Assembly: GCA_964187785.1 (NCBI GenBank)
Contig: CAXLNC010000137.1
Coordinates: 1 to 64,000, forward strand
Direction of reading: 5' to 3'
DNA from: Amphiscolops sp. MND2022
Lineage: Eukaryota
Length of the DNA: 64,000 nt
In this document: positions 1 through 64,000 of the stretch, piece after piece
How the letters are laid out: each line of letters opens with the position of its first letter
Position numbering within the stretch: the first letter of the stretch is position 1
Notes under the pieces: generated by a model
The model's input: the letters and a program-made list of their open reading frames with translations, nothing else
Database searches by the model: none
What the model was told of the DNA's origin: nothing
Translations under genes and position numbers: made by a program

Positions 1-103
1 CTTTTGACTGGTTTTTGACTCTGTTTTGGACTTTATGGCCTCTCGCGCTGAGAGGCCCCGGAACTGATTTCGGACTCTTTTGCCCCTTTGGCCCCGAAGG
101 TAA

Positions 104-404
104 GGTTGCGAACCCTCCAACCCCTTACAGCATTCAAAAATGCCCCGAACCCCAAGTTTGTCCAAAAGTTGTCCTGACAATTGTTTTTCGGGGTTCCAAT
201 CAGGGGGACCCAAATGTGTCAGAAATTTGTCAAAAATTGTAAAATTTGTCTGAAAACTGTCGTTTTTAAATTTTTCGACCAATTTTTGACAAATATAGGT
301 CCCCCTGATTGGAACCCCGAAAAACAATCGCTGGGACAAATTTTGGACCAATTTCGGGTTCTGGGCATTTTTGAATGCTGTAAGGGGCCGGAGGGTTTGC
401 AACC
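104..404. mobile_element. Foldback/MITE-like palindromic repeat, family A copy 1
   Basis: Long inverted arms (GGTTGCGAAC...CCCCTTACAGCATTCAAAAA / TTTTTGAATGCTGTAAGGGG...GTTTGCAACC); a related copy lies at 1889-2187. Confidence 0.7.
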
Positions 405-1888
405 CGAAGGGCCCAAATGACCCCTGTAGCAGGGCCAGAGAATATCAAACAACATGTTTATGTTTATTGGTTTCTTGCCCAATCAAGACGTAAATGAGCA
501 CTGTTTAGAAACCCTCAAGCCGTACAACTTGTCTAAGAATCGGGACCGGAAAAAGGGGTCATTACGAAAGGGGTCTTTTCACTCGAGGAATCTGACTCTC
601 TCGACTCTCTAGAATCTCTAAATTCTCTAGAACCTCTAGAAAATGGACTTTTTTGAAAAGACCCCTTTTCCAAAAGACCCCTTTTTCTGAACCCGAAAGA
701 AGTACTGCAGTACGCCTCCAACTCGTACCACAGTACGCCCCCCATATGTAATGCTGTGCCTTGCTGACTTCTAGACCTTAAAGAAAGGGAAACACCGCAG
801 TGCACCTCCTGTTTGCACCGCAGTGCGCTATTTGTGCCACAGTACGCCTCTCATTTGTACCAGCAATACTTTTGGGAAAATACCAGTGGTTGGGGATTCC
901 GGAAAGCTCCTGAATAAATGGAAGCGTAGCAGCACTTTCGTCAAGAACCCCCCTGGCGCTACAGATGTTGCTAAATTAAATCGCCTTATGTTTTTCAGAC
1001 ATCGCACCCTTAGGTGTTCTTTCCCACCACCTTCAGTGTGAAATGAAAAGCCCCCATTTAGTCGATTTTAGGTGAGATTTAGCCGATCTTTAGTGGGATT
1101 TCAGTCGAACTTTGTCTGATTTTTAGCCGATTTTGGCTAAGATTAGCCGATATTTTAGCCGAGATTCGCCGAGATTTTGCGTCCAAAATGCGGGATTTCT
1201 TTGATAAAATCAAGGTGGCAGAAAGAACACGCAAGCACCCTATGCTGGGTCCAACAAATTGCAGATCCCAGATCGCAGCGTTTCAATTCGCAGACTCGGT
1301 TCGCAAGGCTTTCCCGCAGTTCCGCTGTTCAGGAAACAAGAAGTCAGCAAAGATCATCCTCCTCCTCTCTGATTGCACCGAAACACAGTAAAAATAAGTG
1401 TTTTGGGAGCTTTTGCACCCCTGAAGAGAGTTGCCGAACTCTGATAACCTCTTGAACCCTCGACTTCTGGGTCTTTTCTCGTTTCCCCGAGCCGTAAATG
1501 AAAGCTTAATGCAGATCGCGCAAACTGAATTCGCAACTCTGATATTCAATTCGCAAAGGTTTCGCCCTCTCTGCTTTGTCAAAAGGGCCTCACTTCGGAA
1601 TAGGTTTCACTGAGAAGTTCGGATCGCAACGAATTCGATCAAGATATCAGCCACTTAAAATCGCCAGAAACGAAGCATTAGGACCCTATGATGCTACACT
1701 CCTCCAAACCCTCCCTATCTTGGCAATGTCCAAACGACCCCTGAGCCCGATACTTCTGCAAAAGTACCGTGATACAAATGGCAGGTGTATGCCATGCACA
1801 TGGGTGGTGTATATACTACTTCCAGCCAAGACGAGGGCATACTTTTGCAAGAGCATCGCGCAATAGAAATTTGGAAGGCTACTAAAGA

Positions 1889-2187
1889 GTTGCGAACACT
1901 TTTTCCCCTTACAGCATTCAAAAACACCCTGAACCCCAAATTTGTCCAAAATTTGTCCCAGCGATTGTTTTTGGGGGTTCCAGTCCGGGGGACTGAAATT
2001 TGTCAAAAATTTGTCAAAATTTGAAAAAAAAAAAAAAAACGACAATTTCGGACAAATTTTGACAAATTTTTGACAAATTTCAGTCCCCCGGACTGGAACC
2101 CCCAAAAACAATCGCTGGGACAAATTTTGGACAAATTTGGGGTTCAGGGTGTTTTTGAATGCTGTAAGGGGAAAAAGGGTTCGCAAC
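1889..2187. mobile_element. Foldback/MITE-like palindromic repeat, family A copy 2, with TSD-like flanks
   Basis: Near-perfect inverted arms of about 130 bp around an A-run; direct repeat TAAAGA at 1883-1888 and 2188-2193. Confidence 0.75.
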
Positions 2188-3373
2188 TAAAGAATACCTA
2201 AATCAGAGGGGTACCAAAATCAGAGTTTTTCGAGTGTGCTTTCGGGGCCCTTTCCTCCCACCCTTTTCCCCTCATTTCCCTCCTCTTTTACATCTTCAGG
2301 CCTTGTTCGCTCTCCCACCACTTCTCCCCTCTTCACTCCCCTTCATCCCCCCTCGTTTAGGCTCCCGGAAAAGTCCGATTTAGGTACCCCTCTAGTTTAG
2401 GTACTCTTTAGTGTCCTGCAGAGAAATGGGAGGTGCATCGCTATACTATTCAAAGGTATAGCGGTCAGGGGTTGATGTGACTCTCCACTAGCCCCAGGCA
2501 AGGTGGCCATCTGGCGGGAGCACGGGAGCTCAAGCTGTGCCCTGGAGGGTAGCACGCTAATGAGGGTGTGTTAAAGTAGCTAGTGTTTCTCAAATTGCGC
2601 TATACTTTGCCACTACGTACAGGATTCTCTCAAGAAAGTCTGGAATAAGTCCCGAAGTGCCTTCTTGGTGGGAATTTCGGCCCCGAAAAAAATATTCAGC
2701 CCCCCCCCCCCTCCAATTCCCCACGACACCCTCCCGGACCCCCTTGCCCCCCCACACCCTCCCTTGTGAGAGACCCCCCCCTCTGTGATTTTCAAAAAAA
2801 ACCGACCCACTCCCCCCTCCCTGTCGCCCCGGACTCCCCCTTCCCCTTCCCCCAAGCAGAAAAAAAAATATCCGAAGCGTCTACCAAGCCTTTTTCAGGA
2901 CTTTCCCAAACTCTGTAGTCCATTGACGTCGCCTTTGTGGAAGAGGGCGCACTGAAGCAGAAATCTGTGAACGCAAGCGCTTCTCACTGAAAGAGGGAAG
3001 AGTGAGGCATTCAGTAAATGAAGGCTTTGGTGAGGAACTCTACAGGAAAGGCAATTCATTAACGTCTGGGCCATTCAATGAACCACTGGGCTCTGAAGAT
3101 AGAAGTCCTCCGTGCGAATCCCCTTCATAAAACTCAACTCCTACTGTATGCCCAGACATGCAATCCTGCCAGATAGCAAAGAAAATGCCGAAAAATACCC
3201 ATAGTGTCCAGCATTTTGCTCTCCTTCTGCTCTTGTGGATCCTCACCACCCTCGCAGCACACCACTCTGAAAAGCACCGTCTGGAAAACATCATTTCAAT
3301 TCTGTATCTGTAAATACTAGATCATCTCTGTGAGAGAAGCAAGTCTGTCTGCAATAACTTTGTCCACAAAGGG

Positions 3374-3400
<27 letters not shown>
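3374..3400. repeat. (GT)n microsatellite
   Basis: Uninterrupted GT dinucleotide run. Confidence 0.95.
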
Positions 3401-3404
<4 letters not shown>

Positions 3405-3503
3405 TCTTCTTCGCTGTTGCACCTGGAGTCCTGGGGCCAGAGGTCCAAGGAGACTTCTTCAGACCCCTGCAGCTGGTCGGCACTACGAGTTATCATGGAA
3501 GAG

Positions 3504-3602
3504 TCAAGTGAGATGGGGGCAGGGTTGATCCCGAGACTCGGAGAGTAAGCTCCTGCCTCCGGCGTCATCTTCGAGCCAGTCATGCCATTCGTGCTTTTCC
3601 AC
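3504..3602 (-). CDS. Possible exon of an unidentified host gene (VEKHEWHDWLEDDAGG...)
   Basis: CAG|G acceptor at 3603/3602 and a protein-like 32-codon frame ending in TGA; no homology recognised. Confidence 0.25.
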   Translation of the reverse strand: MEKHEWHDWLEDDAGGRSLLSESRDQPCPHLT

Positions 3603-3716
3603 CTGGTGACAGAGAGGAGTCAGCATCGTGTGGGTGGAGGGAGAGATTTCCCAAGTGGCAAAGCAAAGAGTGTTCGACTGTGTTTTCGGAAATTGATCTG
3701 GCCCTTCCGAGGTAAA

Positions 3717-3964
3717 NNNNNNNNNNNNNNNNNNNNNNNNNNNNNNNNNNNNNNNNNNNNNNNNNNNNNNNNNNNNNNNNNNNNNNNNNNNNNNNNNNNN
3801 NNNNNNNNNNNNNNNNNNNNNNNNNNNNNNNNNNNNNNNNNNNNNNNNNNNNNNNNNNNNNNNNNNNNNNNNNNNNNNNNNNNNNNNNNNNNNNNNNNNN
3901 NNNNNNNNNNNNNNNNNNNNNNNNNNNNNNNNNNNNNNNNNNNNNNNNNNNNNNNNNNNNNNNN
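3717..3964. other. Assembly gap (N run)
   Basis: Run of N. Confidence 1.
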
Positions 3965-5342
3965 ACCAAACAGATCAAGAGCTGGGTCCTGGAATGGTCC
4001 AGAGAGAGAGAGAGTTCTGAGACATTGTCTCTATGTGTTTGTTTTTGTTTCTCTGCAAGCAGGCATAATCAAAGGTTTTGATCTCTTGCCAATCCGACTT
4101 CTTGTGGCCCCGTGAAGAAGAATGTTGATGTTGCCTCTTCCTCGCTGGCATCCTCCCACCTTTCACATGCACAGGAACGCGCACATATCCGCAAGACTGT
4201 TTGAAGTTGGCTTTGTGGACAAAGTTCTAGTACCAGAACTGAGGTACTTTCAGAACAGAAGCTCTTGCCGAATGCTTCTAGGTGTCTCCTGTTGGGCCCC
4301 TTTTGTGTCACGCACGAACCCCAAAGCTCCATTGAGCTTTGTTGAGAACAAGCAAACCAGGTGGAACTAAGCTCTATGAAGTCCAATGAGGATCCAACAC
4401 TAGGCAACGCTCCACTCAGAAGAATGTAAAGTTCTGATATTTTGCAGGGTCTTTTTACTCACGTGCTCTTTGCATTTTGTCCGCTGACGATTTGGGCGAC
4501 TTCTCTGGGATTCTGTAGAAATCGCCCAAATCGTCGGCTGACAACATGCACAGAGCATGCGAGTAAAAAGATCAGACCTTCAATGGTTAGAAGTTGACTT
4601 TCTCCAGGTCCACTTCTGCCCAGAAATTCGGTGCACTTACAGATGGTCCCAAAAAACCGTATCCCTCACAGGGGAAAATGCGCAATACATGGGCCACAAG
4701 AGCGGCCCGACGGGAGGCACTGAAGTGCTCTTTTGTCCTTTCGCACACAACAAGGCGTGACCCTTGCTGACTTCCTCTGCTGGTTGCCATATGTGGCCTT
4801 AATGGTGTTTTCATATTCTTACCTCGGCCTTATCCCTTGCAGATGTCGACCCCCTCAAATATGCCATTCTGAAAAGCACTGTTTGAGAAGCACCGAGTCA
4901 TGCTGTGAACTACATGCTGTCTCACATCTCACAATGGACATCCCAATCACAACCTATAACCTGATCGCCAGTGAATGGCGCCCTGTCTCAAGGCATGCAC
5001 CTGGACCTGCGGATGGGGGTCGTTAGAAGATTTTAAACGCCTCATCATGATCTCACCGGGACTCTCTGAGACGCATCACTCGATCTGAGCTCACTCAGAA
5101 CTAATGTCTTTGTTTCTTGGGCATCTTGGGCATCAAACATAGTACACTTTCAGGCAAAGTGAGGTATTTCCAACAAGAAGGGGTCTTTTCAGAACGGAAT
5201 CTGCTGGTCTGAGGCAAAATGAGGCTCATGATTTTCATGAAGTGGTGTTGCCACAGAATCGCCCCCACCGATTACAATTGAAATCCGTAAGCTGCCTTAT
5301 AAGTGTTTCTGCATGGGGAAGAGCAGCTCATCTCCCCTTTCT

Positions 5343-5568
5343 TCAGCACCTCTTCCTATAATCCAACCTGAAACGTGGCTGGTTCACCCGCAAGGCAAGT
5401 TCGCAGACCACTTCTGAATCTCCTGATTCGTATGAGCTTTCCTGGTTCTTCCCTTTAGAACCAGGGCAAGAGTCAGAAAGTTCATATGAACCAGGGGTTC
5501 AGATGTGGTTCCTGAACTTTCATGTTAACGAGCCATATTTCAGATTGGATTGTAGGGAGAGGTACTGA
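5343..5568. mobile_element. MITE-like element with 31-bp imperfect terminal inverted repeats
   Basis: 5343-5373 versus the reverse complement of 5538-5568 match at 27/31 positions. Confidence 0.6.
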
Positions 5569-8238
5569 TTATGTACTGCAAATTCCGTGGGCTTTGGACC
5601 ACAGAATGGAGTTTGGAGCTGCCCTTACAGGCTCTGGTGGTTCTGGCCCCCAAAATATCTCAGAAAGTGGGGTTACCAGAGATTCGTGCCCACTAGTTCG
5701 TGAACTGTGAGTGCGCTGTAAGCAACCTGTAAGGTGACCTGTAAGCTGTTTCTAAGGGGAAAAGCGCTGCACCCAGCCTCCTTTCAGGTGCACATATTAT
5801 GGTACGCCAGGGGTTTGGCTACAAACAGAGGCTCTAAGGACCTCCTTAAAGGCTCTGGTGCCCATCCTTCGCTAATATCCACATTATCTGCCATGATCGC
5901 GCATGATCTGTCTGAGGCTCTAGGGTAAAGACCCAAGAGCCAAGAGATATAAGTGCCGAGGGGATGAGCTTGTCATGGTCTTCCCCCATCCACATCCAAG
6001 ATCAGAGTAGAATGAGCCCGGTCTAGCCGGAGGCCCATGTCATCAGAATTACCGTGTAGATATTCAGCGTGGCGATGCCTGCAGATTCTCGTTGTGAAAC
6101 AAAAGTTTTCATTAGTGCTTGACATCGCGGTAGAAATTAAGAGAACAAGTTTAATCCAGTGCTGGTACTGAGAGGAATTGTGCTCTTCCTATGAGGTCGC
6201 CAGACCCCAGCCCAGTACTGGATAAAAATCGTGCACCCATGGATCCAAACATTTTGGCCGGCACTGGGGCTGGGGTCTGGAGAAAGGCCCCTATGGAATT
6301 TCCAGACTCCAGTTCTGTACTGGATGACTTTCAGTCTGTAAGAAACTGGTACAACGTTCCAGCGAGAGATTTTAAGCAGCTGAAGGAGGCTCATCAAGGG
6401 CGCGCAAACCATAAAGTGCAAACTGTGAACTGAAACACTGGAATTTTCGAGGCTGAAAGTTCCTAATTCACGGTTTGCACTTCACGGTTTAGCCCCTCCC
6501 TGATTCACGGTTTGTGCGCCTTTCTTGCCTCTAATTCACGGTTTATGCACCTTTTTTATGCCGCTCTTGACACCTGTCTCGACAGCCCCTTTTTTGCCAG
6601 CCTCTCAATTCACGGTTTGCACTTCACGATTTACACCCCTCGAGCTCAAACATTTTAAGGGACATTTCGTGGCATGTTTTAAGGCACGAAAAATCATCCC
6701 AAAGTTTTCTTGTATAAAGTTTTTCCACATCCGGGACGTCCCTAACCAAATCCCGGCCAATCCCTGTCTAAACCAACAGAAAAAAGCCCACTTGCATAAA
6801 GTTTTTGTCCGGGATATCCCGACGTCTGGGTCCCGGATGTCCCAGGAATATCCCGCCCAAAAACTTTATGTTTAGGCTGCTTTTCCGTTCCTGATGTTTG
6901 GCATTTTTGAACCACTTTCTGATTCGGAATCTAAAACCTTTCAGGTCAATTTCGTTGTGCAGAGGTGCCACCAGAACGGATATCGCATTCGAATCCCATG
7001 AAGAGGTACGTCGCCTGAACATCATTCCAGAACAATTTCTGTGATGTCATCCTTATGTTGCGTCGCCCAAGCTTGATTACCCAAACATAAGGTGCTGTAA
7101 CATAATAGCTTTTGGGCAGATTGTAGCAGAGTACGCGGGCAAATTTGATACGCCCACACCCATTAAAACAAAAAAAAACTCCCTTCTAGGGGTGGGAGGT
7201 GTACACAAGAGGGGGGAGGCGTATGAAATTGCTGCTGCGGGGGGGCTTCAAGATAGACACACCCCACCCCTCCCTTGAAAAATGCCTTATCGTCAGACAT
7301 GGGACGGCGTATATCGTGTCTGGGTCACCGCTCACCAAATGTTGCAAATATTCGCAAAGATGGCCACAAAACTTCAGTAAAAATGACGTTTTTTAGCAGG
7401 AGAAGAATTGGGAACATAGCGGTCGGGAGGGGATTCGTACATTCCTCCTTTTTCCGAATTCAGGTCATTTCCCCTAGAAAAATAGCAAAATTCAGTTTGA
7501 ATTTCTGGCCAGTAAGGGTTCACGAAAAGCCTTCTTTTCGCTGTGTTCCCGATACGTTTTTCGTTAAGTTTCGCCTCCAAAAATGCGCCAAACACGGCGC
7601 ATTTTGGGTTGTCAATCTTCTTTATTTTTCCATCGCTTCCCTTGATTTCCAGTTGTTTCTTGTGCTTCTCAGCTTTTTTGGCGCCCAGGTGCTGACGGGT
7701 GGGCCTAATTTCTTCCTGAGGAGACTCCCTGGATGGAGGCGCTCGACTCACTTGCCACAACGCCATGACTGGGAGGGCGCTTAATGGTACGTGCTTAACG
7801 GCACACGCAAGAAACAGCGAAAAACAGCGAAAAACTGCGAAAATTGGACTCTGGAATCAGGAGTCGCCCCGGCAAACCACGCCAAAGAAAGGGCCAAAAC
7901 GAAAAGTTCATGAATTTCGCCCATTTTTGTGTGAATTCTGGTATTTTTCCTTAGGAAAACAAGCACGATTCACATTGAACTTTTGTTCCGGAAAATGCCC
8001 CGGGAAAAGTTCACGAACAGGCCTTGCTTTGGTTTGGTTTGCCGGGGTGACTCCTGATGGAAGTTCCTAGCAAGCAGCAGAAAACAGCAAAAAACGGCGA
8101 AAAACTGCAAAAACCTGCCGGCAGTTTCCGGCGAGTACCATCAGCCGTGTTGTTGTTCCATTTAATTTAATTTTTTTTATTTAAGTTCCCTCTGAATGAC
8201 TCCAACCACCTCCTCGGACTCATCAAGTCTTTCACTGC

Positions 8239-8310
8239 CTCCAGGAGTGCATCCCTGAGAGCATAGACATCACCATTGCACACCTGAACTTTCTGCTCCA
8301 GCTTGTCGAC
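8239..8310 (-). CDS. Probable internal exon of an unidentified host gene (VDKLEQKVQVCNGDVYALRDALLE)
   Basis: CAG|G acceptor, GAG|GC donor (GC donors are common in dinoflagellates), 24 open codons of helical, protein-like composition. Confidence 0.4.
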
Positions 8311-9964
8311 CTGGTATGGTTGGGACAGGGACTGCGCTCACCAACCGCACCGAAATCGTTAACAAGTGCCTTCCTCCCCCAAAATTTGTTTGTAATTTTT
8401 GCAGAACTTTACACGAGAGCAGTCCCAGGTGATGAATTTGTGGAATTTGGGGAGTGAATAATGTGGACTTTTGGTGGCATATGTTCTGTCAATTTTCCCC
8501 AGGACAAATAGGCTTAAAATTTGTCACTGAAAACTTCACCACATTCTTCAATGCAAGAAGAGAAGTTTGTCACCTGGAGCTCACTCTGCGAGCATCCTCG
8601 CCTGAGAAAAAAAAAAAAACCTAGGCCCTCGTGTCCGTAATTTTTCCGCCCGCACTTCTAGGGCCGGAAACTGCTGCGCCAATTTTATGGGCGCCTGGGA
8701 CTTTTGGGTTCCTTCTGAGGGGAGATCTCCATACCCATAAAGTACTCGTTTTTGTGGTGGGGGGCAACTTTTTGGTTTTTCTGGGGGCGGGAAGTGCCAA
8801 TTCTCTTTTTATTCGCGCGGCTGAGAGATGTTATTTTTAGGAAATGTTATTTTTAGGGTGTTCGTCTGGTAGAAGGATGTCTGGGACTGCCAGGCATTTT
8901 CCCAAACATTTTTCGAACTGTGATTTTCCCTAGGAAACAAAGGAAAAGAGGACAAGAACCTGAGCTCACAGACTTGACCTGGAAGTCGCAGACATCATCC
9001 TCCTAGACATCTGCGACCACCCGATTTAGTAGTTCCTGCAAGCAAACCTAACAGATCCACAAATTTCAGAGCCAATCATTTTGTGATTAAGAAGTGGACC
9101 AATCATCGCATCGCCAAATCGGCCAGGTTTACGAACTTTGTTCGGGAGCCAGGGTTTAACCTAAACTCCTACCTTTTCCAGCGAAACCACCGCCAAATTC
9201 AGAAGAAAAATGGGTTAGTAAACCTTTTCGTCCTTGACGCGCTTTGGGGATGTGATGGTGGGTCCGGTTTTTAGTGATGTAGACAAAACTAGGATCTGCC
9301 AAAAAATAAACTTGTGCATTGTGAAGATTATGGGGTTGAAGGAATTGTGGCGAACCTGAGGGCAGCAAACGCCCATCTGCGGTTTTCTGCAGTCCTGCTG
9401 TTGTCTGCGAAGATCTGCAAAGATCTTCTCTTGGGTTCTTCCCTATTATTCAGAACATATACACTAAACAACTACAATGGGAACAGATGACTCTTTCCAC
9501 CAGCATGGCGCCTGGGCAATTCATCAGTGTTGCGGGGAATGTCCGCTTGTCATGTGACATGCATACATGTATGCACTGCAATTGCTGGTAGTTCGCGATC
9601 TATCTCCATTCTCCGTCCATCTTGCCCTCCACTTCTCCATGCCCACTTGGAGCAAATCTCTTTATTTTCATGTCAAGCACCTGTTTTCATGCTAGAGGAA
9701 CGCCGTCTCCTATGTTGACAGCGTGTCAACCAAGGAGCTCACGAGGGAACTGCATGAGCCCCACACTATTGGACTACTTTTGTTGCTGCGAGAGGGGTTG
9801 TGAGCAACTCTTGCTATTGGGCAAATTCCCTTCGAAAACAAGGAAGAAGGGAGAGCTTTGCAAGCACGCCCCCCCCCCCCAAAAAAAATACTAAGTCTTT
9901 TCAGGTCACCCCACTGGCCAGCCTGTCACCCCTCACTTCTTGGACTGGATGCGCTTAAAATACT

Positions 9965-10050
9965 TCCCTCCTCAGAGACAGAGAGAAAGAGAGAGACTTA
10001 GAGAGACAGAGAGACACATACAGAGAGAGAGAGAGAGACAGAGACAGAGA
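9965..10050. repeat. Imperfect (GA)n-rich microsatellite
   Basis: AGAGAC/AGAGAG runs. Confidence 0.85.
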
Positions 10051-10051
10051 T

Positions 10052-10233
10052 TAGGGAACGAAAAATCAGCCCGAAGTTTTTCAGACCGAAGTTTTTTCGT
10101 GGACGTCCGCGCGGCATGTCCGTGCCAAAATGCTTGTTTTTCCAGCATTGGGAGGGCCTGACCGAAGTTTTTGGCCGGATGTCCGCAGGGACGTCCGGCC
10201 GAAAACTTCGGTCTTTGGGCTGATTTTTCGTTT
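10052..10233. repeat. Interspersed repeat family D (AATCAGCCCGAAG...GGACGTCC...), copy 1
   Basis: Related copies at about 56308-56488 and 61791-62020; internal inverted repeats. Confidence 0.7.
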
Positions 10234-10307
10234 CTGAGAGATGGAGATAGAGATGGAGAGAGAGAGATGGAGAGAGCAGGACAGCACCTTAGGTCCTACA
10301 CCTCCAC

Positions 10308-10460
10308 CTCCAGCTGCTCAAGGCCACATACAAAGCGATGGTTCCCTCCAGAGACTTTCGCAACCTTCCCTTGTTGCAATGCCTTCTTACCAGACAAAGC
10401 AATGAAGGCAGGGATGACCAGATCCAGATATCCCGTGCAGCTTACATGTTGGCCCGGCCC
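10308..10460 (-). CDS. Possible internal exon of an unidentified host gene (GPGQHVSCTGYLDLVIPAFIALSGKK...CGLEQLE)
   Basis: AG|G acceptor, GAG|GT donor, 51 open codons; no homology recognised. Confidence 0.35.
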
Positions 10461-10479
10461 CTCTGCAGAAATGTGTCGG

Positions 10480-10596
10480 TGCTAAGCTCGAGCAAGCTTC
10501 CCTTTATCCACGAAGCTCAGAAGCTTGAGCCACATGTCAAAGCACGCAGCACAAGCTTGTCTAAGGTCAAGCTGAGGAAGAAGCTTCCTCTTAGCA
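10480..10596 (-). repeat. E1 3' LTR (117 bp)
   Basis: Direct repeat of 18112-18228 with 3 transitions; terminal inverted TGCTAAG/CTTAGCA. Confidence 0.95.
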
Positions 10597-13500
10597 CTCC
10601 CCCTTGGGGGCCCGCAGTCTTCAGCGGGGCCCCACAAGAAGGAATGCTTCTTCGCAAGGCTAAAGCTAGAGTGCGCAAGGTGGAGCTCAAGGCTCTGAAG
10701 CTCAAAAGGTGAAGGTTGTCTCGGAAGCTTCCTGTCAAAGCTCTGAGTGCTGAAGCTGTCAAAGCTGTCTGGAAAGCTCTGTCCTGAAAGCTGGCTTTCA
10801 AGCTGTCTTTCAAAGCTGCTGGGGTTGAAGCTGCTCAGGGCCAAGCTGGTTGCTGTGAAGCTGCTCTTGCCCAAGCTGCTCTGTGAAGAGCTGCTTTGTG
10901 GAGAGCTGCTCTTCAACAAGCTGTTGGTGTCCAAGCTCTTCTTGTCAAAGCCCTTGTTGTCAAAGCTCTTCCTGTCAAAGCTCTTCTTGTCCAAGCTCTT
11001 CTTGTCAAAGGTCTTCCTGGGAAAGCTCTGTGTCTCAAAGCGCTTCTCGAAGCTGCTTGTGGGAAAGCTGCTCAAGGCTAAGGTGCTTCGAGTGAAGCTG
11101 CTCTCGGCCAAGCTGCTCTCCACCAAGCTTCTTTTGTGAAAGCTGCTCCTTGCAAAGCTGCTCTGTTGGAAGCTCTGCTCTGCAAAGGTCTCTTTTGCAA
11201 GGGTCTTCTCTGCAAAGCTCTTCCTTGTAAAGCTCTTCTCTGCAAGGTTCTCTTCAAAGCTCTTGGCTGCAAAGTTCTCTTCGAAGTTCTTCTCTGCAAA
11301 GTTCGTCTCTGCAAGCTTCTTTGCAAAGCTCTGCTCTGAGCTGCTCGTTGCCAAGCTGCTCTTGCCAAAGCTGGGCTCTGCAAAGCTGCTAGCTTCAAAG
11401 CTCTTTGCTGCCAAGCTCTTGTCTGTGAAGCTGGTCTTCTCAAAAGTGTAGTTGTCAAAGCTCTGCTTTTGGAAGCTGTTGGTGGCAAAGGTGTTCTGCC
11501 TGAAGCTTCTCTCCTGCAAGTTCTTTCTGCCAAGCTGCTGTTGCTGAAGGTTTCTTCTGTCAAGCTGCTGTTTGTGAAGCTGCCTGTCTGAAGGTCCTGT
11601 TTGCCAAGCTGCTGGCTGAAGAGGTTCTGGTTTGAAGCTCTGGTCTAGCAAGCTGCTGACTGAAAAGCTGTCTGGCTGAAAGGTTGCTGTGCTGAAGCGC
11701 TGTGCTTGAAATCTGCTGGCTGAAAAGCTGTCCTGTAGGAGGGTTCTGCTGAAAAGCTGTTGTTGAAGAAGCTGTTCTTGTAGAAGTGCTTCTTTGCAAG
11801 CTGTTCCTGTCAAGCTGGGGAGGCAAAGTGCCTCTAAGCTGTTCTCTGTGAAGTTCTCTTCTTCAAGCTGGTTCTTCTGAAGCTGGCTTGTTGAAGTTCT
11901 TGTTGGCAAGCTGGTTGTTGCCAAGGTGTTCTTCTCAAGGTTCTTGTCTGCAAGCTCTTCTTCTGGAAGCTCTTTGGGAAGAAGGTCTGGTGGTGAAGCT
12001 GCTTTGGCCTCACTGCTCTGAACCAAGCTGGTGCTGAAAGGCTGCTGGTTCAAGCTGGCTGCTGGAAAGCCAGTTGTGAGAAGCTGTTCTTTGCAAGCTT
12101 CTTCTGTGTGAGTGAAGTTGTCCTCTGCAAGCTGCTTCTTGTAAAGGTTGTTTTCTGAAGGCTGCTTCTTGGAAAGGTTGTTCTCTGCAAGCTGCTTCTT
12201 GTCAAGGTTGTTCTCGCCAAGCTGTTCTGAAGCTACCTGCTGCAAAGCCAAGGTTTCAAAGAAGAAATGCTGAAAGACAAGGTTGTCTATCAAGCTGTTC
12301 TTGGCAAAGGTTGCTGCAAGCTCCTTGTGCAAGATCGTCTCTCTGAAGCTGGGGTGTTCCAAGCTGAGCTGCTGACAGGTGTTCTTCTGAAGCTGTTTGT
12401 TCTGAAGCTGCCTCTGATCTGTGGAAAGATTGTTCGGAAGATGTTGGTCTGAAAGCTGTTTGCCAAAGTTCTCTGGAAAGAACTTTTCCAAGCTGATGTT
12501 GGAAAGATCCCGTTCTGCAAGCTTCTGCTTTGAGAAGCTGGGTTTGTCTGACTGAACTGCTGCTGGCCAAGCTGCTGTTCTAAGACCTGAAGCTGACAAA
12601 GGTTCCTCTGGAAGCTGTCTGCTGATTGCTGATTCTGGATCTTGTTGGCAAAGCTGTGAAAGATAAAGCTGGAAAAGTTTGCTGTCTGGAACTGTTGCTG
12701 AAAGCTGGTTTTGCTGCTGCTGATTGTTCTGCTGTAAGCTGAGTTCCTGAAGCTGAATTTGCCAAAGATTTTGTTCAAGATGATCATAAGGACCAAGCGA
12801 ACAAGTTTTATTGGCAAGCACCTTCTCAAGCTCCTGTTCCAGAAAGTTTTGTGAAAGCTCATCCTTCTTCTCAATCTTCTTGTTGCTAAAGCTGTCATGC
12901 TGAAGCTGAATTTTGCAAGGTTGTTCTTGTCCAAGGCTGTCCTGAAGATAACCAAGCTGACAAGTTGCCAAGTTCTTGGTGAAAGAGAAGTTGTGAACCA
13001 AGAAGCTGAAACAAGACAAGGTTGTACGAAAGCTTCTTGTTGTTCTCAAAGAGGTTGTTGTCAAAGCTGATGTTGAAGCTACTCTGCTGAAAGATGTTGT
13101 TTGCAAAGTTGTCATGGAAGCTGATCTGTGGGAAGATGATGTTGACAAAGATGTTGTGAACAAGCTCTTTCTCAAAGCTCTATCTCTCCAAGCTGTGTTG
13201 CATGGAGGTTTGAGCCAAGCAGTGAATGCTAAGCTCAAGCTGTGCAAGGTCGAAGCTGACAAGGTTCTTCTGCTCAAAGCTCTCAAGGTCAAAGCTGGAA
13301 GCTGGTTTTGGGAAGTTGTTTGCTGAACTCCCCCTGAAGGTAAAGCATTGCTAAGCTGAAACCCTGTAAGCTGAAAACTCTGCTGATCTGAAAACTGAAG
13401 GCTCCGAAGCTGTCTGTTCCTGATCCTGATTGTCTGAAGCAAAGCTGCACAGATAGAAGCTCTAAGCTCAAAGCTGATCGTGTGAAAGCTATCTGCCTGA

Positions 13501-15272
13501 AGCTGGTAGCTGACACTGATTGAGCCATACTGAAAGCTCAAGCTCTGTACTGGGTCAAGCTGGTTGAAGCTCTCTAAGCTGCCTCTGCTACCCCTGAAGA
13601 AGCTAAAGCAATTGAAGCTCAAGCTGGTATCTTGGTCAAGCTGGTGCAGATAAGATGACTGAAGCTCATCTTGTTGCATGCTTGCTTGTTGAAAGCTCTT
13701 GTTGCAGTAAGCTGCTGCAAGCTCTTCTTGCTGTAAGCTGATTTTGAAAGAACAAGTTGTAAGATACAAAGCTGCACCTGCAAGATAAAAGCTCCCAAAT
13801 AGAAAGATCAACAAGCACATCTGCAAGCTCAAGATCCTCTTTGAAAAGCTGTGAGTGGAGAAGCTATTCGTCTTAGCTCTCTTGTCCTCAAGCTGATCCT
13901 TTCGAAAGCTATCTGCAGAGAAGCTGCTCGTCTCAGCTCTCTGTTTCTTATTTTGGTGCGCAATGTGGTCGACAAGCTCTTCCAAGCTCCTATCTTGTAA
14001 GCTAACTTGTTTGAAGCTCATTCTCTGAAAGCCATTTTTGTTATTCAAGCTCAAGCTCTGTAAGGTCAAGCTTTGTAAGCGATCCTCTTTGTGACTCAAG
14101 TTATCCAAGGTCAAGCTGCCAGTTGGAAAGCTCCAATTGGCGAAGATCAAGCTTTGTAAGTTGGCCTCTGTCAAGCTCAAGCTCTTCTCTGTCAAGCTGC
14201 TAAAGCGATCCCCTTTGCTCAGTGGCAAGCTCAAGCTGCATAAGGTCAAGCTCTCTGAGTCTATCTTCTCTAAGCTCAAGCTCGGTAAGGTCAAGCTGGC
14301 TAAGCTTTTGTCTGCCAAGTTCTTTGACAAGCTCTCGAAGCAAGATTCAGACAAGGCAAGCTGGCGAAGCTGAGGCTTTTCCATGGGAGGCTCTAAGGTT
14401 ACCATCCCTATAACCAAGCTAGAGCTAGGAACAAAGGAAGCAAAGCAAAGCTCAGTAGGCAAAGCTAAGGTTTCTGCAGCTCCCATGTTTATCCTAAGCT
14501 TAGCAAGCACCTGTTCTCCAGAAGCATTGTGGATCAAGCTTTCTGCAAGATTCTTGTCTGGATGAACCCTGCTAGCCTGAAGCTGATCCCTAAGTTGTTT
14601 GTGCTTGTTTCTTCTGGAGAGCCCAAGCTGCATAGCTATGGGCCTCCCATCTACAAGCTCATCTTTGAAGCTACTGATTTTCACTCCTATCTGCACATCT
14701 TTTTCAAGCTGATCCATGTCAAGTTGTTGCAGAAGCTTTCTTGAGTGAACAGCTATTGCTAGAGCTAAGTTCACTGCTTGAAGCTCTGCTTCATCTTGAT
14801 TTTGTGCACAAGCTGTTTTGCAGGAAGTTATCAAAGGAACATCCCACAATAACAAAGCTGTGCTCAGACAAGCTCTTGTCCAAGATGAGGCTGAGAAAGC
14901 TAGAAGCTCAAGGTTCTTCGCTTTCCCTCTTGCTATCTGGGTTTTTGTGTGCAAGCTTAGGTTGTAGTGCAACGTTCCAGCAAGATAACGAAGCACTTTG
15001 TGAAGCTGCTTTTCCACTTTTGTTGTTGGATTGTTCAAGCTTTGGGTGAGCACAAGCACCTCAAAGCACAGGTCTGGGCGACAAGCGGTTGTTGCCCAAG
15101 CCAATTCTCCAACAATATGTTTGTAAAGCTCCTGCCTACAAGCATCTAGAGCAAGGTTTTGCTCTAGTGCATCTTGGGAGGGCTCTTCTTCATCTAAGCT
15201 TCCTAAGGGCTCCTCTTGTTCAAGCTCATGCCGGCACAAAAGATCATGAACAAAGCAAGGTTCCAAAGACAA
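10482..15272 (-). CDS. E1 3' ORF (1596 aa): C-terminal pseudo-RT and pseudo-RNase H fused to LxSLTL repeats, a hydrophobic helix and 5-residue QL/SF repeats
   Basis: LYKHIVGELAWATTACRPDLCFEV...LHKVLRYLAGT matches the copia RT thumb (YRSLVGSLxY...RPDIxFAV...KRILRYLKGT); EAELQA, RRNKH and NLAESL match copia RNase H; the frame is open to a TAG at the end of the LTR. Confidence 0.75.
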   Translation of the reverse strand: MSLEPCFVHDLLCRHELEQEEPLGSLDEEEPSQDALEQNLALDACRQELYKHIVGELAWATTACRPDLCFEVLVLTQSLNNPTTKVEKQLHKVLRYLAGTLHYNLSLHTKTQIARGKAKNLELLAFSASSWTRACLSTALLLWDVPLITSCKTACAQNQDEAELQAVNLALAIAVHSRKLLQQLDMDQLEKDVQIGVKISSFKDELVDGRPIAMQLGLSRRNKHKQLRDQLQASRVHPDKNLAESLIHNASGEQVLAKLRINMGAAETLALPTELCFASFVPSSSLVIGMVTLEPPMEKPQLRQLALSESCFESLSKNLADKSLASLTLPSLSLEKIDSESLTLCSLSLPLSKGDRFSSLTEKSLSLTEANLQSLIFANWSFPTGSLTLDNLSHKEDRLQSLTLQSLSLNNKNGFQRMSFKQVSLQDRSLEELVDHIAHQNKKQRAETSSFSADSFRKDQLEDKRAKTNSFSTHSFSKRILSLQMCLLIFLFGSFYLAGAALYLTTCSFKISLQQEELAAAYCNKSFQQASMQQDELQSSYLHQLDQDTSLSFNCFSFFRGSRGSLESFNQLDPVQSLSFQYGSISVSYQLQADSFHTISFELRASICAALLQTIRIRNRQLRSLQFSDQQSFQLTGFQLSNALPSGGVQQTTSQNQLPALTLRALSRRTLSASTLHSLSLAFTAWLKPPCNTAWRDRALRKSLFTTSLSTSSSHRSASMTTLQTTSFSRVASTSALTTTSLRTTRSFRTTLSCFSFLVHNFSFTKNLATCQLGYLQDSLGQEQPCKIQLQHDSFSNKKIEKKDELSQNFLEQELEKVLANKTCSLGPYDHLEQNLWQIQLQELSLQQNNQQQQNQLSATVPDSKLFQLYLSQLCQQDPESAISRQLPEEPLSASGLRTAAWPAAVQSDKPSFSKQKLAERDLSNISLEKFFPENFGKQLSDQHLPNNLSTDQRQLQNKQLQKNTCQQLSLEHPSFRETILHKELAATFAKNSLIDNLVFQHFFFETLALQQVASEQLGENNLDKKQLAENNLSKKQPSENNLYKKQLAEDNFTHTEEACKEQLLTTGFPAASLNQQPFSTSLVQSSEAKAASPPDLLPKELPEEELADKNLEKNTLATTSLPTRTSTSQLQKNQLEEENFTENSLEALCLPSLTGTACKEALLQEQLLQQQLFSRTLLQDSFSASRFQAQRFSTATFQPDSFSVSSLLDQSFKPEPLQPAAWQTGPSDRQLHKQQLDRRNLQQQQLGRKNLQERSFRQNTFATNSFQKQSFDNYTFEKTSFTDKSLAAKSFEASSFAEPSFGKSSLATSSSEQSFAKKLAETNFAEKNFEENFAAKSFEENLAEKSFTRKSFAEKTLAKETFAEQSFQQSSFARSSFHKRSLVESSLAESSFTRSTLALSSFPTSSFEKRFETQSFPRKTFDKKSLDKKSFDRKSFDNKGFDKKSLDTNSLLKSSSPQSSSSQSSLGKSSFTATSLALSSFNPSSFERQLESQLSGQSFPDSFDSFSTQSFDRKLPRQPSPFELQSLELHLAHSSFSLAKKHSFLWGPAEDCGPPRGSAKRKLLPQLDLRQACAACFDMWLKLLSFVDKGKLARA
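10597..10605 (-). promoter_or_regulatory. E1 polypurine tract (AAGGGGGAG)
   Basis: Purine run directly 5' of the 3' LTR; the same AGGGGGAG core occurs in E2. Confidence 0.85.
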
Positions 15273-15335
15273 GCTGATGGTGTTGCTTGATGCTTTGTAC
15301 TCTAAGGTCCTATTGCAGAAGGTTAGGAACTTTCA

Positions 15336-15789
15336 GGATCGCGCAGAGGGTCCCAACAACGAGTGGCGGTCACTCTGCAGTGCTGCAACAAAGAGAAGGC
15401 AAACCAAAAACCTTAAATGCCGTTGTCGCAGCCCACCAAGCAGGAATGAATGTTGAATTGCTTAGCGCTGACTCCCAACGTGTGATCGTGAGGGTCAGAA
15501 AGTTGGTTGTGTACTTAAGCTCCAGCCAGGCCACCCCCAAAACAGCAAAACTCCCAAAAGCGCAGAGGGTACCACCTCACGAAGAAAATTTACCAACAGG
15601 GGTGCTGCTGGCAGATTTTTTTTTATTTTGGGGGTGCGCGTGACCATTTTTGAAAAAAAATTGCCAACAGGGGTGCTGCTGGCAGATTTTTTTTTTGTTT
15701 CGGGGGTGCGCATGACCATTTTTGTTGTGCCGGAATCGGGCGGGATCGGGCGGAATCGGGCGGGATCGGGCGGGATCGGGCGGGATCGC
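15336..15789. mobile_element. Composite insertion of about 450 bp interrupting the E1 pseudo-RT
   Basis: Absent from E2 at the homologous site; bounded by GGATCGC at 15336-15342 and 15783-15789; contains a roughly 72-bp tandem duplication and (ATCGGGCGGG)n. Confidence 0.8.
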
Positions 15790-16933
15790 TTTTGGATTGG
15801 ATCTAGGGAGACTAAAGCAGAAAGCTCACAAAAGAGATCTTCCTGCTGAAGTTCGCTCCCTCCTATCAAGATGTCTCTCTTGTGAATCAAGATCACAAGC
15901 TCATCTCCAGAGAAAAGATTCTGATCCATCTTGTTTTGATCTAACCCTAAGCTCCTAAGGTGTTTTCCTAAAGCATCCTCTGAGCAAGCTGTCGTTGCTC
16001 TTGTCATTGTAAGCTGCCATTTTTGTCTCAAGCTTAAGGTCAGTAAGATCCTCAAGCTGATCTCTTGGCGCTCCTTGTTGCTTAAGCTATGTGGTTTCTC
16101 TGCAGCAAGCTCAATCTCCTTGATGAGCCTAAGCTTTTCCAAGTTCCTAAGTTGGCTTGCTGCAGGTTGCTGACCTTTCTGCTCAAAGCTCCTCTGATCG
16201 ACTGGATCTTGAGAAGCTTTTCTGGCAGAAGGTTTCTTTTTCTTCCTCCTTTTCTTTCTTTTGGCACCTTTCTCTTGGCAAGCTGTTGGTGTTCCTAAGA
16301 TTGCTGTGTTCTTAACTTGTTGTTGCCTAAGGTTCTCCAGAGAAAAGCTATGGTAACAAGCTCCCCCTGAAGATGTGCATGCTTCTTCTGGAGTTCTGCC
16401 TTTGTCATCGAGTAAGCTCTCACTATGATCTTGAAAGCTACTCCCCCTTAAGGTGCTCAAGCCAAGTTCTTGAGGACAAGCTGGCATGTAAAGCTGAAGT
16501 CCTCTTGGTTGAAGCCTGGTTTTCGCCCCTAAGCTGTTGACAAGGTAGTACTCCTCGAAGTTGGTTCGAATCAAGCTAAGTTGGTTGGCCAACAAGATGT
16601 CCATCCCAATCAAAGCTTGTTCGACATTGGCAATCACAAAGCTCACACAAAGATTCAACTGTGACCCAACAAGCTGAACAGTTCTTCTCCCAAAAGTCTC
16701 TATCAAACTGCCACTCACGCTCCTAAGTTTCAAGGTGCTCTCTACAGGACTAAGCTCAACTTGTGAAGCAAAGTCCTTTGGTGCCAAGCTGATAGCTGCA
16801 CCTGTATCTATCAAGATGCCCCAAGCTGCTGTGTTCTTAGTTCCTATTCCTAAGTTGCTGTTGTTGCTGTTGCTTGGGCATCTGCAAGCTTGCTGTATGT
16901 TCCCTAGGGTTCGTTCTTCTTTACCTAAGCTGC

Positions 16934-16994
<61 letters not shown>

Positions 16995-17357
16995 CGGCCA
17001 AAGCTCATGTTCTCCGCGCGAAGCTGTTGCAGGCTGTTGCTGCATTGCAGTCTTTTGCTGGAAGTTATTCCAGCAAGTTGTTCTTTTGCTATTTTCGTTT
17101 TGAAGCTCACAAGCTGGGTTGTAAGCTTTCCAGGTGACCGTGCCAAAGGTCACTCTTTTGCTTGGCTTCTGTTGGCCAAGTTCTGCCCTCTGTGAGTCAA
17201 AGCTGTAAGCTGTGCCCACTATTTTCCCCTCTTGGCCATCTTGGTTGTATTGGCTGAAGCTGCCTAAGCTCAGTCCAATTGTCATCATTTTGTGGCCTAA
17301 GTTTTCGAAGCTCAGGTTTGCTTCTTGGTGGTCTAAAGCCAGTTGGGCTAGACTCAC
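15790..17357 (-). pseudogene. E1 middle ORF segment: aspartic protease, basic tract and N-terminal pseudo-RT
   Basis: ILIDTGA (DTG at 16800-16808) and LIGMDIL; KRKKRRKKKKP; RILLTLSLRQKWQL and VILIHKRDILIGG (HKRD at 15873-15884, in place of copia YVDD). Cut by the insertion. Confidence 0.85.
16935..16994 (-). repeat. (AAC)20 poly-Asn tract inside E1
   Basis: TTG run on the plus strand, in frame in the E1 ORF. Confidence 0.9.
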
Positions 17358-17471
17358 CTCCCAGAGTTTGGGTGAAGCTACCTAAGTTTGCTCCATCCAG
17401 GTCTGGTTTTGACTCTGGATTGGTTTTGTCAAGGTCGAAGTTTTGCAAGCCCGACTCTCGACTGCTCTTGT

Positions 17472-17505
<34 letters not shown>

Positions 17506-18081
17506 GTCGGTATGGTTGTTGTGGGTGTAGGTGTGGTTGTTGTTGTTGTCGTCTGTTGTGTTGTTGGTGTTGTTGTTGTTGTTTTGCTTGCTGGCATCTT
17601 CTTTTGCAAGCTTTGCATCCAAGCTGTGCACGGCTTGGTGCATAGCCTCTAAGGCTTTTCTAAGCTGAACTCTGTGGTTCCAACTGTCATCCTCAAGCTC
17701 AAACTTATCCAAGTCAAGCTGGGTGGGGGGAGGGTCTTTCTTCTGAAGCTTCCCGGTTTGCTCCTCAAAGCCAAAGTGGCTAAGAGGAGTTTGCTCGGAG
17801 AAGCTCTCTCTAGGGTCTTCCTGTGTTGAAGCTGGAGGAAGCCTATAAAGAGGCAACCTCTCAGCTTGCTTCTGAGTCTTCCTAAGGAAGCTTGCCCTGT
17901 GCAAGCTTCTCTCCCATGTGGACCGTGGTTGATGCTCAGTGCTGAGAGGCATAGGGTGGACCGGGTAAAGTGATCGGTCACCCTGGGGCCTCAACACTGG
18001 CATCGGGGATGTTTCCCTACCTAAACCTAGCCTGTAGCTCCTGGTCTGACGATGCTTGCTATGCATGCAAAGAAAAAACAC
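17336..18081 (-). pseudogene. E1 5' ORF segment in the gag position (coiled-coil and Asn/Thr/His-rich, no recognisable Gag motif)
   Basis: Homologous to E2 26138-26945; separated from the middle segment by a 1-bp insertion at about 17336 (GGCTTTAGA versus E2 GGCTTAGA). Confidence 0.6.
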
Positions 18082-18099
18082 AGGAGCCGCAGAACCCTA

Positions 18100-18111
18100 G
18101 CTCTGCTACCA
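18100..18111 (-). promoter_or_regulatory. E1 primer-binding site TGGTAGCAGAGC (tRNA-iMet type)
   Basis: Directly follows the 5' LTR, begins TGG (complement of CCA) and resembles eukaryotic initiator tRNA-Met 3' ends. Confidence 0.85.
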
Positions 18112-18228
18112 TGCTAAGCTCGAGCAAACTTCCCTTTATCCACGAAGCTCAGAAGCTTGAGCCACATGTCAAAGCATGCAGCACAAGCTTGTCTAAGGTC
18201 AAGCTGAGGAAGAAGTTTCCTCTTAGCA
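18112..18228 (-). repeat. E1 5' LTR (117 bp)
   Basis: Direct repeat of 10480-10596. Confidence 0.95.
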
Positions 18229-21200
18229 GTCGGGGATTTTTGTTGTATAGATTTTGGAGGATTTTGCCGGGGATTTTCCTGGAGGATTTTTCTGGGCACC
18301 TTTTCCCACAAAAATGAGGAGGAAAAATCCGGCGACAAAATCCGCGAAAAAATCCGGCGGCCCAAAAATAAAAATCCGCGAAAAATCCGTTCTGCCAGAA
18401 TCCGACCCTAATATATGCCCCATAGCGAAATTGCAATCGCAACGATTCAAAATCAAATGCTTGAAAATGTTTTAACCACGTCCATGTCCAAAAAGGGGAT
18501 TTACTAAATGTTCGGTGTTCTCGAAACGAGCGAGTTTACTAAACCCCCGGGTTCGTACGAAATTTGTGGCTTCTCCTTTAGAAAGAGCCAGAAAAGAGCC
18601 TCGAAGTTCGGTTCGATTTTGGGCCGCGAACGGCGTTTAGTAAACAACTGTTCGGCAGCATCCGGGAGGGCACCGAATTGGACTGGACGTACTTTAAACA
18701 ATTCCTAAAATCGCACGATTTGAAATTGCGAGGGCGCAACCAGAATAGCCTAGAGAAGGAATCGTAAGCAAAACTTGCAATGTTGCGTGACCCCCTTGGT
18801 GTGCAACCAACTTTCCCCTGCCACTAACCGGTCAAAAATCATCAAAGTAAATCCCAGTGAGTCTCAGCCAGGTAAGTTGTGGTCCTGGTCTGCCCAAGTG
18901 CTGGTATGTGAACGGCAATGAATTGCCGAACTGATTCGCTTGGAGTTCATCTCGGTAATTGCCCGGCACCCAATTGCAGGAGCTAATTCTCGGGAGTAAA
19001 CAAAAGCGCCCGGGAGCGAAGGGGCCGCCAGAATTTGTCCCAGAAAGTCCCCTCCAAAAAGGGGTCTTTGGGAGTCGTATTTTTTCCAAGGAATCAGAGG
19101 AAAAACGTACACTCAAAATCTGCGAATTTTGAGGGAAGACACTCTTTGGGCCACTTGCTCGGCCGGCCCCTTTTGTCTACTTCCGAAATTCGCTGAGAGC
19201 TTTTCAGGTCGGTAATGCTTTAATACGATTTTAAGGCAAAGCTCACCTAGGCCCTCTATTAAGTGCCGGTTTTAATCTTTGTGAATTCTTTCTGGTGGGT
19301 GCCTACCGTTTGTCCGAAATCATAGCAGAAATAATTCGAAAATAATATTTTTCTGTATCTGCATCTGCTACGAAATAAAAATTATGTCCAAAACAATTTT
19401 GATCTGCTGTGCCCCCCCCTCCAGGCTGCAAAGAGCAGCTGTCTCTGTATCTGCTACCAAAAATAGATTCCAAAACATTTTCGTCTGTATCTGTATCTGC
19501 TATGAAATGCAAAATTAATTCGAAAATAATTTTTCTCTGTCTGCAATGCCATTTGGACGAACGGTAACCCCCCCTTTGCTAACCCCAGGGTAGCTGAAAA
19601 GGCCCCTTGGCGGTCTCTGCAGAGTGGTGTGGCAGGGGTCTACAGCCGATTGGCAATCCCTACAGATTCCTATCATTTCCCCTCACGCTTGACACCCTCG
19701 TCGGACCCCAATAGTCACTTTGCACGGAAGGCTCTTTCAGCTACCCCAGGGTTAGCACCAGGGGGTTTAGGCACTCGCCAGTTTTTTCTTTTGTAAGTCT
19801 TGGGTGCTTAAGTGCCGGTTTTGGGGTCTTAAGCGCAGGTTTTGGGGTCTTAAGCGCCGGGTTTTCTCGAAAATGAAGAAGAAAAAAGAACAAAAGGATC
19901 AACATTTCTAGGAAAGGTCCTCCGAGCTGTGCCTTGAACAATACTAAGTAATGCTTGTGTTGACAATGGTAACCCCCTGTCTGGGACTTAGTGTCCCAGA
20001 TGAGATTGGACCCCCCATCGCGAGATAGGTGTGGCAATGCCCCTGCCGCACTATGTTTTTCAGGGTGTCGCAAAGTAGTGGGACACTAAGGTCTGGGAAT
20101 CTTGACACCCTGCTCCGCGAAGTGCAGCACTTCCCTCATCTTCCCTAGCAAGGCCCCCCATTTCTGCTGCTCTCGTCCCTCTGCTTCCTTCGAGTAGCCC
20201 CAGGTATGGGTCTGGCCCCCCAAGCGCCGCTGGAGGGCCTCCCCCTCCAACCCCCTTCGTAGGACACCTCGCCAACGCCAGCCCAGCCGCCCCCTCCCGG
20301 AGCATCGCAAAAAGAGCCAGGAAAGGCGGGAAGAAGGAGGGGTATAGTGGGGAGGGAAGGGCTGTGGCTTGAGGTCCTCCAATTCCAAGGGGGGGGGGGA
20401 GGGGTTGACCCTCCAAAGAGCACTTTGGGCCAGATCCACATCTGGGGGCTCTCAATTGGTTGAACCTCCAACGAGCACTTGGGGCCAGACCCACATGTGG
20501 GGGCCCTCGAGTCGTCTGCCTAGGACCTAGGTGCGTAACGAGGGCAAATCGTTGGACAGCTCAGAGAAAGAACCATGACAACATGTCAACAAATGTCCTA
20601 CAAATATCGGAGAATTTGTCCCAAATCGCCCGCAAACACAACTACTCATCTCATGTTTTTTGCTATACCACAAAACGGGCATAATGAAACGGAGCGCAAC
20701 GCACAAAGCAACAGAAGTCGTCAAAGGGCAACTTTCACCACAATTGCCGGTAGGTAGTTTCGCTTCTGAAGCCACAGGAAGATCAGCACTTGCAAATGCG
20801 TCGCTGAAGTCCATTTTGTTACACCTCAATTTGCGGCTTACCGAATCTCTCAGATTTTCCAATCTTCTTGGACATTTTCGGACATCTCTTGCTTAGTCGG
20901 TTGCTGCTTTTGTTTGTGGGGGTGCCCTACAGGAGCGGAGAAGGCGTCGTGCGGAGGAGCGGTTGTCCAAAACGCGAAAATGGACAGCACGATTTGCTCA
21001 GTTAATTCTGAGATTTTCAAGTGTTTTTTAGAGCAAACCTTCAAGGGGCAGAAGAAGAAAACGGACTCTCCAAAAACACCCTTCTGGACGACCGTTTCCC
21101 CTGCACGACGCCTTCTCCGCTCCTTCGGCGCGCTCTGAGTTTGGCAACTCTGTTAGGACGAAGAAAACTGTCCCTGTCCACAGGGTGTCCTTCTGGAGGG

Positions 21201-21811
21201 GGGTTCTAAGAGATTACCTTCTTAAAAGAAGCTGGATGCTTGAATTCCTAGGAAGTAAGAGGAAAAGGCAGCTTCTAAGAAGTCTCTTTTCAGACCCCCT
21301 TCCAGAAGGACACCCTGTGGACAGGGACAGTTTTTTTCTGTCTTCTGTCCAGTGTTGGGGAAATCCAAACGGGGGCTTAGCAAACGGGGGGGGGGCTTAG
21401 CCCAAAAGGCGCCAATTGGGCCCAAAAAGGCCCTTTCGGGGGAATTTCTGCTGCCTCCCCGCGGCTGTGAGGTGCGGAGGAATCGGTCCCAATCAGCCCC
21501 GAAAAGGCCCCGATAGGCCCAGGCCTGACAAGGCCCGATTTTCCCGGAAGGATTTTTCAACGTGCCGCAAAAGGGGGTACGCAAAAGGGGGTAGGTCACT
21601 TTTTTCTGTTTCGGTCACCTTTTGGTAACCATTTTGTCACTTTTTTTGACGCTTTTGGTCACTTTTTTGCCTATCCCCTTTTGCCTCCCCCCTTTTGCGG
21701 CAGGGTGAATTTTTGCCCGATTTTCTCTGAAAATTCGGGGCTTAAGCCCCCGTTTGTGAGCCCCCCTTTGGATTTCCCAAACAGTGCACGCCCGTTAGAA
21801 GACGGCCGGAC

Positions 21812-21925
21812 CTCCGGAAGCTTCTTGAAGATGGAACCAAAGTTCTCAACGATGTCTTGCTGCTGCTGCTGCTGCTCCTCGGCGCCCTTCTCATCTCCCT
21901 CTGCGGCCTCCTCTTCGGCCTTCTC
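21812..21925 (-). CDS. Probable internal exon of an unidentified host gene (EKAEEEAAEGDEKGAEEQQQQQQDIVENFGSIFKKLPE)
   Basis: CAG|G acceptor, GAG|GT donor, 38 codons in phase 0, strongly coding-like composition. Confidence 0.55.
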
Positions 21926-23811
21926 CTGCTCTCTGCACACAGTTCTAAGGAGGGGCATGGGACGAGACGCAAGAGTTGCGCAATAGTTTGGAGACAGAAA
22001 AGGTACCACAAAGAAACCGTGTGACACAAAGAGTTTGCCGAATGCTCGGGTGAACTTTCTGGTGCAATTTGCGTCAGAGCCCTTGTTTTGCTGGGTAATG
22101 ACCGCGGTAACCCCCTCGAATTGTTGAGAAGATTCTTTGGTGATGTTCGTGCGATTTTTGGGCTTTGTGGGTCCTTTTAGGCTCCTGAATAGTTGCACAA
22201 GAGTTGAAAGGCATACATGCGCGCCAAGCTCTGGGCTTTTTTTAGCCACTGACCTTGCGATTCGCGTCTGTTTAGCTTCGGTTTAGCGTCAGCTTAGCGT
22301 CAGCTCGGCGTCGTTCAGCGTCCATTTAGCGTCGTTTTACCGGCCGTTTAACGTCAATTTAGCCTTGGTGGGGAGGTTGAGACACATCAATGTGTTTGGT
22401 CTTTCTCGGCCGAGCATTTGGCAAAAAGATGCCCGGGGGTTGGCGCACCAAAAGGCCATTGAAGAGTACCTAACTAAAACGTTTTTTTTGAGCATGCTTT
22501 CGGGCCCCTTTCCTCACGCCCTTTTTCCCTCATTCTTCGGCCCCCTCTTTCCCCTTCAGGCCCTGTTCCCTCTTTTACCTCTTTTCCCATCTTCACCTCC
22601 CCCTTTATCCCCCTTTTCTGACTCCTGGAAAAACTCTGATTTAGGAACCCCTATGATTTGGGTACTCTTTAGTGTCCTGCTGAAATAGTTCAGTTATGTT
22701 CGACTATTGCGCAATAGTTGCGCCTCGAAACCCTGAAAAAACAAGAGGAAGTACCTGGCAACCAGCTCTTTTGTGGGAACAATTGCGTTATCTTTTTGTG
22801 AAACTATAGCATCTCTTCCCGCGACCACTTTACTCCGACCCCAATACCACTCCTATACAAACATACACACACCGACACTGGCCTGATATACTGGACAAAC
22901 GCACGAAACACAGGAGACCTGAGAAGTTCCAAAACGCACCTGCCCAAAGGGCGCCCTCGAATTTTACTAGCATTTCACTTGATTTTCTGACTTTCACTGA
23001 TCAAATGTCACTAGAATTCTTCTAGACTTTTACTGAATGCTTACTTGTCTACCGGTGCCCTTTGGAATGGTGCCCATTGGGTGCGCTCTCAAATACAAAA
23101 ACACCTCGTAATCGGACTGCGTTACCATTGTGGAAGATAGCATTACGTAAGTAATTCTCGTAAGATTTAGGTCAGGTAATTTGGGTTAGGTCATTCAATA
23201 TAGCTTCCCCCCTCTGTAAACATAGAACATAGAACAGAAGCAATTACCGAAAATGATTCGTCTGGAGTAAAAGCGAGGTAGATAATCTAATGAAGATCGG
23301 CAAACACCCCCTCTAAGTGATTCACACTCGGCATGTGTGGTACCGCAATTCGCTGTCGGTGCACTTGGCGTGTGTGGTGATTGTTCATAAAGTTCGAATG
23401 TCCTTTGTATTCTCGAGTAGCACACGGCCATGTTGACTTCTGTCTTCTGATTTTTCTGTGCACGCTCCAATACGTCCGCTCAATCAGGTTCTAGAGAAGC
23501 TGACCCGGTCAAGCTTAAAGGTGCGCGAAGCTGGGCCAGGGCCTTTGTGCTTGCATAAAGAGGGCGTTTAGCCAGCAATTTCCCTATCGGGCAAAAGGAC
23601 TTCTGAAAAACAAAGAATACGGCAAAAAAAGGCAAAATTGTCCTTTCAATGTCCTCTTCCGAAAATCCTGTTAAGCTGAGAAAAAATCTTGCACAAGAAG
23701 GCACCCTTATCGTTTCAAACCCTTGCCAAAAAATCCATTTGAACGGATGCGTCTTGTTTACTTACAGTTGAGGTCTTTTCACTTACGGTTCGTCTTTTTT
23801 ATTTACGGCGA

Positions 23812-24037
23812 GGGAACCGTAAGCAAAAAAGACCAAACCCAACTTCCGGACGGGGAGAACCGTAAGCAAAAAAGACCAAACCTAATTTCCGGACAGGGGG
23901 GAACCGTAAGTAAAAAGGACCAAACCGATTTTTCCACCGTGAGCAAAAAAGACCAAACCGAACTTCAACCGTAAGTAAAGAAGACCAAGCCAATTGACCG
24001 TAAGCAACAAAGACCAGCCGTAAGTAAAAAAGACTTA
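23812..24037. repeat. Degenerate tandem array of ACCGTAAGCAAAAAAGACCAAACC units
   Basis: About 6-7 units with short, related linkers; inverted copies just upstream; runs into the gap. Confidence 0.75.
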
Positions 24038-24237
24038 NNNNNNNNNNNNNNNNNNNNNNNNNNNNNNNNNNNNNNNNNNNNNNNNNNNNNNNNNNNNNNN
24101 NNNNNNNNNNNNNNNNNNNNNNNNNNNNNNNNNNNNNNNNNNNNNNNNNNNNNNNNNNNNNNNNNNNNNNNNNNNNNNNNNNNNNNNNNNNNNNNNNNNN
24201 NNNNNNNNNNNNNNNNNNNNNNNNNNNNNNNNNNNNN
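24038..24237. other. Assembly gap (N run)
   Basis: Run of N. Confidence 1.
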
Positions 24238-24559
24238 CTGGTCATGCTATGCCATAGGTGCACCATTTGGTGTAGGACCTACACCCAATGAAGGGGGTTA
24301 CACCACTACGGCGGGATTTCAAACGGGGGGTTTTCCTGATCTGGACTTTTTTTGTCCTTTTTTGTCCAATCCCAATGTTTCTGGGATTTTCCCGATTTGT
24401 CCGGGGATTGTCCGGGGATTTTCCTGATTGGTCCTTTTCCTCTTTCTCGGCCTATGCACAGCACCTATGAGGAACAGTCCCGACAAAGTCCGGTAAACCT
24501 TCTCTCAACAAATGGTCCAGGCATAATTTTATGGGGACTTCTTTGGTCCCCCGGCTTAG

Positions 24560-24830
24560 TGGCCCCATATCGCGCGATATTGCGATACTATCGCTGCGAT
24601 ACCCCATATCGCGCGATACTTTTTTCAGGGAAGTTGACACTACCCCAAAATGGTGCGATATCCCCCCTTGGTACTTAGTTCCACACAGGCACATCTGTGC
24701 GATATCCCACCTGCAACATATCGCGGGATAATTGCGCGATACCCCACAAAAACAAGCACGAAAGAGTTTTGCGATATTATCGCTGCAAGTATCGCGCGAT
24801 ATGAAAAGTATCGCTACTGGGCCTCTAAGT
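24560..24830. repeat. GCGATA/TATCGC-rich palindromic interspersed repeat (related copy about 38640-38880)
   Basis: Clustered ATATCGCGCGATA motifs in both orientations. Confidence 0.65.
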
Positions 24831-25726
24831 CCCCCGGAACAAGTGATTTTTGTCGTGCGATGTGAAATCATCTCCGCGTTGCGATACACTTTCATTGCGA
24901 TTTGGGCTGCTGCTGCGGACATCCACTGCGATGCAGGCCACAATGCAAGCATCTCTGCGAGTGCGATGCCGGGAGGTGGTGGACTTAGTGAGGTGCCAGG
25001 GGCACCGGAGCTCGTTCCTTGTAATAATCGCTTGAGCTTTGGACAGTGCTGCCGCAACACAGCAACTCAACCCAACTCACCAACACAGGAACCACCCCCA
25101 TCACCATTTTGGCAGTTAACTCGGACCATGGTCTGAGTTTCGCTGGAGAGGAAACTCGGACCATGGTCTGAGTTTCCTTTTCTCTACATATTTACAGTAC
25201 TCTTGAATTCTGGCGGTTCGAATTCTCCGTGGTCTGAGTTTTGGTCTGAGTTTCCTCATTTTATGGGGATGGGGGTGGTTCCCGCACCGTCAACCAACAG
25301 AGAGAAATTGTCAAGGAAACGTTGGACAGACCTTCATATCGAATGGCCCAATTTAGGCGACAAAATCCAGGACCCTTCTTGGGGACAACAACAAGAGAGA
25401 CGAAAACCCCTTTTGTGGCACCTTCTGGACCAACATTTTGAGGCCGACCCACGGTGGCTTAAAGTGGCCTAAAACTGGCTTAAAGTGGCTTAAGGTGGCT
25501 AGTGCAATGGGCTGGATTGCGTCCAACCGAGGAAACGTCTCTAACAATGCAGGGGTTCACATCGCCACCTTGCATTCAGTTGTCCCATTGCTGTGGTTGC
25601 ACTCCGCCTGGAAGAGCTGCGCAAACACCCAACGGTTGGGGGTAGCCGAAAAAATGGGACTGCCAGTGCGAGATTTTTTTGCGAGAAAAAATTGCGAGAA
25701 AACACGCCTTCCGTTCAGGGGTTTCC

Positions 25727-25953
25727 AAAGGGTGGTTTTTGTGAGGGGGGGGGGGAAATCTCAATGATTGGGGTGGTGCGCGCACCGGTTGCAATAACTA
25801 ATTTTGCGTCAAATCCCTGTAAAAATCTCCAAGTTTCTATAGGATTCAATAAGGAGGCCCCGCAGAAAAAAACGCAAAATTAATTATTGCAACCGGTGTG
25901 CGCACGACCCCAATTATTGAGATTTACCCCCCTCACAAAAACCCCCCTTTGGA
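25727..25953. repeat. Palindromic interspersed repeat (GTGCGCGCACCGGTTGCAA family; related copy about 44735-44960)
   Basis: Inverted arms and a second similar copy in the window; ends approximate. Confidence 0.6.
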
Positions 25954-26010
25954 AACCCCCAATCCTTTCCGCGGAAGTATGGGTTTGAAAGTGCGAGAAA
26001 AATCTGAGAC

Positions 26011-26095
26011 TGCTAAGATGACTCTGACCATGGCTTGGGCTTTGGCTCAAGCTTCTGAGCTTGGTACAAAAGGGGAAGCTTGCCAGAGCTTAGCA
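26011..26095 (+). repeat. E2 5' LTR (85 bp)
   Basis: Identical to 33372-33456; TGCTAAG...CTTAGCA. Confidence 0.95.
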
Positions 26096-26107
26096 TGGTA
26101 GCAGAGC
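26096..26107 (+). promoter_or_regulatory. E2 primer-binding site TGGTAGCAGAGC (tRNA-iMet type)
   Basis: Directly after the 5' LTR; identical to the E1 PBS. Confidence 0.85.
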
Positions 26108-26137
26108 TTTGGTTTTTGCTCCTTCTGTGTCCTTTCT

Positions 26138-26945
26138 TTGCTTAGCATGCATAGCAAGCATCTTAAGACCAGAAGCGACAGGCTAGGCGTAAGACTTAGG
26201 GAAACTTCCCCGATGCCACTTTGGAGGCCCCCACCTTGCCGACAACCTTACCCGGCAAAGGTGAAGCCTCTCCAAAGTGAGCATCAACCACGGACCACTT
26301 GGGAGAGAAGCTTGTACAGGGCAAGCTTCCTCAGGCAGGCTCAGGAGCAAGCTGAGAGGTTGCCTCTTCATAGGCTTCCTCCAGCTTCAACCCAGGAAGA
26401 CAGCTTCACCGAGCAAACTCCTCTTGGCCACTTTGGCCTTGAGGAGCAAACCGGGAAGCTTCAGAACAATGCCCCCCCCCCCAACCCAGCTTGAACTTGA
26501 TAAGCTTGAGCTTGAGAATGACAGCTGCAACCAAAGAGTTCAGCTTAGAGAAGCCCTAGAGGCAATGCAGCAAGCAGTGCACAGCTTAGCTGCAAAGCTT
26601 GCAAAAGCAAAAGCTAGCAAGCAAGACGACAACAACAACAACAATGCCGAGACACCAACCAACAACACCAACAACAACCAGCACAACAACCATACCAACA
26701 AAGATAACAACAACAACGACAACAACAACAAGAGCAGTCGAGAGTCGGGCTTGCAAAGCTTCGACCTTGACAAACCCAATCCAGAGTCAAAACCAGACCT
26801 GGATGGAGAGAGCTTAGGCAGCTTCACCCAAATGATGGGAGATGAGTCTAGCCCAACAGGCTTAGACCATCAAGAAGCAAGCTTGAGCTCCAACAACTTA
26901 GGCCACAACAAAACAATGACAATTGGACTGAGCTTAGGTAGTTAG
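26138..26945 (+). pseudogene. E2 5' ORF segment in the gag position, frameshifted
   Basis: ORFs 26138-26494 and 26277-26945 together match the E1 5' ORF; frame change at the C-run near 26472-26481. Confidence 0.6.
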
Positions 26946-26985
26946 GCCACAACAAAACAATGACAATTGGACTGAGCTTAGGTAG
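26898..26985 (+). repeat. Perfect 44-bp tandem duplication inside E2
   Basis: TTAGGCCACAACAAAACAATGACAATTGGACTGAGCTTAGGTAG twice; single copy in E1. Confidence 0.9.
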
Positions 26986-27196
26986 CTTCAGCCAAAACCA
27001 AGATGGCCAAAAGGGGCACAAAGTGAGCTCAGCATACAGCTTTGACTCACAGAGGGCAAAGCTTGGCCAACAGAAGCCAGGCAAAAGAGTGACCTTTGGG
27101 ACGGTCACCTTGAAAGCTTACAACCCAGTGTGAGAGCTTCAAAACGAAAATAACAAAAGAACAACTTGCTGGGATAGCTTCCAGCAAGAGAATGCA

Positions 27197-30100
27197 ATGC
27201 AGCAACAGACTGCAACAGCTTCCGGGAAGGAGCTTCAGAAGGCATGCCAGCAACAACAACAACAAAACAACAGCTTAGGTAGAGAAGAGCAAACCCTAGG
27301 GAACATACAGCAAGCTTGCAGATGCCCAAGCGACATGAACAACAGCAACTTAGGAACAACAACTAAGAACACAGCAGCTTGGGGCATCTTAGTTGACACA
27401 GGTGCAGCCATCAGCTTGGCACCTCTGACCTTTGCTCCAGAAAGTGAGCTTAGGCCAGTCGAAGGCACCTTACAACTTAGGAGTGCAAACGGCAGCTTGA
27501 TAGAAACTTATGGCAGAAGAAGTGTGCAGCTTGTAGGTTCAGAGCTTGGATTGCATGTGAGCTTTGTGATTGCCAATGTGAGTCAAGCTTTGCTGGGGAT
27601 GGACATCTTACTAGCAAACCAGCTTAGCTTGATTCGAACTAGCTTAGGAGAATACTACCTTGTCAACAACTTAGGGGCGAAAACCAAGCTTCAACCAAGA
27701 GGCCTTCAGCTTTACATGCCAGCTTGGCCTTTAGAACTTGGTTTGAGCACCTTAAGGGGGAGTAGCTTTCAGGATCATAGTGAGAGCTTACTCGATGACA
27801 AGGTCAGAACTCAAGATAGAGCTTTGGCAACTTCAGGGGGAGCTTGCTATGATAGCTTGCCTCTGGAAAACCTTAGGGAACAACAAGCTAAGAACACAGC
27901 AACCTTAGGAACAACAACAGCTTGCCAAGAAGAAGGTGCCAAAAGAAAAAGGAAGAAGAAGAAGAAGAAGAAACCTTCTGCCAAGATAGCTTCTCAAGAT
28001 CTAAGCGATCAGAGGAGCTTTGAGCAGAAAGGTCAGCAACCTGCAGCAAGTTCACTTAGGAATTCGCAAAAGCTTAGGATCATGAAGGAGATTGAGCTTG
28101 CTGCAGAAAACCCAAACAGCTTAAGCAACAAAGAGCTGCAAGAAATTAGCTTGAGGATCCTTCTGTCCTTAAGCTTGAGACAAGGATGGCAGCTTACAAT
28201 GACAAGAGCAACGACAGCTTGCTCAGAGGATGCTTTGCAAAACCACCTTAGGAGCTTAGGGTTAGGTCAAAACAAGATGGATCAGAATCTGTTCTCTGGA
28301 GATGAGCTTGTCATCTTGCAGCATAAGAGAGACATCTTGATTGCAGGGAGCGAACTTCAGCAGGAAGATCTCTTTTGTGAGCTTTCTGCTTTAGTCTCCC
28401 TAGAACATACCCAAAAGCTTGGTGAAGATGCTCAGGTCAGCTTTTGCAACAGGACCTTAGAGCACAAAGCATCAAGCAACACTATCATCATAGCTTTGGA
28501 ACCTTGCTTTGTTCATGATCTCTTGTGCCGGCATGAGCTTGAACATCAGGAACCCTTAGGAAGCTTAGATGAAGAAGAGCCCTGCAAAGATGCATCAGAG
28601 CAAACCTTTGCTTTGGATGCTTGTAGGCAGGAGCTTTACAAACACAGTGTTGGAGAATTGGCTTGGGCAACAACAACTTGTCGCCCAGACCTTTGCTTTG
28701 AGGTGATGCAGCTTACCCAAAGCATAGCCAATCCAACAACAAAAGATGAAGAGCAGCTTCTGAGAGTGCTTCGTTATCTTGCTGGAACGTTGCACTACAA
28801 CCTAAGCTTGCACACAAAAATCCAGATAGCAAAGAAGGAAGCTGAGAACCTTGAGCTTCTAGCTTTCTCAGCCACATCTGGTACAAGAGCTTGTCACAGC
28901 ACAGCTTTGTTCTTGTGGGATGTTCCTTTGATAACTTCCTGCAAAGAAGCTTGTGCACAAAATCAAGATGAAGCAGAGCTTCAGGCAGTGAACTTGTCTC
29001 TTGCAATGGCAGTTCACTCAAGAAAGCTTCTGCAACAACTTGACATGGATCAGCTTGGCCAAGATGTGAAGATAGGACTCAAAACCAGTAGCTTTCAGGA
29101 GGAGCTTGTAGATAGGAAACCCATAGCCATGCAGCTTGGGCTTTCCAGAAGAAACAAGCACCAACAACTTAGAGATCAGCTTCAGATAAGCAGGGTTCAT
29201 CCATACAAGAATCTTGCTGAGAGCTTGATCTACAATGCTTCTGGAGAAGAGGTGCTTGCTAAGCTTAGGATTGACACAGGAGCTGCAGAAACCTTAGCTT
29301 TGCCTACTGAGCTTTGCTTTGTTTCCCTTTTTTCTAGCTCTAGCTTGGTTGGGATGGTTTCCTTAGAGCCTCCCATGGAAAAGCCTCAGCTTCGCCAGCT
29401 TGCCTTGTCTGAATCTTGCTTCGAGAGCTTGTCAAAGAACTTGGCAGAGAGAAGCTTAACCAGCTTGACTGTACCGAGCTTGAGCTTAGAGGAGATAGAC
29501 TCAGAGAGCTTGACCTTATGCAGCTTGAGCTTGCCACTGAGCAAAGGGAATCGTTTTAGCAGCTTGACAGAGAAGAGCTTGAGCTTGCCAGAGGCCAACT
29601 TAGCTAGCTTGATCTTCTCCAATTGGAGCTTTCCAACTGGCAGCTTGACCTTGGATAACTTGAGTCGCAAAGAGGATCGCTTACAGAGCTTGACCTTGCA
29701 GAGCTTGAGCTTGAATCATAAAAAGGGCTTACCCAGAATGAGCTTCGAACAAGTGAGCTTACAAGATGGGAGCTTGAAAGAGCTTGAAGAGCACTTAGCC
29801 GACCAAAATGCCAACAAGAGAGCTGAGACGAACAGCTTCTCTGAAGAAAGCTTTCGAAAGGATCAGCTTGAGCAAAAGAGAGCCAAGACGAATGGCTTCT
29901 CTAAGCAGAGCCTTTCACAGAGGATCTCGAGCTTGAAGATGTGCTTGTTGATCTTTCTACTTTGGAGCTTTTATATGGCAGGTTCAGCTTTGTATCTTAC
30001 AACTTGCTCTTTCAAAATCAGCTTCCAGAAAGAGAGCTTACAGTCAGAACAGCTTGTGGCAGCTTACAGAAGCATCAGAAGCACAAGTAGCTTACAGCAA

Positions 30101-30202
30101 GAAGAGCTTGCAGCAGCTTACTGCAAGAAGAGCTTTGCACAGCAAAGCCACCAAAAGGAAGAGCTTTGGAAAGCTTCTTCCAGAGAGCCAGAAGCAAGAT
30201 GA
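27197..30202 (+). CDS. E2 ORF (1001 aa): aspartic protease, pseudo-RT, pseudo-RNase H, LxSLTL repeats and hydrophobic helix
   Basis: LVDTGA (DTG at 27395-27403), LLGMDIL, LQHKRDILIAG (HKRD at 28322-28333), RPDLCFEV, LRVLRYLAGT, EAELQA, NLAESL. Confidence 0.8.
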   Translation: MQQQTATASGKELQKACQQQQQQNNSLGREEQTLGNIQQACRCPSDMNNSNLGTTTKNTAAWGILVDTGAAISLAPLTFAPESELRPVEGTLQLRSANGSLIETYGRRSVQLVGSELGLHVSFVIANVSQALLGMDILLANQLSLIRTSLGEYYLVNNLGAKTKLQPRGLQLYMPAWPLELGLSTLRGSSFQDHSESLLDDKVRTQDRALATSGGACYDSLPLENLREQQAKNTATLGTTTACQEEGAKRKRKKKKKKKPSAKIASQDLSDQRSFEQKGQQPAASSLRNSQKLRIMKEIELAAENPNSLSNKELQEISLRILLSLSLRQGWQLTMTRATTACSEDALQNHLRSLGLGQNKMDQNLFSGDELVILQHKRDILIAGSELQQEDLFCELSALVSLEHTQKLGEDAQVSFCNRTLEHKASSNTIIIALEPCFVHDLLCRHELEHQEPLGSLDEEEPCKDASEQTFALDACRQELYKHSVGELAWATTTCRPDLCFEVMQLTQSIANPTTKDEEQLLRVLRYLAGTLHYNLSLHTKIQIAKKEAENLELLAFSATSGTRACHSTALFLWDVPLITSCKEACAQNQDEAELQAVNLSLAMAVHSRKLLQQLDMDQLGQDVKIGLKTSSFQEELVDRKPIAMQLGLSRRNKHQQLRDQLQISRVHPYKNLAESLIYNASGEEVLAKLRIDTGAAETLALPTELCFVSLFSSSSLVGMVSLEPPMEKPQLRQLALSESCFESLSKNLAERSLTSLTVPSLSLEEIDSESLTLCSLSLPLSKGNRFSSLTEKSLSLPEANLASLIFSNWSFPTGSLTLDNLSRKEDRLQSLTLQSLSLNHKKGLPRMSFEQVSLQDGSLKELEEHLADQNANKRAETNSFSEESFRKDQLEQKRAKTNGFSKQSLSQRISSLKMCLLIFLLWSFYMAGSALYLTTCSFKISFQKESLQSEQLVAAYRSIRSTSSLQQEELAAAYCKKSFAQQSHQKEELWKASSREPEAR

Positions 30203-31985
30203 GCTTCAAGATGAGCCTCAGATAGCTTATCAGCAACAGCTTGACAGAGATACCAGCTTGAGCTTGCAATGCTTTAGCTTACCCAAATGCAGCAAGAACA
30301 ACTTAGAGAGCTTCAACCAGCTTGACCGAGTACAAAGCTTGAGCTTCCAGATGCTTGGCTCAATCAGTTTCAGCTACCAGCTTCAGGCAGATAGCTTTAA
30401 CAGAACCAGCTTTGAGCTTAGAGCCTCTATCTGTGCAGCTTTGCTTCAGACAACCAGGATCAGGAACAGTCAGCTTTACAGCTTTCAGGTTTCAGATCCG
30501 AACAGCTTTCAGCTTACAGGGTTCCAACTTAGCAATGCTTTAGCTTCAGGGGGAGTTAGGCAGACAACTTCCCAAAACCAGCTTGCAGCTTTGACCTTGA
30601 TAGCTTTGAGCACAAGAATGTCAGCTTGGATCTTGCACAGCTTGAGCTTAGCACTTGGTGCTTTCAAAGCCTCTTCAAGCAAGATAGCTTGGAGCAACTT
30701 AGCTTTCAACAAGAGCTTGCTTACAACATCTTTGTCAACAACAGCTTCACAAAGAACATCTTCAATGGGAGCTTTGCAAACAATAAGATCTTTGCAAACA
30801 ACATCTTTCCACAGATCAGCCTTCAGGATAGCTTTTGCAACAACATCTTCCAGAAGAGTAGCTTCAACATCAGCTTTGACAAGAAGACCTTTGAGCACAA
30901 CAAGTAGCTTGAGAACAACTTTGTCTTGTTTCAGCTTCTTGATTCACAACTTCTCATTCAACAAGAGCTTGGAAACTTGTCAGCTTGGTTATCTTCAAGA
31001 CAGCCTTGGACAAGAACCACCTTGCAACAATCAGCTTCAGCATGACAGCTTTAGCAACAAGAAGATTGAGAAGAAGGATGAGCTTCAGCAAAACCTTTGG
31101 GAACAGGAGCTTGAGAAAGTGCTTGCCAATAAAACTTGTTCGCTTGATCTTTCAGATGATCATCTTGAACAAAAGCTTTGGCAAATTCAGCTTCAGGAAC
31201 TCAGCTTCCAGCAGAACAATCAGAAGCAGGAACAGCAGCTTTCAGCAACAGTTCCAGACATGAAACTTTTGCAGCTTCATCTTTCCCAGCTTTGCCAACA
31301 AGATATAGCATCAGCATTCAGCAACCAGCTTCCAGAGGAACCTTGGTTAGCTTCAGGGCTTAGAACAGCAGCTTGGCCAGCAGCAGTTCAATCAGAGCAG
31401 CCCAGCTTCTCAAAGAAGGAGCTTGCAGAACAGGATCTTTCCAACATCAGCTTGGAAGAGTTCTTCCCAAAGAACTTTGGCAAACAGCTTTCAGACAAAC
31501 AGCTTTCAGCACAGCAGCTTCAGAACAAACAGCTTCAGAAGAACACCTTTCAGCAGCTCAGCTTGGAACACCCCAGCTTCACAGAGACGACCTTGCACAA
31601 AGAGCTTGCCACAACCTTTGCCAAGAACAGCTTGTTAGACAACCTTGTCTTTCAGAACTTCTTCTTTTCAACCTTGGCTTTCCAGAAGGTAGCTTCAGAA
31701 CAGCTTTCCGACAACAACCTTGACAAGAAGCAGCTTGCAGAAAACAACCTTGACAAGCAGCAGCTTTCAGAGAACACCCTCTACAAGAAGCAGCTTGACA
31801 AGAACAACTTCACCCAGACAGAAGAAGCTTGCAAAGAACAGCTTCTCACAACAGGCTTTCCAGCAGCCAGCTTGAACCAGCAACCTTTCAGCAACAGCTT
31901 GGTTCAGAGAAGTGAGGCCAAAGAAGCTTCACAACCAGAACTTCCCAGAGCTTCTAGCCGACCACCTTGCAAACAAGAACCTTGA
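30054..31985 (+). pseudogene. E2 frameshifted continuation 1 of the repeat-rich ORF
   Basis: Collinear with the middle of the E1 1596-aa ORF (e.g. QDSLGQE, KIEKKDEL, LRTAAWPAAVQS). Confidence 0.6.
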
Positions 31986-33362
31986 GAAGAACAGCTTGGC
32001 AACAACCAGCTTGCCAACAAGAACTTCAAGAAGACAGCTTCAGAAGAACCAGCTTGAGGAAGAGAACTTCACAGAGAACAGCTTTAAGGCACTTTGCCTC
32101 AGCAGCTTGAAGGCACTTTGCCTTCCCAGCCTTTCAGAACGAGCTTGCAAAGAAGAACTTCTACCAGAACAGCTTCTTCAACAGCAACAGCTTTTCAGCA
32201 GAGACTTCTTACAGGACAGCTTTTCAACCACCAGCTTTCCAGAACAGAGCTTCAACCTTGAAACCTTTCAGCCAGACAGCTTTCCAGCCAGCAGCTTGCT
32301 AGACAAGAGCTTCAGACCAGGAAATTTTCAGACAGCAGCTTGGCAGACAGGACCTTCAGGCAGGCAGCTTCAGAAACAGCAGCTTGACAGAAGGAACCTT
32401 CAGACACAGCAGCTTGGCAGCAACAACTTTCAGGACAGAAGCTTTGAGCAGAACAGCTTTGAGCACAACACCTTTGAGAAGACCAGCTTCCAGAACAAGA
32501 GCTTGGCAGCAAAGAGCTTTGAGGCCAGCAGCTTTGCAGAGCCCAGCTTTAGCAAGAGCAGCTTGACAACAAGCAGCTCATGGCAGAGCTTTGCAAAGAA
32601 GCTTGCGGAGACCAACTTTGCACAGAAGAGCTTCGAAGAGAACTTTGCAGCCAAGAGCTTCCAGCAGAACCTTGCAGAGAAGAGCTTTACAAGGAACAGC
32701 TTTGCAGAGAAGAACCTTCCAAGGGAGCCCTTTGCAGAGCACAGCTTCCACCAGAGCAGCTTTGCAAGGAGCAGCTTTCACACAACAAGCTTGAGAGAGA
32801 GCTGCTTGGCAGAGAGCAGCTTCACCAGAAGCACCTCAGCTTCGAGCAGTTTTCTCCAGAAGAGCTTTGAGACGAAGAGCTTTGAGAAGAAGAGCTTTGA
32901 GAAGAAGAACTTTGCAGAGACGAACTTTGACCAGAAGAGCTTTGACAACAAGGGCTTTGAGGAGCAGAGCTTTGCTAAGCAAAGCTTTGCCAACCAGAGC
33001 TTCTACAAGAAGAGCTTCGACAAGAAGAGCTTTCACAAGAAGAGCTTCGAAGAGCCCAGCTTTGAAGAGAAGACCTTTGAAGAGAACAGCTGGGACACGA
33101 GCAGCTTCTTAGAAAGCAGCTTGGTCCTGACCAGCTTCAACTTCAGCAGCTTTACTTGGAACAGCTTTCACCAGCAGAGCTTTACAGGAAAGAGCTTGAA
33201 GAACGACAGCTTTTACAGGAAGCTTCCGAGACAGACCTTGACTTCTGAGCTTTGGAGCTTTACGAGGCAACCTTCTCCTTTTGAGCTTCAAAGCTTGGCC
33301 CTGCGCACTTGCCCTAGATCAGAGCACCCTCAGCGGAGGCAGCTTGGTGACAAGCTGTCTCC

Positions 33363-33371
33363 GAGGGGGAG
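33363..33371 (+). promoter_or_regulatory. E2 polypurine tract (GAGGGGGAG)
   Basis: Purine run directly 5' of the 3' LTR. Confidence 0.85.
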
Positions 33372-33456
33372 TGCTAAGATGACTCTGACCATGGCTTGGG
33401 CTTTGGCTCAAGCTTCTGAGCTTGGTACAAAAGGGGAAGCTTGCCAGAGCTTAGCA
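33372..33456 (+). repeat. E2 3' LTR (85 bp)
   Basis: Identical to 26011-26095. Confidence 0.95.
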
Positions 33457-33477
33457 GACTCCAAGTTTCGACACCGA

Positions 33478-33674
33478 ATATGACCGGACCCAGGTTCCAC
33501 CGAACAATGGACATGATCCCCACCCTCCCCTGGAAGGCTAAAAGCCCTTCCGTTTCCAGACTTAGTACCAAAGTAAGTATAAAACAAGGGGACGCAAGGG
33601 GTGCGAGCGAGATACGACACCGAACTTCCTCCATTCATTTCCATTGTACGGTGCCCCGGTCGTCCAGTCATATT
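33478..33674. mobile_element. MITE-like family H (TIR AATATGACCGG/CCAGTCATATT), copy 1; copy 2 at 55838-56040
   Basis: Two similar copies of about 200 bp with inverted termini. Confidence 0.65.
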
Positions 33675-33803
33675 GGTCCCCGAAAGTTGACCCTTGGCAA
33701 GGTGTTCGGTGGGGGTGTGCTCAGGGCGTGCTCCTTAAGAGGGGAGAGGGTCTGTGGCTGAAATCAAGTGTCGAGATTGCCGATTCAGCGCCACTAAGCT
33801 TAC

Positions 33804-33905
33804 AACCGTCTTCACAGATTTCAATCCCTGGGGCGGCGTGCCACCAGCGACCCCACTGCCCCAGGTCACCAAGTCACCACTCTCAGACATCACTGCAAAT
33901 GCCCC
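33804..33905 (-). CDS. RCC1-like repeat gene, exon 4 (GAFAVMSESGDLVTWGSGVAGG...)
   Basis: AAG|G acceptor, GTAAG donor; continues ...IFSTK|GAFA... in frame and completes an RCC1-like repeat. Confidence 0.75.
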
Positions 33906-34224
33906 CTTATTGTAGGGCCGCGCTTAAGGGGATAAACCTAAAGGGGATGAATGCCCGTCTGCTTTTTCGTCGCGAATTCCTGCGCTTTCCCGCAGGGTGT
34001 CCTCCGAAAATCTCAGGAGCCTCCATAATATGACATCATCCCCGACCCCCCCCCTCCAACCTCCAAAATGCAGATTTTATTTTTATGGTCTCCTCGCTGT
34101 CTCTGATATCTGCGATTCCCAAATGCTGTCTGCTCAGAAAAGCGAGACTCTGCAAAAGGCAGCAGAAATCTGCGCTTGGGCTCGCTTTGTCCACTTGAGC
34201 TTGTCTCCTAAAGCGCGTCCTGAC

Positions 34225-34791
34225 CTTGGTTGAGAAGATCTCCGCACGCTGGCTCTCCCCGTGATTGCCAGCAATCATCTGCTTGGCGCATGATGATGAT
34301 AATGTGCCTATGTTAGCGCCCAAGGTCCGATCACCAATGGCATCAAGCTGTCCGTCTCGTGTAAGCACTGCACAGGCAGCGTCGTTCGAGTGAAGTTTTA
34401 ATGCAGGGGATGGCAGATTATTGTAGGCCCCGACAGGCAGAGAGTCTGAGTGAGCACCAACTTTGCCCCACACTACAACTGTGCCATCGGCCTTCAGCGC
34501 TACAAAGCCACCTTGGCGCTGACCACGAGATAGGGTTTCAATCTGAAGACAATCCGAAGACAGCAACGTCTCAGCAACCCCCATGCTACCGCCATAGTCT
34601 GGGCACCCCCAAGATGCCACTGCCCCATTCTCCTTCAGAGCTGCGAAAGCCCAACGGTTCGTGAAGACCTTGCAGACACCCTCTGAGAGTTGAGCTGAAA
34701 CACGGCCAGAGTCACCTCCCTTACTCGAATCGCCCCAGGCCACAACTGAGCCATCCTCTTTGATTGCAGCAAACGCACCATTGCTGGCGAC
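34225..34791 (-). CDS. RCC1-like repeat gene, exon 3
   Basis: CAG|G acceptor, AAG|GT donor, 189 codons; repeats AFAAIKEDGSVVAWG, AFAALKENGAVASWG, GFVALKADGTVVVWG. Confidence 0.85.
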
Positions 34792-36100
34792 CTGCCAGCT
34801 ATGGGAGACTGAGTCTTACCATTGCCATGCAAGTCAGTATGATTTTCTCTTTTGCCCAAATATTTCCTGTCGCTGTCGCTTCCGCTTCTGCTTTGTGTTG
34901 AGATTGGTTGCGACAAACTTTCTTTCGTATTCATGCTTACATGTGGATCGCAGCTTCAACATGCAGATTTGATGAACAGTTCACCTGGAGCTGATTTTCG
35001 CATTCGCATTCATAGTTTGGAAGTCATTGAACTCGGAAGGAAATTCTTTTGGAGTGCAACTTCTTGCTGGTTTTGGGGTCCTGGAGAACGGAGTTTAAAA
35101 AGTTATGAGCTTATGATGATTTTTGAGATGCGTTTCTGTGGATTTCTGTCCATTTGGACAAGAAGCCTCCACATGCGCCTGCAGACGCATCCCAATAATT
35201 CACCCTTGCGGACGAAAAATTCACTGTGCAGAAAGTCTCACGATGGTGTACACCTGCAATGCTGGAAGGGCGCTGCTGCATTCGCTAGTCAGCCGAGGCC
35301 AAGTTTAGTCATTGGTTTTGGAGGCATCCAGGCGGTCGACAGTGAATTTCCGTATCGGGTTCCTATCGTCGACACCACCGTTTCCAATTCGAAGCCTGAA
35401 ATTTGGTGAAGATTTCTCTTGGTGCGGGATGGATTTTCCCGCGCATTTCGGCCTCTGAAAAACGGTATTCGTGGGCTGCCCCCAGAGTAATGTGGAAAGA
35501 GGCCCCCAGAGCAATGAGAGCTATGACAAACTTTCCGGAATGTTTCCCGCAGTTGTTTTTGTTGCATTTTGAGCCCAAAACTTCGCATAATGCAAGGTTT
35601 TGGGCCCAAACACACTTGTTTTCTGAGGTCACCGGGCCCCAACAATTTGAGCGAACAAAAAAGAAGTGTCCAATGGACTTCAGAAAGTTACTGACCCCAT
35701 TTTTGTTAACCCCCCTCCGGAGGGACTTTTAAACAATGCTAAGCTATGAGAGGGAACACCCTTGAGACCGTGCCATTTCAACCTTACTTTGGGTGCACAG
35801 ACAGCTTCCTCAAAGTACTGTGTCAGATCAGTGCTTCCAAGCAAGGAGACCTACGAGAGCAAAGCAGTTCTAACCGTACCTTTGGGTTCCACTGAATTCA
35901 ATCCATACCCCACGCAATGCTGGCCGAGCTTGCAGTTCGGGGTCTTGGAGCACAAGGTTTTGTATACTACGCTGGTGCTGTGAACTGCAGCAGAGCACAC
36001 GCATAAGGGGTCGTTCTCACCAAAAGGGCTTTTTTTTTGAGCAATTTCTGGACCCCCCCTCGTCTAAGAAGCCCTTCTGAGAGCCTTTTTGAGAACCCCT

Positions 36101-36359
36101 TACCATCCTGGCTGAAATTATTACAAAATAATTCATTGGAACAATTATTTTTGTAATAATCTGTGCAATTATTGTACAATTAACTCCACCAGAACATTTT
36201 CTTTGTAATGTTGCTGCCACTGGTTTGTCCCTGTTTGCAAGAGAACATGCGAAGGAATTTGCTTTGTAAAGAGATTGTTTTGTAATTTTTACACAATTGT
36301 TTGTGCCAAAACGAGTCTTTTTGAAAAGTATTTTTGTAATATATTTGGCCGCGATGGTA
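36101..36359. mobile_element. MITE-like family J (TIR TACCATC/GATGGTA), copy 1; copy 2 at 56798-57037
   Basis: Two similar AT-rich copies with matching inverted ends. Confidence 0.7.
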
Positions 36360-39300
36360 AAACCCACCAAGGAACGTTCTGAGAACCCTTCTGGGAACCT
36401 TCAGATCTTGGAACCCCCCTTCTAAGAACCTTTCTTAGAAGCGCGTGCTGACATGCGACCCCTTAGGCCACTTAATGCAAGAGCACTGGAGTTGGGTGTC
36501 TCAAACCTTGGGCCTAGGCTAGGGGAAAAATTGCCCCCTGAATCGGTGGTCGTAGATAGTTCCGTGTTGAGTGCCCAAGCCGTGGCAGTTGCAATCGCTA
36601 GCGAATTCTGTCGCAGACTCGCAAACCATTCGCCATCGCCAGCGCTTAATTTCAGCAATTCACTTATGGGGTCGTTCGGGAAGAGTCACTGCAGAACATT
36701 TTCCGCAACTTTCTGCGAAATTTCCGCAACTTTCCGCAGAAGTTCCGCACCCTTTCCTGACACAATAAAACGTATTTTCTGCAAATTTCCGCGAACTTTC
36801 CGCAGAATTTCCGCAAACTTCCGCAAAAAACCCTTCGCTAACGACCCCATAAGTGTACTGTTGATAATTCGTGCCGTGCATCCCGCTTTTTCTTGGGATG
36901 TAGGGGAGCTTTGGGCAGGAGATAGAAGCGAATGTCCAAGGGGCCATGAAAGAGATGCTAGTTCAGGGGGCACTATCTGAGGCTCCTGGATGAAGCTGGA
37001 AGCCAGGGCACCACCCGGGATGGTCAGCACAAGCTGAACCAAAAACTTTACCGGACCAAAATCTCGGAAGCAAGGAAGAAAAGGTATGCACCACCACGGT
37101 GGAAACCCTCCTTTTCTTTTTCGGGGTCTGAGGCTCTATGGTGTATACCCTTCTTTCCGGACCTATGGTGTATGCCCTTTTCCCTTGTTTCCCAGGAAAA
37201 GGGTATACACCATAGCTTTCTTTGCTCTGTGACCTCGGGGTCAGGCCATAGACTGAGAAAGGAGGGGTGCCACGGTGGTGGTGTATACTCTTTTTTTTCC
37301 TGGGAAGGACGACTTTTCCAGGAGTTCGCGCAAAAACGTAATGCAAATCATGCAGAACAGTGTTAGCAAGTTTTCTGAGTAGTAAGGCTTTTTCTTTGAT
37401 CAGGAGGTAACCTCCACCCACCAAATATGTAAACTTTGGAGCGGTGGGGAGTCAGAAATGCCGGTGAGAAGGAGACAACTTCTAGCAGAGGATCGACAGA
37501 CATTCTAATTGTAGTGGCATTTCCAGAGAAATAAAATAAAATAATTTAGTCAGGCTGTAGGAGAAGGGGTGCTGCCTTTAAAGGAGTAGCTGTCATGACC
37601 AACGCCGAATACGTCAAAAAAAGACATGGTTGGCTATTCACTCGTTATTTGTAGGGCAAGCAAGGCAGGCAAGGGGATCTCCAGAACCACCAAGACTGTC
37701 AACACAGCTACAACCACCATGGAGGCTGCCACCCTTTAACTCAACGCCCCTTTTCGGACCCTTCAATTTCAAGGCACATGGAGGGAACGTCGATCCGGAG
37801 GAAAAACATGTAGCCACTCCACCGCCCTCCTCCCCGTTGACACCCTCCCACACCTCTGCGCTTCCCCCCCTCCTCCTCGGATACAACTCCCCCTTTCTCT
37901 ACTTCAATAAACTGAACCACTCTGCCCCAACCTGCAGAGCACTCCCTTTTCCCCTGCCCCCCCGACAGGGGGAAAAGAACACTTCCAAGATCTTCTTTCT
38001 TTGTTCTTTTTGGGTAAGAGGCTAGGAAAACCCCACCCAGAAAATAGATCTTTTCAATCTGCCAAACCTTTGAAGCATTGCTGGGAAAGAAGACCAAAAC
38101 CCCTGAAAGAGCAGGGAAGTCCTTGCAAATGAAAGCAAAGGAAGCCTAAAAGCAAAGGAAGCCTAAGAAGCAAGGAGAAGATGATCAGGGTTCCCGAAAC
38201 ACTGCTTCCTAACTGGAGGTGCACAAGAGTCAGTCTCCTGACTCTCCAAGTGACTGGGCCACCGTCACTTTGAAGAAGAGAGAGAGCCACCTCAAAACTG
38301 GTTCTCCTGTCTTCTTGCAGGCTCATTGCACCACCGCCAACTTCAAGGCCAAGAGACAGCACACGCGACAACGGACCATGCGAAATACGACTGTGGGAGA
38401 GCGTCAAAGTATCGCACAAAAGGGTGTTCGCGCTATTGACGCCCGAAATTCGCAGCTAGAAAATGGCTCAAATGCTACAAAAACCAGTGTTCGCGCTCCC
38501 GGGCTGTCACCGGACGAGCGTGAACACCCTTTTGTGTGATACTTTGGGGCTGGCTGTCACTGAGCCATCTCAAGTAAATTTTCGTGAGCACTAGCGTGAG
38601 CACTCCAGTGCAACCCTTCAGGGGGGGAGGCTTAGTCGAAATACCATCCCATATCGCGAGATACAGGTCGCACAACCCCTGTCGCCCTATGTTTTCTGTG
38701 GCATCGCAGACTATCACTGCTCACACCCCACTTTTTCCATAAAAATGGCCTATCGCAATCCCAAAGACAGGCCTTGGAGGGGGGAGTATCGCAGGCAGAG
38801 CTTGCCTCTGAAGCCTATCGTCCAATAGGGGGCATCGCATGAGATAGTATCGCCAATCGCGCTATAGTGGGAGACTACCGTTGACACGGAAATTAAAGTG
38901 AAATTAATTCCCCCAAAATATTTCTTCGCTTTCGCTTTCGTATCGATAATAATTGGGACAGATGACTTCTCACATTTAGGTCCACATAGATACCTCACCC
39001 CAATTTTTACTTTCGCTTTCGCTTTCGTAATTCTGAAGGTAATTAATTCGGAAATAATATTGTTCGCTTCGCTTTGATTTCTGTGTCAATGGTAAGGGGG
39101 GGGATTGACACAGAGAAAGTCAACCTTCGTGGGCATTTTTGTGCACACTTTCGTAAGCGCTCTCGCCTGCATTTTCATAAGCGCTGTCATGGGAGCCTTA
39201 GTGGGTCATATTTCGCTTTCGAGTGCTTGGTGCTTTCCTCATCAGCAGCAGACAAGCAAACTCAAGGAAAGCAAGAAGTTCGAGCGTCTGTAAACTGGGG

Positions 39301-40566
39301 AACGGAAGAAGGGGGCATTATGAAAGGGGTCTTCTCACTAAAAAGATGTCTCTAAGAGATCTAGAGCCTCGAGAAGATGGCTGGATTTTCCTTGTTTTTT
39401 CCTCCACGCTCTGGGGATTCTCTAAATGGATTTCTCTGGAATCTCAGAACCAGATTCTGAGAAGTGGACCATTTCGAGAACAACCCTTTCTGTCTTTGTG
39501 AGCTCGATGATCAGTGGTGTCTAAACGGTGGCTCGTTCAAGTTCTATGGGGGAGATTAATTCCTACAACCACTTTAACCACGATCCAATGCCTTTTCTCT
39601 GCACTCGTTTTTACCTGGTTGTGACGTCCTTTTTGGGACCGAAAAAACCATGACAGCCAGAGACGTGACGGGATTCTGCGCTTTTGTCTCCGCCCGGAAA
39701 TCGGGCAATTTTTTCCACTTGTTGGGGCGATTTCCTTACTAAACTACACAGAAAATCTGGAGAAACGGGAAAAATCCACTCGAGACAATTCGAAAAATCC
39801 AGTGGAGACGGCGCCCCGAAATCGCAGATTTCTGTCCCTTGTCGTGGCCGAATGTGTCCTGACCTCATAAGAAACCCCTAGGTGGCTGGGAATCTCCAAC
39901 TAGCATTTGGAAACCACAGATTACAGAACCCAGTCTATGTGTTTCTGGTGCATAAGTCAGTGCTTGCAATCTATGGACTTTACCTGTGGCCCCATAATTA
40001 CAGTCACGGGGTAAGATCCTGTTTGGAGTTTTGACGGCCCTTTGCTGTTCATTTAAGCCTCGTTTTGATCTTACCTGTTCATTTGAGCAGCGATTTGACT
40101 CCAAGTCAGACATGCGACCTTGAAACAGTTCAAACTGGCAACTCAAAACATCATAGGGAAGGATTTGGCAGGCACTGAGTATTCACAGTCCATGCGCCTT
40201 CGCATGAGCAGAGCATTTCTAAGTGTTGCTTTGCCCACCTTTCATGTGACATCGTGAAGATCGTCTTTGCCCAATCCTCGTCACGTTTCCATAATATGAT
40301 GGATAATGTTCATTTATTTTCAGCTGGATTTAGTCGATTTGAGGGTTTCAAATCAGATCGAGCGAGCTTTCGTTAATGTTACTCAATTTCAATCAGTTCA
40401 TGCAAGACACAAAACGAGGGAACATATTGAAAACTCGAAGGTGCGGCAAAACGACGCCTGATGGCTCTCTCTTGATGATCAAGCTGACAAGCGAATCTCT
40501 CAGACTTAGAGAACTCTGATCCTTTTTCTACTTGGGGTCAGTAGTTGTTGTGCAAGCCAACGAGAC

Positions 40567-40718
40567 CAGATCAACCACTCTTGCCGTCTTCATCTCCGCC
40601 TCAATCACAGGGCCGAAGGCTCCCCCACGCAAGGGATCACCCCAAACAACCACGGTCTTGTCCAACTTCCGCAGTGCAGCACAAGACTTCCCTGAGTCTG
40701 CCACAGCGACGACACCTC
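40567..40718 (-). CDS. RCC1-like repeat gene, exon 2 (GVVAVADSGKSCAALRKLDKTVVVWGDPLRGG...)
   Basis: AAG|G acceptor in phase 1 matches exon 1; CTG|GT donor in phase 0 matches exon 3; RCC1-like repeat. Confidence 0.8.
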
Positions 40719-40920
40719 CTTTTGAGAGAAGCTAAGTGAACCGGGGGGTTTCTGGCCTCCCTTCCTCAAAGTCGACCTTTTTCCGGCCACGTCCGCCCCT
40801 CTTCTGACTTCTTCGCCCTTTGCCGGAGAGTCTCAACAGCACCTGGGAAATCCAGAAAATGAAGCACAAAGGCTTATTCCTCGAATATCCTGTGATTTGC
40901 TCAAGCCCCCTTCTTAGGAC

Positions 40921-41620
40921 CTTGGAGCGCTTCTTCAATAACGGCTAGATCTGAACCGTAAGCTGGACAGCCCCATAACGCTACTCTGCCATCCTCCAAG
41001 TTGGCAGCGAAGCCACGGGTCAGGGCAATGAGCTCCAAGACGCCGCCAGCAGAACTCCACTCTGATGGAGCACCCCAACACTCCACCGCATAAGTCGCTT
41101 GTCGCAACAGGCATGTCAATTCGAGAGGAGGAAGAGGAAGGCGGAAACCAGTCTGCTCTGAGTCATTGTGCAGCTCCTGCCCTTGAAGATCCAGAAGGAG
41201 GTCCCACAGCATGACAGTCTTCCTCAACATAGAGTGACCCAAACAGAACTGTGCCTGTAGCCGACAAGATGAGGATGATGACGATGACCACAAGGAAGGC
41301 AAAGGCAGTGAAGACAATGATGACACACAAGATGCTGTTAATGTTTCCTCATCTTGCTTCTCCGGTTTTCCCCAGCCTGCAGCGCAAAGGTCGTCCTCAC
41401 GAAGCCTAAGAGCAACATCTGCGATGGTGGCAGAAGCTGGAAGCTCCGTCTCTAGAATGGTGGCGCCAGAACAGACCCTCACGACCACGTGCACAAGTCG
41501 CTCCTCGTCTCCCTCTTGTGTACTATCTTCCTCTGCTTCCTTCATGACCGTCTCCGCTCCCTGCTCTGGCTGAAAGTCTGGCAGTGCATCCTGTGCTTCC
41601 TGTGCTGCACCTTCCTCCAT
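40921..41620 (-). CDS. Ubiquitin-like plus RCC1-like repeat gene, exon 1
   Basis: ATG at 41620; acidic N-terminus, UBL-like VHVVVRVCSGATILETELPASATIADV, first repeat GFAANLEDGRVALWG; CAAG|GT donor. Exons 1-4 join in frame to 507 aa; the 3' end was not located. Confidence 0.8.
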
Positions 41621-42841
41621 CTCTCCTCCTGTGCTTCACTGAATCTTACTGAAACAAATGCTGGGTGCCCACCTGTCTCTTAGTCGGAGTGCTGAAACAG
41701 AGGGGTTTGAAAGGGGGGGGGTACAAGTGGAAAACACAAGAACCACAAAAACCAGTGATGAGTTTTCGAAGCCCCCTCTTGTGGGGTTAGCAAGGTCGAT
41801 TTGTCATTTTGCGTTTTCCCTTGTTTTACAGTGTTGGGGGGTCCCAAGATACTCAGATGTTGGGAAAAGAGCACAAACAGTGTCATTGTCACACCCTTTA
41901 TTGTTCGCCCCAGATGCTAGTAAAAACAAGGACTTGAGAGCAATGTCCCCATATGATAGGCAAAGCACGGGCAAAACGACAAATTGACCCCATTTTGCCC
42001 ATGTACAGCCCCCTCTTTCAGAATGCTGCAAATTTCTATGTTTCGAGTGGGCACGGGAGCGACGAGATGAACTCTTTGGAAAGACACCCTCTTCTCAAGC
42101 CTCCTTCTTTCGTCACTGGAACTCGGCTTCACCGTGCGGGAGGCGCGTGGCTACGATGTGATTCTGGTCTCTCTTCATGATGCTTGGGCCAAAGCAAGGC
42201 TCACCACTCTTTGAGCCTGCATTCGTTGACTCCACAAACGTCCAATCCCAGGATTGGAAAGGCAAGGTTCAAGCTGTAACAAAGCCTTTTGCTCCGACTT
42301 CAGGGGAAATAAAAGTATCTACCTCCACCATAGCGGCCCTCTTCTCGAAAATGGCCTTGACAAGCGAGAGAATCGCTATGGTCGATATGGTTTTGCTAGT
42401 TTTTTCAGCATTCCATATCTAACGTAGGGGTGGACGGAGCCAGAGCTTCACTCTGAAGATTTTCTTTTCTTGCTCTCTGGGTGGTGGTGGTAGATATTTT
42501 CTGTTCCCTGGACTTGCCAAGTCTCACCTGTAACGTAGCTTCTGCGGTGGTTTTGACAAGAGCTACTTTGAAGGACATGTGATTCGTTGCTTCGATCAAA
42601 AACTTCATTTTGTAAAAACATGCCACAAAACTTGAGAGAGATGGGAAAATTGACACATTTGACAAGGGCACTACCATCTTTTCATATTAAGACTGGCTGA
42701 CTTAATGGCCACCAACAATCATGACATTGCATCAGTGTCATCACGCGAACAAGCATTCCAAACATGTCTTGAATAGACCCCAATCATGATTTCCACTGAC
42801 TTTTGCACATCCTTGCTTTTCATAGGCTGGTTGCTGGAGCA

Positions 42842-43060
42842 TGCTACTTTTTCTTTGCTTACAGCTGTAAGCTTCCTACTTCCAGTTGTTTTGTTCTGGG
42901 AAGCTCTTTGCTTACTATTGGGGCTTTCATGCTTAACAGTTGGAGCGTTTTTGACTTACAATTGAAGCTTTGTTGTTTGCAGTGCGACTATCTGTGTCTG
43001 AGCATCTAAAAGGACTGCAAGCAAAAAGGCTCCACTGTAAGCAAAATTGCGCCAACTGTA
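42842..43060. repeat. GCTTACAG/AAGCTT-type interspersed repeat (related copy about 54100-54290)
   Basis: Two similar copies; ends approximate. Confidence 0.55.
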
Positions 43061-46040
43061 AGAAAAAAGAGCCGCTTCCCCCCCCCCTGCTTCTTGATGG
43101 TGCATGCGGCATGAAAACCCAACAAGAGCGAGAGCGAACAAATCAAGGCAAGCGGCCCAGGCCTGGGGTGGATTTTCAATCCTGGGTTCCTCTGGGCCAG
43201 AGGCCTTCCGAAGATCACACTCGGACACGGAATTACAACAACAATAACTCCTTCAGAATTATATAGGGCGCACGCCTAAGAGGGCGTACTCTCCAAGGGG
43301 GCGTGCTAGGCACCTTCTGGAAACCCCCTCCTCAGAACCCCTTCTGAACCCTTCTCAGAACCCTTTCCTACTGTAAAACCCATAGCAGACCACCTTCTCA
43401 GAACCCTCCTGAGAACCCTTCCCCAGAACCCTTTCCAGAAAACTCAGAACCCTTCTTAGAAGCTGTTGCCGTAACCCCCCCCCCCTAGGCGGGCGCACCA
43501 TTATACCTCGAGATAGCAAGACCATCGGGAAAGGATAAATGTTTTTCAGCAGTTCTTGGGCTCTCTAGAATGTCTGGAACATCTAGAATCTCTGGAATCT
43601 CAAGAAATCATGCATAGTAACAGATGCACTTCTGGCAAATGGATGTTTCCAAGCTCTTTTCGTAAGCAAAGTTTTTTGGTCAGAGTTCACAGCATTTTGG
43701 AGATTGAATTGGGAGCGAAAACAACAAACAAAGACAAAACGATATTAACAAGGTTTTTGGGGGGGATTTTGTTTATGTGCCTTTTTTCCCATATGGAATG
43801 ACCCCCAGAAAAACACATAAACAAATTTTTGCCACCCACCCACTCCCGGGACAATCCCGCAACTTTGTTTTATGTTTATGTGTTGGTAGTGTTTAAGGCA
43901 CAGCTCACCTAGAGCCTTTGTCGAGTGCCGGTTTTGGCCCTTAAGTGCCGGTTTGATATTCTTGATTCATTTTTAATCCTTTCTTTGTGCCGGTTTTGCT
44001 CTCTTAAGTGCCGGTTCTTCGAGAGAAAAAAAGAAAAGAGAGAAAATCAATGAAAAAAAACGAAAAAAAATCAAGATTCCTGGGAAAGGCTCTCCAAGCT
44101 GTGACTTAAATAATACTAATTTTTATGTGTGTTTTTTCTTTCCCCCCGATTGAACTTTCTTGTGCTGCTTGGAAGGGAGCCAGACTTCCGGAGACCTTGC
44201 GGGATCTCACTGGACTTCTCAGAACTTCCCAGAAGCTCCCTCCCACTTTCCCCTACGAACCTGTTCTCTGACTGTAGATTTGAGTTTCATTGGGGGTTTT
44301 TCAGTGTCTTGAAGGGGGGGGAAAAGACCCCTTAAACCCCCAAGATTTCAGCCTTACTAAGAAAACGGCCCGTTTACTAAGGGCCAATTTCATCCTTACT
44401 AAGGACCGAAAACGGCCCCTACTACAGACATTTTCGTGGTAAAAATAAAAATGCACAGGGAGGGGTCTTGTAGTAAAGCGGCCGGGGGGTCCTTAGTAAA
44501 TTCCAGATGCTGAATCTTGTCTTGGGGGTGGGGGTCTTTTCCCTTCTTCCAAGCAAAGGGAGGTTTTGATCAGAAAAAACCTCGTTTCCATAAAATTGTT
44601 TGCCTGCAATTCTGGGGCCAGAAGTGGCTGCGCTAATTTCATGGGCGCCTGGAAAAATTGCGCTCTTTCTGCAAGAAAACCTCCATGCCTGTAAAATTCC
44701 TCGTTTTAGGGGGGGGGGAGGGGGCGTGGGGATTTTTCTGATTTGAGAGGGGGGGTGAGGAAATCTCAATAATGGGGTCGTGCGCGCACTGGTTGCAAAA
44801 ATGAATTTGGCGCTTTTTGTGCAGGAGTACTTTTTGTTGAATTCGATATACACTTTCAGATTTTCACAGGGATTCGACGCAACAAAAAAAACGCAACCTG
44901 TGCGCGCACGACCCCAGTTATTGAGATTTCCCCCCCTCTCAAAACCCCCTTTGAAACCCCCTAATTTGAGGGCAGCCCAAGAGTTCCCCCAGAAGTTCCC
45001 CAGGGCTTCCAGAAGTGACAAAATCTCCCCCAAGGTTGTCATTGCCACACGAATCAATGTGAAATTACAGTCAGCCCCAGCAGAATTACCGAAATAACTA
45101 TTTTAGGGCGGGCCGAAGTTGGTAAACATTGCCTAAACCATTCCCGGAACAGCCCCTGGTCGCTAAACAGGATGTCGGTAATTTGCACTTCATATACTGG
45201 AAAGACTTTCGAAGTCAAAGTTGCCGAAAATAATTTGAGGGAGGCTCGATGTCGGTCATTCACTACCTGATTAACTGCTGAAACAAATGTCCAGTCGGTG
45301 ATTTTGGCGGTGCGGACTGCGATTCTCGCGAAATAACCTGTCGCTTTCGCTTTCGTAGTGATATGGATGAACGCAGATAGTCTTTCGCATTCAGGCTTAC
45401 ATGTGAACCATAGATCCCACATGCCTTTGTGAAAGATCATTCACCTAGACTTTTACTTTAGCAATTCAGAACCTAATGAGTTCGAAAGATGAACTATTTC
45501 GCTTCGCGCAGATTTTGTGACAATGGTAACCTTGGTTGTCAAAAGCCCAGACCCCATTTGTTCCCGGAAATTCCCCTGAATTGTCCTTAATTTCCCCTTT
45601 ACTTTTCCTTTAATTCCCCTTAAATGTCCCTTAATTTTCCCATAATCTTCCTAAAGTTCACCTTAAGTTTCCTTTAATTCACCTTGCATTTCCCTTAAAC
45701 TTCCTTAAATTTCACAAGAGTGATTTTACGCCAAACTTTCTGGGAACAAAGGAGGTCTGGAGCTTTTGACATGAAAGTAACCCTTCTATCTGGGAAACTT
45801 GACACTCTTTAGTGACTCACCAAGAGCCCCTCTGAATGTGATGGCTGGAGTCTGGACCCTCACCCCCCAAATTTACTGAATTTACATCGAAACATATGTT
45901 ACATGTAGCATTGTTAAATCGGAGCCCCCAATTTGGGGTCGGCAGAAGGGGGTCACCCCGATTTGTTCCGGTTTGTTCTGATTTCTCCGTTTTCTTCCGA
46001 TTTGTTCCGATTTGCGCTCCTTGTTTTCTTCCGATTTGTT

Positions 46041-46240
46041 NNNNNNNNNNNNNNNNNNNNNNNNNNNNNNNNNNNNNNNNNNNNNNNNNNNNNNNNNNNN
46101 NNNNNNNNNNNNNNNNNNNNNNNNNNNNNNNNNNNNNNNNNNNNNNNNNNNNNNNNNNNNNNNNNNNNNNNNNNNNNNNNNNNNNNNNNNNNNNNNNNNN
46201 NNNNNNNNNNNNNNNNNNNNNNNNNNNNNNNNNNNNNNNN
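46041..46240. other. Assembly gap (N run) hiding the 3' end of the LINE
   Basis: Run of N. Confidence 1.
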
Positions 46241-49200
46241 TCTCTGTTCCATGGTGACCTGCATGTGGGTGCGCTTGCTGTATTCCGCAATGATATCTCT
46301 GACGCCGTTGTGTCTGAAGATGCCGCCGACATGTCGGCAGGTGGCGCCATGGCGGTTGCATTGATCCAGTGCTTGGGGCGCCGCCCCCGCCGTCTCACAT
46401 GCTCTGCAAGTAGTGCCAGGCTCATGCAGTTGTAGTGCCAGCCGCCTGCGGCACCCATAGCGCATGGCTTCGTTGGAGACAGTAAGCGCTGTGCTGGTGG
46501 GCATAGCATGCAGCCACGCACCAGCCATGGCGTTGTGTAGCAGATCTGCTTCATCATGTCCATGTGCATGTATGTCAACGGCCTGTGCCAGTGCTTCATG
46601 TTGGCTACGCTCCGTGCGAATGGCTGAGAGAGTGGTGAGGTGAAGAACGCGTCTCAGCTTTTTCGCCAGGGTTTTGCCGGTGATGTCGCACGGCTTTCGG
46701 TCCAAGTCCACATTGGGCACATTGGTACGTCCGACCAGGCCCTGCAGCTGGTGCCATAGGGTTGATTGCTCCATTTCGCATTGGCTGCTGAGCTCAGATG
46801 CCACTGCAGCATGTTCTCGACTCATGGTGTAGAGCGCGCTCGTCCGAATGATGGGTCCTTGCTGCTGCCAGTTCGGGAGACCCAGCCCGCCCATATGAGG
46901 TGGGAGAGATGCCACCTGCCACTGAGCCGCCGTTAGCCTTTCTTCCTGCAGCCATGTAGACATTAGTCGCTGACTCGTCTGCTGCAATTCCTCCTGCATC
47001 TCTGCTAGCTGCTCCTGCGAATAGCAGCGCTGCAAGTGCATGACTTTAGCCGGATAGACTGCTTTCAGGAGGGTCATCGCTACCTGCAAGGTTGGTCGGC
47101 TACTTGCGTCACCAATGGAGACAAGGTCTTGTAGAAGCTGCATTTCTTGCGTCAGCGTCCTCGTTTTGCTGCGTAGCCATTCTTCAAGGAACGCTGCCGA
47201 GCCGATGGCCAGCTCTTCATCTGTGCCCACTCGTGTAGGTAGTCCGCATATGACTAATCCCTCTCTGAGCACCTGGCCCCGGTGCTGCCACAATGAGGTC
47301 GGCAACGTTTGCGGGTTGCTTTGGCCCCACCATGCCTTGCACTTGGCATAGTTGAGACTCAGGCCTAGACTTTGCATGGCTGACTGCAAGGCTTGGAAGA
47401 TGTCTTCATAGTCTTCCACAGGGGCGTCTAACACTATGTCATCCATGTAGGCATATGCTTGCAGTGTCGGGCATTGTTGACATAGCTCTTCAAGCATGCA
47501 AGCTATGGTAAGGCCAAAGATACAGCTGGACAACGCATCTCCTGTGCCAGCCCATCGCGGCTCTCAAGACTGTGAGTGCAACGTTCAGGCTTGTTGCTCC
47601 ACAGTATGGTAGTTGCCTGCCTAAGATATGTGGAGAGCCATGCATGCCACTTGTCTTTCTCCTGGCAGCTGCCAAAGACTAGGTATTTGGTGAGGAGCCG
47701 CCATGTCTCCTCACGCCGCAACGTGCCGAAAGCGTTCTTCATGTCGAGCTGTAATAGTCCTCTGCCTTCTTGCTTCATGGTTTTGTCCATTTGCAATGCC
47801 ATGGCCGCGGCACCGCTGCTGGTGCCAAGAGCGTATTGTCTCTGCCTTATGTGCTGTGGCATGCGGTCCAGGAGCGGGGTCTTCAACTGCAATGCTAGCA
47901 GTTTCTGGAAGATGCTCCCTATCAGTATGGGTCGCACGCCCGAGCCCGGCTTGGGCAGTATGACAGCTCTTGCCATATGCATGAAGGTCTTGACAGCGCT
48001 GTCAGCTGGGATGCCGAAGGCTACGCGGTTGAGCTGAGCCTGAAGCAAGCGCAGATGCTTGTTGTCGTGGAAGACCTGTTGGAGGCTTTCAGAGCACCAG
48101 CCTCCTGCATCCGCTCCCTTCCGCAGTTTGAGCTGTTTGATGGCCTTCTTGAGGTTAAGTTGGCAGGGGGCTTCCATGGCCATGGGTATGGAGGGTAGTG
48201 CGTCAACACTATCTCCTCTCGGCTTGAGTAATTGGCTAGTATCAGCCCATGCTTGTGGCATGTGCAGCGGTGCACCGCCCTGCAAGAGTTGTTTCCAGGC
48301 CTTGCCAATGCCCTCCCCATGTGACGCTGCATGTAGTAGTCGCTCCAGGTGGGCATCGCCAAAGGTATGTCCCACCGCTGGCAGCGGCTGTGCTATCTCC
48401 CAGTTGGCCGCCGCCAGGGCTTCCCCATGGAGTTGCGTCCATTGTCCGGCCAGCGCTAGCCGAATGCGTTCTGCTATGATGCGGCTCTTCACCTTTGGGT
48501 TGGTCTCTTCTTTGCTTGCCGCATGCCAAAGGATGAGCTTGGGTAGCATCATGAGGTGCGCAAAGTGTAGATCGTCCTGCTCTAGGAGGAGCTTTGCCAA
48601 TCCCTGCATGGCTATGAGACTATCTTGGCTGAGGGTGCGCCAGCACGATATGGGGTGCGCTGCGAGCTCTTGGAGCCGTTCCCATGTGAGCAGGCTGCCA
48701 AGATGCAGATGCTGTTCTTGAGACTGTGCTGGCTCCGCCGTCGGTAGTACCGGAGCATGTTGCATCTGCGCTATCTTTTCCTCCACCACCTGTTTGCTTT
48801 CATCCAGGATTTTGTGACCATGTACTTGACACCAATGCTCCAACGCTTCCGATGCGCTCTTGCGATTGCTGCTAGACCATCTGGGCTGTGCGCTGACTTG
48901 CCATCGCCACTGCTTGGTTTGTGCGACATAGTTGGGCACAAGCCAAGCCGGTGCAGGTGCTTCTTGTTCTGGCAGCTGCCTATAGACTTGGAATCGCTGA
49001 GCCGGGATGGCTGTACTATCCATGTTCTGCAATGGCGTCGCCCCTATATCAGGCGTGCTGGCTTGCCCAGTCGCCGCTGGGTTTGCTGGTGTTCGTCTGG
49101 GGGGTGTCGTGGATGATGAGCTGCCAGATGTAGAGCTGGTAGAGCTGGCAGCCGTATCACTGCGACAGAAGGGTGGGCTCGATTTGCCTCGTACTCTTCT

Positions 49201-49419
49201 TTTATTGCTCGGTTCAGCATTGTCCAGGTCTGCCGGTCCCGGATTTGTTGCTTCTCCAATCCTGCACCCGCGCATGGGCCAGCCATGGGTCGCCTCGCCC
49301 CGCTGATAGCATGACACTGGCAGTGTCGTTGTGGCGCAGCTGCGTTTTGAGGCTGCTGAGCTGACAATTGCTCGCTGTGTGTTGTCTTGCTTCTGCTGGT
49401 AAGCCCAGGACGCCACCAC
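46241..49419 (-). pseudogene. pol: LINE ORF2 reverse transcriptase, split by one 1-bp deletion at about 47541
   Basis: ILPKPGSGVRPILIG, QYALG, LQLDMKNAFGTL, LAQ[G]DALSS, AYMDDIVL (YMDD at 47438-47449), GLSLNYAKC, LPPHMGGLGL, CRAC...HGATC...RHNGVRD. Confidence 0.9.
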
Positions 49420-49738
49420 AGTTGCCTCGCCGGGCTGGGTGGCTGCCGACCTGTCAAAGCATCAATCGTTGCATGCTGGCTAGGCAGTGTGCTGGGCATG
49501 TGATGTGGGCTGGGTTCTCGAGGTGTAGCAAGTTGCAAACAGATCGAACGTTGCAAGTCTGCATGTGGTCTTGTCTGATACTGCCTGTGAACTTGACTGC
49601 TGGCTTGCACTCCTTTTCCCAACCGAGCGGGGAGGTCGCGATCACGGCGTTGAGTCTGGCCATGGCATTCCTTATCTAGGCGGCCCAAGCGCTCATCCGC
49701 ATGATACTTTGGGGCATGGACGCGTGCCATTGGCCCTC

Positions 49739-51049
49739 TCATAGTGTGCCTTCTTTGTGCAGGGTCTCGCGCCCTTGGGTATTTGGTCGTTTGCGCGAGC
49801 GTTTCTTGGAACTGCTGCCCTTGCTGCGTGACCGCTTCTTTTTCTGCCTCTGCACCGATGCCTCGCGGCTGGCTGTGCCCTCTGACGGCGCCTGTTTGCG
49901 CGCATGACTGTGGCTGGACATCAGCCAATCCAGCACAGCCTGTGGGACTGGTTCGTCTGCTGCTGTGGTTGGGAAGCTTTCCTGCTTCAGGGCTGTCAGT
50001 ACAGCCGCCTGCGCTTTCTCCAGCTTTTTCTGCATGGCTCCCAGGGCTCGCTCCTTCTTTTGCCATTCTGCCTGCGCTGCATCGAGTCGCTCCTTGCTCT
50101 CTGCAGCTGCTAGCGCCGCTTTTTCCACCACCATCGTGAGCGCCGCCGCCTCGTTCTGTGCCCTTTGAAGCAGCGTGGAGCTGCCTGTGCTCGACTGCGC
50201 TTGTGAGCTGCTGCCGCCTTCCGACGGTAGGCCTGTTGTGGCTACTGCCTTGACATCGTGTGCATGTGGCAACGGCGGCGGTGACATGGCTGTGCCCTTG
50301 CCCGTTGGCCTGCTGGGACTTTTGGGCTTGGCGCTTCGGCTTCGCACCTGCACACCCGTAGCTGGAGTTTGCGGAGTGGGGAAAGTGGCCTCTGCCAGTG
50401 ATGGGACACGGAGGTCGCCGCCTTTTGCCTTGCTCCCAGCATCCGCCGTCTGCTGCACCGGGGTGTCGCTGCCACTGGGTGTGGTGTTGCCCTGGTGCTT
50501 CCCTTCCTCGCTTTGAGAATCGCTGGAGCTGCTGTGGTCGCTTGCTGCTCCCTCGTCTGCCGTGTCGGAGGGTTCTCCATCGTCGCAAGCTGTGTCCTGC
50601 TCGCTTGCGTGCGTCTCTGCGCTTTCCAGCCGTGTCCGAACCCCAGCCCTGCAGTCTGTTCAAGTATCCACTAGTGAGGGTACCTCTTGTGCTGGCGTGC
50701 GCCAGTCCGGGAAGGGGTGTCCACTGCAATGTAGCCATCCTCTGCCATGTCCGCATCTCCTGCATCGGTCTCTTTTGCGGTCTCCTTCTAGGAAGGTGGC
50801 AGTGGCGCATTTCTCGCATATCCATTCTGGGATTCGTCGCTTGCTTGATCGACGAGCTTTCTCCCATTTGGCGCGCTGCTCGTTCCAGCGAAGCCACCAC
50901 ACCTCCTCTGCGCTGCGTTCCCCCGCAGCATGAGTGGGCTGGTGTTCCTGTGCTGGGGCATCTGCTGCCGCTTGCTCCTCCGCTGTTACCTGCGCATCCT
51001 CTTGCTTGGGCGCCGCCTGAGCAGACTGCTGTGCATCGTTTGCTGCCAT
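49739..51049 (-). pseudogene. LINE ORF1b: RanBP2-like zinc finger, acidic stretch, coiled coil and basic tail; one in-frame TGA at 50660-50662
   Basis: EWICEKCATATFLEGDRKRDRCRRC; track ORFs 50660-51049 and 49739-50458 are in the same frame with no other stop between them. Confidence 0.55.
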
Positions 51050-51439
51050 GCGTGCGATGGCCTGACCCGTCCTGCTGAGGAGGTGGGTCGTGAACGCCCT
51101 TGCTACTAGTGCTTGTCAGCGCGGGGCTTGAGCCGAGCAGCTGTTGCGTTCTTGTATGCCAATACACGAGGTTTGCATCACTTCCATGCGACCCATGTGC
51201 TCCTGCTGGGTGAGAGATGTGTCCTGCCTGCGATAAGCTGAAGGCAAGTGTCCTCCAGACGTGCGATGGGGCATTCCATCCACGTGCCATGTGTGCCCGC
51301 ATGACAGGCTGCTTACATGCTCGGCACATGTGCTGTGTTGTGTCGATAGCTTTCCGCTGAATGCATGCTGATGCTGTGCTATTGGCTTGCATGCATGCAT
51401 GTGACCTGCGTGTGTTCATGTTGGTGTTTGTGCACTCCC

Positions 51440-52511
51440 GGCACTGTGTCTGCTCCTTTGCTGGTGGCGGTAGCACTGGTGGCGGGACATCTTTGCCATC
51501 CATGGGTGGCGGTTTTAAGATGTTGGCCGTGAGAGCTGCCAAGTGTTGCCGGATAAAGTAGGCGACTTCGGCTTCGGACACTTCCTTTCCTGCCGCCGTC
51601 GCCGTGCGCAATGCAGCCGACAATGCCGTGGTGATTCCAGCAGCTGCCGAATCCAATGCTGGTCTTGGCACCGTGAGATCTGCCGTCTGCACGACAGCCG
51701 CTTTGGCTTTGTCGAGCTCGGCCATAGCCTCCTTCTCCTGTGTGACAAGTTGCGCCAGGTCGGCCTTGGCCTGTTGTAACTGTCCTTGCAGGTCCTTGAT
51801 GTGGTCCTCTTGCTTGACCTTGGCAGCTGTGGCACGTTTCAGTTTCTGTGCCGTTTGATCGAGACGCCGCCCATCTGGCTTCTGCTCCTGAATGGCTTGT
51901 CGTACCGCTAGGAGAGTGCGTTGGATGTCGGGCAACTCTTCGAGGCCGGCTTCTTTGCATTTGGCCTCCGCCTGCTCCAGCTTGACAACCTTGTCTTTGA
52001 GCTGCGCGATTGTGAGATCCGCCAGGGCCGGATCCTTGTCCGGTGGCGGCGGTGTTTTGACTGCGATGGCAGTGCGAGGAGCAGCTTCCACAGCAGCTGG
52101 CTTGGGCATTGTGACTGGCGTGGGCAGTTCCTCCGCTCCGCTTTTGATGCTGGCTTGGGCCTGTGTCCAACTGACAGAACGGCCCGCTGGCTGGGCTGCA
52201 CCCGGCCATAATACCCACCCCTTCTTGTGCTGGCATGAGCGGCAGCTGTCGTTCTTGGGAAAGGAGGTGCAGCCACAGGCTGCGCACAGAATCTCGGCCT
52301 TCTTGTTGCGCTTCTGTGCTGCCAATGCCTTGTTCCAGTTGGCTGCGAATGAATCTGAACCCTTGCCCTTGCCAGACGAGGTCCCTTTTCCCGATCGCTC
52401 TGCTCCCTTGCCCGATGAGGAAGCATAGTAGTGGCCAGACGGCGGCGCGTCTTCTATGATGCTGCGAATGGCCTGCATCTGGGCTGCTGGTGTGCGCCCT
52501 CGCCATGGCAT
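51440..52511 (-). CDS. LINE ORF1a: RanBP2-like zinc finger plus coiled coil (recognisable 5' part of the 1155-aa ORF 49044-52511)
   Basis: ATG at 52511; GKGKG; ILCAACGCTSFPKNDSCRSC; long heptad region; downstream translation in this frame is unrecognisable. Confidence 0.65.
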
Positions 52512-52744
52512 GCTGTCTTGGCTGTGATAATGTGTATACCGACACTTGCTCCCAATAGCAAGGGTCTCCGCCCCTTTCTAGTTTTTGCAGGCAGCAAAGT
52601 GCTGCGTTGGCAGGACTGCTTGCTCCCAATAGCAATGGTCTCCGCCCTGTGTCTGCAATTCGACTGTGGCAATCTGCAAGTAGCGTAGGCAAGGCCCCAC
52701 CCTGCTACACTAGCCGCGCCGCTCCCTGCTTGGTCACCGCCAAG

Positions 52745-52761
52745 CTTGCAACCAAAATGGC
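52745..52761 (-). other. Relict dinoflagellate spliced leader (GCCATTTTGGTTGCAAG)
   Basis: Matches the last 16 nt of DinoSL (GCCATTTTGGCTCAAG) with one substitution and one insertion; lies exactly at the LINE 5' boundary. Confidence 0.7.
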
Positions 52762-52762
52762 C

Positions 52763-52912
52763 TTTCTTCTTCTTCTTCTTCTTCTTCTTCTTCTTCTTCT
52801 TCTTCTTCTTCTTCTTCTTCTTCTTCTTCTCTTCTTTTGTTGCTGTCTTCATTTTCTTCTTTTTCTTCTTGTTCTTCTTCTTCTTCTTCTTCTTCACCTT
52901 CTTTCTTCTTCT
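52763..52912. repeat. Imperfect (TTC)n/(GAA)n microsatellite of about 150 bp
   Basis: Long TTC run with a few interruptions. Confidence 0.95.
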
Positions 52913-54425
52913 TGAATGTTTTCGATGCCTCTCTTGGCTGTGGTGACTGGGGAGAAGGGAAGAAATTGGAAGACTTGTTTACTTATTCAGCGCTTCAAAA
53001 GAGGGGAATTTGGTCCCCTGATTTTGCTTGTGGGCGCTGGGTGTGACGTGGCTTGGGGTGTCGAAATACTAGAAAATAAGGGGTTTCGGGCAAATGGCGC
53101 TTTTGGGGCCGGAACGCGGGCAGCCGGGAGCAGGAATTTTTGTGACCCGAAAAGGTGTAAACACGGGGAGAAAACGGGGAGGGAATTCCGGCCACACGAT
53201 TTGCCCCCCGTGATTGGCTATTTTTGGGCGCCTTTTTTTGCACATTTTTTGAAAACCCCCAAAAAACGTAACATACATCGTGAGGGAAAGCGGCGGGGGA
53301 ACGGAAAATCTGTGAACCGAAAAAACGGGAAAACACTACAAAAATAGGGGTTTTAAGACCGTCCTTAGTTGGGAGTGGGCCTGAGGAGCCAAGAAAAAAA
53401 AAACGAGCAGAACCGAAAAGGGGATTTTGTACAAAATCCCCCCACCAAAACGACGTCAGATAGTGGAACTCTCTGCAGGATGGTTTTTTGGTGTTTTTGG
53501 GGCTTCCCGAAAAAAAGGCCCGAAACTTCGCGAAACCACTATAAAAACAGTGGTTTCGGAGAAATTTCGGTGACTGTTTCCAAGGGCGTTTTCGAGAGGG
53601 ACGATTCACGAGGGGATTTGGTCCCCGAAGCAGGGGGATTTGGTCTCGCAAAACCCTTCAGTTCCAACCAGTCTTTTTTCCTGAATTCCCCTAGCTAAAA
53701 TGCTCGGTTCTGCAGTGGGAAGCGTTTCTGGGACCAAATCACCACCTCTAGGGGACCAAATCCCCTTCCTACAGCATATATATATATATATGTCCATCCA
53801 AAACGTCCACCAAGTTGTCAAATCTAAGGAGTCCCATACTGGAATTCCTCGAGAACAAGCGCACCTGAGAAAATCAAACCCCCCAGAAAATCGCCAGAAA
53901 ACTGGACCTTTCCGAGCCTTGCCTTTTGCAATGCACCCAGTTTGCACACTGTTCATGGGAGTCTCAGTTGCCGTCAACATCTGCCAGAAAACCCTTCAAG
54001 TTCTCTTCACAGGTGTTGGCATCATCATGTCAGCAAGCATGTTCTCCAGGAAGGAGCATTGAGAAACTTTTCCCTGACAAGAATGACCAGAAATCTCTGG
54101 ATGCAACTTTTTGCTTACAATCGGAAGCTTCCTGCTTACAGTTCAGCTTCTTTGCTTACAATTTTTTGAGCTATTTGACTTACAATTGAACCTTATTGAC
54201 TTACAGTCTGCGCACCTAAATGGACTGAAAGCAAAAAAATCAGCTGGAAGCAAACAAGCTTCAACTGTAGGTTCAAAAGCTTCCCCCCAGAAAAACGACC
54301 CCAACAACTACCAGAAATAACTTCCCGGTGATGCTTGGCTTATGAGACACAAGACTCAGTCACAAGTCCTTGTCAAACTCTGCCTGTGGCATGCCGCCAT
54401 GACTCTCACAAGTGAATTCTGAGAG

Positions 54426-54629
54426 GAAATCTCTGACCTGCGAGCTGCACTCTGCAAGTTCCTCCATGGCTTATCATTTTATCTCCAAGGTGCGACAAAG
54501 TGGTGTGTCATGCAAATGGACCATCGATCTCTCTCGTCCCGAAGAAAGGTCGAGGTGTACCAACACTCTTGGCGCCGCTCTAAAGGGACGGTGGAGCAGT
54601 CATTCAGAGCAGCGGTCGTCCAAAGACTC
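54426..54629 (+). CDS. Possible exon of an unidentified gene (EISDLRAALCKFLHGLSFYLQGATKW...)
   Basis: AG|G acceptor and an open, protein-like frame between repeat blocks; boundaries uncertain. Confidence 0.25.
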
Positions 54630-54639
54630 GTAACATTAG

Positions 54640-54880
54640 GAAACGGGAGGAATACTGTTTCGAGAGTACTGTTTCGGAGAAGAGAACTCACTGAGCCTCA
54701 CTGAGTTTTGGGGCAAACTCGGTGAGTTCTGCGAAGAAAAACTCAGTGAGTTCGTTTTGGCACGCAAATCATAGGCTGAAAGGAACTCATTGAGTTCGCT
54801 CCCCGGAACTCAGTGAGCCCCAAAACACTCACTGAGTTCGGTGTTTGAAACCGTACTCCCCGAAACCGTATTCGGCCCGT
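54640..54880. repeat. CTCACTGAGTT/AACTCAGTGAG-rich palindromic repeat
   Basis: Multiple copies of the motif in both orientations. Confidence 0.65.
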
Positions 54881-57800
54881 TTCCGAAACATGGACGACAA
54901 CAATTCTCGATCGATTTGAAGGCTGTTTCCAGCGGGCCAAAATGGACTCTTCAATAGCACCATTTCGGACGACGGCTTCTCTGAATACAAACGTCTGCTC
55001 CGTTAGCGCGTTCTCACCATTGTTGTGAGACCTGTGAGCTTTTCCTGCCATTTTATTGCGGTTTCTGCACCTTCAGACAATGATCTTTGGGTGTCTGGAA
55101 GAGTCTTGTGCACCACTGCGATGGGAGTATAAGGTCTCGCGACGATGATCGGGGCCAAGGAAAGGCAGTGGGTCAAGGCAACCCCCTTGAATCCTAGGCA
55201 TGAGATGATCCACTACGAGCTTGCAATCATAGCCCAACATATAGAGGAGAGAGAGAGAGAGAGACGCTGAGCAATGGGACAAGACTTTTGCCACACTCAC
55301 CCGCGAAACTGGGTTGAGCGCAGGTTTTTATTCTGCTCTTTTTTGCTCCAACACTCGAACATGAGCAGAAAATGCCCACACATGGCACCTTTTCTCTCCA
55401 CGCGAAACCCAGGTTGCGCGAAACTCTGGCGATATGCCCTTTTGAAGCAATGCTCTGCGAGAAAGAAGAGCACATATGAGGCTTGCACAACAAAATGTTA
55501 GTCTATAGGATTTGGCCACGCATATCGTGTCTGCCATGGTCACTCTGAGCATGTGGATGGCAACAACTAGACATGAGGTCCAACAGTTGTGATCATCATT
55601 GGATGCTGTTCTTTTTTAAGATGGAGCTTTGCGTGTTGGAGACTTCTTTGACAATTCCAGATCGTGAGCTTTGTCATGCGATGACTTCGAAGAGTAAACA
55701 TGTGCCATCTTGGCAAAGGTAGGTGATGCTCCAATGATTGAAGAGCAGAGGATCTGTGTCTGTATTTGGTGGATGTACATGTATCTGAGTTAGTTTTGAA
55801 TCGCCTTCCCAAAGAAGTAGTGCAGAACTCGACACCGAATATGACCGGGCCAAGGTTCCACTGCACAATGGAAATGATCCCCGCCCGCCCCTGGTAGTCC
55901 AAAAGCCCTTCTGTTTCCACCCCTAATAAACAAAGTACAAAACCAGGGAACGCAAGGGGTACAAGCGAGGTACGGCGCGGAACTTCCTCCATTCATTTGA
56001 TGATTTCCATTGTCCGGTACCCCGGTCGGCCAGTCATATTGGGCATGGAAGATCTATTCATGTGGGGGAATCCCTTTCGGGTTGTGTTCCCAGAAGCACT
56101 GTCGGAGAGGGATCATGAGTGCGCTCGGGGGTGTATAAAAGAGGGGAGGATAACATTCCTGCTGTGCTGCGGGCTTCACAACGTACCCCCCTCTTGTGAC
56201 AATGCCTTATGGCCTTAAACGGGGGAGGGAGCGAGGCCTATATCATTTCTCCCTGGGAACAAGCTAAAATCTAATACGCAAAAACTTCTCAAACACCACA
56301 GCAAAAAGGGAACGGAAATCAGCCCGAAGCTTTTCAGACTGAAGTTTTGTCATGGACGTCCTGACAGGATGTCCGCGCCAGAATGCTTGTGTTTTTTTTC
56401 TAGCATTTGGAGGGCTTGACCAAAGTTTTTGACCGGATGTCCGCAGAGATATCCGGCCCAAAACGCCCTCTTTGGGCTGACGTTTCGAACACTACAGTAA
56501 CCTCGAAGACCGTAGCCTCTTTAAACTAAGGAGTCTAGACTCCTCTTTCCCATTTTCCGAGGCGATGCTAATACTTGGGGATAGTGAGCTCTGCTCCAAA
56601 GGCTATGATCGCAAGCCCTCAGGAGCGCGAAATGCTGTAATCGCCAAGGAAGAAAAGAGGGGAAAACTCCAAATGCCTTCATCGTCTAGGAAAAACGGCC
56701 TAGACCCTAATGTAGGGAGGTTAGGGTTTTCAGGGAAGTTGGTATGGCCGGAGGGGTTGTAAGTCAGTCTTTCCCATCCTCATGATGCGCGCCAATGTAC
56801 CATCCTGGCCGAAAAATTATTACCAAATATTTCCTTGGAACATTTATAATATTACAACAATAATTCCACCAGACATTTTCTTTGTAATGTCGCTGCCACT
56901 GGTTTGTCCCTGTTTGCAAGAGAACATGCGAAGGAATTTGGTTTGTGAAGAGATTGTTTTGTAATTTTACGAAATTAATTGTGCCAAAACAATTCTTTTG
57001 AAAAGTATTTTTTGTAATAATTTTGGCCGCGATGGTAGTGGAGGGAAGGGGTACAAGATGAGGGAAGAAGAAGTCTGCTATTCAAGGCTTGCAAAGAAGT
57101 CTACTATCCAAGGCTTGTTAGGTTAAGGGCCCTGCTGGTGAGGGCAACCCCCAAGCTACACTCTGACAACAAAATATGACGAAAAATGCCTGTAACCTCA
57201 TTTGCTGGGCTGTTTGTGGGTTTCAAGATGTCATGAAACAGCAGGAAATTAGGAGCAATGAGGGGAAAACAAAAAAGAAATTGACGGCGAAAGAAACCGA
57301 AGATACAACAACAAAAACCGTCACGATTTTGTGGCATTTGTTGTTGGCCATTCTTTTCACTACAAAATCGGGGCTTTTTAAAGATGTTTGCCGTTTTTGG
57401 ACCCACCAATTGAGGTTACAATCAAAAAAACCTAAGACTTAGTCTTAGCTGTTCTGGATGGATTCAGCGCATTCGAAACTTCCAGGAAAGAAAGACATGT
57501 TCAAGGGATAGTGTGTAAAAATACGAAGAGGGAGGGTCCGAGACCTCTATAGTGAAACCCTTTCTGGACCTATGATGTATACCTTTCTCCCTTGTTTCCC
57601 AAGGACATGGTACACACCATAGCTGTTTTGCTCTGTGACCTCGGGGTCGGGCGGACGGGTGCCACGGTGGTGGTGCATACCCTCCGTTCTTTTGATTTTA
57701 CGTAAATAATTCGAAGCAATTACTGTAATGTAATGCCTGATGTAATTCTAATTCAAATTAATTCCAGGGAATTACGGTAATGTAACTGTAACGGTTTTAA

Positions 57801-60800
57801 TTCTGAGATCTGAGGCAAGCTTAGCAGGCCTCTTTTCCAGTTACGTGAACCTAATTAATTATTTTGAATTACTGTAATGTAGCTGCGATGTAACCTGCAG
57901 GGCTAATTAATTCAAAAAAATTAGAAAATGGATGTAAAATCAACCGAACGGGGGGGTATTTTTATAGGCGCGGGGATTTTTTCTGACATTGAGGATGGAA
58001 AACGGCTCACCCTCACTAAGGCCTAATTTCAAGAACCTCTTAATGCCCCTTTTCTTAATGGGCTGTTTTCCAGTGGATTTTCGAGAGGTAAAACGGCCCC
58101 TTAGGACGGAATCGGGGAAACGCCCCATTAAGGTCGGAAAACGGCCCATTAAGGAGGGGAAACGGCCCATTAAGGCCATGGTGCTGGTTGGCATTTCAGT
58201 CGGCTGCTTAATGGGCTGTTTCCGGGCACCTCCGCCATGGCGGAAAACGGCCCCTCTAAAAAGACCCATTAAGAGGTCTATGATCATTGCACTGGTTCGT
58301 TTTTCAATCGGCTGCTTAGTTGGATGCTTTTGGTCATGCACACCATGGTGGAAAGGCCCATGAGGTCTATGACAGAGGACACAAAGTCGATCAATCGAAT
58401 GGAGCCATTATTGTCCTCCTTGAGCTTAGTAAAAAATCGAATGGGGGGGTTTCGGAAGGGGGCTTTTCAAATAGCAGATTTGTCCTCAAACCCGACATCG
58501 CAATAGCAAGCGAAGTATCTATTTTAAGTAAGAATTCCCTTGCAATAACCGATTTCCACGCGAAGAAAACGCAGCACATTCAACTATTTGAAGAGCCCCT
58601 TCCTGGGTCCCCCCCCCATTCGCGATTCCCAACTTGAGCTTAGTGGGCTTAAGAACGCAAACACAAAACGCCGCGTTTTTTTGAACGCAAAAGACCAAGA
58701 CGCCGTTAACGCGTGTCTCTGAACGGGAACCTGGGGCCCACGGAAAGAGGAGGTTGGAGAAAGGGTGGCAAAGGTTGGCGAAAGGTTAGTGAGGGGTTGG
58801 CGAAGGGTTGGCGAAGGGTTAGCGGATTTCCTTGCACCCTCCAATTTCGGAATTTCCGAGGCGCCCGTTTAGAGACACTGGTTTGTAACTCCACGGGCAA
58901 AAGACCTGAACGCAAGCCCTGGCCCCAGGGAAGCCTCTAAAACGCAAGAAATCATCGCAATGCGTTTTTTGAACGCTAGCGTCTTACCATGCAAGTCCCT
59001 AAGTCGCAACCTCTCTTGGGGCTTCCATTGGGTAACCTCCACCCTAAAACATGCGTTTTAGAACGCTGCGTTTTAGAACGCAAACGCGAACCGAACACAA
59101 ACGCAAGCGTTTTTAGGAACGCTGCGTTTTAGGACACTAAATTCTTGAGCCAAAAAGTATTAACTGTTCTTCTGGTTGACCGCCTTGCTGTCCATCTCAT
59201 CAAGTGTCTTGTAAAGCTGGCAAGAGACTCAACCCCAATAGCTTGACTCCAAAGAGAGAACCTCTATCAGAGTCTATCTTGCACTTCCAGTCGCTCTGGT
59301 CACAGGCACGAGAAGCGCATCTTGAAGACAGAGCTTCAAGAACGACTTCAACAATCATTCAGCGTAATCATCATTAGACATGAATCAGATGATGAAGCAA
59401 ACAAGTCACATCCATTCTTAACATTGAAGTTCTTTCTGCCCTCCATCGAACCCTCTTTGTCCCAGCGATACTGGGGTGTTTGTACAACAGGCAAACCCAA
59501 CTGGTCCTGGGGACAAATTCTGGGTTGTCCTAAGGGCAACTGTTAGCGTGGCCACCCCTGCAGAGCCTCGCGGTGAAAAAAACCTTTTTTTTTGTGCAAA
59601 TTTTGGGCGGTGAAAAACTTTCAAAATTAGTTGAAAAGTGCCGGTGAAATATTTTTAAGCGGCCTGAGAGGGGCTAAAAGTTTTTTCGGTCGCGTTTCGG
59701 ATCGTTTTTCGGATCTTTTTTTCGCGCTTTTCAAACCATTTTTCGTATCGATTTAAAAGTTTTTCGGGGGCAGTTTCATTCTGCAGACATGCCGCCCTAA
59801 GCAACTGGCCCCAAGCGTTTAGGTTTACATCATCAAGTTTGAATAAGACCGACAACAACATTACACAAGATAACGCATAAACACAACTTCACGGTGGGGT
59901 TATCCAGAGAGTGTCCCGGGACTAGCACGGCATTTTCCTGAGATTTCCTTGAATTTTGTTTATGTGGTACCCTTTTTCCGCCAAGAGAAAGGCAACACAT
60001 AAACAAATTTGACCCCCAACTACTCCCAGGACAATCCCGAGCAATTGACAATGCTTATGTTTATTGACTTTTGTCCCCCCATGTAACTGTTTGGTCATAG
60101 TTTCTTTCTGGGGGCCCTGTCCAAGGCTTGCCCATTACAACTCCAATTCAGCCAGCCCACCCTGAAGAGGATAAACTCCAACCCCCTTTTTTTGCGGTAG
60201 ATACCATCCCAACGAGAACAAATACACTTCGAGTTCCTGGGGATTTTTTGACGTATGCGTATTCGTATTGAATCCGAATTCATTAGCCAGGAATACATTT
60301 CACGTATGTGTATTCGCATCTGTTACGAGATGAAATCCTGCGATATGTGTATCTAATTCAAATCGATGGTGCTCAGGATTTTTCACGTATGTGTATGCGT
60401 ATTGAATTCGTAATTCAGGTCTCAAAACAAAAGCATGCGCATGTATCTTTCCTGTTGGGATGGTAAACGAGAAACGCTCAGATGTCCACAAAATCGTTTG
60501 TCCAAAATATAGGACCGCCAACCACGCGCCATCACCACAAAGGGCCCTTCCTCTGCAGCTGGTATTTCGGAGGGGCAAGATACGCACCACCCTCAATTTT
60601 GTGCTTGCGATGTCAATCGTCGAATTTGTGGGAGTGGTGCGTAGATTTCGCGGTCTGACCATCAAATTGCAGTTCCACCCTCCCCCCAGGAAAAGTGTCA
60701 ATTTCGAGGAAGTTCTGCCGATTTTGCAATTTCTCTCATCTTGGGCCCCTTTCGGGGTGGGGGGGTTAATAAATTCTGTGGGGGTTAGTAAATTCTGTGG

Positions 60801-62930
60801 GCCAAAAGTTTATGGACGTCTGGACTTTTCTGAATCAAAAGGAAACACTAAAAGTTCACAGCAACCTTTCTTAAACTCTCACTATAAGAATGTGGCTGTA
60901 ACCTCAGTGGGTGGGCAGGTTTGGGTCAAAATCTCAAAAGATCCCCAGTTTTAGTCAACATCGGCCATGAAACACCCCCACCTAAATTTTGGTGGGTTTT
61001 TTCATGTTTCAATGTTTCTTCTTTGTTCTTATCTTTGCCTTATTCTGCCTTAGTTTCTCTTCTCTCCCTCTGCTCCTTGACAGTTTCAATCCTAAAAATG
61101 GCCCTCCCAATGAGGTGCCTAAGGTCTATGCCATAAAGATGACAAATTGGACGGACTTCAGCAGCACATGGCTGGAAAATAGCTTTAGGAAACGCCAGTT
61201 TGTTCACAAATGTTTGTTCACACTTTTGGCGCCACTTCAACTCCCCCCCTTCCCAACCAGCAAAGTGATGGATTTCCTCTGGAATTTCTTTTTGAAGGAC
61301 CTCAAACAGAATTGCAAGCACTCAGCCAAAACTGCGAACCCTTCAAAAATTGCGAACAAACAGAATCATGAACAAACAAGAGTTTCGTAAGAGCCGATTT
61401 TTGGGAAGGGGATGAGGACAGCAACTTTTCAATTGTCAGAGTCCGGCGGTTCAGTGAATCGCCCGGACCTCTTCACTGAATTGCCCTTGCTGTACAAATC
61501 CTTACCAAACCCCTCATTCACTGAATTGCCTCCCCCCTTTTCACTGAAACACCCTTTTTTTCACTGAAAAGTGCTTCGTCGCATCCCCTTCCCCAAAAAT
61601 CGGCAGGCGTTTCGGAAGCTTGACAACTGCTGGATCCGCTCCTGAGGATCTTGCATATGAGCGCTTGGTGCTGTTAGCAGCTGATGACTGTGCAACTGCT
61701 GCTCTTTGAGTACACCGCTGGACCTGAGCACGCCACACAAGATCAAAAGACTTGTCATCTCCCAACTCGTTAACCTTTTCTAATGATAGGGGGGACCGAA
61801 ATTTAGCCCGAAGTTTCCTGCCCGAAGCTTTTTTTGCACCCCCTGGGGTCATGGACGTCCGCGTGTTAGGGTCATGGATGTCCGCACCCAAATGTTTCTT
61901 TTTCCAAGGTTTCGAGGGCCTGCCCGAAGTTTTTGACCTGGGACCGCACGAATGACCCCGGGACGTCCGCGGGATACCCATCCTGAAAACTTTCTCTTTA
62001 GGCTGTTTTTTTTTCGTTCCTGATAATTAGTGAGGATTTCTGGGCTTTTCTCTCTCTTCTCAGCGATCGCAATGTTTTTATACCCTCTGACGAATGTGCT
62101 GAAAATACTGCGATCGCTTGGAAAATCAAGCAAAGGCAGAAATCCTCACTAATTAGTAAGGACAAGGTTAACAAGGATTTGGCTTTTCTAGATCTAGCAC
62201 ATGGCCTGATTCTCCTTTGCTTGTCGACACTCTGAGGGGCTCTCGCGAATCTCTAAAACGTGGACCTTCTTTTAAAAGACACCTATTACAAAAGACCCCT
62301 TTTCTGACACCTAATCTAAGCGGGCACACCGGTTACTCTAGGAGTCCAGGGCACGCGCTTAGCGGAATCACCTTCCCGAAGCCGCTTTCTGAGAACCCCA
62401 TTCTCAGAGCCCCCCAAAAGGGGCCGGAAAATTAGTGCCGCGCGAAAAGTGTCGAAAAATATTTTAAACCCTTTTTGATGATTTTTCCTTGACGGCGGCA
62501 GTAGTGCTTTAGCAATAGGGTTTTAGTCGAGACCAATTTTGAGGCCTCTAAAGCACTATATTTAAAGGCATTTCGGAGCCTCAAAAATGGTCTTGACTGA
62601 AACAAAACACGATTATTAAAGCACGATTTCCCCGTTCACGGTTTGTTGGGGGGAGAGGAAGTGGGGGCGTAAAACGTACAAGCGTATCCCAAAGTGTGAG
62701 GGAGACTAGCAGGGACGAGTCCCAAAACGTTCTCTCCACCCAAAGGCTCTTCGGAGCAGGAGGTTTGGGGCTCCCGATTTTTTTGGGGATCTCTCCAAAG
62801 TTGTTCGCCGCACTCCGCGGGATACACCCGTACCTCTGTACACCCGTACTTCCCCGTGGCCAATTTTTGCCCTGCGCGGAAATTCGGGGGTTGACAAAAG
62901 GGTGGTTTTCCAAAAGGGTGGTTTTGGTGG

Positions 62931-63050
62931 ATGTTCCCCCGGAACGAAAACCGGAACGAAGGTACATTCGGATGTTCTCCCGGAACGAAAAACCGGAACG
63001 AGGGTACGTTCGCATGTTCCCCCGGAACGAAAACCGGAACGTGGGTGCAT
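62931..63050. repeat. About 41-bp tandem repeat x3 (ATGTTCCCCCGGAACGAAAACCGGAACGAGGGTACGTTCGC)
   Basis: Three adjacent near-identical units. Confidence 0.85.
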
Positions 63051-64000
63051 TTGCCAAAACCACCATTTTACGAAATCGCCCTTTTGTCTCCTCTAAGAAA
63101 AATGTCGGAAAGCGTCAAAGAAAAATTTTGACACTTTTCCCAAAGCAGTTTTTGAAGCAAAAAAAGAAGAAATAACCTTGCAAGGCTACTTGTTACCTTA
63201 AGAAATAAAAATAGCCTTGCGTTGCCAGGTTATTTTAGAGGCAATTTTTGAGTTTATTTTAGACAATGAATATGTATTTTCTTGGATTTTTGAGGTTATT
63301 TTTCAAGCCCGCCTTTCTGTAAAAATAACCTCAGAAAACAACCTTAACCTCGGAAATAAAAATTACTTTCAAGGCTACTGTTTGCCTTAAAAGATTCTTA
63401 GGGTTTGACGTTTTCTGACGTGGCCCCTTTCCGCTGGCCCCTTTTGCGGTCCACTGGCATTCTAAGAACCCTTCGGAGGTCCCTTTATTTTCTTTTAAGC
63501 TCCACTAAAAGACACCTTCTAAGAACCCTTCTCTGCGAACATCTGTGGCTCCCAAATGACGCAGTCTGTAGGAAATGGCAACAAGCCGCTACCACTGAGG
63601 CCGAAATTATTACATAATGAATTTGAAACCAATTCTGTAGTGTAACAACTGGTTACATAACCGGTAAATTAATTTGAAAGCAACTATGTAATTTTGTCCG
63701 GTGCCCACATAACAACGCAAGAGATACATAATCGAGGAAAGAATTCGAACCCAATTCTGTAATGTAAAAATATTAGGTAATCGCTGAAATCAATTTGAAA
63801 CAATAACGTTATGTAATGTAGTAATTTTGGCCCCAATGGTAAGAAACCAACAACTGTGAAAGTCGGCAACTTTTCGCATTCAGAACCCGGTTTGTCCCCT
63901 CAGGTCTGCCCCCTTGAGAGCTGCCAGATGAACTGCTAGCTAGAATGCTACCGCCATAAGCACCACGTACCTTAGAAAGAGAAGAGCTTGAGCCATAGCA

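Follow-up and report, generated by a model that had tools for sequence, protein, structure and literature searches.

The stretch of DNA analysed here (64,000 nucleotides; hereafter the window) contains two copies of one family of long terminal repeat (LTR) retrotransposons, E1 and E2, inverted relative to each other (Table 1). Both are of the Ty1/copia type, as judged by structural features such as LTR ends and primer-binding site. In E1, the LTRs have TG..CA ends (TGCTAAG...CTTAGCA), a 5-bp target-site duplication, CCGAC, is present on both flanks, and the primer-binding site TGGTAGCAGAGC and the polypurine tract AAGGGGGAG can be read directly. The primer-binding site of E2 starts as in E1, and the target-site duplication of this copy is not clean. 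Since the two LTRs of each copy are 97-99% identical, as expected of young insertions, most of the divergence between E1 and E2 must be older than their insertion and have arisen under selection. The genome that hosts the family is of the dinoflagellate type. Runs of N, which mark assembly gaps, are found at 3717-3964, 24038-24237 and 46041-46240.

A single open reading frame (ORF) of 1596 codons extends in E1 from the protease to the final bases of the 3' LTR, with the repeat tail in frame at the C-terminal end; it reads through the LTR and finishes at a TAG stop (10482-10484) inside the terminal inverted repeat. Frameshifts split the reading frame of the E2 tail into three ORFs. The sole domain that we detected is a gag-type aspartyl protease (PF13975, E = 1.6e-5, just under its cut-off), and Pfam searches for reverse transcriptase and integrase gave no match in the window or among the 120 relatives listed. 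The 5' region upstream of the E2 protease ORF contains an ORF of 222 codons (26277-26945) and thus cannot be used as a strict non-coding control.

Table 1. Positions of the two retrotransposon copies and of their parts in the window.
Feature	Position	Strand	Remarks
E1, complete copia-type LTR retrotransposon, non-autonomous	10480-18228	-	LTRs, target-site duplication, primer-binding site and polypurine tract read directly
E1 3' LTR	10480-10596	-	117 nt
E1 5' LTR	18112-18228	-	97% identity to 3' LTR; followed by primer-binding site TGGTAGCAGAGC
E1 tail, ORF codons 351-1596	10485-14222	-	xSFxx / xSLxx / xQLxx; AGCTT about every 15 nt
E1 array, most regular portion (the interval of the original prediction)	10750-12300	-	
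E2, second copy of the family of E1	26011-33456	+	82-90% identity to E1
E2 5' LTR	26011-26095	+	85 nt; contains four to five copies of AGCTT and a spliced-leader relict of 11 nt
E2 3' LTR	33372-33456	+	99% identity to 5' LTR
E2 head, gag-type aspartyl protease and putative polymerase remnant	27197-29600	+	PF13975; AGCTT in three codon phases
E2 tail with 15-nt word array	29600-33371	+	clearest at 31480-33200
E2 tail ORF c (523 aa)	31912-33483	+	best Pfam Pentapeptide_4 match of the window; residues 150-460 modelled

The original prediction described 15-bp periodic DNA at 10600-12300, and the period is real there: nucleotide autocorrelation at lag 15 is 0.488 over this interval and 0.515 over 31500-33200, against a mean of 0.26, and the control stretch 40000-42000 shows no 15-nt period by the same measure. 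Tandem Repeats Finder reports arrays of period 15 and period 30 over 10787-12228 and 31481-33091, the clearest being those at 32858-33091 (15.6 copies) and 10928-11047 (8 copies). The extent first given was too narrow, as a weaker 15-nt period can be followed as far as about 14300 in E1 and from about 29600 onwards in E2; the periodic region measures about 3.7 kb, or about 1,250 codons, per copy. The peptides that had been quoted are present, the repeat reading KSFEKKSFEKK...KSFDKKSFHKKSF in E2 and NNLDKKQLAENNLSKKQ in E1. We also recover the recurrence of Leu or Phe at every fifth residue, which at lag 5 is three times as frequent as expected by chance, with S at i-1 and L/F at the centre of the tail pentads. 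The AGCTT motif does shift its codon phase, as had been noticed: in the E1 tail, 88 words lie in phase 0 (SF/SL), 48 in phase 1 (QL/EL/KL) and 20 in phase 2. The spacing between tail words is exactly 15 nt in 366 of 1,166 cases.

What recurs with this period is the word (C/G)AGCTT, which saturates the whole retrotransposon and not the repeat alone. Its pentamer core occurs 247 times on the sense strand of E1 (31.9 per kb) and 270 times on that of E2 (36.3 per kb), compared to 4-6 per kb on the antisense strand and to 1.18 per kb per strand outside the elements. In nine elements, the sense strand is enriched 27-31 times with sharp edges, and in nine of nine the word is co-oriented with the ORF. 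On the sense strand, AGCTT is 6-7 times commoner than its reverse complement AAGCT. The seven relatives that we fetched, down to 30-60% amino-acid identity, are all saturated with AGCTT and have sharp edges. The word extends into the LTRs and occurs in all codon phases of every ORF examined. About one word is found per 40 nt of the head, where the spacing is more even than chance and gaps of more than 100 nt number 14 against 49 expected. C or G is preferred at position -1, G preceding 29% of the words, and A stands there in just 8% of tail words, so that AAGCTT is disfavored in the tail. The variants AGCTG, AGCTC and AGCTA are rare and not conserved. Among the 51 imperfect sites of the lattice, ACCTT is the most frequent variant (22 sites) and is mildly conserved; we considered it as a second permitted word and dropped it, as its sites are 11% diverged versus 3.5% for AGCTT. 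A role of the word as a splice or trans-splice acceptor (CAG|CUU) was likewise rejected, being a misfit both with the G at -1 in 29% of the words and with the presence of the word in every codon phase of conserved domains.

Several comparisons show that the nucleotides of the word are under selection across the 5' region, the protease-bearing ORF, the tail and the LTRs. Between E1 and E2, word sites are 2.6% diverged and sites outside 17.5%, with the drop located exactly at offsets 0-4, and none of the other frequent 5-mers is less than 6.9% diverged. The lower divergence of word sites is reproduced whichever two of E1, E2 and L003 are compared and holds in the 5' region, in the head and in the tail (p from 1e-3 to 1e-32), word sites being 3-10 times less diverged than their neighbors, synonymous sites included; in the E2 head, the values are 1-3% for word sites versus 7-13% outside. 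Third codon positions are 3.3% diverged inside words versus 17% outside (p = 9e-11), and the synonymous sites within the word are as constrained as the non-synonymous ones. An alignment-free codon test gave the same picture: Leu is encoded by CTT in 92-95% of the cases after NAG and by TTA or TTG in 95% after AGC, Leu codons in other contexts are mixed, and S-[LF] is written AGC-TTN in 86-91% of the cases versus 32-49% expected. The codon for L/F is therefore set by the codon that precedes it, each choice completing AGCTT. At 37-52% amino-acid identity, 40-65% of the words still share column and phase, when about one shared word is expected by chance. Word density, site conservation and codon choice all strongly support the alternative already raised in the original prediction, namely that the 15-bp period is a feature of the DNA or RNA. 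They speak against a constraint on the amino acids of the repeat, given that synonymous word sites are equally constrained and that residues outside the words are unconstrained.

Based on these results, we propose that the five-residue repeat arises from translating an array of selected words, located in a retrotransposon tail that is translated and otherwise unconstrained, a reading to which we assign a probability of roughly 0.8. The 15-bp period reflects the dense packing of (C/G)AGCTT in the sense strand of these non-autonomous copia-type elements. In the head, protein domains limit the words to about one per 40 nt, and in the tail the word is packed at a unit spacing of 15 nt. Upon translation, AGC-TTN yields S-F or S-L and NAG-CTT yields Q/E/K-L; the A-rich and T-poor spacers contribute K/E/Q/N/D. 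The pentapeptide-like pattern is therefore a product of translating the array, not a selected beta-solenoid.

The evolution of the tail bears on whether the frame or its product matters. In word-free codons of the tail, dN is 0.194 and dS is 0.207 (omega 0.94, versus 0.54 in the head), and the differences are spread over the three codon positions as 172/168/185. Such even substitutions and an omega of about 1 would also be expected of a non-coding minisatellite in a dead element, whose long ORF would be an accident of biased composition, and a T-poor tail does lower the frequency of stops generally. This explanation is hardly credible in the face of the reading frame itself. Only one of the three sense frames of the E1 tail is open, with no internal stop in 1,246 codons versus 38 and 60 in the other two, and Markov simulations of this tail never gave fewer than 15 stops. 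At homologous codons, a single stop is seen where the substitution spectrum of the copies themselves predicts 20-22, and in 1,000 simulations of nonsense changes the count never fell below 8. The same single frame is open over 1,480-2,200 codons in independent relatives, with about 100 stops in each of the other frames, and tail indels are mostly multiples of 3, yet not multiples of 15. Taken together, these patterns indicate that the tail frame is kept open by the purging of nonsense changes and of most frame-breaking indels, and they suggest that the tail is translated.

The protection of the frame from stops and frameshifts throughout the family also fits a functional, disordered low-complexity protein with periodic aromatic/Leu "stickers" in a charged spacer, in which the frame would be selected for its product besides the word; condensate or particle assembly and passage through the nuclear pore are among the uses that can be proposed for such a protein. 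Outside the words, the tail is more hydrophilic than the head, T at codon position 2 amounting to 0.13-0.18 in the tail and to 0.23-0.27 in the head, and both of our AlphaFold2 models (see below) are of low confidence, as disorder would give. Functional low-complexity regions selected for composition alone can also show dN/dS near 1. We nevertheless regard this possibility as improbable, because word-free codons with an omega of 0.94 evolve at a rate equal to that of synonymous sites in the head. Third codon positions and the 5' region are depleted of T as well, so that the composition of the tail is at least partly a trait of the nucleotides. Apart from the word, nothing in the tail is conserved. 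An open ORF whose amino acids evolve freely would be an unusually clean case of selection for translation itself, not for its product.

A five-residue period with a central L/F and S at i-1 is reminiscent of the pentapeptide-repeat proteins (PF00805 and PF13599; MfpA, Qnr, McbG-like proteins and the repeat region of DotG), which share with the tail this period, the central L/F and a polar i-1. The consensus of these proteins is A(D/N)LXX, with a small or hydrophobic inward residue at i-2 and L/F at i, and their fold is a right-handed quadrilateral beta-helix. The original prediction had brought up such a beta-solenoid, which might mimic DNA as MfpA and Qnr do, and had called it doubtful since i-2 is often K/Q/E rather than small. 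Residue counts in both copies confirm the latter point: i-2 is K in 22%, Q in 18%, S in 15%, E in 10% and N in 10% of cases in E1, and K in 27%, Q in 15%, N in 14% and S in 14% in E2, so that most pentads of the window copies have K/Q/N/E/R at this inward position and just 14-15% have S, versus 31-42% S in the relatives. In Pfam searches, E2 ORF c scored 31.8 bits and E1 16.1 bits against PF13599 (Pentapeptide_4), both below the gathering cut-off of 38, and the window copies had no match to PF00805. The relatives are closer to the models, the tails of 9 of 10 passing PF13599 (41-80 bits) and those of 4 of 10 passing PF00805 (24.4-35.5 bits). Against solved structures, the window tail had no match at E <= 0.01, and the tail of the best-scoring relative, P0007, weakly matched solved pentapeptide proteins (E 5e-6 to 1.5e-3); for the tail of this best relative, ESM Atlas held no usable match and no stored model.

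AlphaFold2 predicted no strands and no beta-helix for either of the two tails modeled, the best-scoring relative included (E2, pLDDT 47.8 and pTM 0.16; P0007, pLDDT 46.8 and pTM 0.15). The input alignment was shallow, with 13 rows of repeats that are hard to align, and the low confidence is thus only moderate evidence for disorder. By two of the refuting outcomes that the original prediction had set, a disordered model and synonymous positions as constrained as non-synonymous ones, the beta-solenoid fails. Combined with the charged or polar i-2, the omega of the tail, the dictation of the L/F codon by the preceding codon and the equal conservation of the word in the head, where the repeats are absent, these results make it very unlikely that the L/F residues were selected as the hydrophobic core of a genuine beta-solenoid, although a pentapeptide fold may exist in some lineages. 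The pattern of the tail, in which we see neither a predicted beta-helix nor selection at the amino-acid level, is fully explained by the nucleotide word and the composition of its spacers. Selection on a nucleic-acid word of five bases can thus by itself produce a protein repeat that passes a curated Pfam model, and counts of pentapeptide domains in the gene sets of dinoflagellates and holobionts may need care for this reason. A literature search combining pentapeptide repeats with dinoflagellates, Symbiodinium or retrotransposons yielded nothing relevant; the pentapeptide-repeat proteins of haptophyte giant viruses, which came up as a match, are unrelated.

As to what the word does, its co-orientation with the transcript of the element points to RNA, and not to DNA uptake or repair. 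Our working hypothesis, which is tentative, is that the words together make the RNA of the element a multivalent target of a sequence-specific binding protein and may, for example, mark this RNA so that proteins supplied in trans package or protect it. The open frame would prevent the 3.7-kb array from becoming a long 3' UTR exposed to nonsense-mediated decay. A more elaborate version, which we put forward as speculative, is that AGCUU is a label private to the family, by which its RNA would be recognized, coated and packaged in trans. The tail, more than 1,200 codons long, would then serve as a translated store of these labels, free from constraint on its protein, open only so that the RNA escapes decay and conferring an edge in the competition for the machinery of a helper.

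Two other levels of action were weighed. The word might be a site on double-stranded DNA for a DNA-binding or DNA-modifying factor, or for one involved in integration or recombination, with dinoflagellate base modification, chromatin marking and evasion of silencing as examples. The palindromic AGCT core, present on both strands, the extension of the words into the LTRs and the scarcity of CpG in the element (0.16 observed/expected) would be in line with this proposal. We consider it unlikely, since the fifth base makes the word asymmetric, as reflected in the excess of AGCTT over AAGCT on the sense strand and in its constant co-orientation with the ORF, since the variants with another fifth base are rare and unconserved, and since the fully palindromic AAGCTT is disfavored in the tail. 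Less probable still is that AGCU cores pair within or between RNAs and bring about compaction or dimerization without a protein reader. Compared with dinucleotide shuffles, tail and head RNAs do show better folding (z = -6.1 and -4.0), and words pair with words in the minimum-energy structures, but such z-scores arise with any repeated palindrome, and neither the conserved fifth base T nor the C/G at -1 is necessary for AGCU:AGCU pairing.

Recognition of the RNA by a protein finds a parallel in RNA viruses and retroviruses, in which packaging signals are dispersed along the genome as numerous short motifs that bind the capsid or nucleocapsid. There as here, a short motif occurs many times along a genomic RNA that a protein could thereby select and coat, and we consider a mechanism of this kind the most likely one for AGCTT. 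Unlike viral packaging signals, AGCTT is a plain 5-6-mer with no required stem-loop and has a fixed 15-nt spacing in the tail. If the word is indeed an RNA address, it would help directly in working out how non-autonomous retroelements are recognized in huge, repeat-rich and poorly understood genomes, and if the reading of AGCUU as an RNA label is true, a share of the "pentapeptide repeat" calls made in protein sets of dinoflagellates and coral holobionts would be translated word arrays.

Selected, strand-specific oligonucleotide words are well known in bacterial genomes, where they include USS/DUS, Chi and KOPS. Like these, AGCTT is a short, oriented word that is over-represented many-fold, is selected within coding sequence and bends codon and peptide usage; in contrast to these, it belongs to one family of eukaryotic retrotransposons and not to a whole genome, and it is far denser, with one word per 15-40 nt. 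Our literature search found no description of a retrotransposon bent around one short oriented word. The alignment-free codon evidence identifies E1 and E2 as members of a eukaryotic mobile element that is bent in this way throughout, down to the codon choice of an enzyme domain. Immunoglobulin switch regions, the AGCT-rich, non-coding, DNA-level target of AID in vertebrates, also combine a very high density of AGCT with tandem short units; we see no reason to suppose a mechanism shared with the AGCTT array, and this likeness is a coincidence of motif only.

The C-terminal repeat part (tail) of the long ORF in E1 and E2, two copies of one AGCTT-rich retrotransposon family, has a 15-nt period, as the original prediction had it. 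Lag-15 nucleotide autocorrelation is 0.49 to 0.52 in the arrays versus a mean of 0.26, no such period was found by autocorrelation in a control stretch, and Tandem Repeats Finder returned many period-15 and period-30 arrays. The periodic zone extends from about 10600 to 14300 in E1 and from about 29600 to 33370 in E2; the interval proposed at first, 10600 to 12300, does contain the period but is too narrow. Also in agreement with that prediction, Leu or Phe occurs at five-residue spacing three times as often as by chance, and the word AGCTT changes codon phase, being read in the E1 tail 88 times as AGC-TTN (SF/SL), 48 times as NAG-CTT (QL/EL/KL), and 20 times in the third phase.

E1 and E2 are copia-type LTR retrotransposons with 82 to 90% identity to each other; their features are collected in the table. 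The LTRs measure 117 nt in E1 (TGCTAAG...CTTAGCA, 97% identity between the pair) and 85 nt in E2 (99%), which is unusually short given a 7.7-kb element. At the start of the long ORF lies a gag-type aspartyl protease (PF13975, E = 1.6e-5); beyond the part with the protease and the putative polymerase (head), low-complexity repeats fill a further ∼1,250 codons. The E1 ORF goes on across the polypurine tract and all 117 nt of the 3' LTR (10482-10605, minus strand) and stops at a TAG within the terminal inverted repeat, 5 bases short of the element end; if E1 transcripts end inside the LTR, as is usual, the mRNA might lack any stop codon. The (ACA)n/(CAA)n runs inside the gag-like ORF of E2 encode an N/T-rich stretch, and a private insertion or tandem-repeat block in E1 interrupts its similarity to E2 from 15321 to 15788.

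Positions of the features found in the window
Feature	Position	Strand	Remark
E1	10480-18228	minus (sense)	copia-type LTR retrotransposon
E2	26011-33456	plus	copia-type LTR retrotransposon, inverted relative to E1
E1 target-site duplication, CCGAC	10475-10479, 18229-18233		perfect, 5 bp
E1 primer-binding site, TGGTAGCAGAGC	18100-18111		copia-type
E1 polypurine tract, AAGGGGGAG	10597-10605
E1 long (TGT)n/(TTG)n runs	16934-16994, 17468-17583	plus	5' region; (ACA)n/(CAA)n on element sense strand
E2 long (TGT)n/(TTG)n run	26629-26731	plus	5' region; (ACA)n/(CAA)n on element sense strand
E2 gag-like ORF	26277-26945		222 codons, 5' region
E1 private insertion or tandem-repeat block	15581-15788		72-nt unit x2, then CGGGATCGGG x ∼6
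TTTGGCTCAAG	26041-26051	plus	within E2 LTR
TTTGGCTCAAG	33402-33412	plus	within E2 LTR
TTTGGCTCAAG	59144-59154	minus
N runs	3717-3964, 24038-24237, 46041-46240		assembly gaps or masked

AGCTT fills the whole element, at a sense-strand density of 31.9/kb in E1 and 36.3/kb in E2 versus 1.18/kb per strand outside the elements and 4 to 6/kb on the antisense strand, and it is equally a trait of head, 5' region, and tail, in all three codon phases throughout. Comparison of the copies shows that AGCTT is selected, with C or G preferred just before it. E1 and E2 diverge by 2.6% at word positions versus 17.5% at neighboring ones, the drop falling exactly on the five bases; among the other frequent 5-mers, none is less than 6.9% diverged, and AGCTG, AGCTC, AGCTA, and ACCTT show no comparable conservation. 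L003, a third copy found in a different assembly, displays the same conservation in 3 of 3 pairings and 3 of 3 regions (p 1e-3 to 1e-32), one of these regions, the 5' region, holding a possible 222-codon ORF and therefore not being a strict noncoding control. Alignment within periodic DNA could flatter such values, but the effect is stronger in the nonrepetitive head, and the test of codon pairs described next does without any alignment.

Synonymous sites strongly favor the alternative raised in the original prediction, that of a DNA- or RNA-level feature, and codon choice and deep positional conservation bear it out. Third codon positions are 3.3% diverged inside words versus 17% outside (p = 9e-11), and at 4-fold sites the counts are 3/94 and 37/313, respectively. 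An alignment-free test on seven heads and 14 tail pieces showed that Leu is written CTT in 92 to 95% of cases after a NAG codon and TTA or TTG in 95% after AGC, with mixed Leu codons elsewhere; S-[LF] is written AGC-TTN in 86 to 91% of cases, whereas codon usage in these ORFs predicts 32 to 49%. All seven relatives fetched (head amino acid identity, 30 to 92%) are likewise saturated with AGCTT, the density changing sharply where the element ends. The sites of the word are old: at 37 to 52% amino acid identity, 40 to 65% of words sit in the same column of the alignment and in the same phase, versus about one shared word by chance. Words in the head are spaced more evenly than random scatter (14 gaps above 100 nt versus 49 expected, with gaps under 14 nt also scarcer than expected), and 366 of 1,166 tail spacings are exactly 15 nt. 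Taken together, the comparisons show an element-wide, oriented, and individually conserved word, which the tail carries at maximal density.

The pentapeptide look of the tail can be derived from the word. On translation, AGC-TTN would yield S-F or S-L and NAG-CTT would yield Q/E/K-L; a C or G before the word would make the codon two residues before L/F (i-2) NNC or NAG, hence S/N/T/D/H or K/Q/E, and the A-rich, T-poor spacer would supply K/E/Q/N/D/A. Word and spacer composition, on this sequence-based account, reproduce the observed pentad profile without a protein-level requirement. The pentapeptide beta-solenoid suggested originally is, in our view, very unlikely. Judged by Pfam scores alone, the family would count as pentapeptide repeats: 9 of 10 tails of relatives exceed the PF13599 cut-off (41 to 80 bits), 4 of 10 pass PF00805, and one, P0007, weakly matches solved pentapeptide proteins. 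The window copies, however, score 31.8 and 16.1 bits with Pentapeptide_4, below the cut-off of 38, and gave no hit among solved structures at E <= 0.01. Moreover, charged or polar residues prevail at the inward i-2 position, and AlphaFold2 predicted no strands (pLDDT 47.8 for the E2 tail and 46.8 for the best-scoring relative; pTM 0.15 to 0.16), a result counted as moderate evidence since the alignment was shallow (13 rows). The absence of selection on tail residues also argues against a solenoid: E1-E2 differences are spread evenly over the codon positions (172, 168, and 185), and word-free tail codons give dN 0.194, dS 0.207, and omega 0.94 versus 0.54 in the head, so that the tail protein sequence is not under selection. 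Because LTR pairs 97 to 99% identical imply young insertions, most of the ∼15% E1-E2 divergence arose in active lineages, under family-level selection whatever its kind.

The reading frame of the tail, by contrast with its residues, is protected. All 1,246 codons of the E1 tail are free of internal stops, versus 38 and 60 in the other two sense frames, and Markov simulations of order 1 to 4 never gave fewer than 15. When the copies' own substitution spectrum was placed randomly on nonword positions, 20 to 22 new in-frame stops were predicted, with never fewer than 8 in 1,000 runs; one was seen, close to the very end. Of 20 E1-E2 indels, 15 are multiples of three, many of them not multiples of 15. 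Relatives keep the same single frame open for 1,480 to 2,200 codons, with ∼100 stops in each other frame. We consider the tail coding in the sense of a protected frame, probably translated but otherwise unconstrained. The longest near-intact member seen, L004 (6001-13100), has one frame that stays open, apart from two stops, over ∼2,240 codons, and in L007 (1000-12500), where AGCTT is dense from ∼1 kb to 12.5 kb, two members lie in tandem.

The asymmetric fifth base, the constant co-orientation with the ORF, and the avoidance in the tail of the palindromic extension AAGCTT suggest that the word is most likely read on RNA; a DNA-level reader is an unlikely alternative. Word-to-word pairing would also act on RNA, and element RNA indeed folds better than dinucleotide shuffles (z = -6.1 at 32400-33100 and -4.0 at 27400-28100, both plus strand), since self-complementary AGCU cores pair with one another; any repeated palindrome would do the same, however, and we regard this explanation as quite improbable. 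Doubtful, too, though a little less so than pairing, is an additional function of a disordered tail protein. Our working hypothesis is that the word, evenly spread and in high copy number, acts as a multivalent docking site for a factor that recognizes the sequence and marks or coats the RNA; in a family putatively without a working polymerase or integrase, it may serve to capture proteins provided in trans. As for the open frame, its role may be no more than to prevent a 3.7-kb stretch of signal from turning into a long 3' UTR. In many eukaryotes, 3' UTRs of great length provoke nonsense-mediated decay, which retroviruses escape only by means of special elements.

The closest known principles are the selected oriented words of bacteria (USS/DUS, Chi, and KOPS), which likewise bend coding sequence, and the dispersed multisite packaging signals of RNA viruses. 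In our literature search, we did not come across any retrotransposon family organized around a word of this kind, nor any retroelement with a pentapeptide-like tail. What we add is proof of nucleotide-level selection, from synonymous sites, from codons chosen according to context, and from word positions conserved down to distant relatives; a "protein repeat" that is the product of word-array translation; and a tail whose frame is protected while its residues evolve neutrally.

The genome is of the dinoflagellate type. The spliced leader of dinoflagellates, whose own sequence is confirmed in the literature (e.g., PMC5585692 and PMC6616646), ends in the 11 bases TTTGGCTCAAG, and these have three exact matches in the window versus 0.12 expected. 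Both copies in the E2 LTRs directly precede CTT, so that the junction itself is AGCTT, and the E1 LTRs hold a shorter version, TGGCTCAAG. These relicts suggest that the LTR at one time received a copy of element RNA that had been trans-spliced.

Follow-up and report, generated by a model that had tools for sequence, protein, structure and literature searches.

Organization of the two elements in the window

The window, that is, the whole 64-kb stretch of DNA that was analysed and to which all coordinates refer, contains two copies (A and B) of a non-autonomous ("semi-autonomous") Ty1/copia-derived LTR retrotransposon family. These copies are independent insertions, and they lie head to head and 7.8 kb apart. 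Their features are the following:

10480-18228, minus strand: copy A, complete LTR element of 7,749 bp, with a perfect 5-bp TSD (CCGAC) at 18229-18233 and 10475-10479
18112-18228, minus strand: copy A 5' LTR of 117 bp, with ends TGCTAAG...CTTAGCA and 114/117 identity with the 3' LTR
18100-18111, minus strand: copy A primer-binding site (PBS), TGGTAGCAGAGC, of the tRNA-iMet type
16593-16820, minus strand: copy A retropepsin-like protease, with DTGAA at 16808-16794 and IGMD at 16610-16599
14943-16109, minus strand: copy A RT-like pseudo-domain, with TMTRATTA at 16010-15987 and HKRD at 15884-15873, containing a private insertion
14463-14942, minus strand: copy A RNase H-like pseudo-domain, with FSASSW at 14897-14880, DEAEL at 14795-14781 and LAESL at 14549-14535
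10482-14366, minus strand: copy A C-terminal tail made of 5-residue repeats (about 1,300 codons), which continues the frame of the RNase H-like part
10597-10605, minus strand: copy A polypurine tract (PPT), AAGGGGGAG, directly upstream of the 3' LTR
10480-10596, minus strand: copy A 3' LTR, the last bases of which include the stop codon of the long ORF
24038-24237, no strand: assembly gap (N) in the spacer between copies A and B, outside both
26011-33456, plus strand: copy B, complete LTR element of 7,446 bp, with an 85/85 identical LTR pair and flanks GAGAC / GACTC (imperfect TSD)
26011-26095, plus strand: copy B 5' LTR of 85 bp, followed by the PBS at 26096-26107
27383-27610, plus strand: copy B protease, with DTGAA at 27395-27409 and LGMD at 27593-27604
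28100-28819, plus strand: copy B RT-like pseudo-domain, with motif A D->R (TMTRATTA at 28196-28219), motif B deleted and YVDD->HKRD (28322-28333)
28820-29398, plus strand: copy B RNase H-like pseudo-domain and family-specific C-terminal block, with FSATSG at 28865-28882, DEAEL at 28967-28981 and LAESL at 29213-29227
29399-33371, plus strand: copy B repeat tail, divided among three frames by private frameshifts
33372-33456, plus strand: copy B 3' LTR, with the upstream PPT GAGGGGGAG at 33363-33371

The homology of the two copies ends at the LTR ends, and their flanks, LTR lengths (117 vs 85 bp) and TSDs differ. Moreover, the copies are 84-90% alike, whereas the two LTRs of each are far closer to one another (97.4% in A and 100% in B). 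Each copy also has private lesions, which in copy A are a frameshift near 17337 and an insertion of about 466 bp (15322-15787) interrupting the RT-like pseudo-domain, and in copy B several frameshifts. The assembly gap, located 5.8 kb past the copy A 5' LTR and 1.8 kb ahead of the copy B 5' LTR, is crossed by none of the frames considered here and affects only the relative placement of the copies.

Loss of the catalytic residues and retention of the protease

A previous sequence-only reading of this DNA had proposed, from a hand alignment, that RT and RNase H catalytic residues were lost at the same sites in both copies while the protease active site was intact. All of its motifs were found where it had placed them, including HKRD (15873-15884 on the minus strand and 28322-28333 on the plus strand) and the protease motifs DTGAA and IGMD (copy A) or LGMD (copy B). 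Single-sequence Pfam scans gave no match with RVT_2 or RNase H even at an E value of 1 and, as a consequence, profiles were needed to establish the homology of both domains. The alignment with hhalign of the family profile and a canonical copia RT-RNase H profile (probability 100, E 5.1e-40, 369 columns) mapped the losses exactly and agreed with the hand alignment, also for the deletion of the LYGLKQ region and the retention of EAE. In this alignment, the motif A Asp corresponds to the Arg of TMTRATTA, 40 template columns including LYGL(K/R), which is motif B, are deleted from the family profile, and the position of the YVDD columns is occupied by HKRD in both copies. Regarding RNase H, D1 is replaced by A/S, D2 by S and D3 by E, the Glu being retained. 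The fingers subdomain is undetectable in the family, and the linker was rejected as a candidate for it (hhalign probability 1%).

The same losses were shared by up to 225 relatives, the most distant having 37% identity, and any one site was covered by 146-183 of them. Among the 146 relatives covering the motif A column, R was present in 133, K in 7, E in 3 and Asp in none, and the motif C columns were unconserved across the dead relatives; the only YVDD rows were those of four RT-complete relatives passing the same E-value cut. In RNase H, the relatives have S/T/A at D1, S/T at D2 and H/E/Q at D3, and the Glu is found in 177/183. Relatives keeping YVDD and integrase, which had been named as the finding that would contradict the proposal if they were the majority, appear only in the sister or partner lineages.

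DTGA is present in 57/59 family members, and the family has the retropepsin signature formed by D(T/S)GA and a downstream (I/L)(I/L)G(M/L)D. The scores with the Pfam gag-asp_proteas profile were 22.8-29.4 bits, the cut-off being 28.2, which was exceeded by one of the five sequences scanned. The family protease is apparently an active retropepsin. The missing integrase was confirmed as well, as the distance from DTG to the beginning of the RT-like domain is just 210-263 aa in 57 family members and no Pfam rve match was obtained in the family, the integrase probe matching RT-complete relatives only. Altogether, the dead family lacks the integrase (HHCC plus D,D35E), the RT catalytic triad and motif B, the complete RNase H DEDD and a recognisable Gag with capsid-like region and CCHC that characterize an autonomous Ty1/copia element.

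The palm and thumb are retained in the RT-like pseudo-domain of copy B. The predicted fold of the dead module matched Ty1/copia Pol in AFDB Swiss-Prot (Foldseek E 6e-12 to 1e-9), the best 30 matches being all Ty1/copia Pol polyproteins, and resembled retroviral and Ty3 RTs (Z 8-10, VIA-align). Foldseek matches with RTs in the PDB were weak (E above 0.02) and the RNase H-like part was predicted with low confidence (pLDDT <50).

Phylogeny, mobility and autonomous relatives

All 27 dead members that were sampled group together in a single clade (SH-aLRT 100), which is sister to the RT-complete P0144 group of the same assembly (support 99). This single clade and the lack of Asp at motif A in all 146 relatives place the knockout before the split of copies A and B, as the sequence-only reading had suggested. 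The family lost its integrase and all its polymerase active sites once, long ago, and is old, large and still recently transposing. Its spread with the pseudo-enzyme had likewise been anticipated, although on a far smaller scale than the one observed. The Ty1/copia LTR anatomy is conserved (TG..CA ends, PBS after the 5' LTR, PPT before the 3' LTR and 5-bp TSD): LTRs, PBS and PPT are present in all the sampled members (both window copies and three relatives), their LTR pairs are 97.4-100% identical, and 4/5 have a perfect 5-bp TSD at unrelated sites, copy B having the imperfect one. The LTRs are short (85-128 bp) and an ORF of about 2,400 codons occupies nearly the whole element, open frames of 2,093-2,416 codons being found in diverged members. 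In lineages whose RT/RH amino-acid sequences diverge by about 30-45%, the two LTRs are in each case 97-100% identical, the 5-bp TSDs perfect and the frame open over 2,250-2,416 codons. Our literature search retrieved no account of a copia family in which a dead RT is conserved.

The 19-nt junction between LTR end and PBS was identified at 44 places, all of them on small contigs. The dead family was found on small contigs only, and these probably represent dinoflagellate cobiont DNA inside the host assembly. Within the window, no full spliced-leader match was detected, only an 11-nt box being found, nor were tRNA genes that could be paired with the PBS; the stretch was not found in any RNA run searched.

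RT-complete relatives (C405, C869, C1279, C1228 and others), regarded as intact from full-length matches without stops, are located on the same contigs and have a block homologous to IN located between PR and RT. Partners of non-autonomous elements have been recognized by an identical PBS and LTR termini common with an RT/IN-encoding family of the same genome (PMC11302176). C869, which is RT-complete and has an IN-like block and a real Gag with CCHC, shares both with the dead family (LTR termini TGCTAAGA...GAGCTTAGCA and PBS TGGTAGCAGAG). C1279 and C1228 carry the exact 19-mer of the junction, and the PPT and LTR termini found on the P0144 contig are those of the dead family. The occurrence of RT- and IN-bearing relatives with the same LTR termini, PBS and PPT suggests that trans-mobilisation by the enzymes of a partner is the likely mechanism. 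In numbers, the dead family greatly exceeds the RT-complete sister closest to it, with 112 cluster representatives (E <= 1e-30) against three close RT-complete ones identified.

The N-terminal region of the family is weakly conserved, and it was rejected as a candidate Gag after BLASTP (including the comparison with the C869 Gag), Pfam, Atlas and alignment gave no signal. Since Gag is unrecognisable in the family, packaging would be either wholly borrowed or carried out via an unrecognised domain. Homology between the tails of the dead family and those of the active relatives P0144 and P0227 was not significant.

Selection on the dead domain and its possible role

Within the polyprotein, constraint is strongest on the protease and the pseudo-RT/RH. 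The dN/dS values were 0.28-0.45 for PR, a median of 0.49 for the RT-like domain (<1 in 72/72 pairs) and 0.48 for the RH-like domain (<1 in 58/66 pairs), and 0.5-1.0 over three segments of the tail, reaching 0.8-1.0 in its middle (approximately residues 1501-2000 of the reference ORF); dS between lineages was 0.5-0.8. A dN/dS of about 0.5 indicates moderate constraint, weaker than expected for an active enzyme domain. In addition, 59 columns are invariant among 13 sequences with 37-84% identity, no stop codon was found in 13 diverged RT/RH regions, and free variation at the catalytic columns contrasts with the fixed structural columns that flank them (GDELV...LIGG). From this distribution of constraint we infer that the dead domain acts without catalysis and for the benefit of the element.

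The explanation that we favour, which taken as a whole we consider quite probable, is that the family is a trans-mobilised element with a selected pseudo-enzyme. In a single ancestral lineage, its founder lost the integrase and motif B, along with the RT fingers and the Asp residues needed for catalysis in both RT and RNase H, and the family then radiated into many sub-lineages and transposed recently. Reverse transcription and integration would be provided in trans by the RT, RNase H and IN of a sister autonomous copia lineage of the same organism, with matching LTR termini (TGCTAAG...CTTAGCA), PBS (TGGTAGCAGAG) and PPT (GGGGGAG), which probably also lends Gag. The single polyprotein of the element, of about 2,400 aa, comprises, in order, a poorly conserved N-terminus, the apparently active retropepsin, a pseudo-enzyme with RT-palm/thumb and RNase H folds, and a long pentapeptide-repeat tail. 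Its own protease could free the dead domain, and this might serve as a nucleic-acid- or partner-binding adaptor, or as a non-catalytic subunit, that brings the element's RNA into partner particles. Such a selected role, docking on the replication machinery of the autonomous sister, is put forward tentatively and with considerable doubt. Prediction of a heterodimer between the dead RT/RH and residues 1-520 of P0144, representing the sister RT, scored 0.00, giving no answer either way.

The retention of the thumb, connection and RNase H folds without catalysis, as well as the great excess of the dead family over its closest RT-complete sister (112 representatives vs three identified), would also be expected if the pseudo-RT polyprotein were a dominant-negative decoy against the autonomous partner, arising from competition between parasites or benefit to the host. 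However, a copy would draw no cis advantage from encoding a pure decoy, and yet the constraint is observed along lineages that are still transposing, so that we regard this alternative as unlikely. We give slightly less credit to an ordinary non-autonomous element with a functionless ORF, whose frames would be open owing to a recent burst and to stop-poor repeats. The very young LTR pairs, the poorly conserved N-terminal region and the mid-tail dN/dS agree with it, but it is at odds with an RT-like dN/dS below 1 in every pair at dS of 0.5-0.8, with the invariant columns and the absence of stops in diverged sequences, and with structural columns fixed beside free catalytic ones. It is highly improbable that copies A and B, despite being broken by frameshifts or an insertion and placed head to head at a short distance, are just two degraded descendants of a single dead copy, or arose by local duplication in inverted orientation, with meaningless shared lesions, as this is already refuted by their separate boundaries, flanks and TSDs, by LTR pairs closer than the copies themselves and by the presence of the same losses in distant relatives, many with intact frames. 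That the family represents immobile host genes domesticated from copia, a possibility to which the long conserved ORF and its non-TE-like pentapeptide-repeat tail could point, is equally improbable given the LTRs, PBS and PPT of every sampled member, the perfect TSDs, the LTR pairs up to 100% identical and the 44 junctions.

Comparison with known systems

As a rule, LTR retrotransposons of the non-autonomous kind either have no coding capacity (LARD, TRIM) or retain Gag alone. Autonomous/non-autonomous LTR pairs that keep some coding capacity are known in wheat (RLG_Cereba/RLG_Quinta, RLG_Sabrina and RLG_WHAM; PMC11302176, PMC9744471). As in them, the family is a derived lineage without functional RT and IN but with an intact ORF, its LTR termini, PBS and PPT are conserved with the autonomous relative, and it had a single origin from an autonomous lineage and diversified later. 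However, the wheat pairs are Ty3/gypsy elements that kept Gag (plus a DUF) and had pol deleted, whereas the present family is Ty1/copia, its Gag is unrecognisable, and selection has preserved in it the protease together with an RT/RNase H module devoid of catalysis and a giant repeat tail.

Compared with canonical Ty1/copia elements (Pseudoviridae), including the SmTCL elements of Symbiodinium (PMC5776459), the family shares the order PR-RT-RH, the RVT_2-type thumb and connection, the copia-type RNase H, the tRNA-iMet-type PBS and the 5-bp TSD. Its nearest active relatives are copia elements of marine protists. It differs in lacking the integrase, RT fingers and motif B, in the motif A Asp->Arg change and the unconserved YVDD, in the loss of three of the four RNase H acidic residues, and in having LTRs of 85-128 bp and one ORF of about 2,400 codons across nearly the entire element.

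The p51 subunit of HIV-1 is a non-catalytic subunit with an RT fold, whose sequence is the same as that of the active p66 polymerase domain and which is inactive by conformation. If the proposed role is right, the dead module would similarly keep an RT fold for structural or nucleic-acid-binding use without polymerase chemistry; in this case, nevertheless, the active site itself was erased genetically.

A deep, species-rich and recently mobile clade that retains a protease and a polymerase fold, with the chemistry erased at a single origin, offers a natural experiment on the roles of the RT/RNase H fold beyond catalysis (particle assembly, RNA choice and partner parasitism) and a testable pair of autonomous element and parasite outside plants. 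Should the dead module be an adaptor or subunit, the pseudo-enzyme would be the key to the success of the parasite, and the pair would constitute a stable two-element system, in a probable dinoflagellate, with a dead polymerase kept for its function. Finally, neither RVT_2 nor rve of Pfam recognises the family, so that a TE annotation relying on domains would overlook or mislabel it, and its contigs are small and probably cobiont DNA in a host assembly.

Structure of the two copies

Copies A and B, the two members in the window of a copia-derived LTR retrotransposon family with catalytically dead reverse transcriptase (RT) and RNase H, lie head-to-head and represent one element with 84–90% DNA identity, their homology running out within the short terminal repeats.

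Features of the window around both copies
10480-18228, minus strand: copy A, LTR element
15322-15787: private insertion in the RT-like palm of copy A, ~466 bp, standing in for ~22 nt of copy B
24038-24237: assembly gap, in the spacer between copies A and B
26011-33456, plus strand: copy B, LTR element

The LTRs of copy A are of 117 bp and match each other at 114/117 positions; their ends are of the TG..CA type, TGCTAAG/CTTAGCA forming a 7-bp terminal inverted repeat, and the element is flanked by a perfect 5-bp target duplication (CCGAC). Its primer-binding site (PBS), TGGTAGCAGAGC, is located immediately 3' of the 5' LTR and its polypurine tract (PPT), AAGGGGGAG, immediately 5' of the 3' LTR. 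Copy B has the same PBS, the PPT GAGGGGGAG, 85-bp LTRs identical at 85/85 positions and an imperfect duplication at its flanks (GAGAC/GACTC). Copies A and B are independent insertions; their origin by local duplication was ruled out. The private lesions of copy A are one frameshift and the palm insertion, and those of copy B several frameshifts. A 73-bp tandem duplication is found inside the insertion (15581-15652/15652-15724). The assembly gap is outside every frame considered here and leaves only the relative placement of both copies uncertain.

Loss of catalytic sites and predicted fold

The sequence-only reading had aligned the RT and RNase H motifs of both copies by hand, and all its motif coordinates proved correct on re-reading. 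With single sequences, Pfam gave a borderline retropepsin alone, and RVT_2, RNase H and rve were not detected. A profile of 13 members of the family in this genome (37–84% identity) was therefore compared by hhalign with another of nine canonical copia RT-RNase H sequences (probability 100, E 5.1e-40, 369 columns), which upheld the proposed losses and mapped the sites exactly. The Arg of TMTRATTA stands opposite the motif A Asp, HKRD opposite YVDD, and 40 template columns, LYGL(K/R) among them, are deleted. In RNase H, A or S is opposite D1 (the SDSDW motif's first Asp), S opposite D2 and E opposite the Asp of ADxxTK, and the Glu of EAE is retained. The linker of 130–150 aa between protease and RT-like module showed no similarity to RT fingers and, as the sequence-only reading had claimed, contained no integrase.

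In the AlphaFold model, pLDDT was 70–90 across RT-like residues 10–240 and below 50 for most of the RNase H-like part. The model matched the RTs of HERV-K, MMLV, foamy virus, Ty3 and HIV (Z 8.2–10.1) and, among reviewed proteins searched with Foldseek, Ty1/copia Pol polyproteins only (E 6e-12 to 1e-9). The palm and thumb fold of the dead RT is thus predicted to survive, although its chemistry does not.

Distribution and conservation of the family

At least 95 matches to the RT/RNase H-like module were found in the genome, with identities from 84% down to 23%, many of them stop-free within open frames of 900–2,416 codons. An alignment of 17 members showed HKRD, HKKD, HKSS, CKHE, DQTC, CADC, FQGE, HENH and others in place of YVDD, and fixed flanking columns (GDELV...LIGG, RPD, PT..QL..VLRYL.GT, AEL, GRP.A.QLGLSR, NLA). 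Public protein sets yielded 212 further relatives, every one from the ENA long-read metagenome assembly ERZ25074608. Sites were then counted in 225 sequences, each site being scored only where covered. The losses seen in the two copies were common to the family: the motif A Asp was present in 0/146 sequences (R in 133, K in 7, E in 3, other residues in 3), RNase H D1 was S, T or A in 175/181 and D2 was S or T in 128/138. The RNase H Glu was kept in 177/183. The protease active site, previously noted as intact in both copies, was so family-wide, with DTGA in 57 of the 59 members reaching far enough upstream and a DTG-to-RT distance of 210–263 aa throughout.

Decay of just two siblings among relatives mostly retaining YVDD did not agree with the survey, in which this motif appeared only in four RT-complete proteins. 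Three of these (P0144, P0146 and P0155) are strikingly near the dead family, sharing with it the LSLRILL helix and the post-RNase H block LLPKL..TRAVDS...SSFFIGM, and retain DISSAF, LYGL, YVDD, DSDWAG, EAELYA and NPADVLTK.

Single origin and recent movement

In a maximum-likelihood tree of 47 RT/RNase H sequences, with copia elements of the host's chromosomes as outgroup, all 27 dead members formed a single clade (SH-aLRT 100), sister to the P0144 group (support 99), and both were nested within RT-complete marine copia elements. The catalytic loss had a single origin, preceding the split of A and B as had been supposed, and was followed by radiation and recent movement. Five members were examined end to end, namely both window copies and three more from other contigs; they represent lineages with ~30–45% protein divergence in the RT/RNase H region. 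All five had PBS, PPT and LTR pairs 97.4–100% identical, and four had perfect 5-bp target duplications at unrelated sites. Uninterrupted frames of 2,250–2,416 codons were found in the three members on other contigs, and one of 2,093 codons on a fourth contig. The continued spread of the family, also anticipated, is borne out by these LTR pairs, duplications and frames.

Selection

Pairwise NG86 dN/dS of four full-length members, by part
Protease: 0.28-0.45
RT-like: 0.31-0.55
RNase H-like: 0.39-0.82
Linker: 0.57-0.77
Tail: 0.5-1.0

For the RT-like part, median dN/dS among 13 genomic members was 0.49, and in 72/72 usable pairs the upper bootstrap bound stayed below 1; for the RNase H-like part the median was 0.48, below 1 in 58/66. 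From these values, constraint on the family is moderate but real; it is highest on protease and dead RT, and there is none at the former catalytic columns.

The tail of ~1,300 codons (window 10482-14366 and 29399-33371; residues 1086–2416 of the ORF in stretch L034) has 5-residue repeats, matching Pfam Pentapeptide_4 above cut-off (E 2e-12), and includes a hydrophobic, transmembrane-like stretch. Mid-tail dS is oddly low (0.27–0.38 vs 0.5–0.95 elsewhere), with dN/dS of 0.8–1.0, which hints at nucleotide-level constraint.

Probable mobilisation in trans and possible role of the dead domain

A search of the 1.07-Gb assembly for the 19-nt LTR-end/PBS junction gave 44 positions; every one is on a small contig, and the 13 large contigs have none. 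RT-complete relatives matching canonical RT-RNase H full-length without stops are present on the same small contigs (C405, C869, C1157, C1767, C114, C1849, C620, C1279, C1228 and others). In C869, C1279 and C1228 the junction is upstream of RT by ~4.1 kb, compared with 2.0 kb for the dead family, and a block in the protease-RT interval is homologous to residues 488–640 of the TARA relative P0239 (contig L055), which form its integrase. In this integrase HHCC and D,D,E motifs are visible, but Pfam rve did not match it even at E 10, so domain-based annotation would call the autonomous members integrase-less too. The sampled 5' end of C869 encodes a real Gag, CCHC knuckle included, and its 86-bp LTR has the same termini as the dead family. 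The P0144 contig also terminates in the PPT and LTR termini of the dead family. Sharing of junction and termini with RT- and integrase-bearing relatives is what defines autonomous/non-autonomous pairs in wheat (PMC11302176), and on this basis mobilisation of the dead family in trans by its RT-complete relatives is a well-supported inference.

The family holds ~2,400 codons open, which a non-coding parasite would not need, and the firmest constraint falls on protease and pseudo-RT. For both reasons, the protein presumably boosts transposition of its own encoding RNA. We tentatively favour the possibility that the pseudo-RT is a non-catalytic adaptor or subunit, binding nucleic acid or a partner and freed by the element's own protease. 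That it might act as a decoy seems improbable.

Non-autonomous LTR elements retaining Gag (PMC11302176) and autonomous copia elements in Symbiodinium (PMC5776459) have already been described. In our literature search no copia lineage with protease and a conserved, catalytically erased RT/RNase H was found.

Source of the window

The 13 large contigs (C1-C13) carry many ordinary copia elements with YVDD and lack the dead family, which is found together with spliced-leader sequences on small contigs (C109-C1887), so the assembly looks like two genomes. Perfect or single-mismatch occurrences of the 21-nt dinoflagellate spliced leader were seen on three small contigs (C1301, C131 and C1910), and its reversed control had none. 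The relatives of the family originate from a low-coverage metagenome assembly, the nearest active ones from TARA and other marine metagenomes, and the window is partly present in sequencing runs labelled as four different organisms and marine metagenome. Because of the absence from large contigs, the metagenome relatives, the mixed run labels and the spliced leader on small contigs, the window is probably DNA of a cobiont (provisionally, a dinoflagellate) and not of the 13-chromosome host.

Other features were observed. An internal box, (T)TGGCTCAAG, identical to the dinoflagellate spliced leader at its 3' end, is conserved in every LTR examined of the dead family and of the autonomous-type C869.

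Further features of the window
10524-10534, 18156-18166, 26041-26051, 33402-33412 (also in stretches L053, L050 and L052): LTR box (T)TGGCTCAAG
34036-34743, minus strand: ORF with RCC1-repeat matches just downstream of copy B, possibly a cellular gene fragment
45953-52700, minus strand: LINE-like element with split RVT_1 matches, containing an assembly gap (46041-46240)

The 5' end of the LINE-like element adjoins a (GAA)n run and the spliced-leader-like GCCATTTTGGTTGCAAG.
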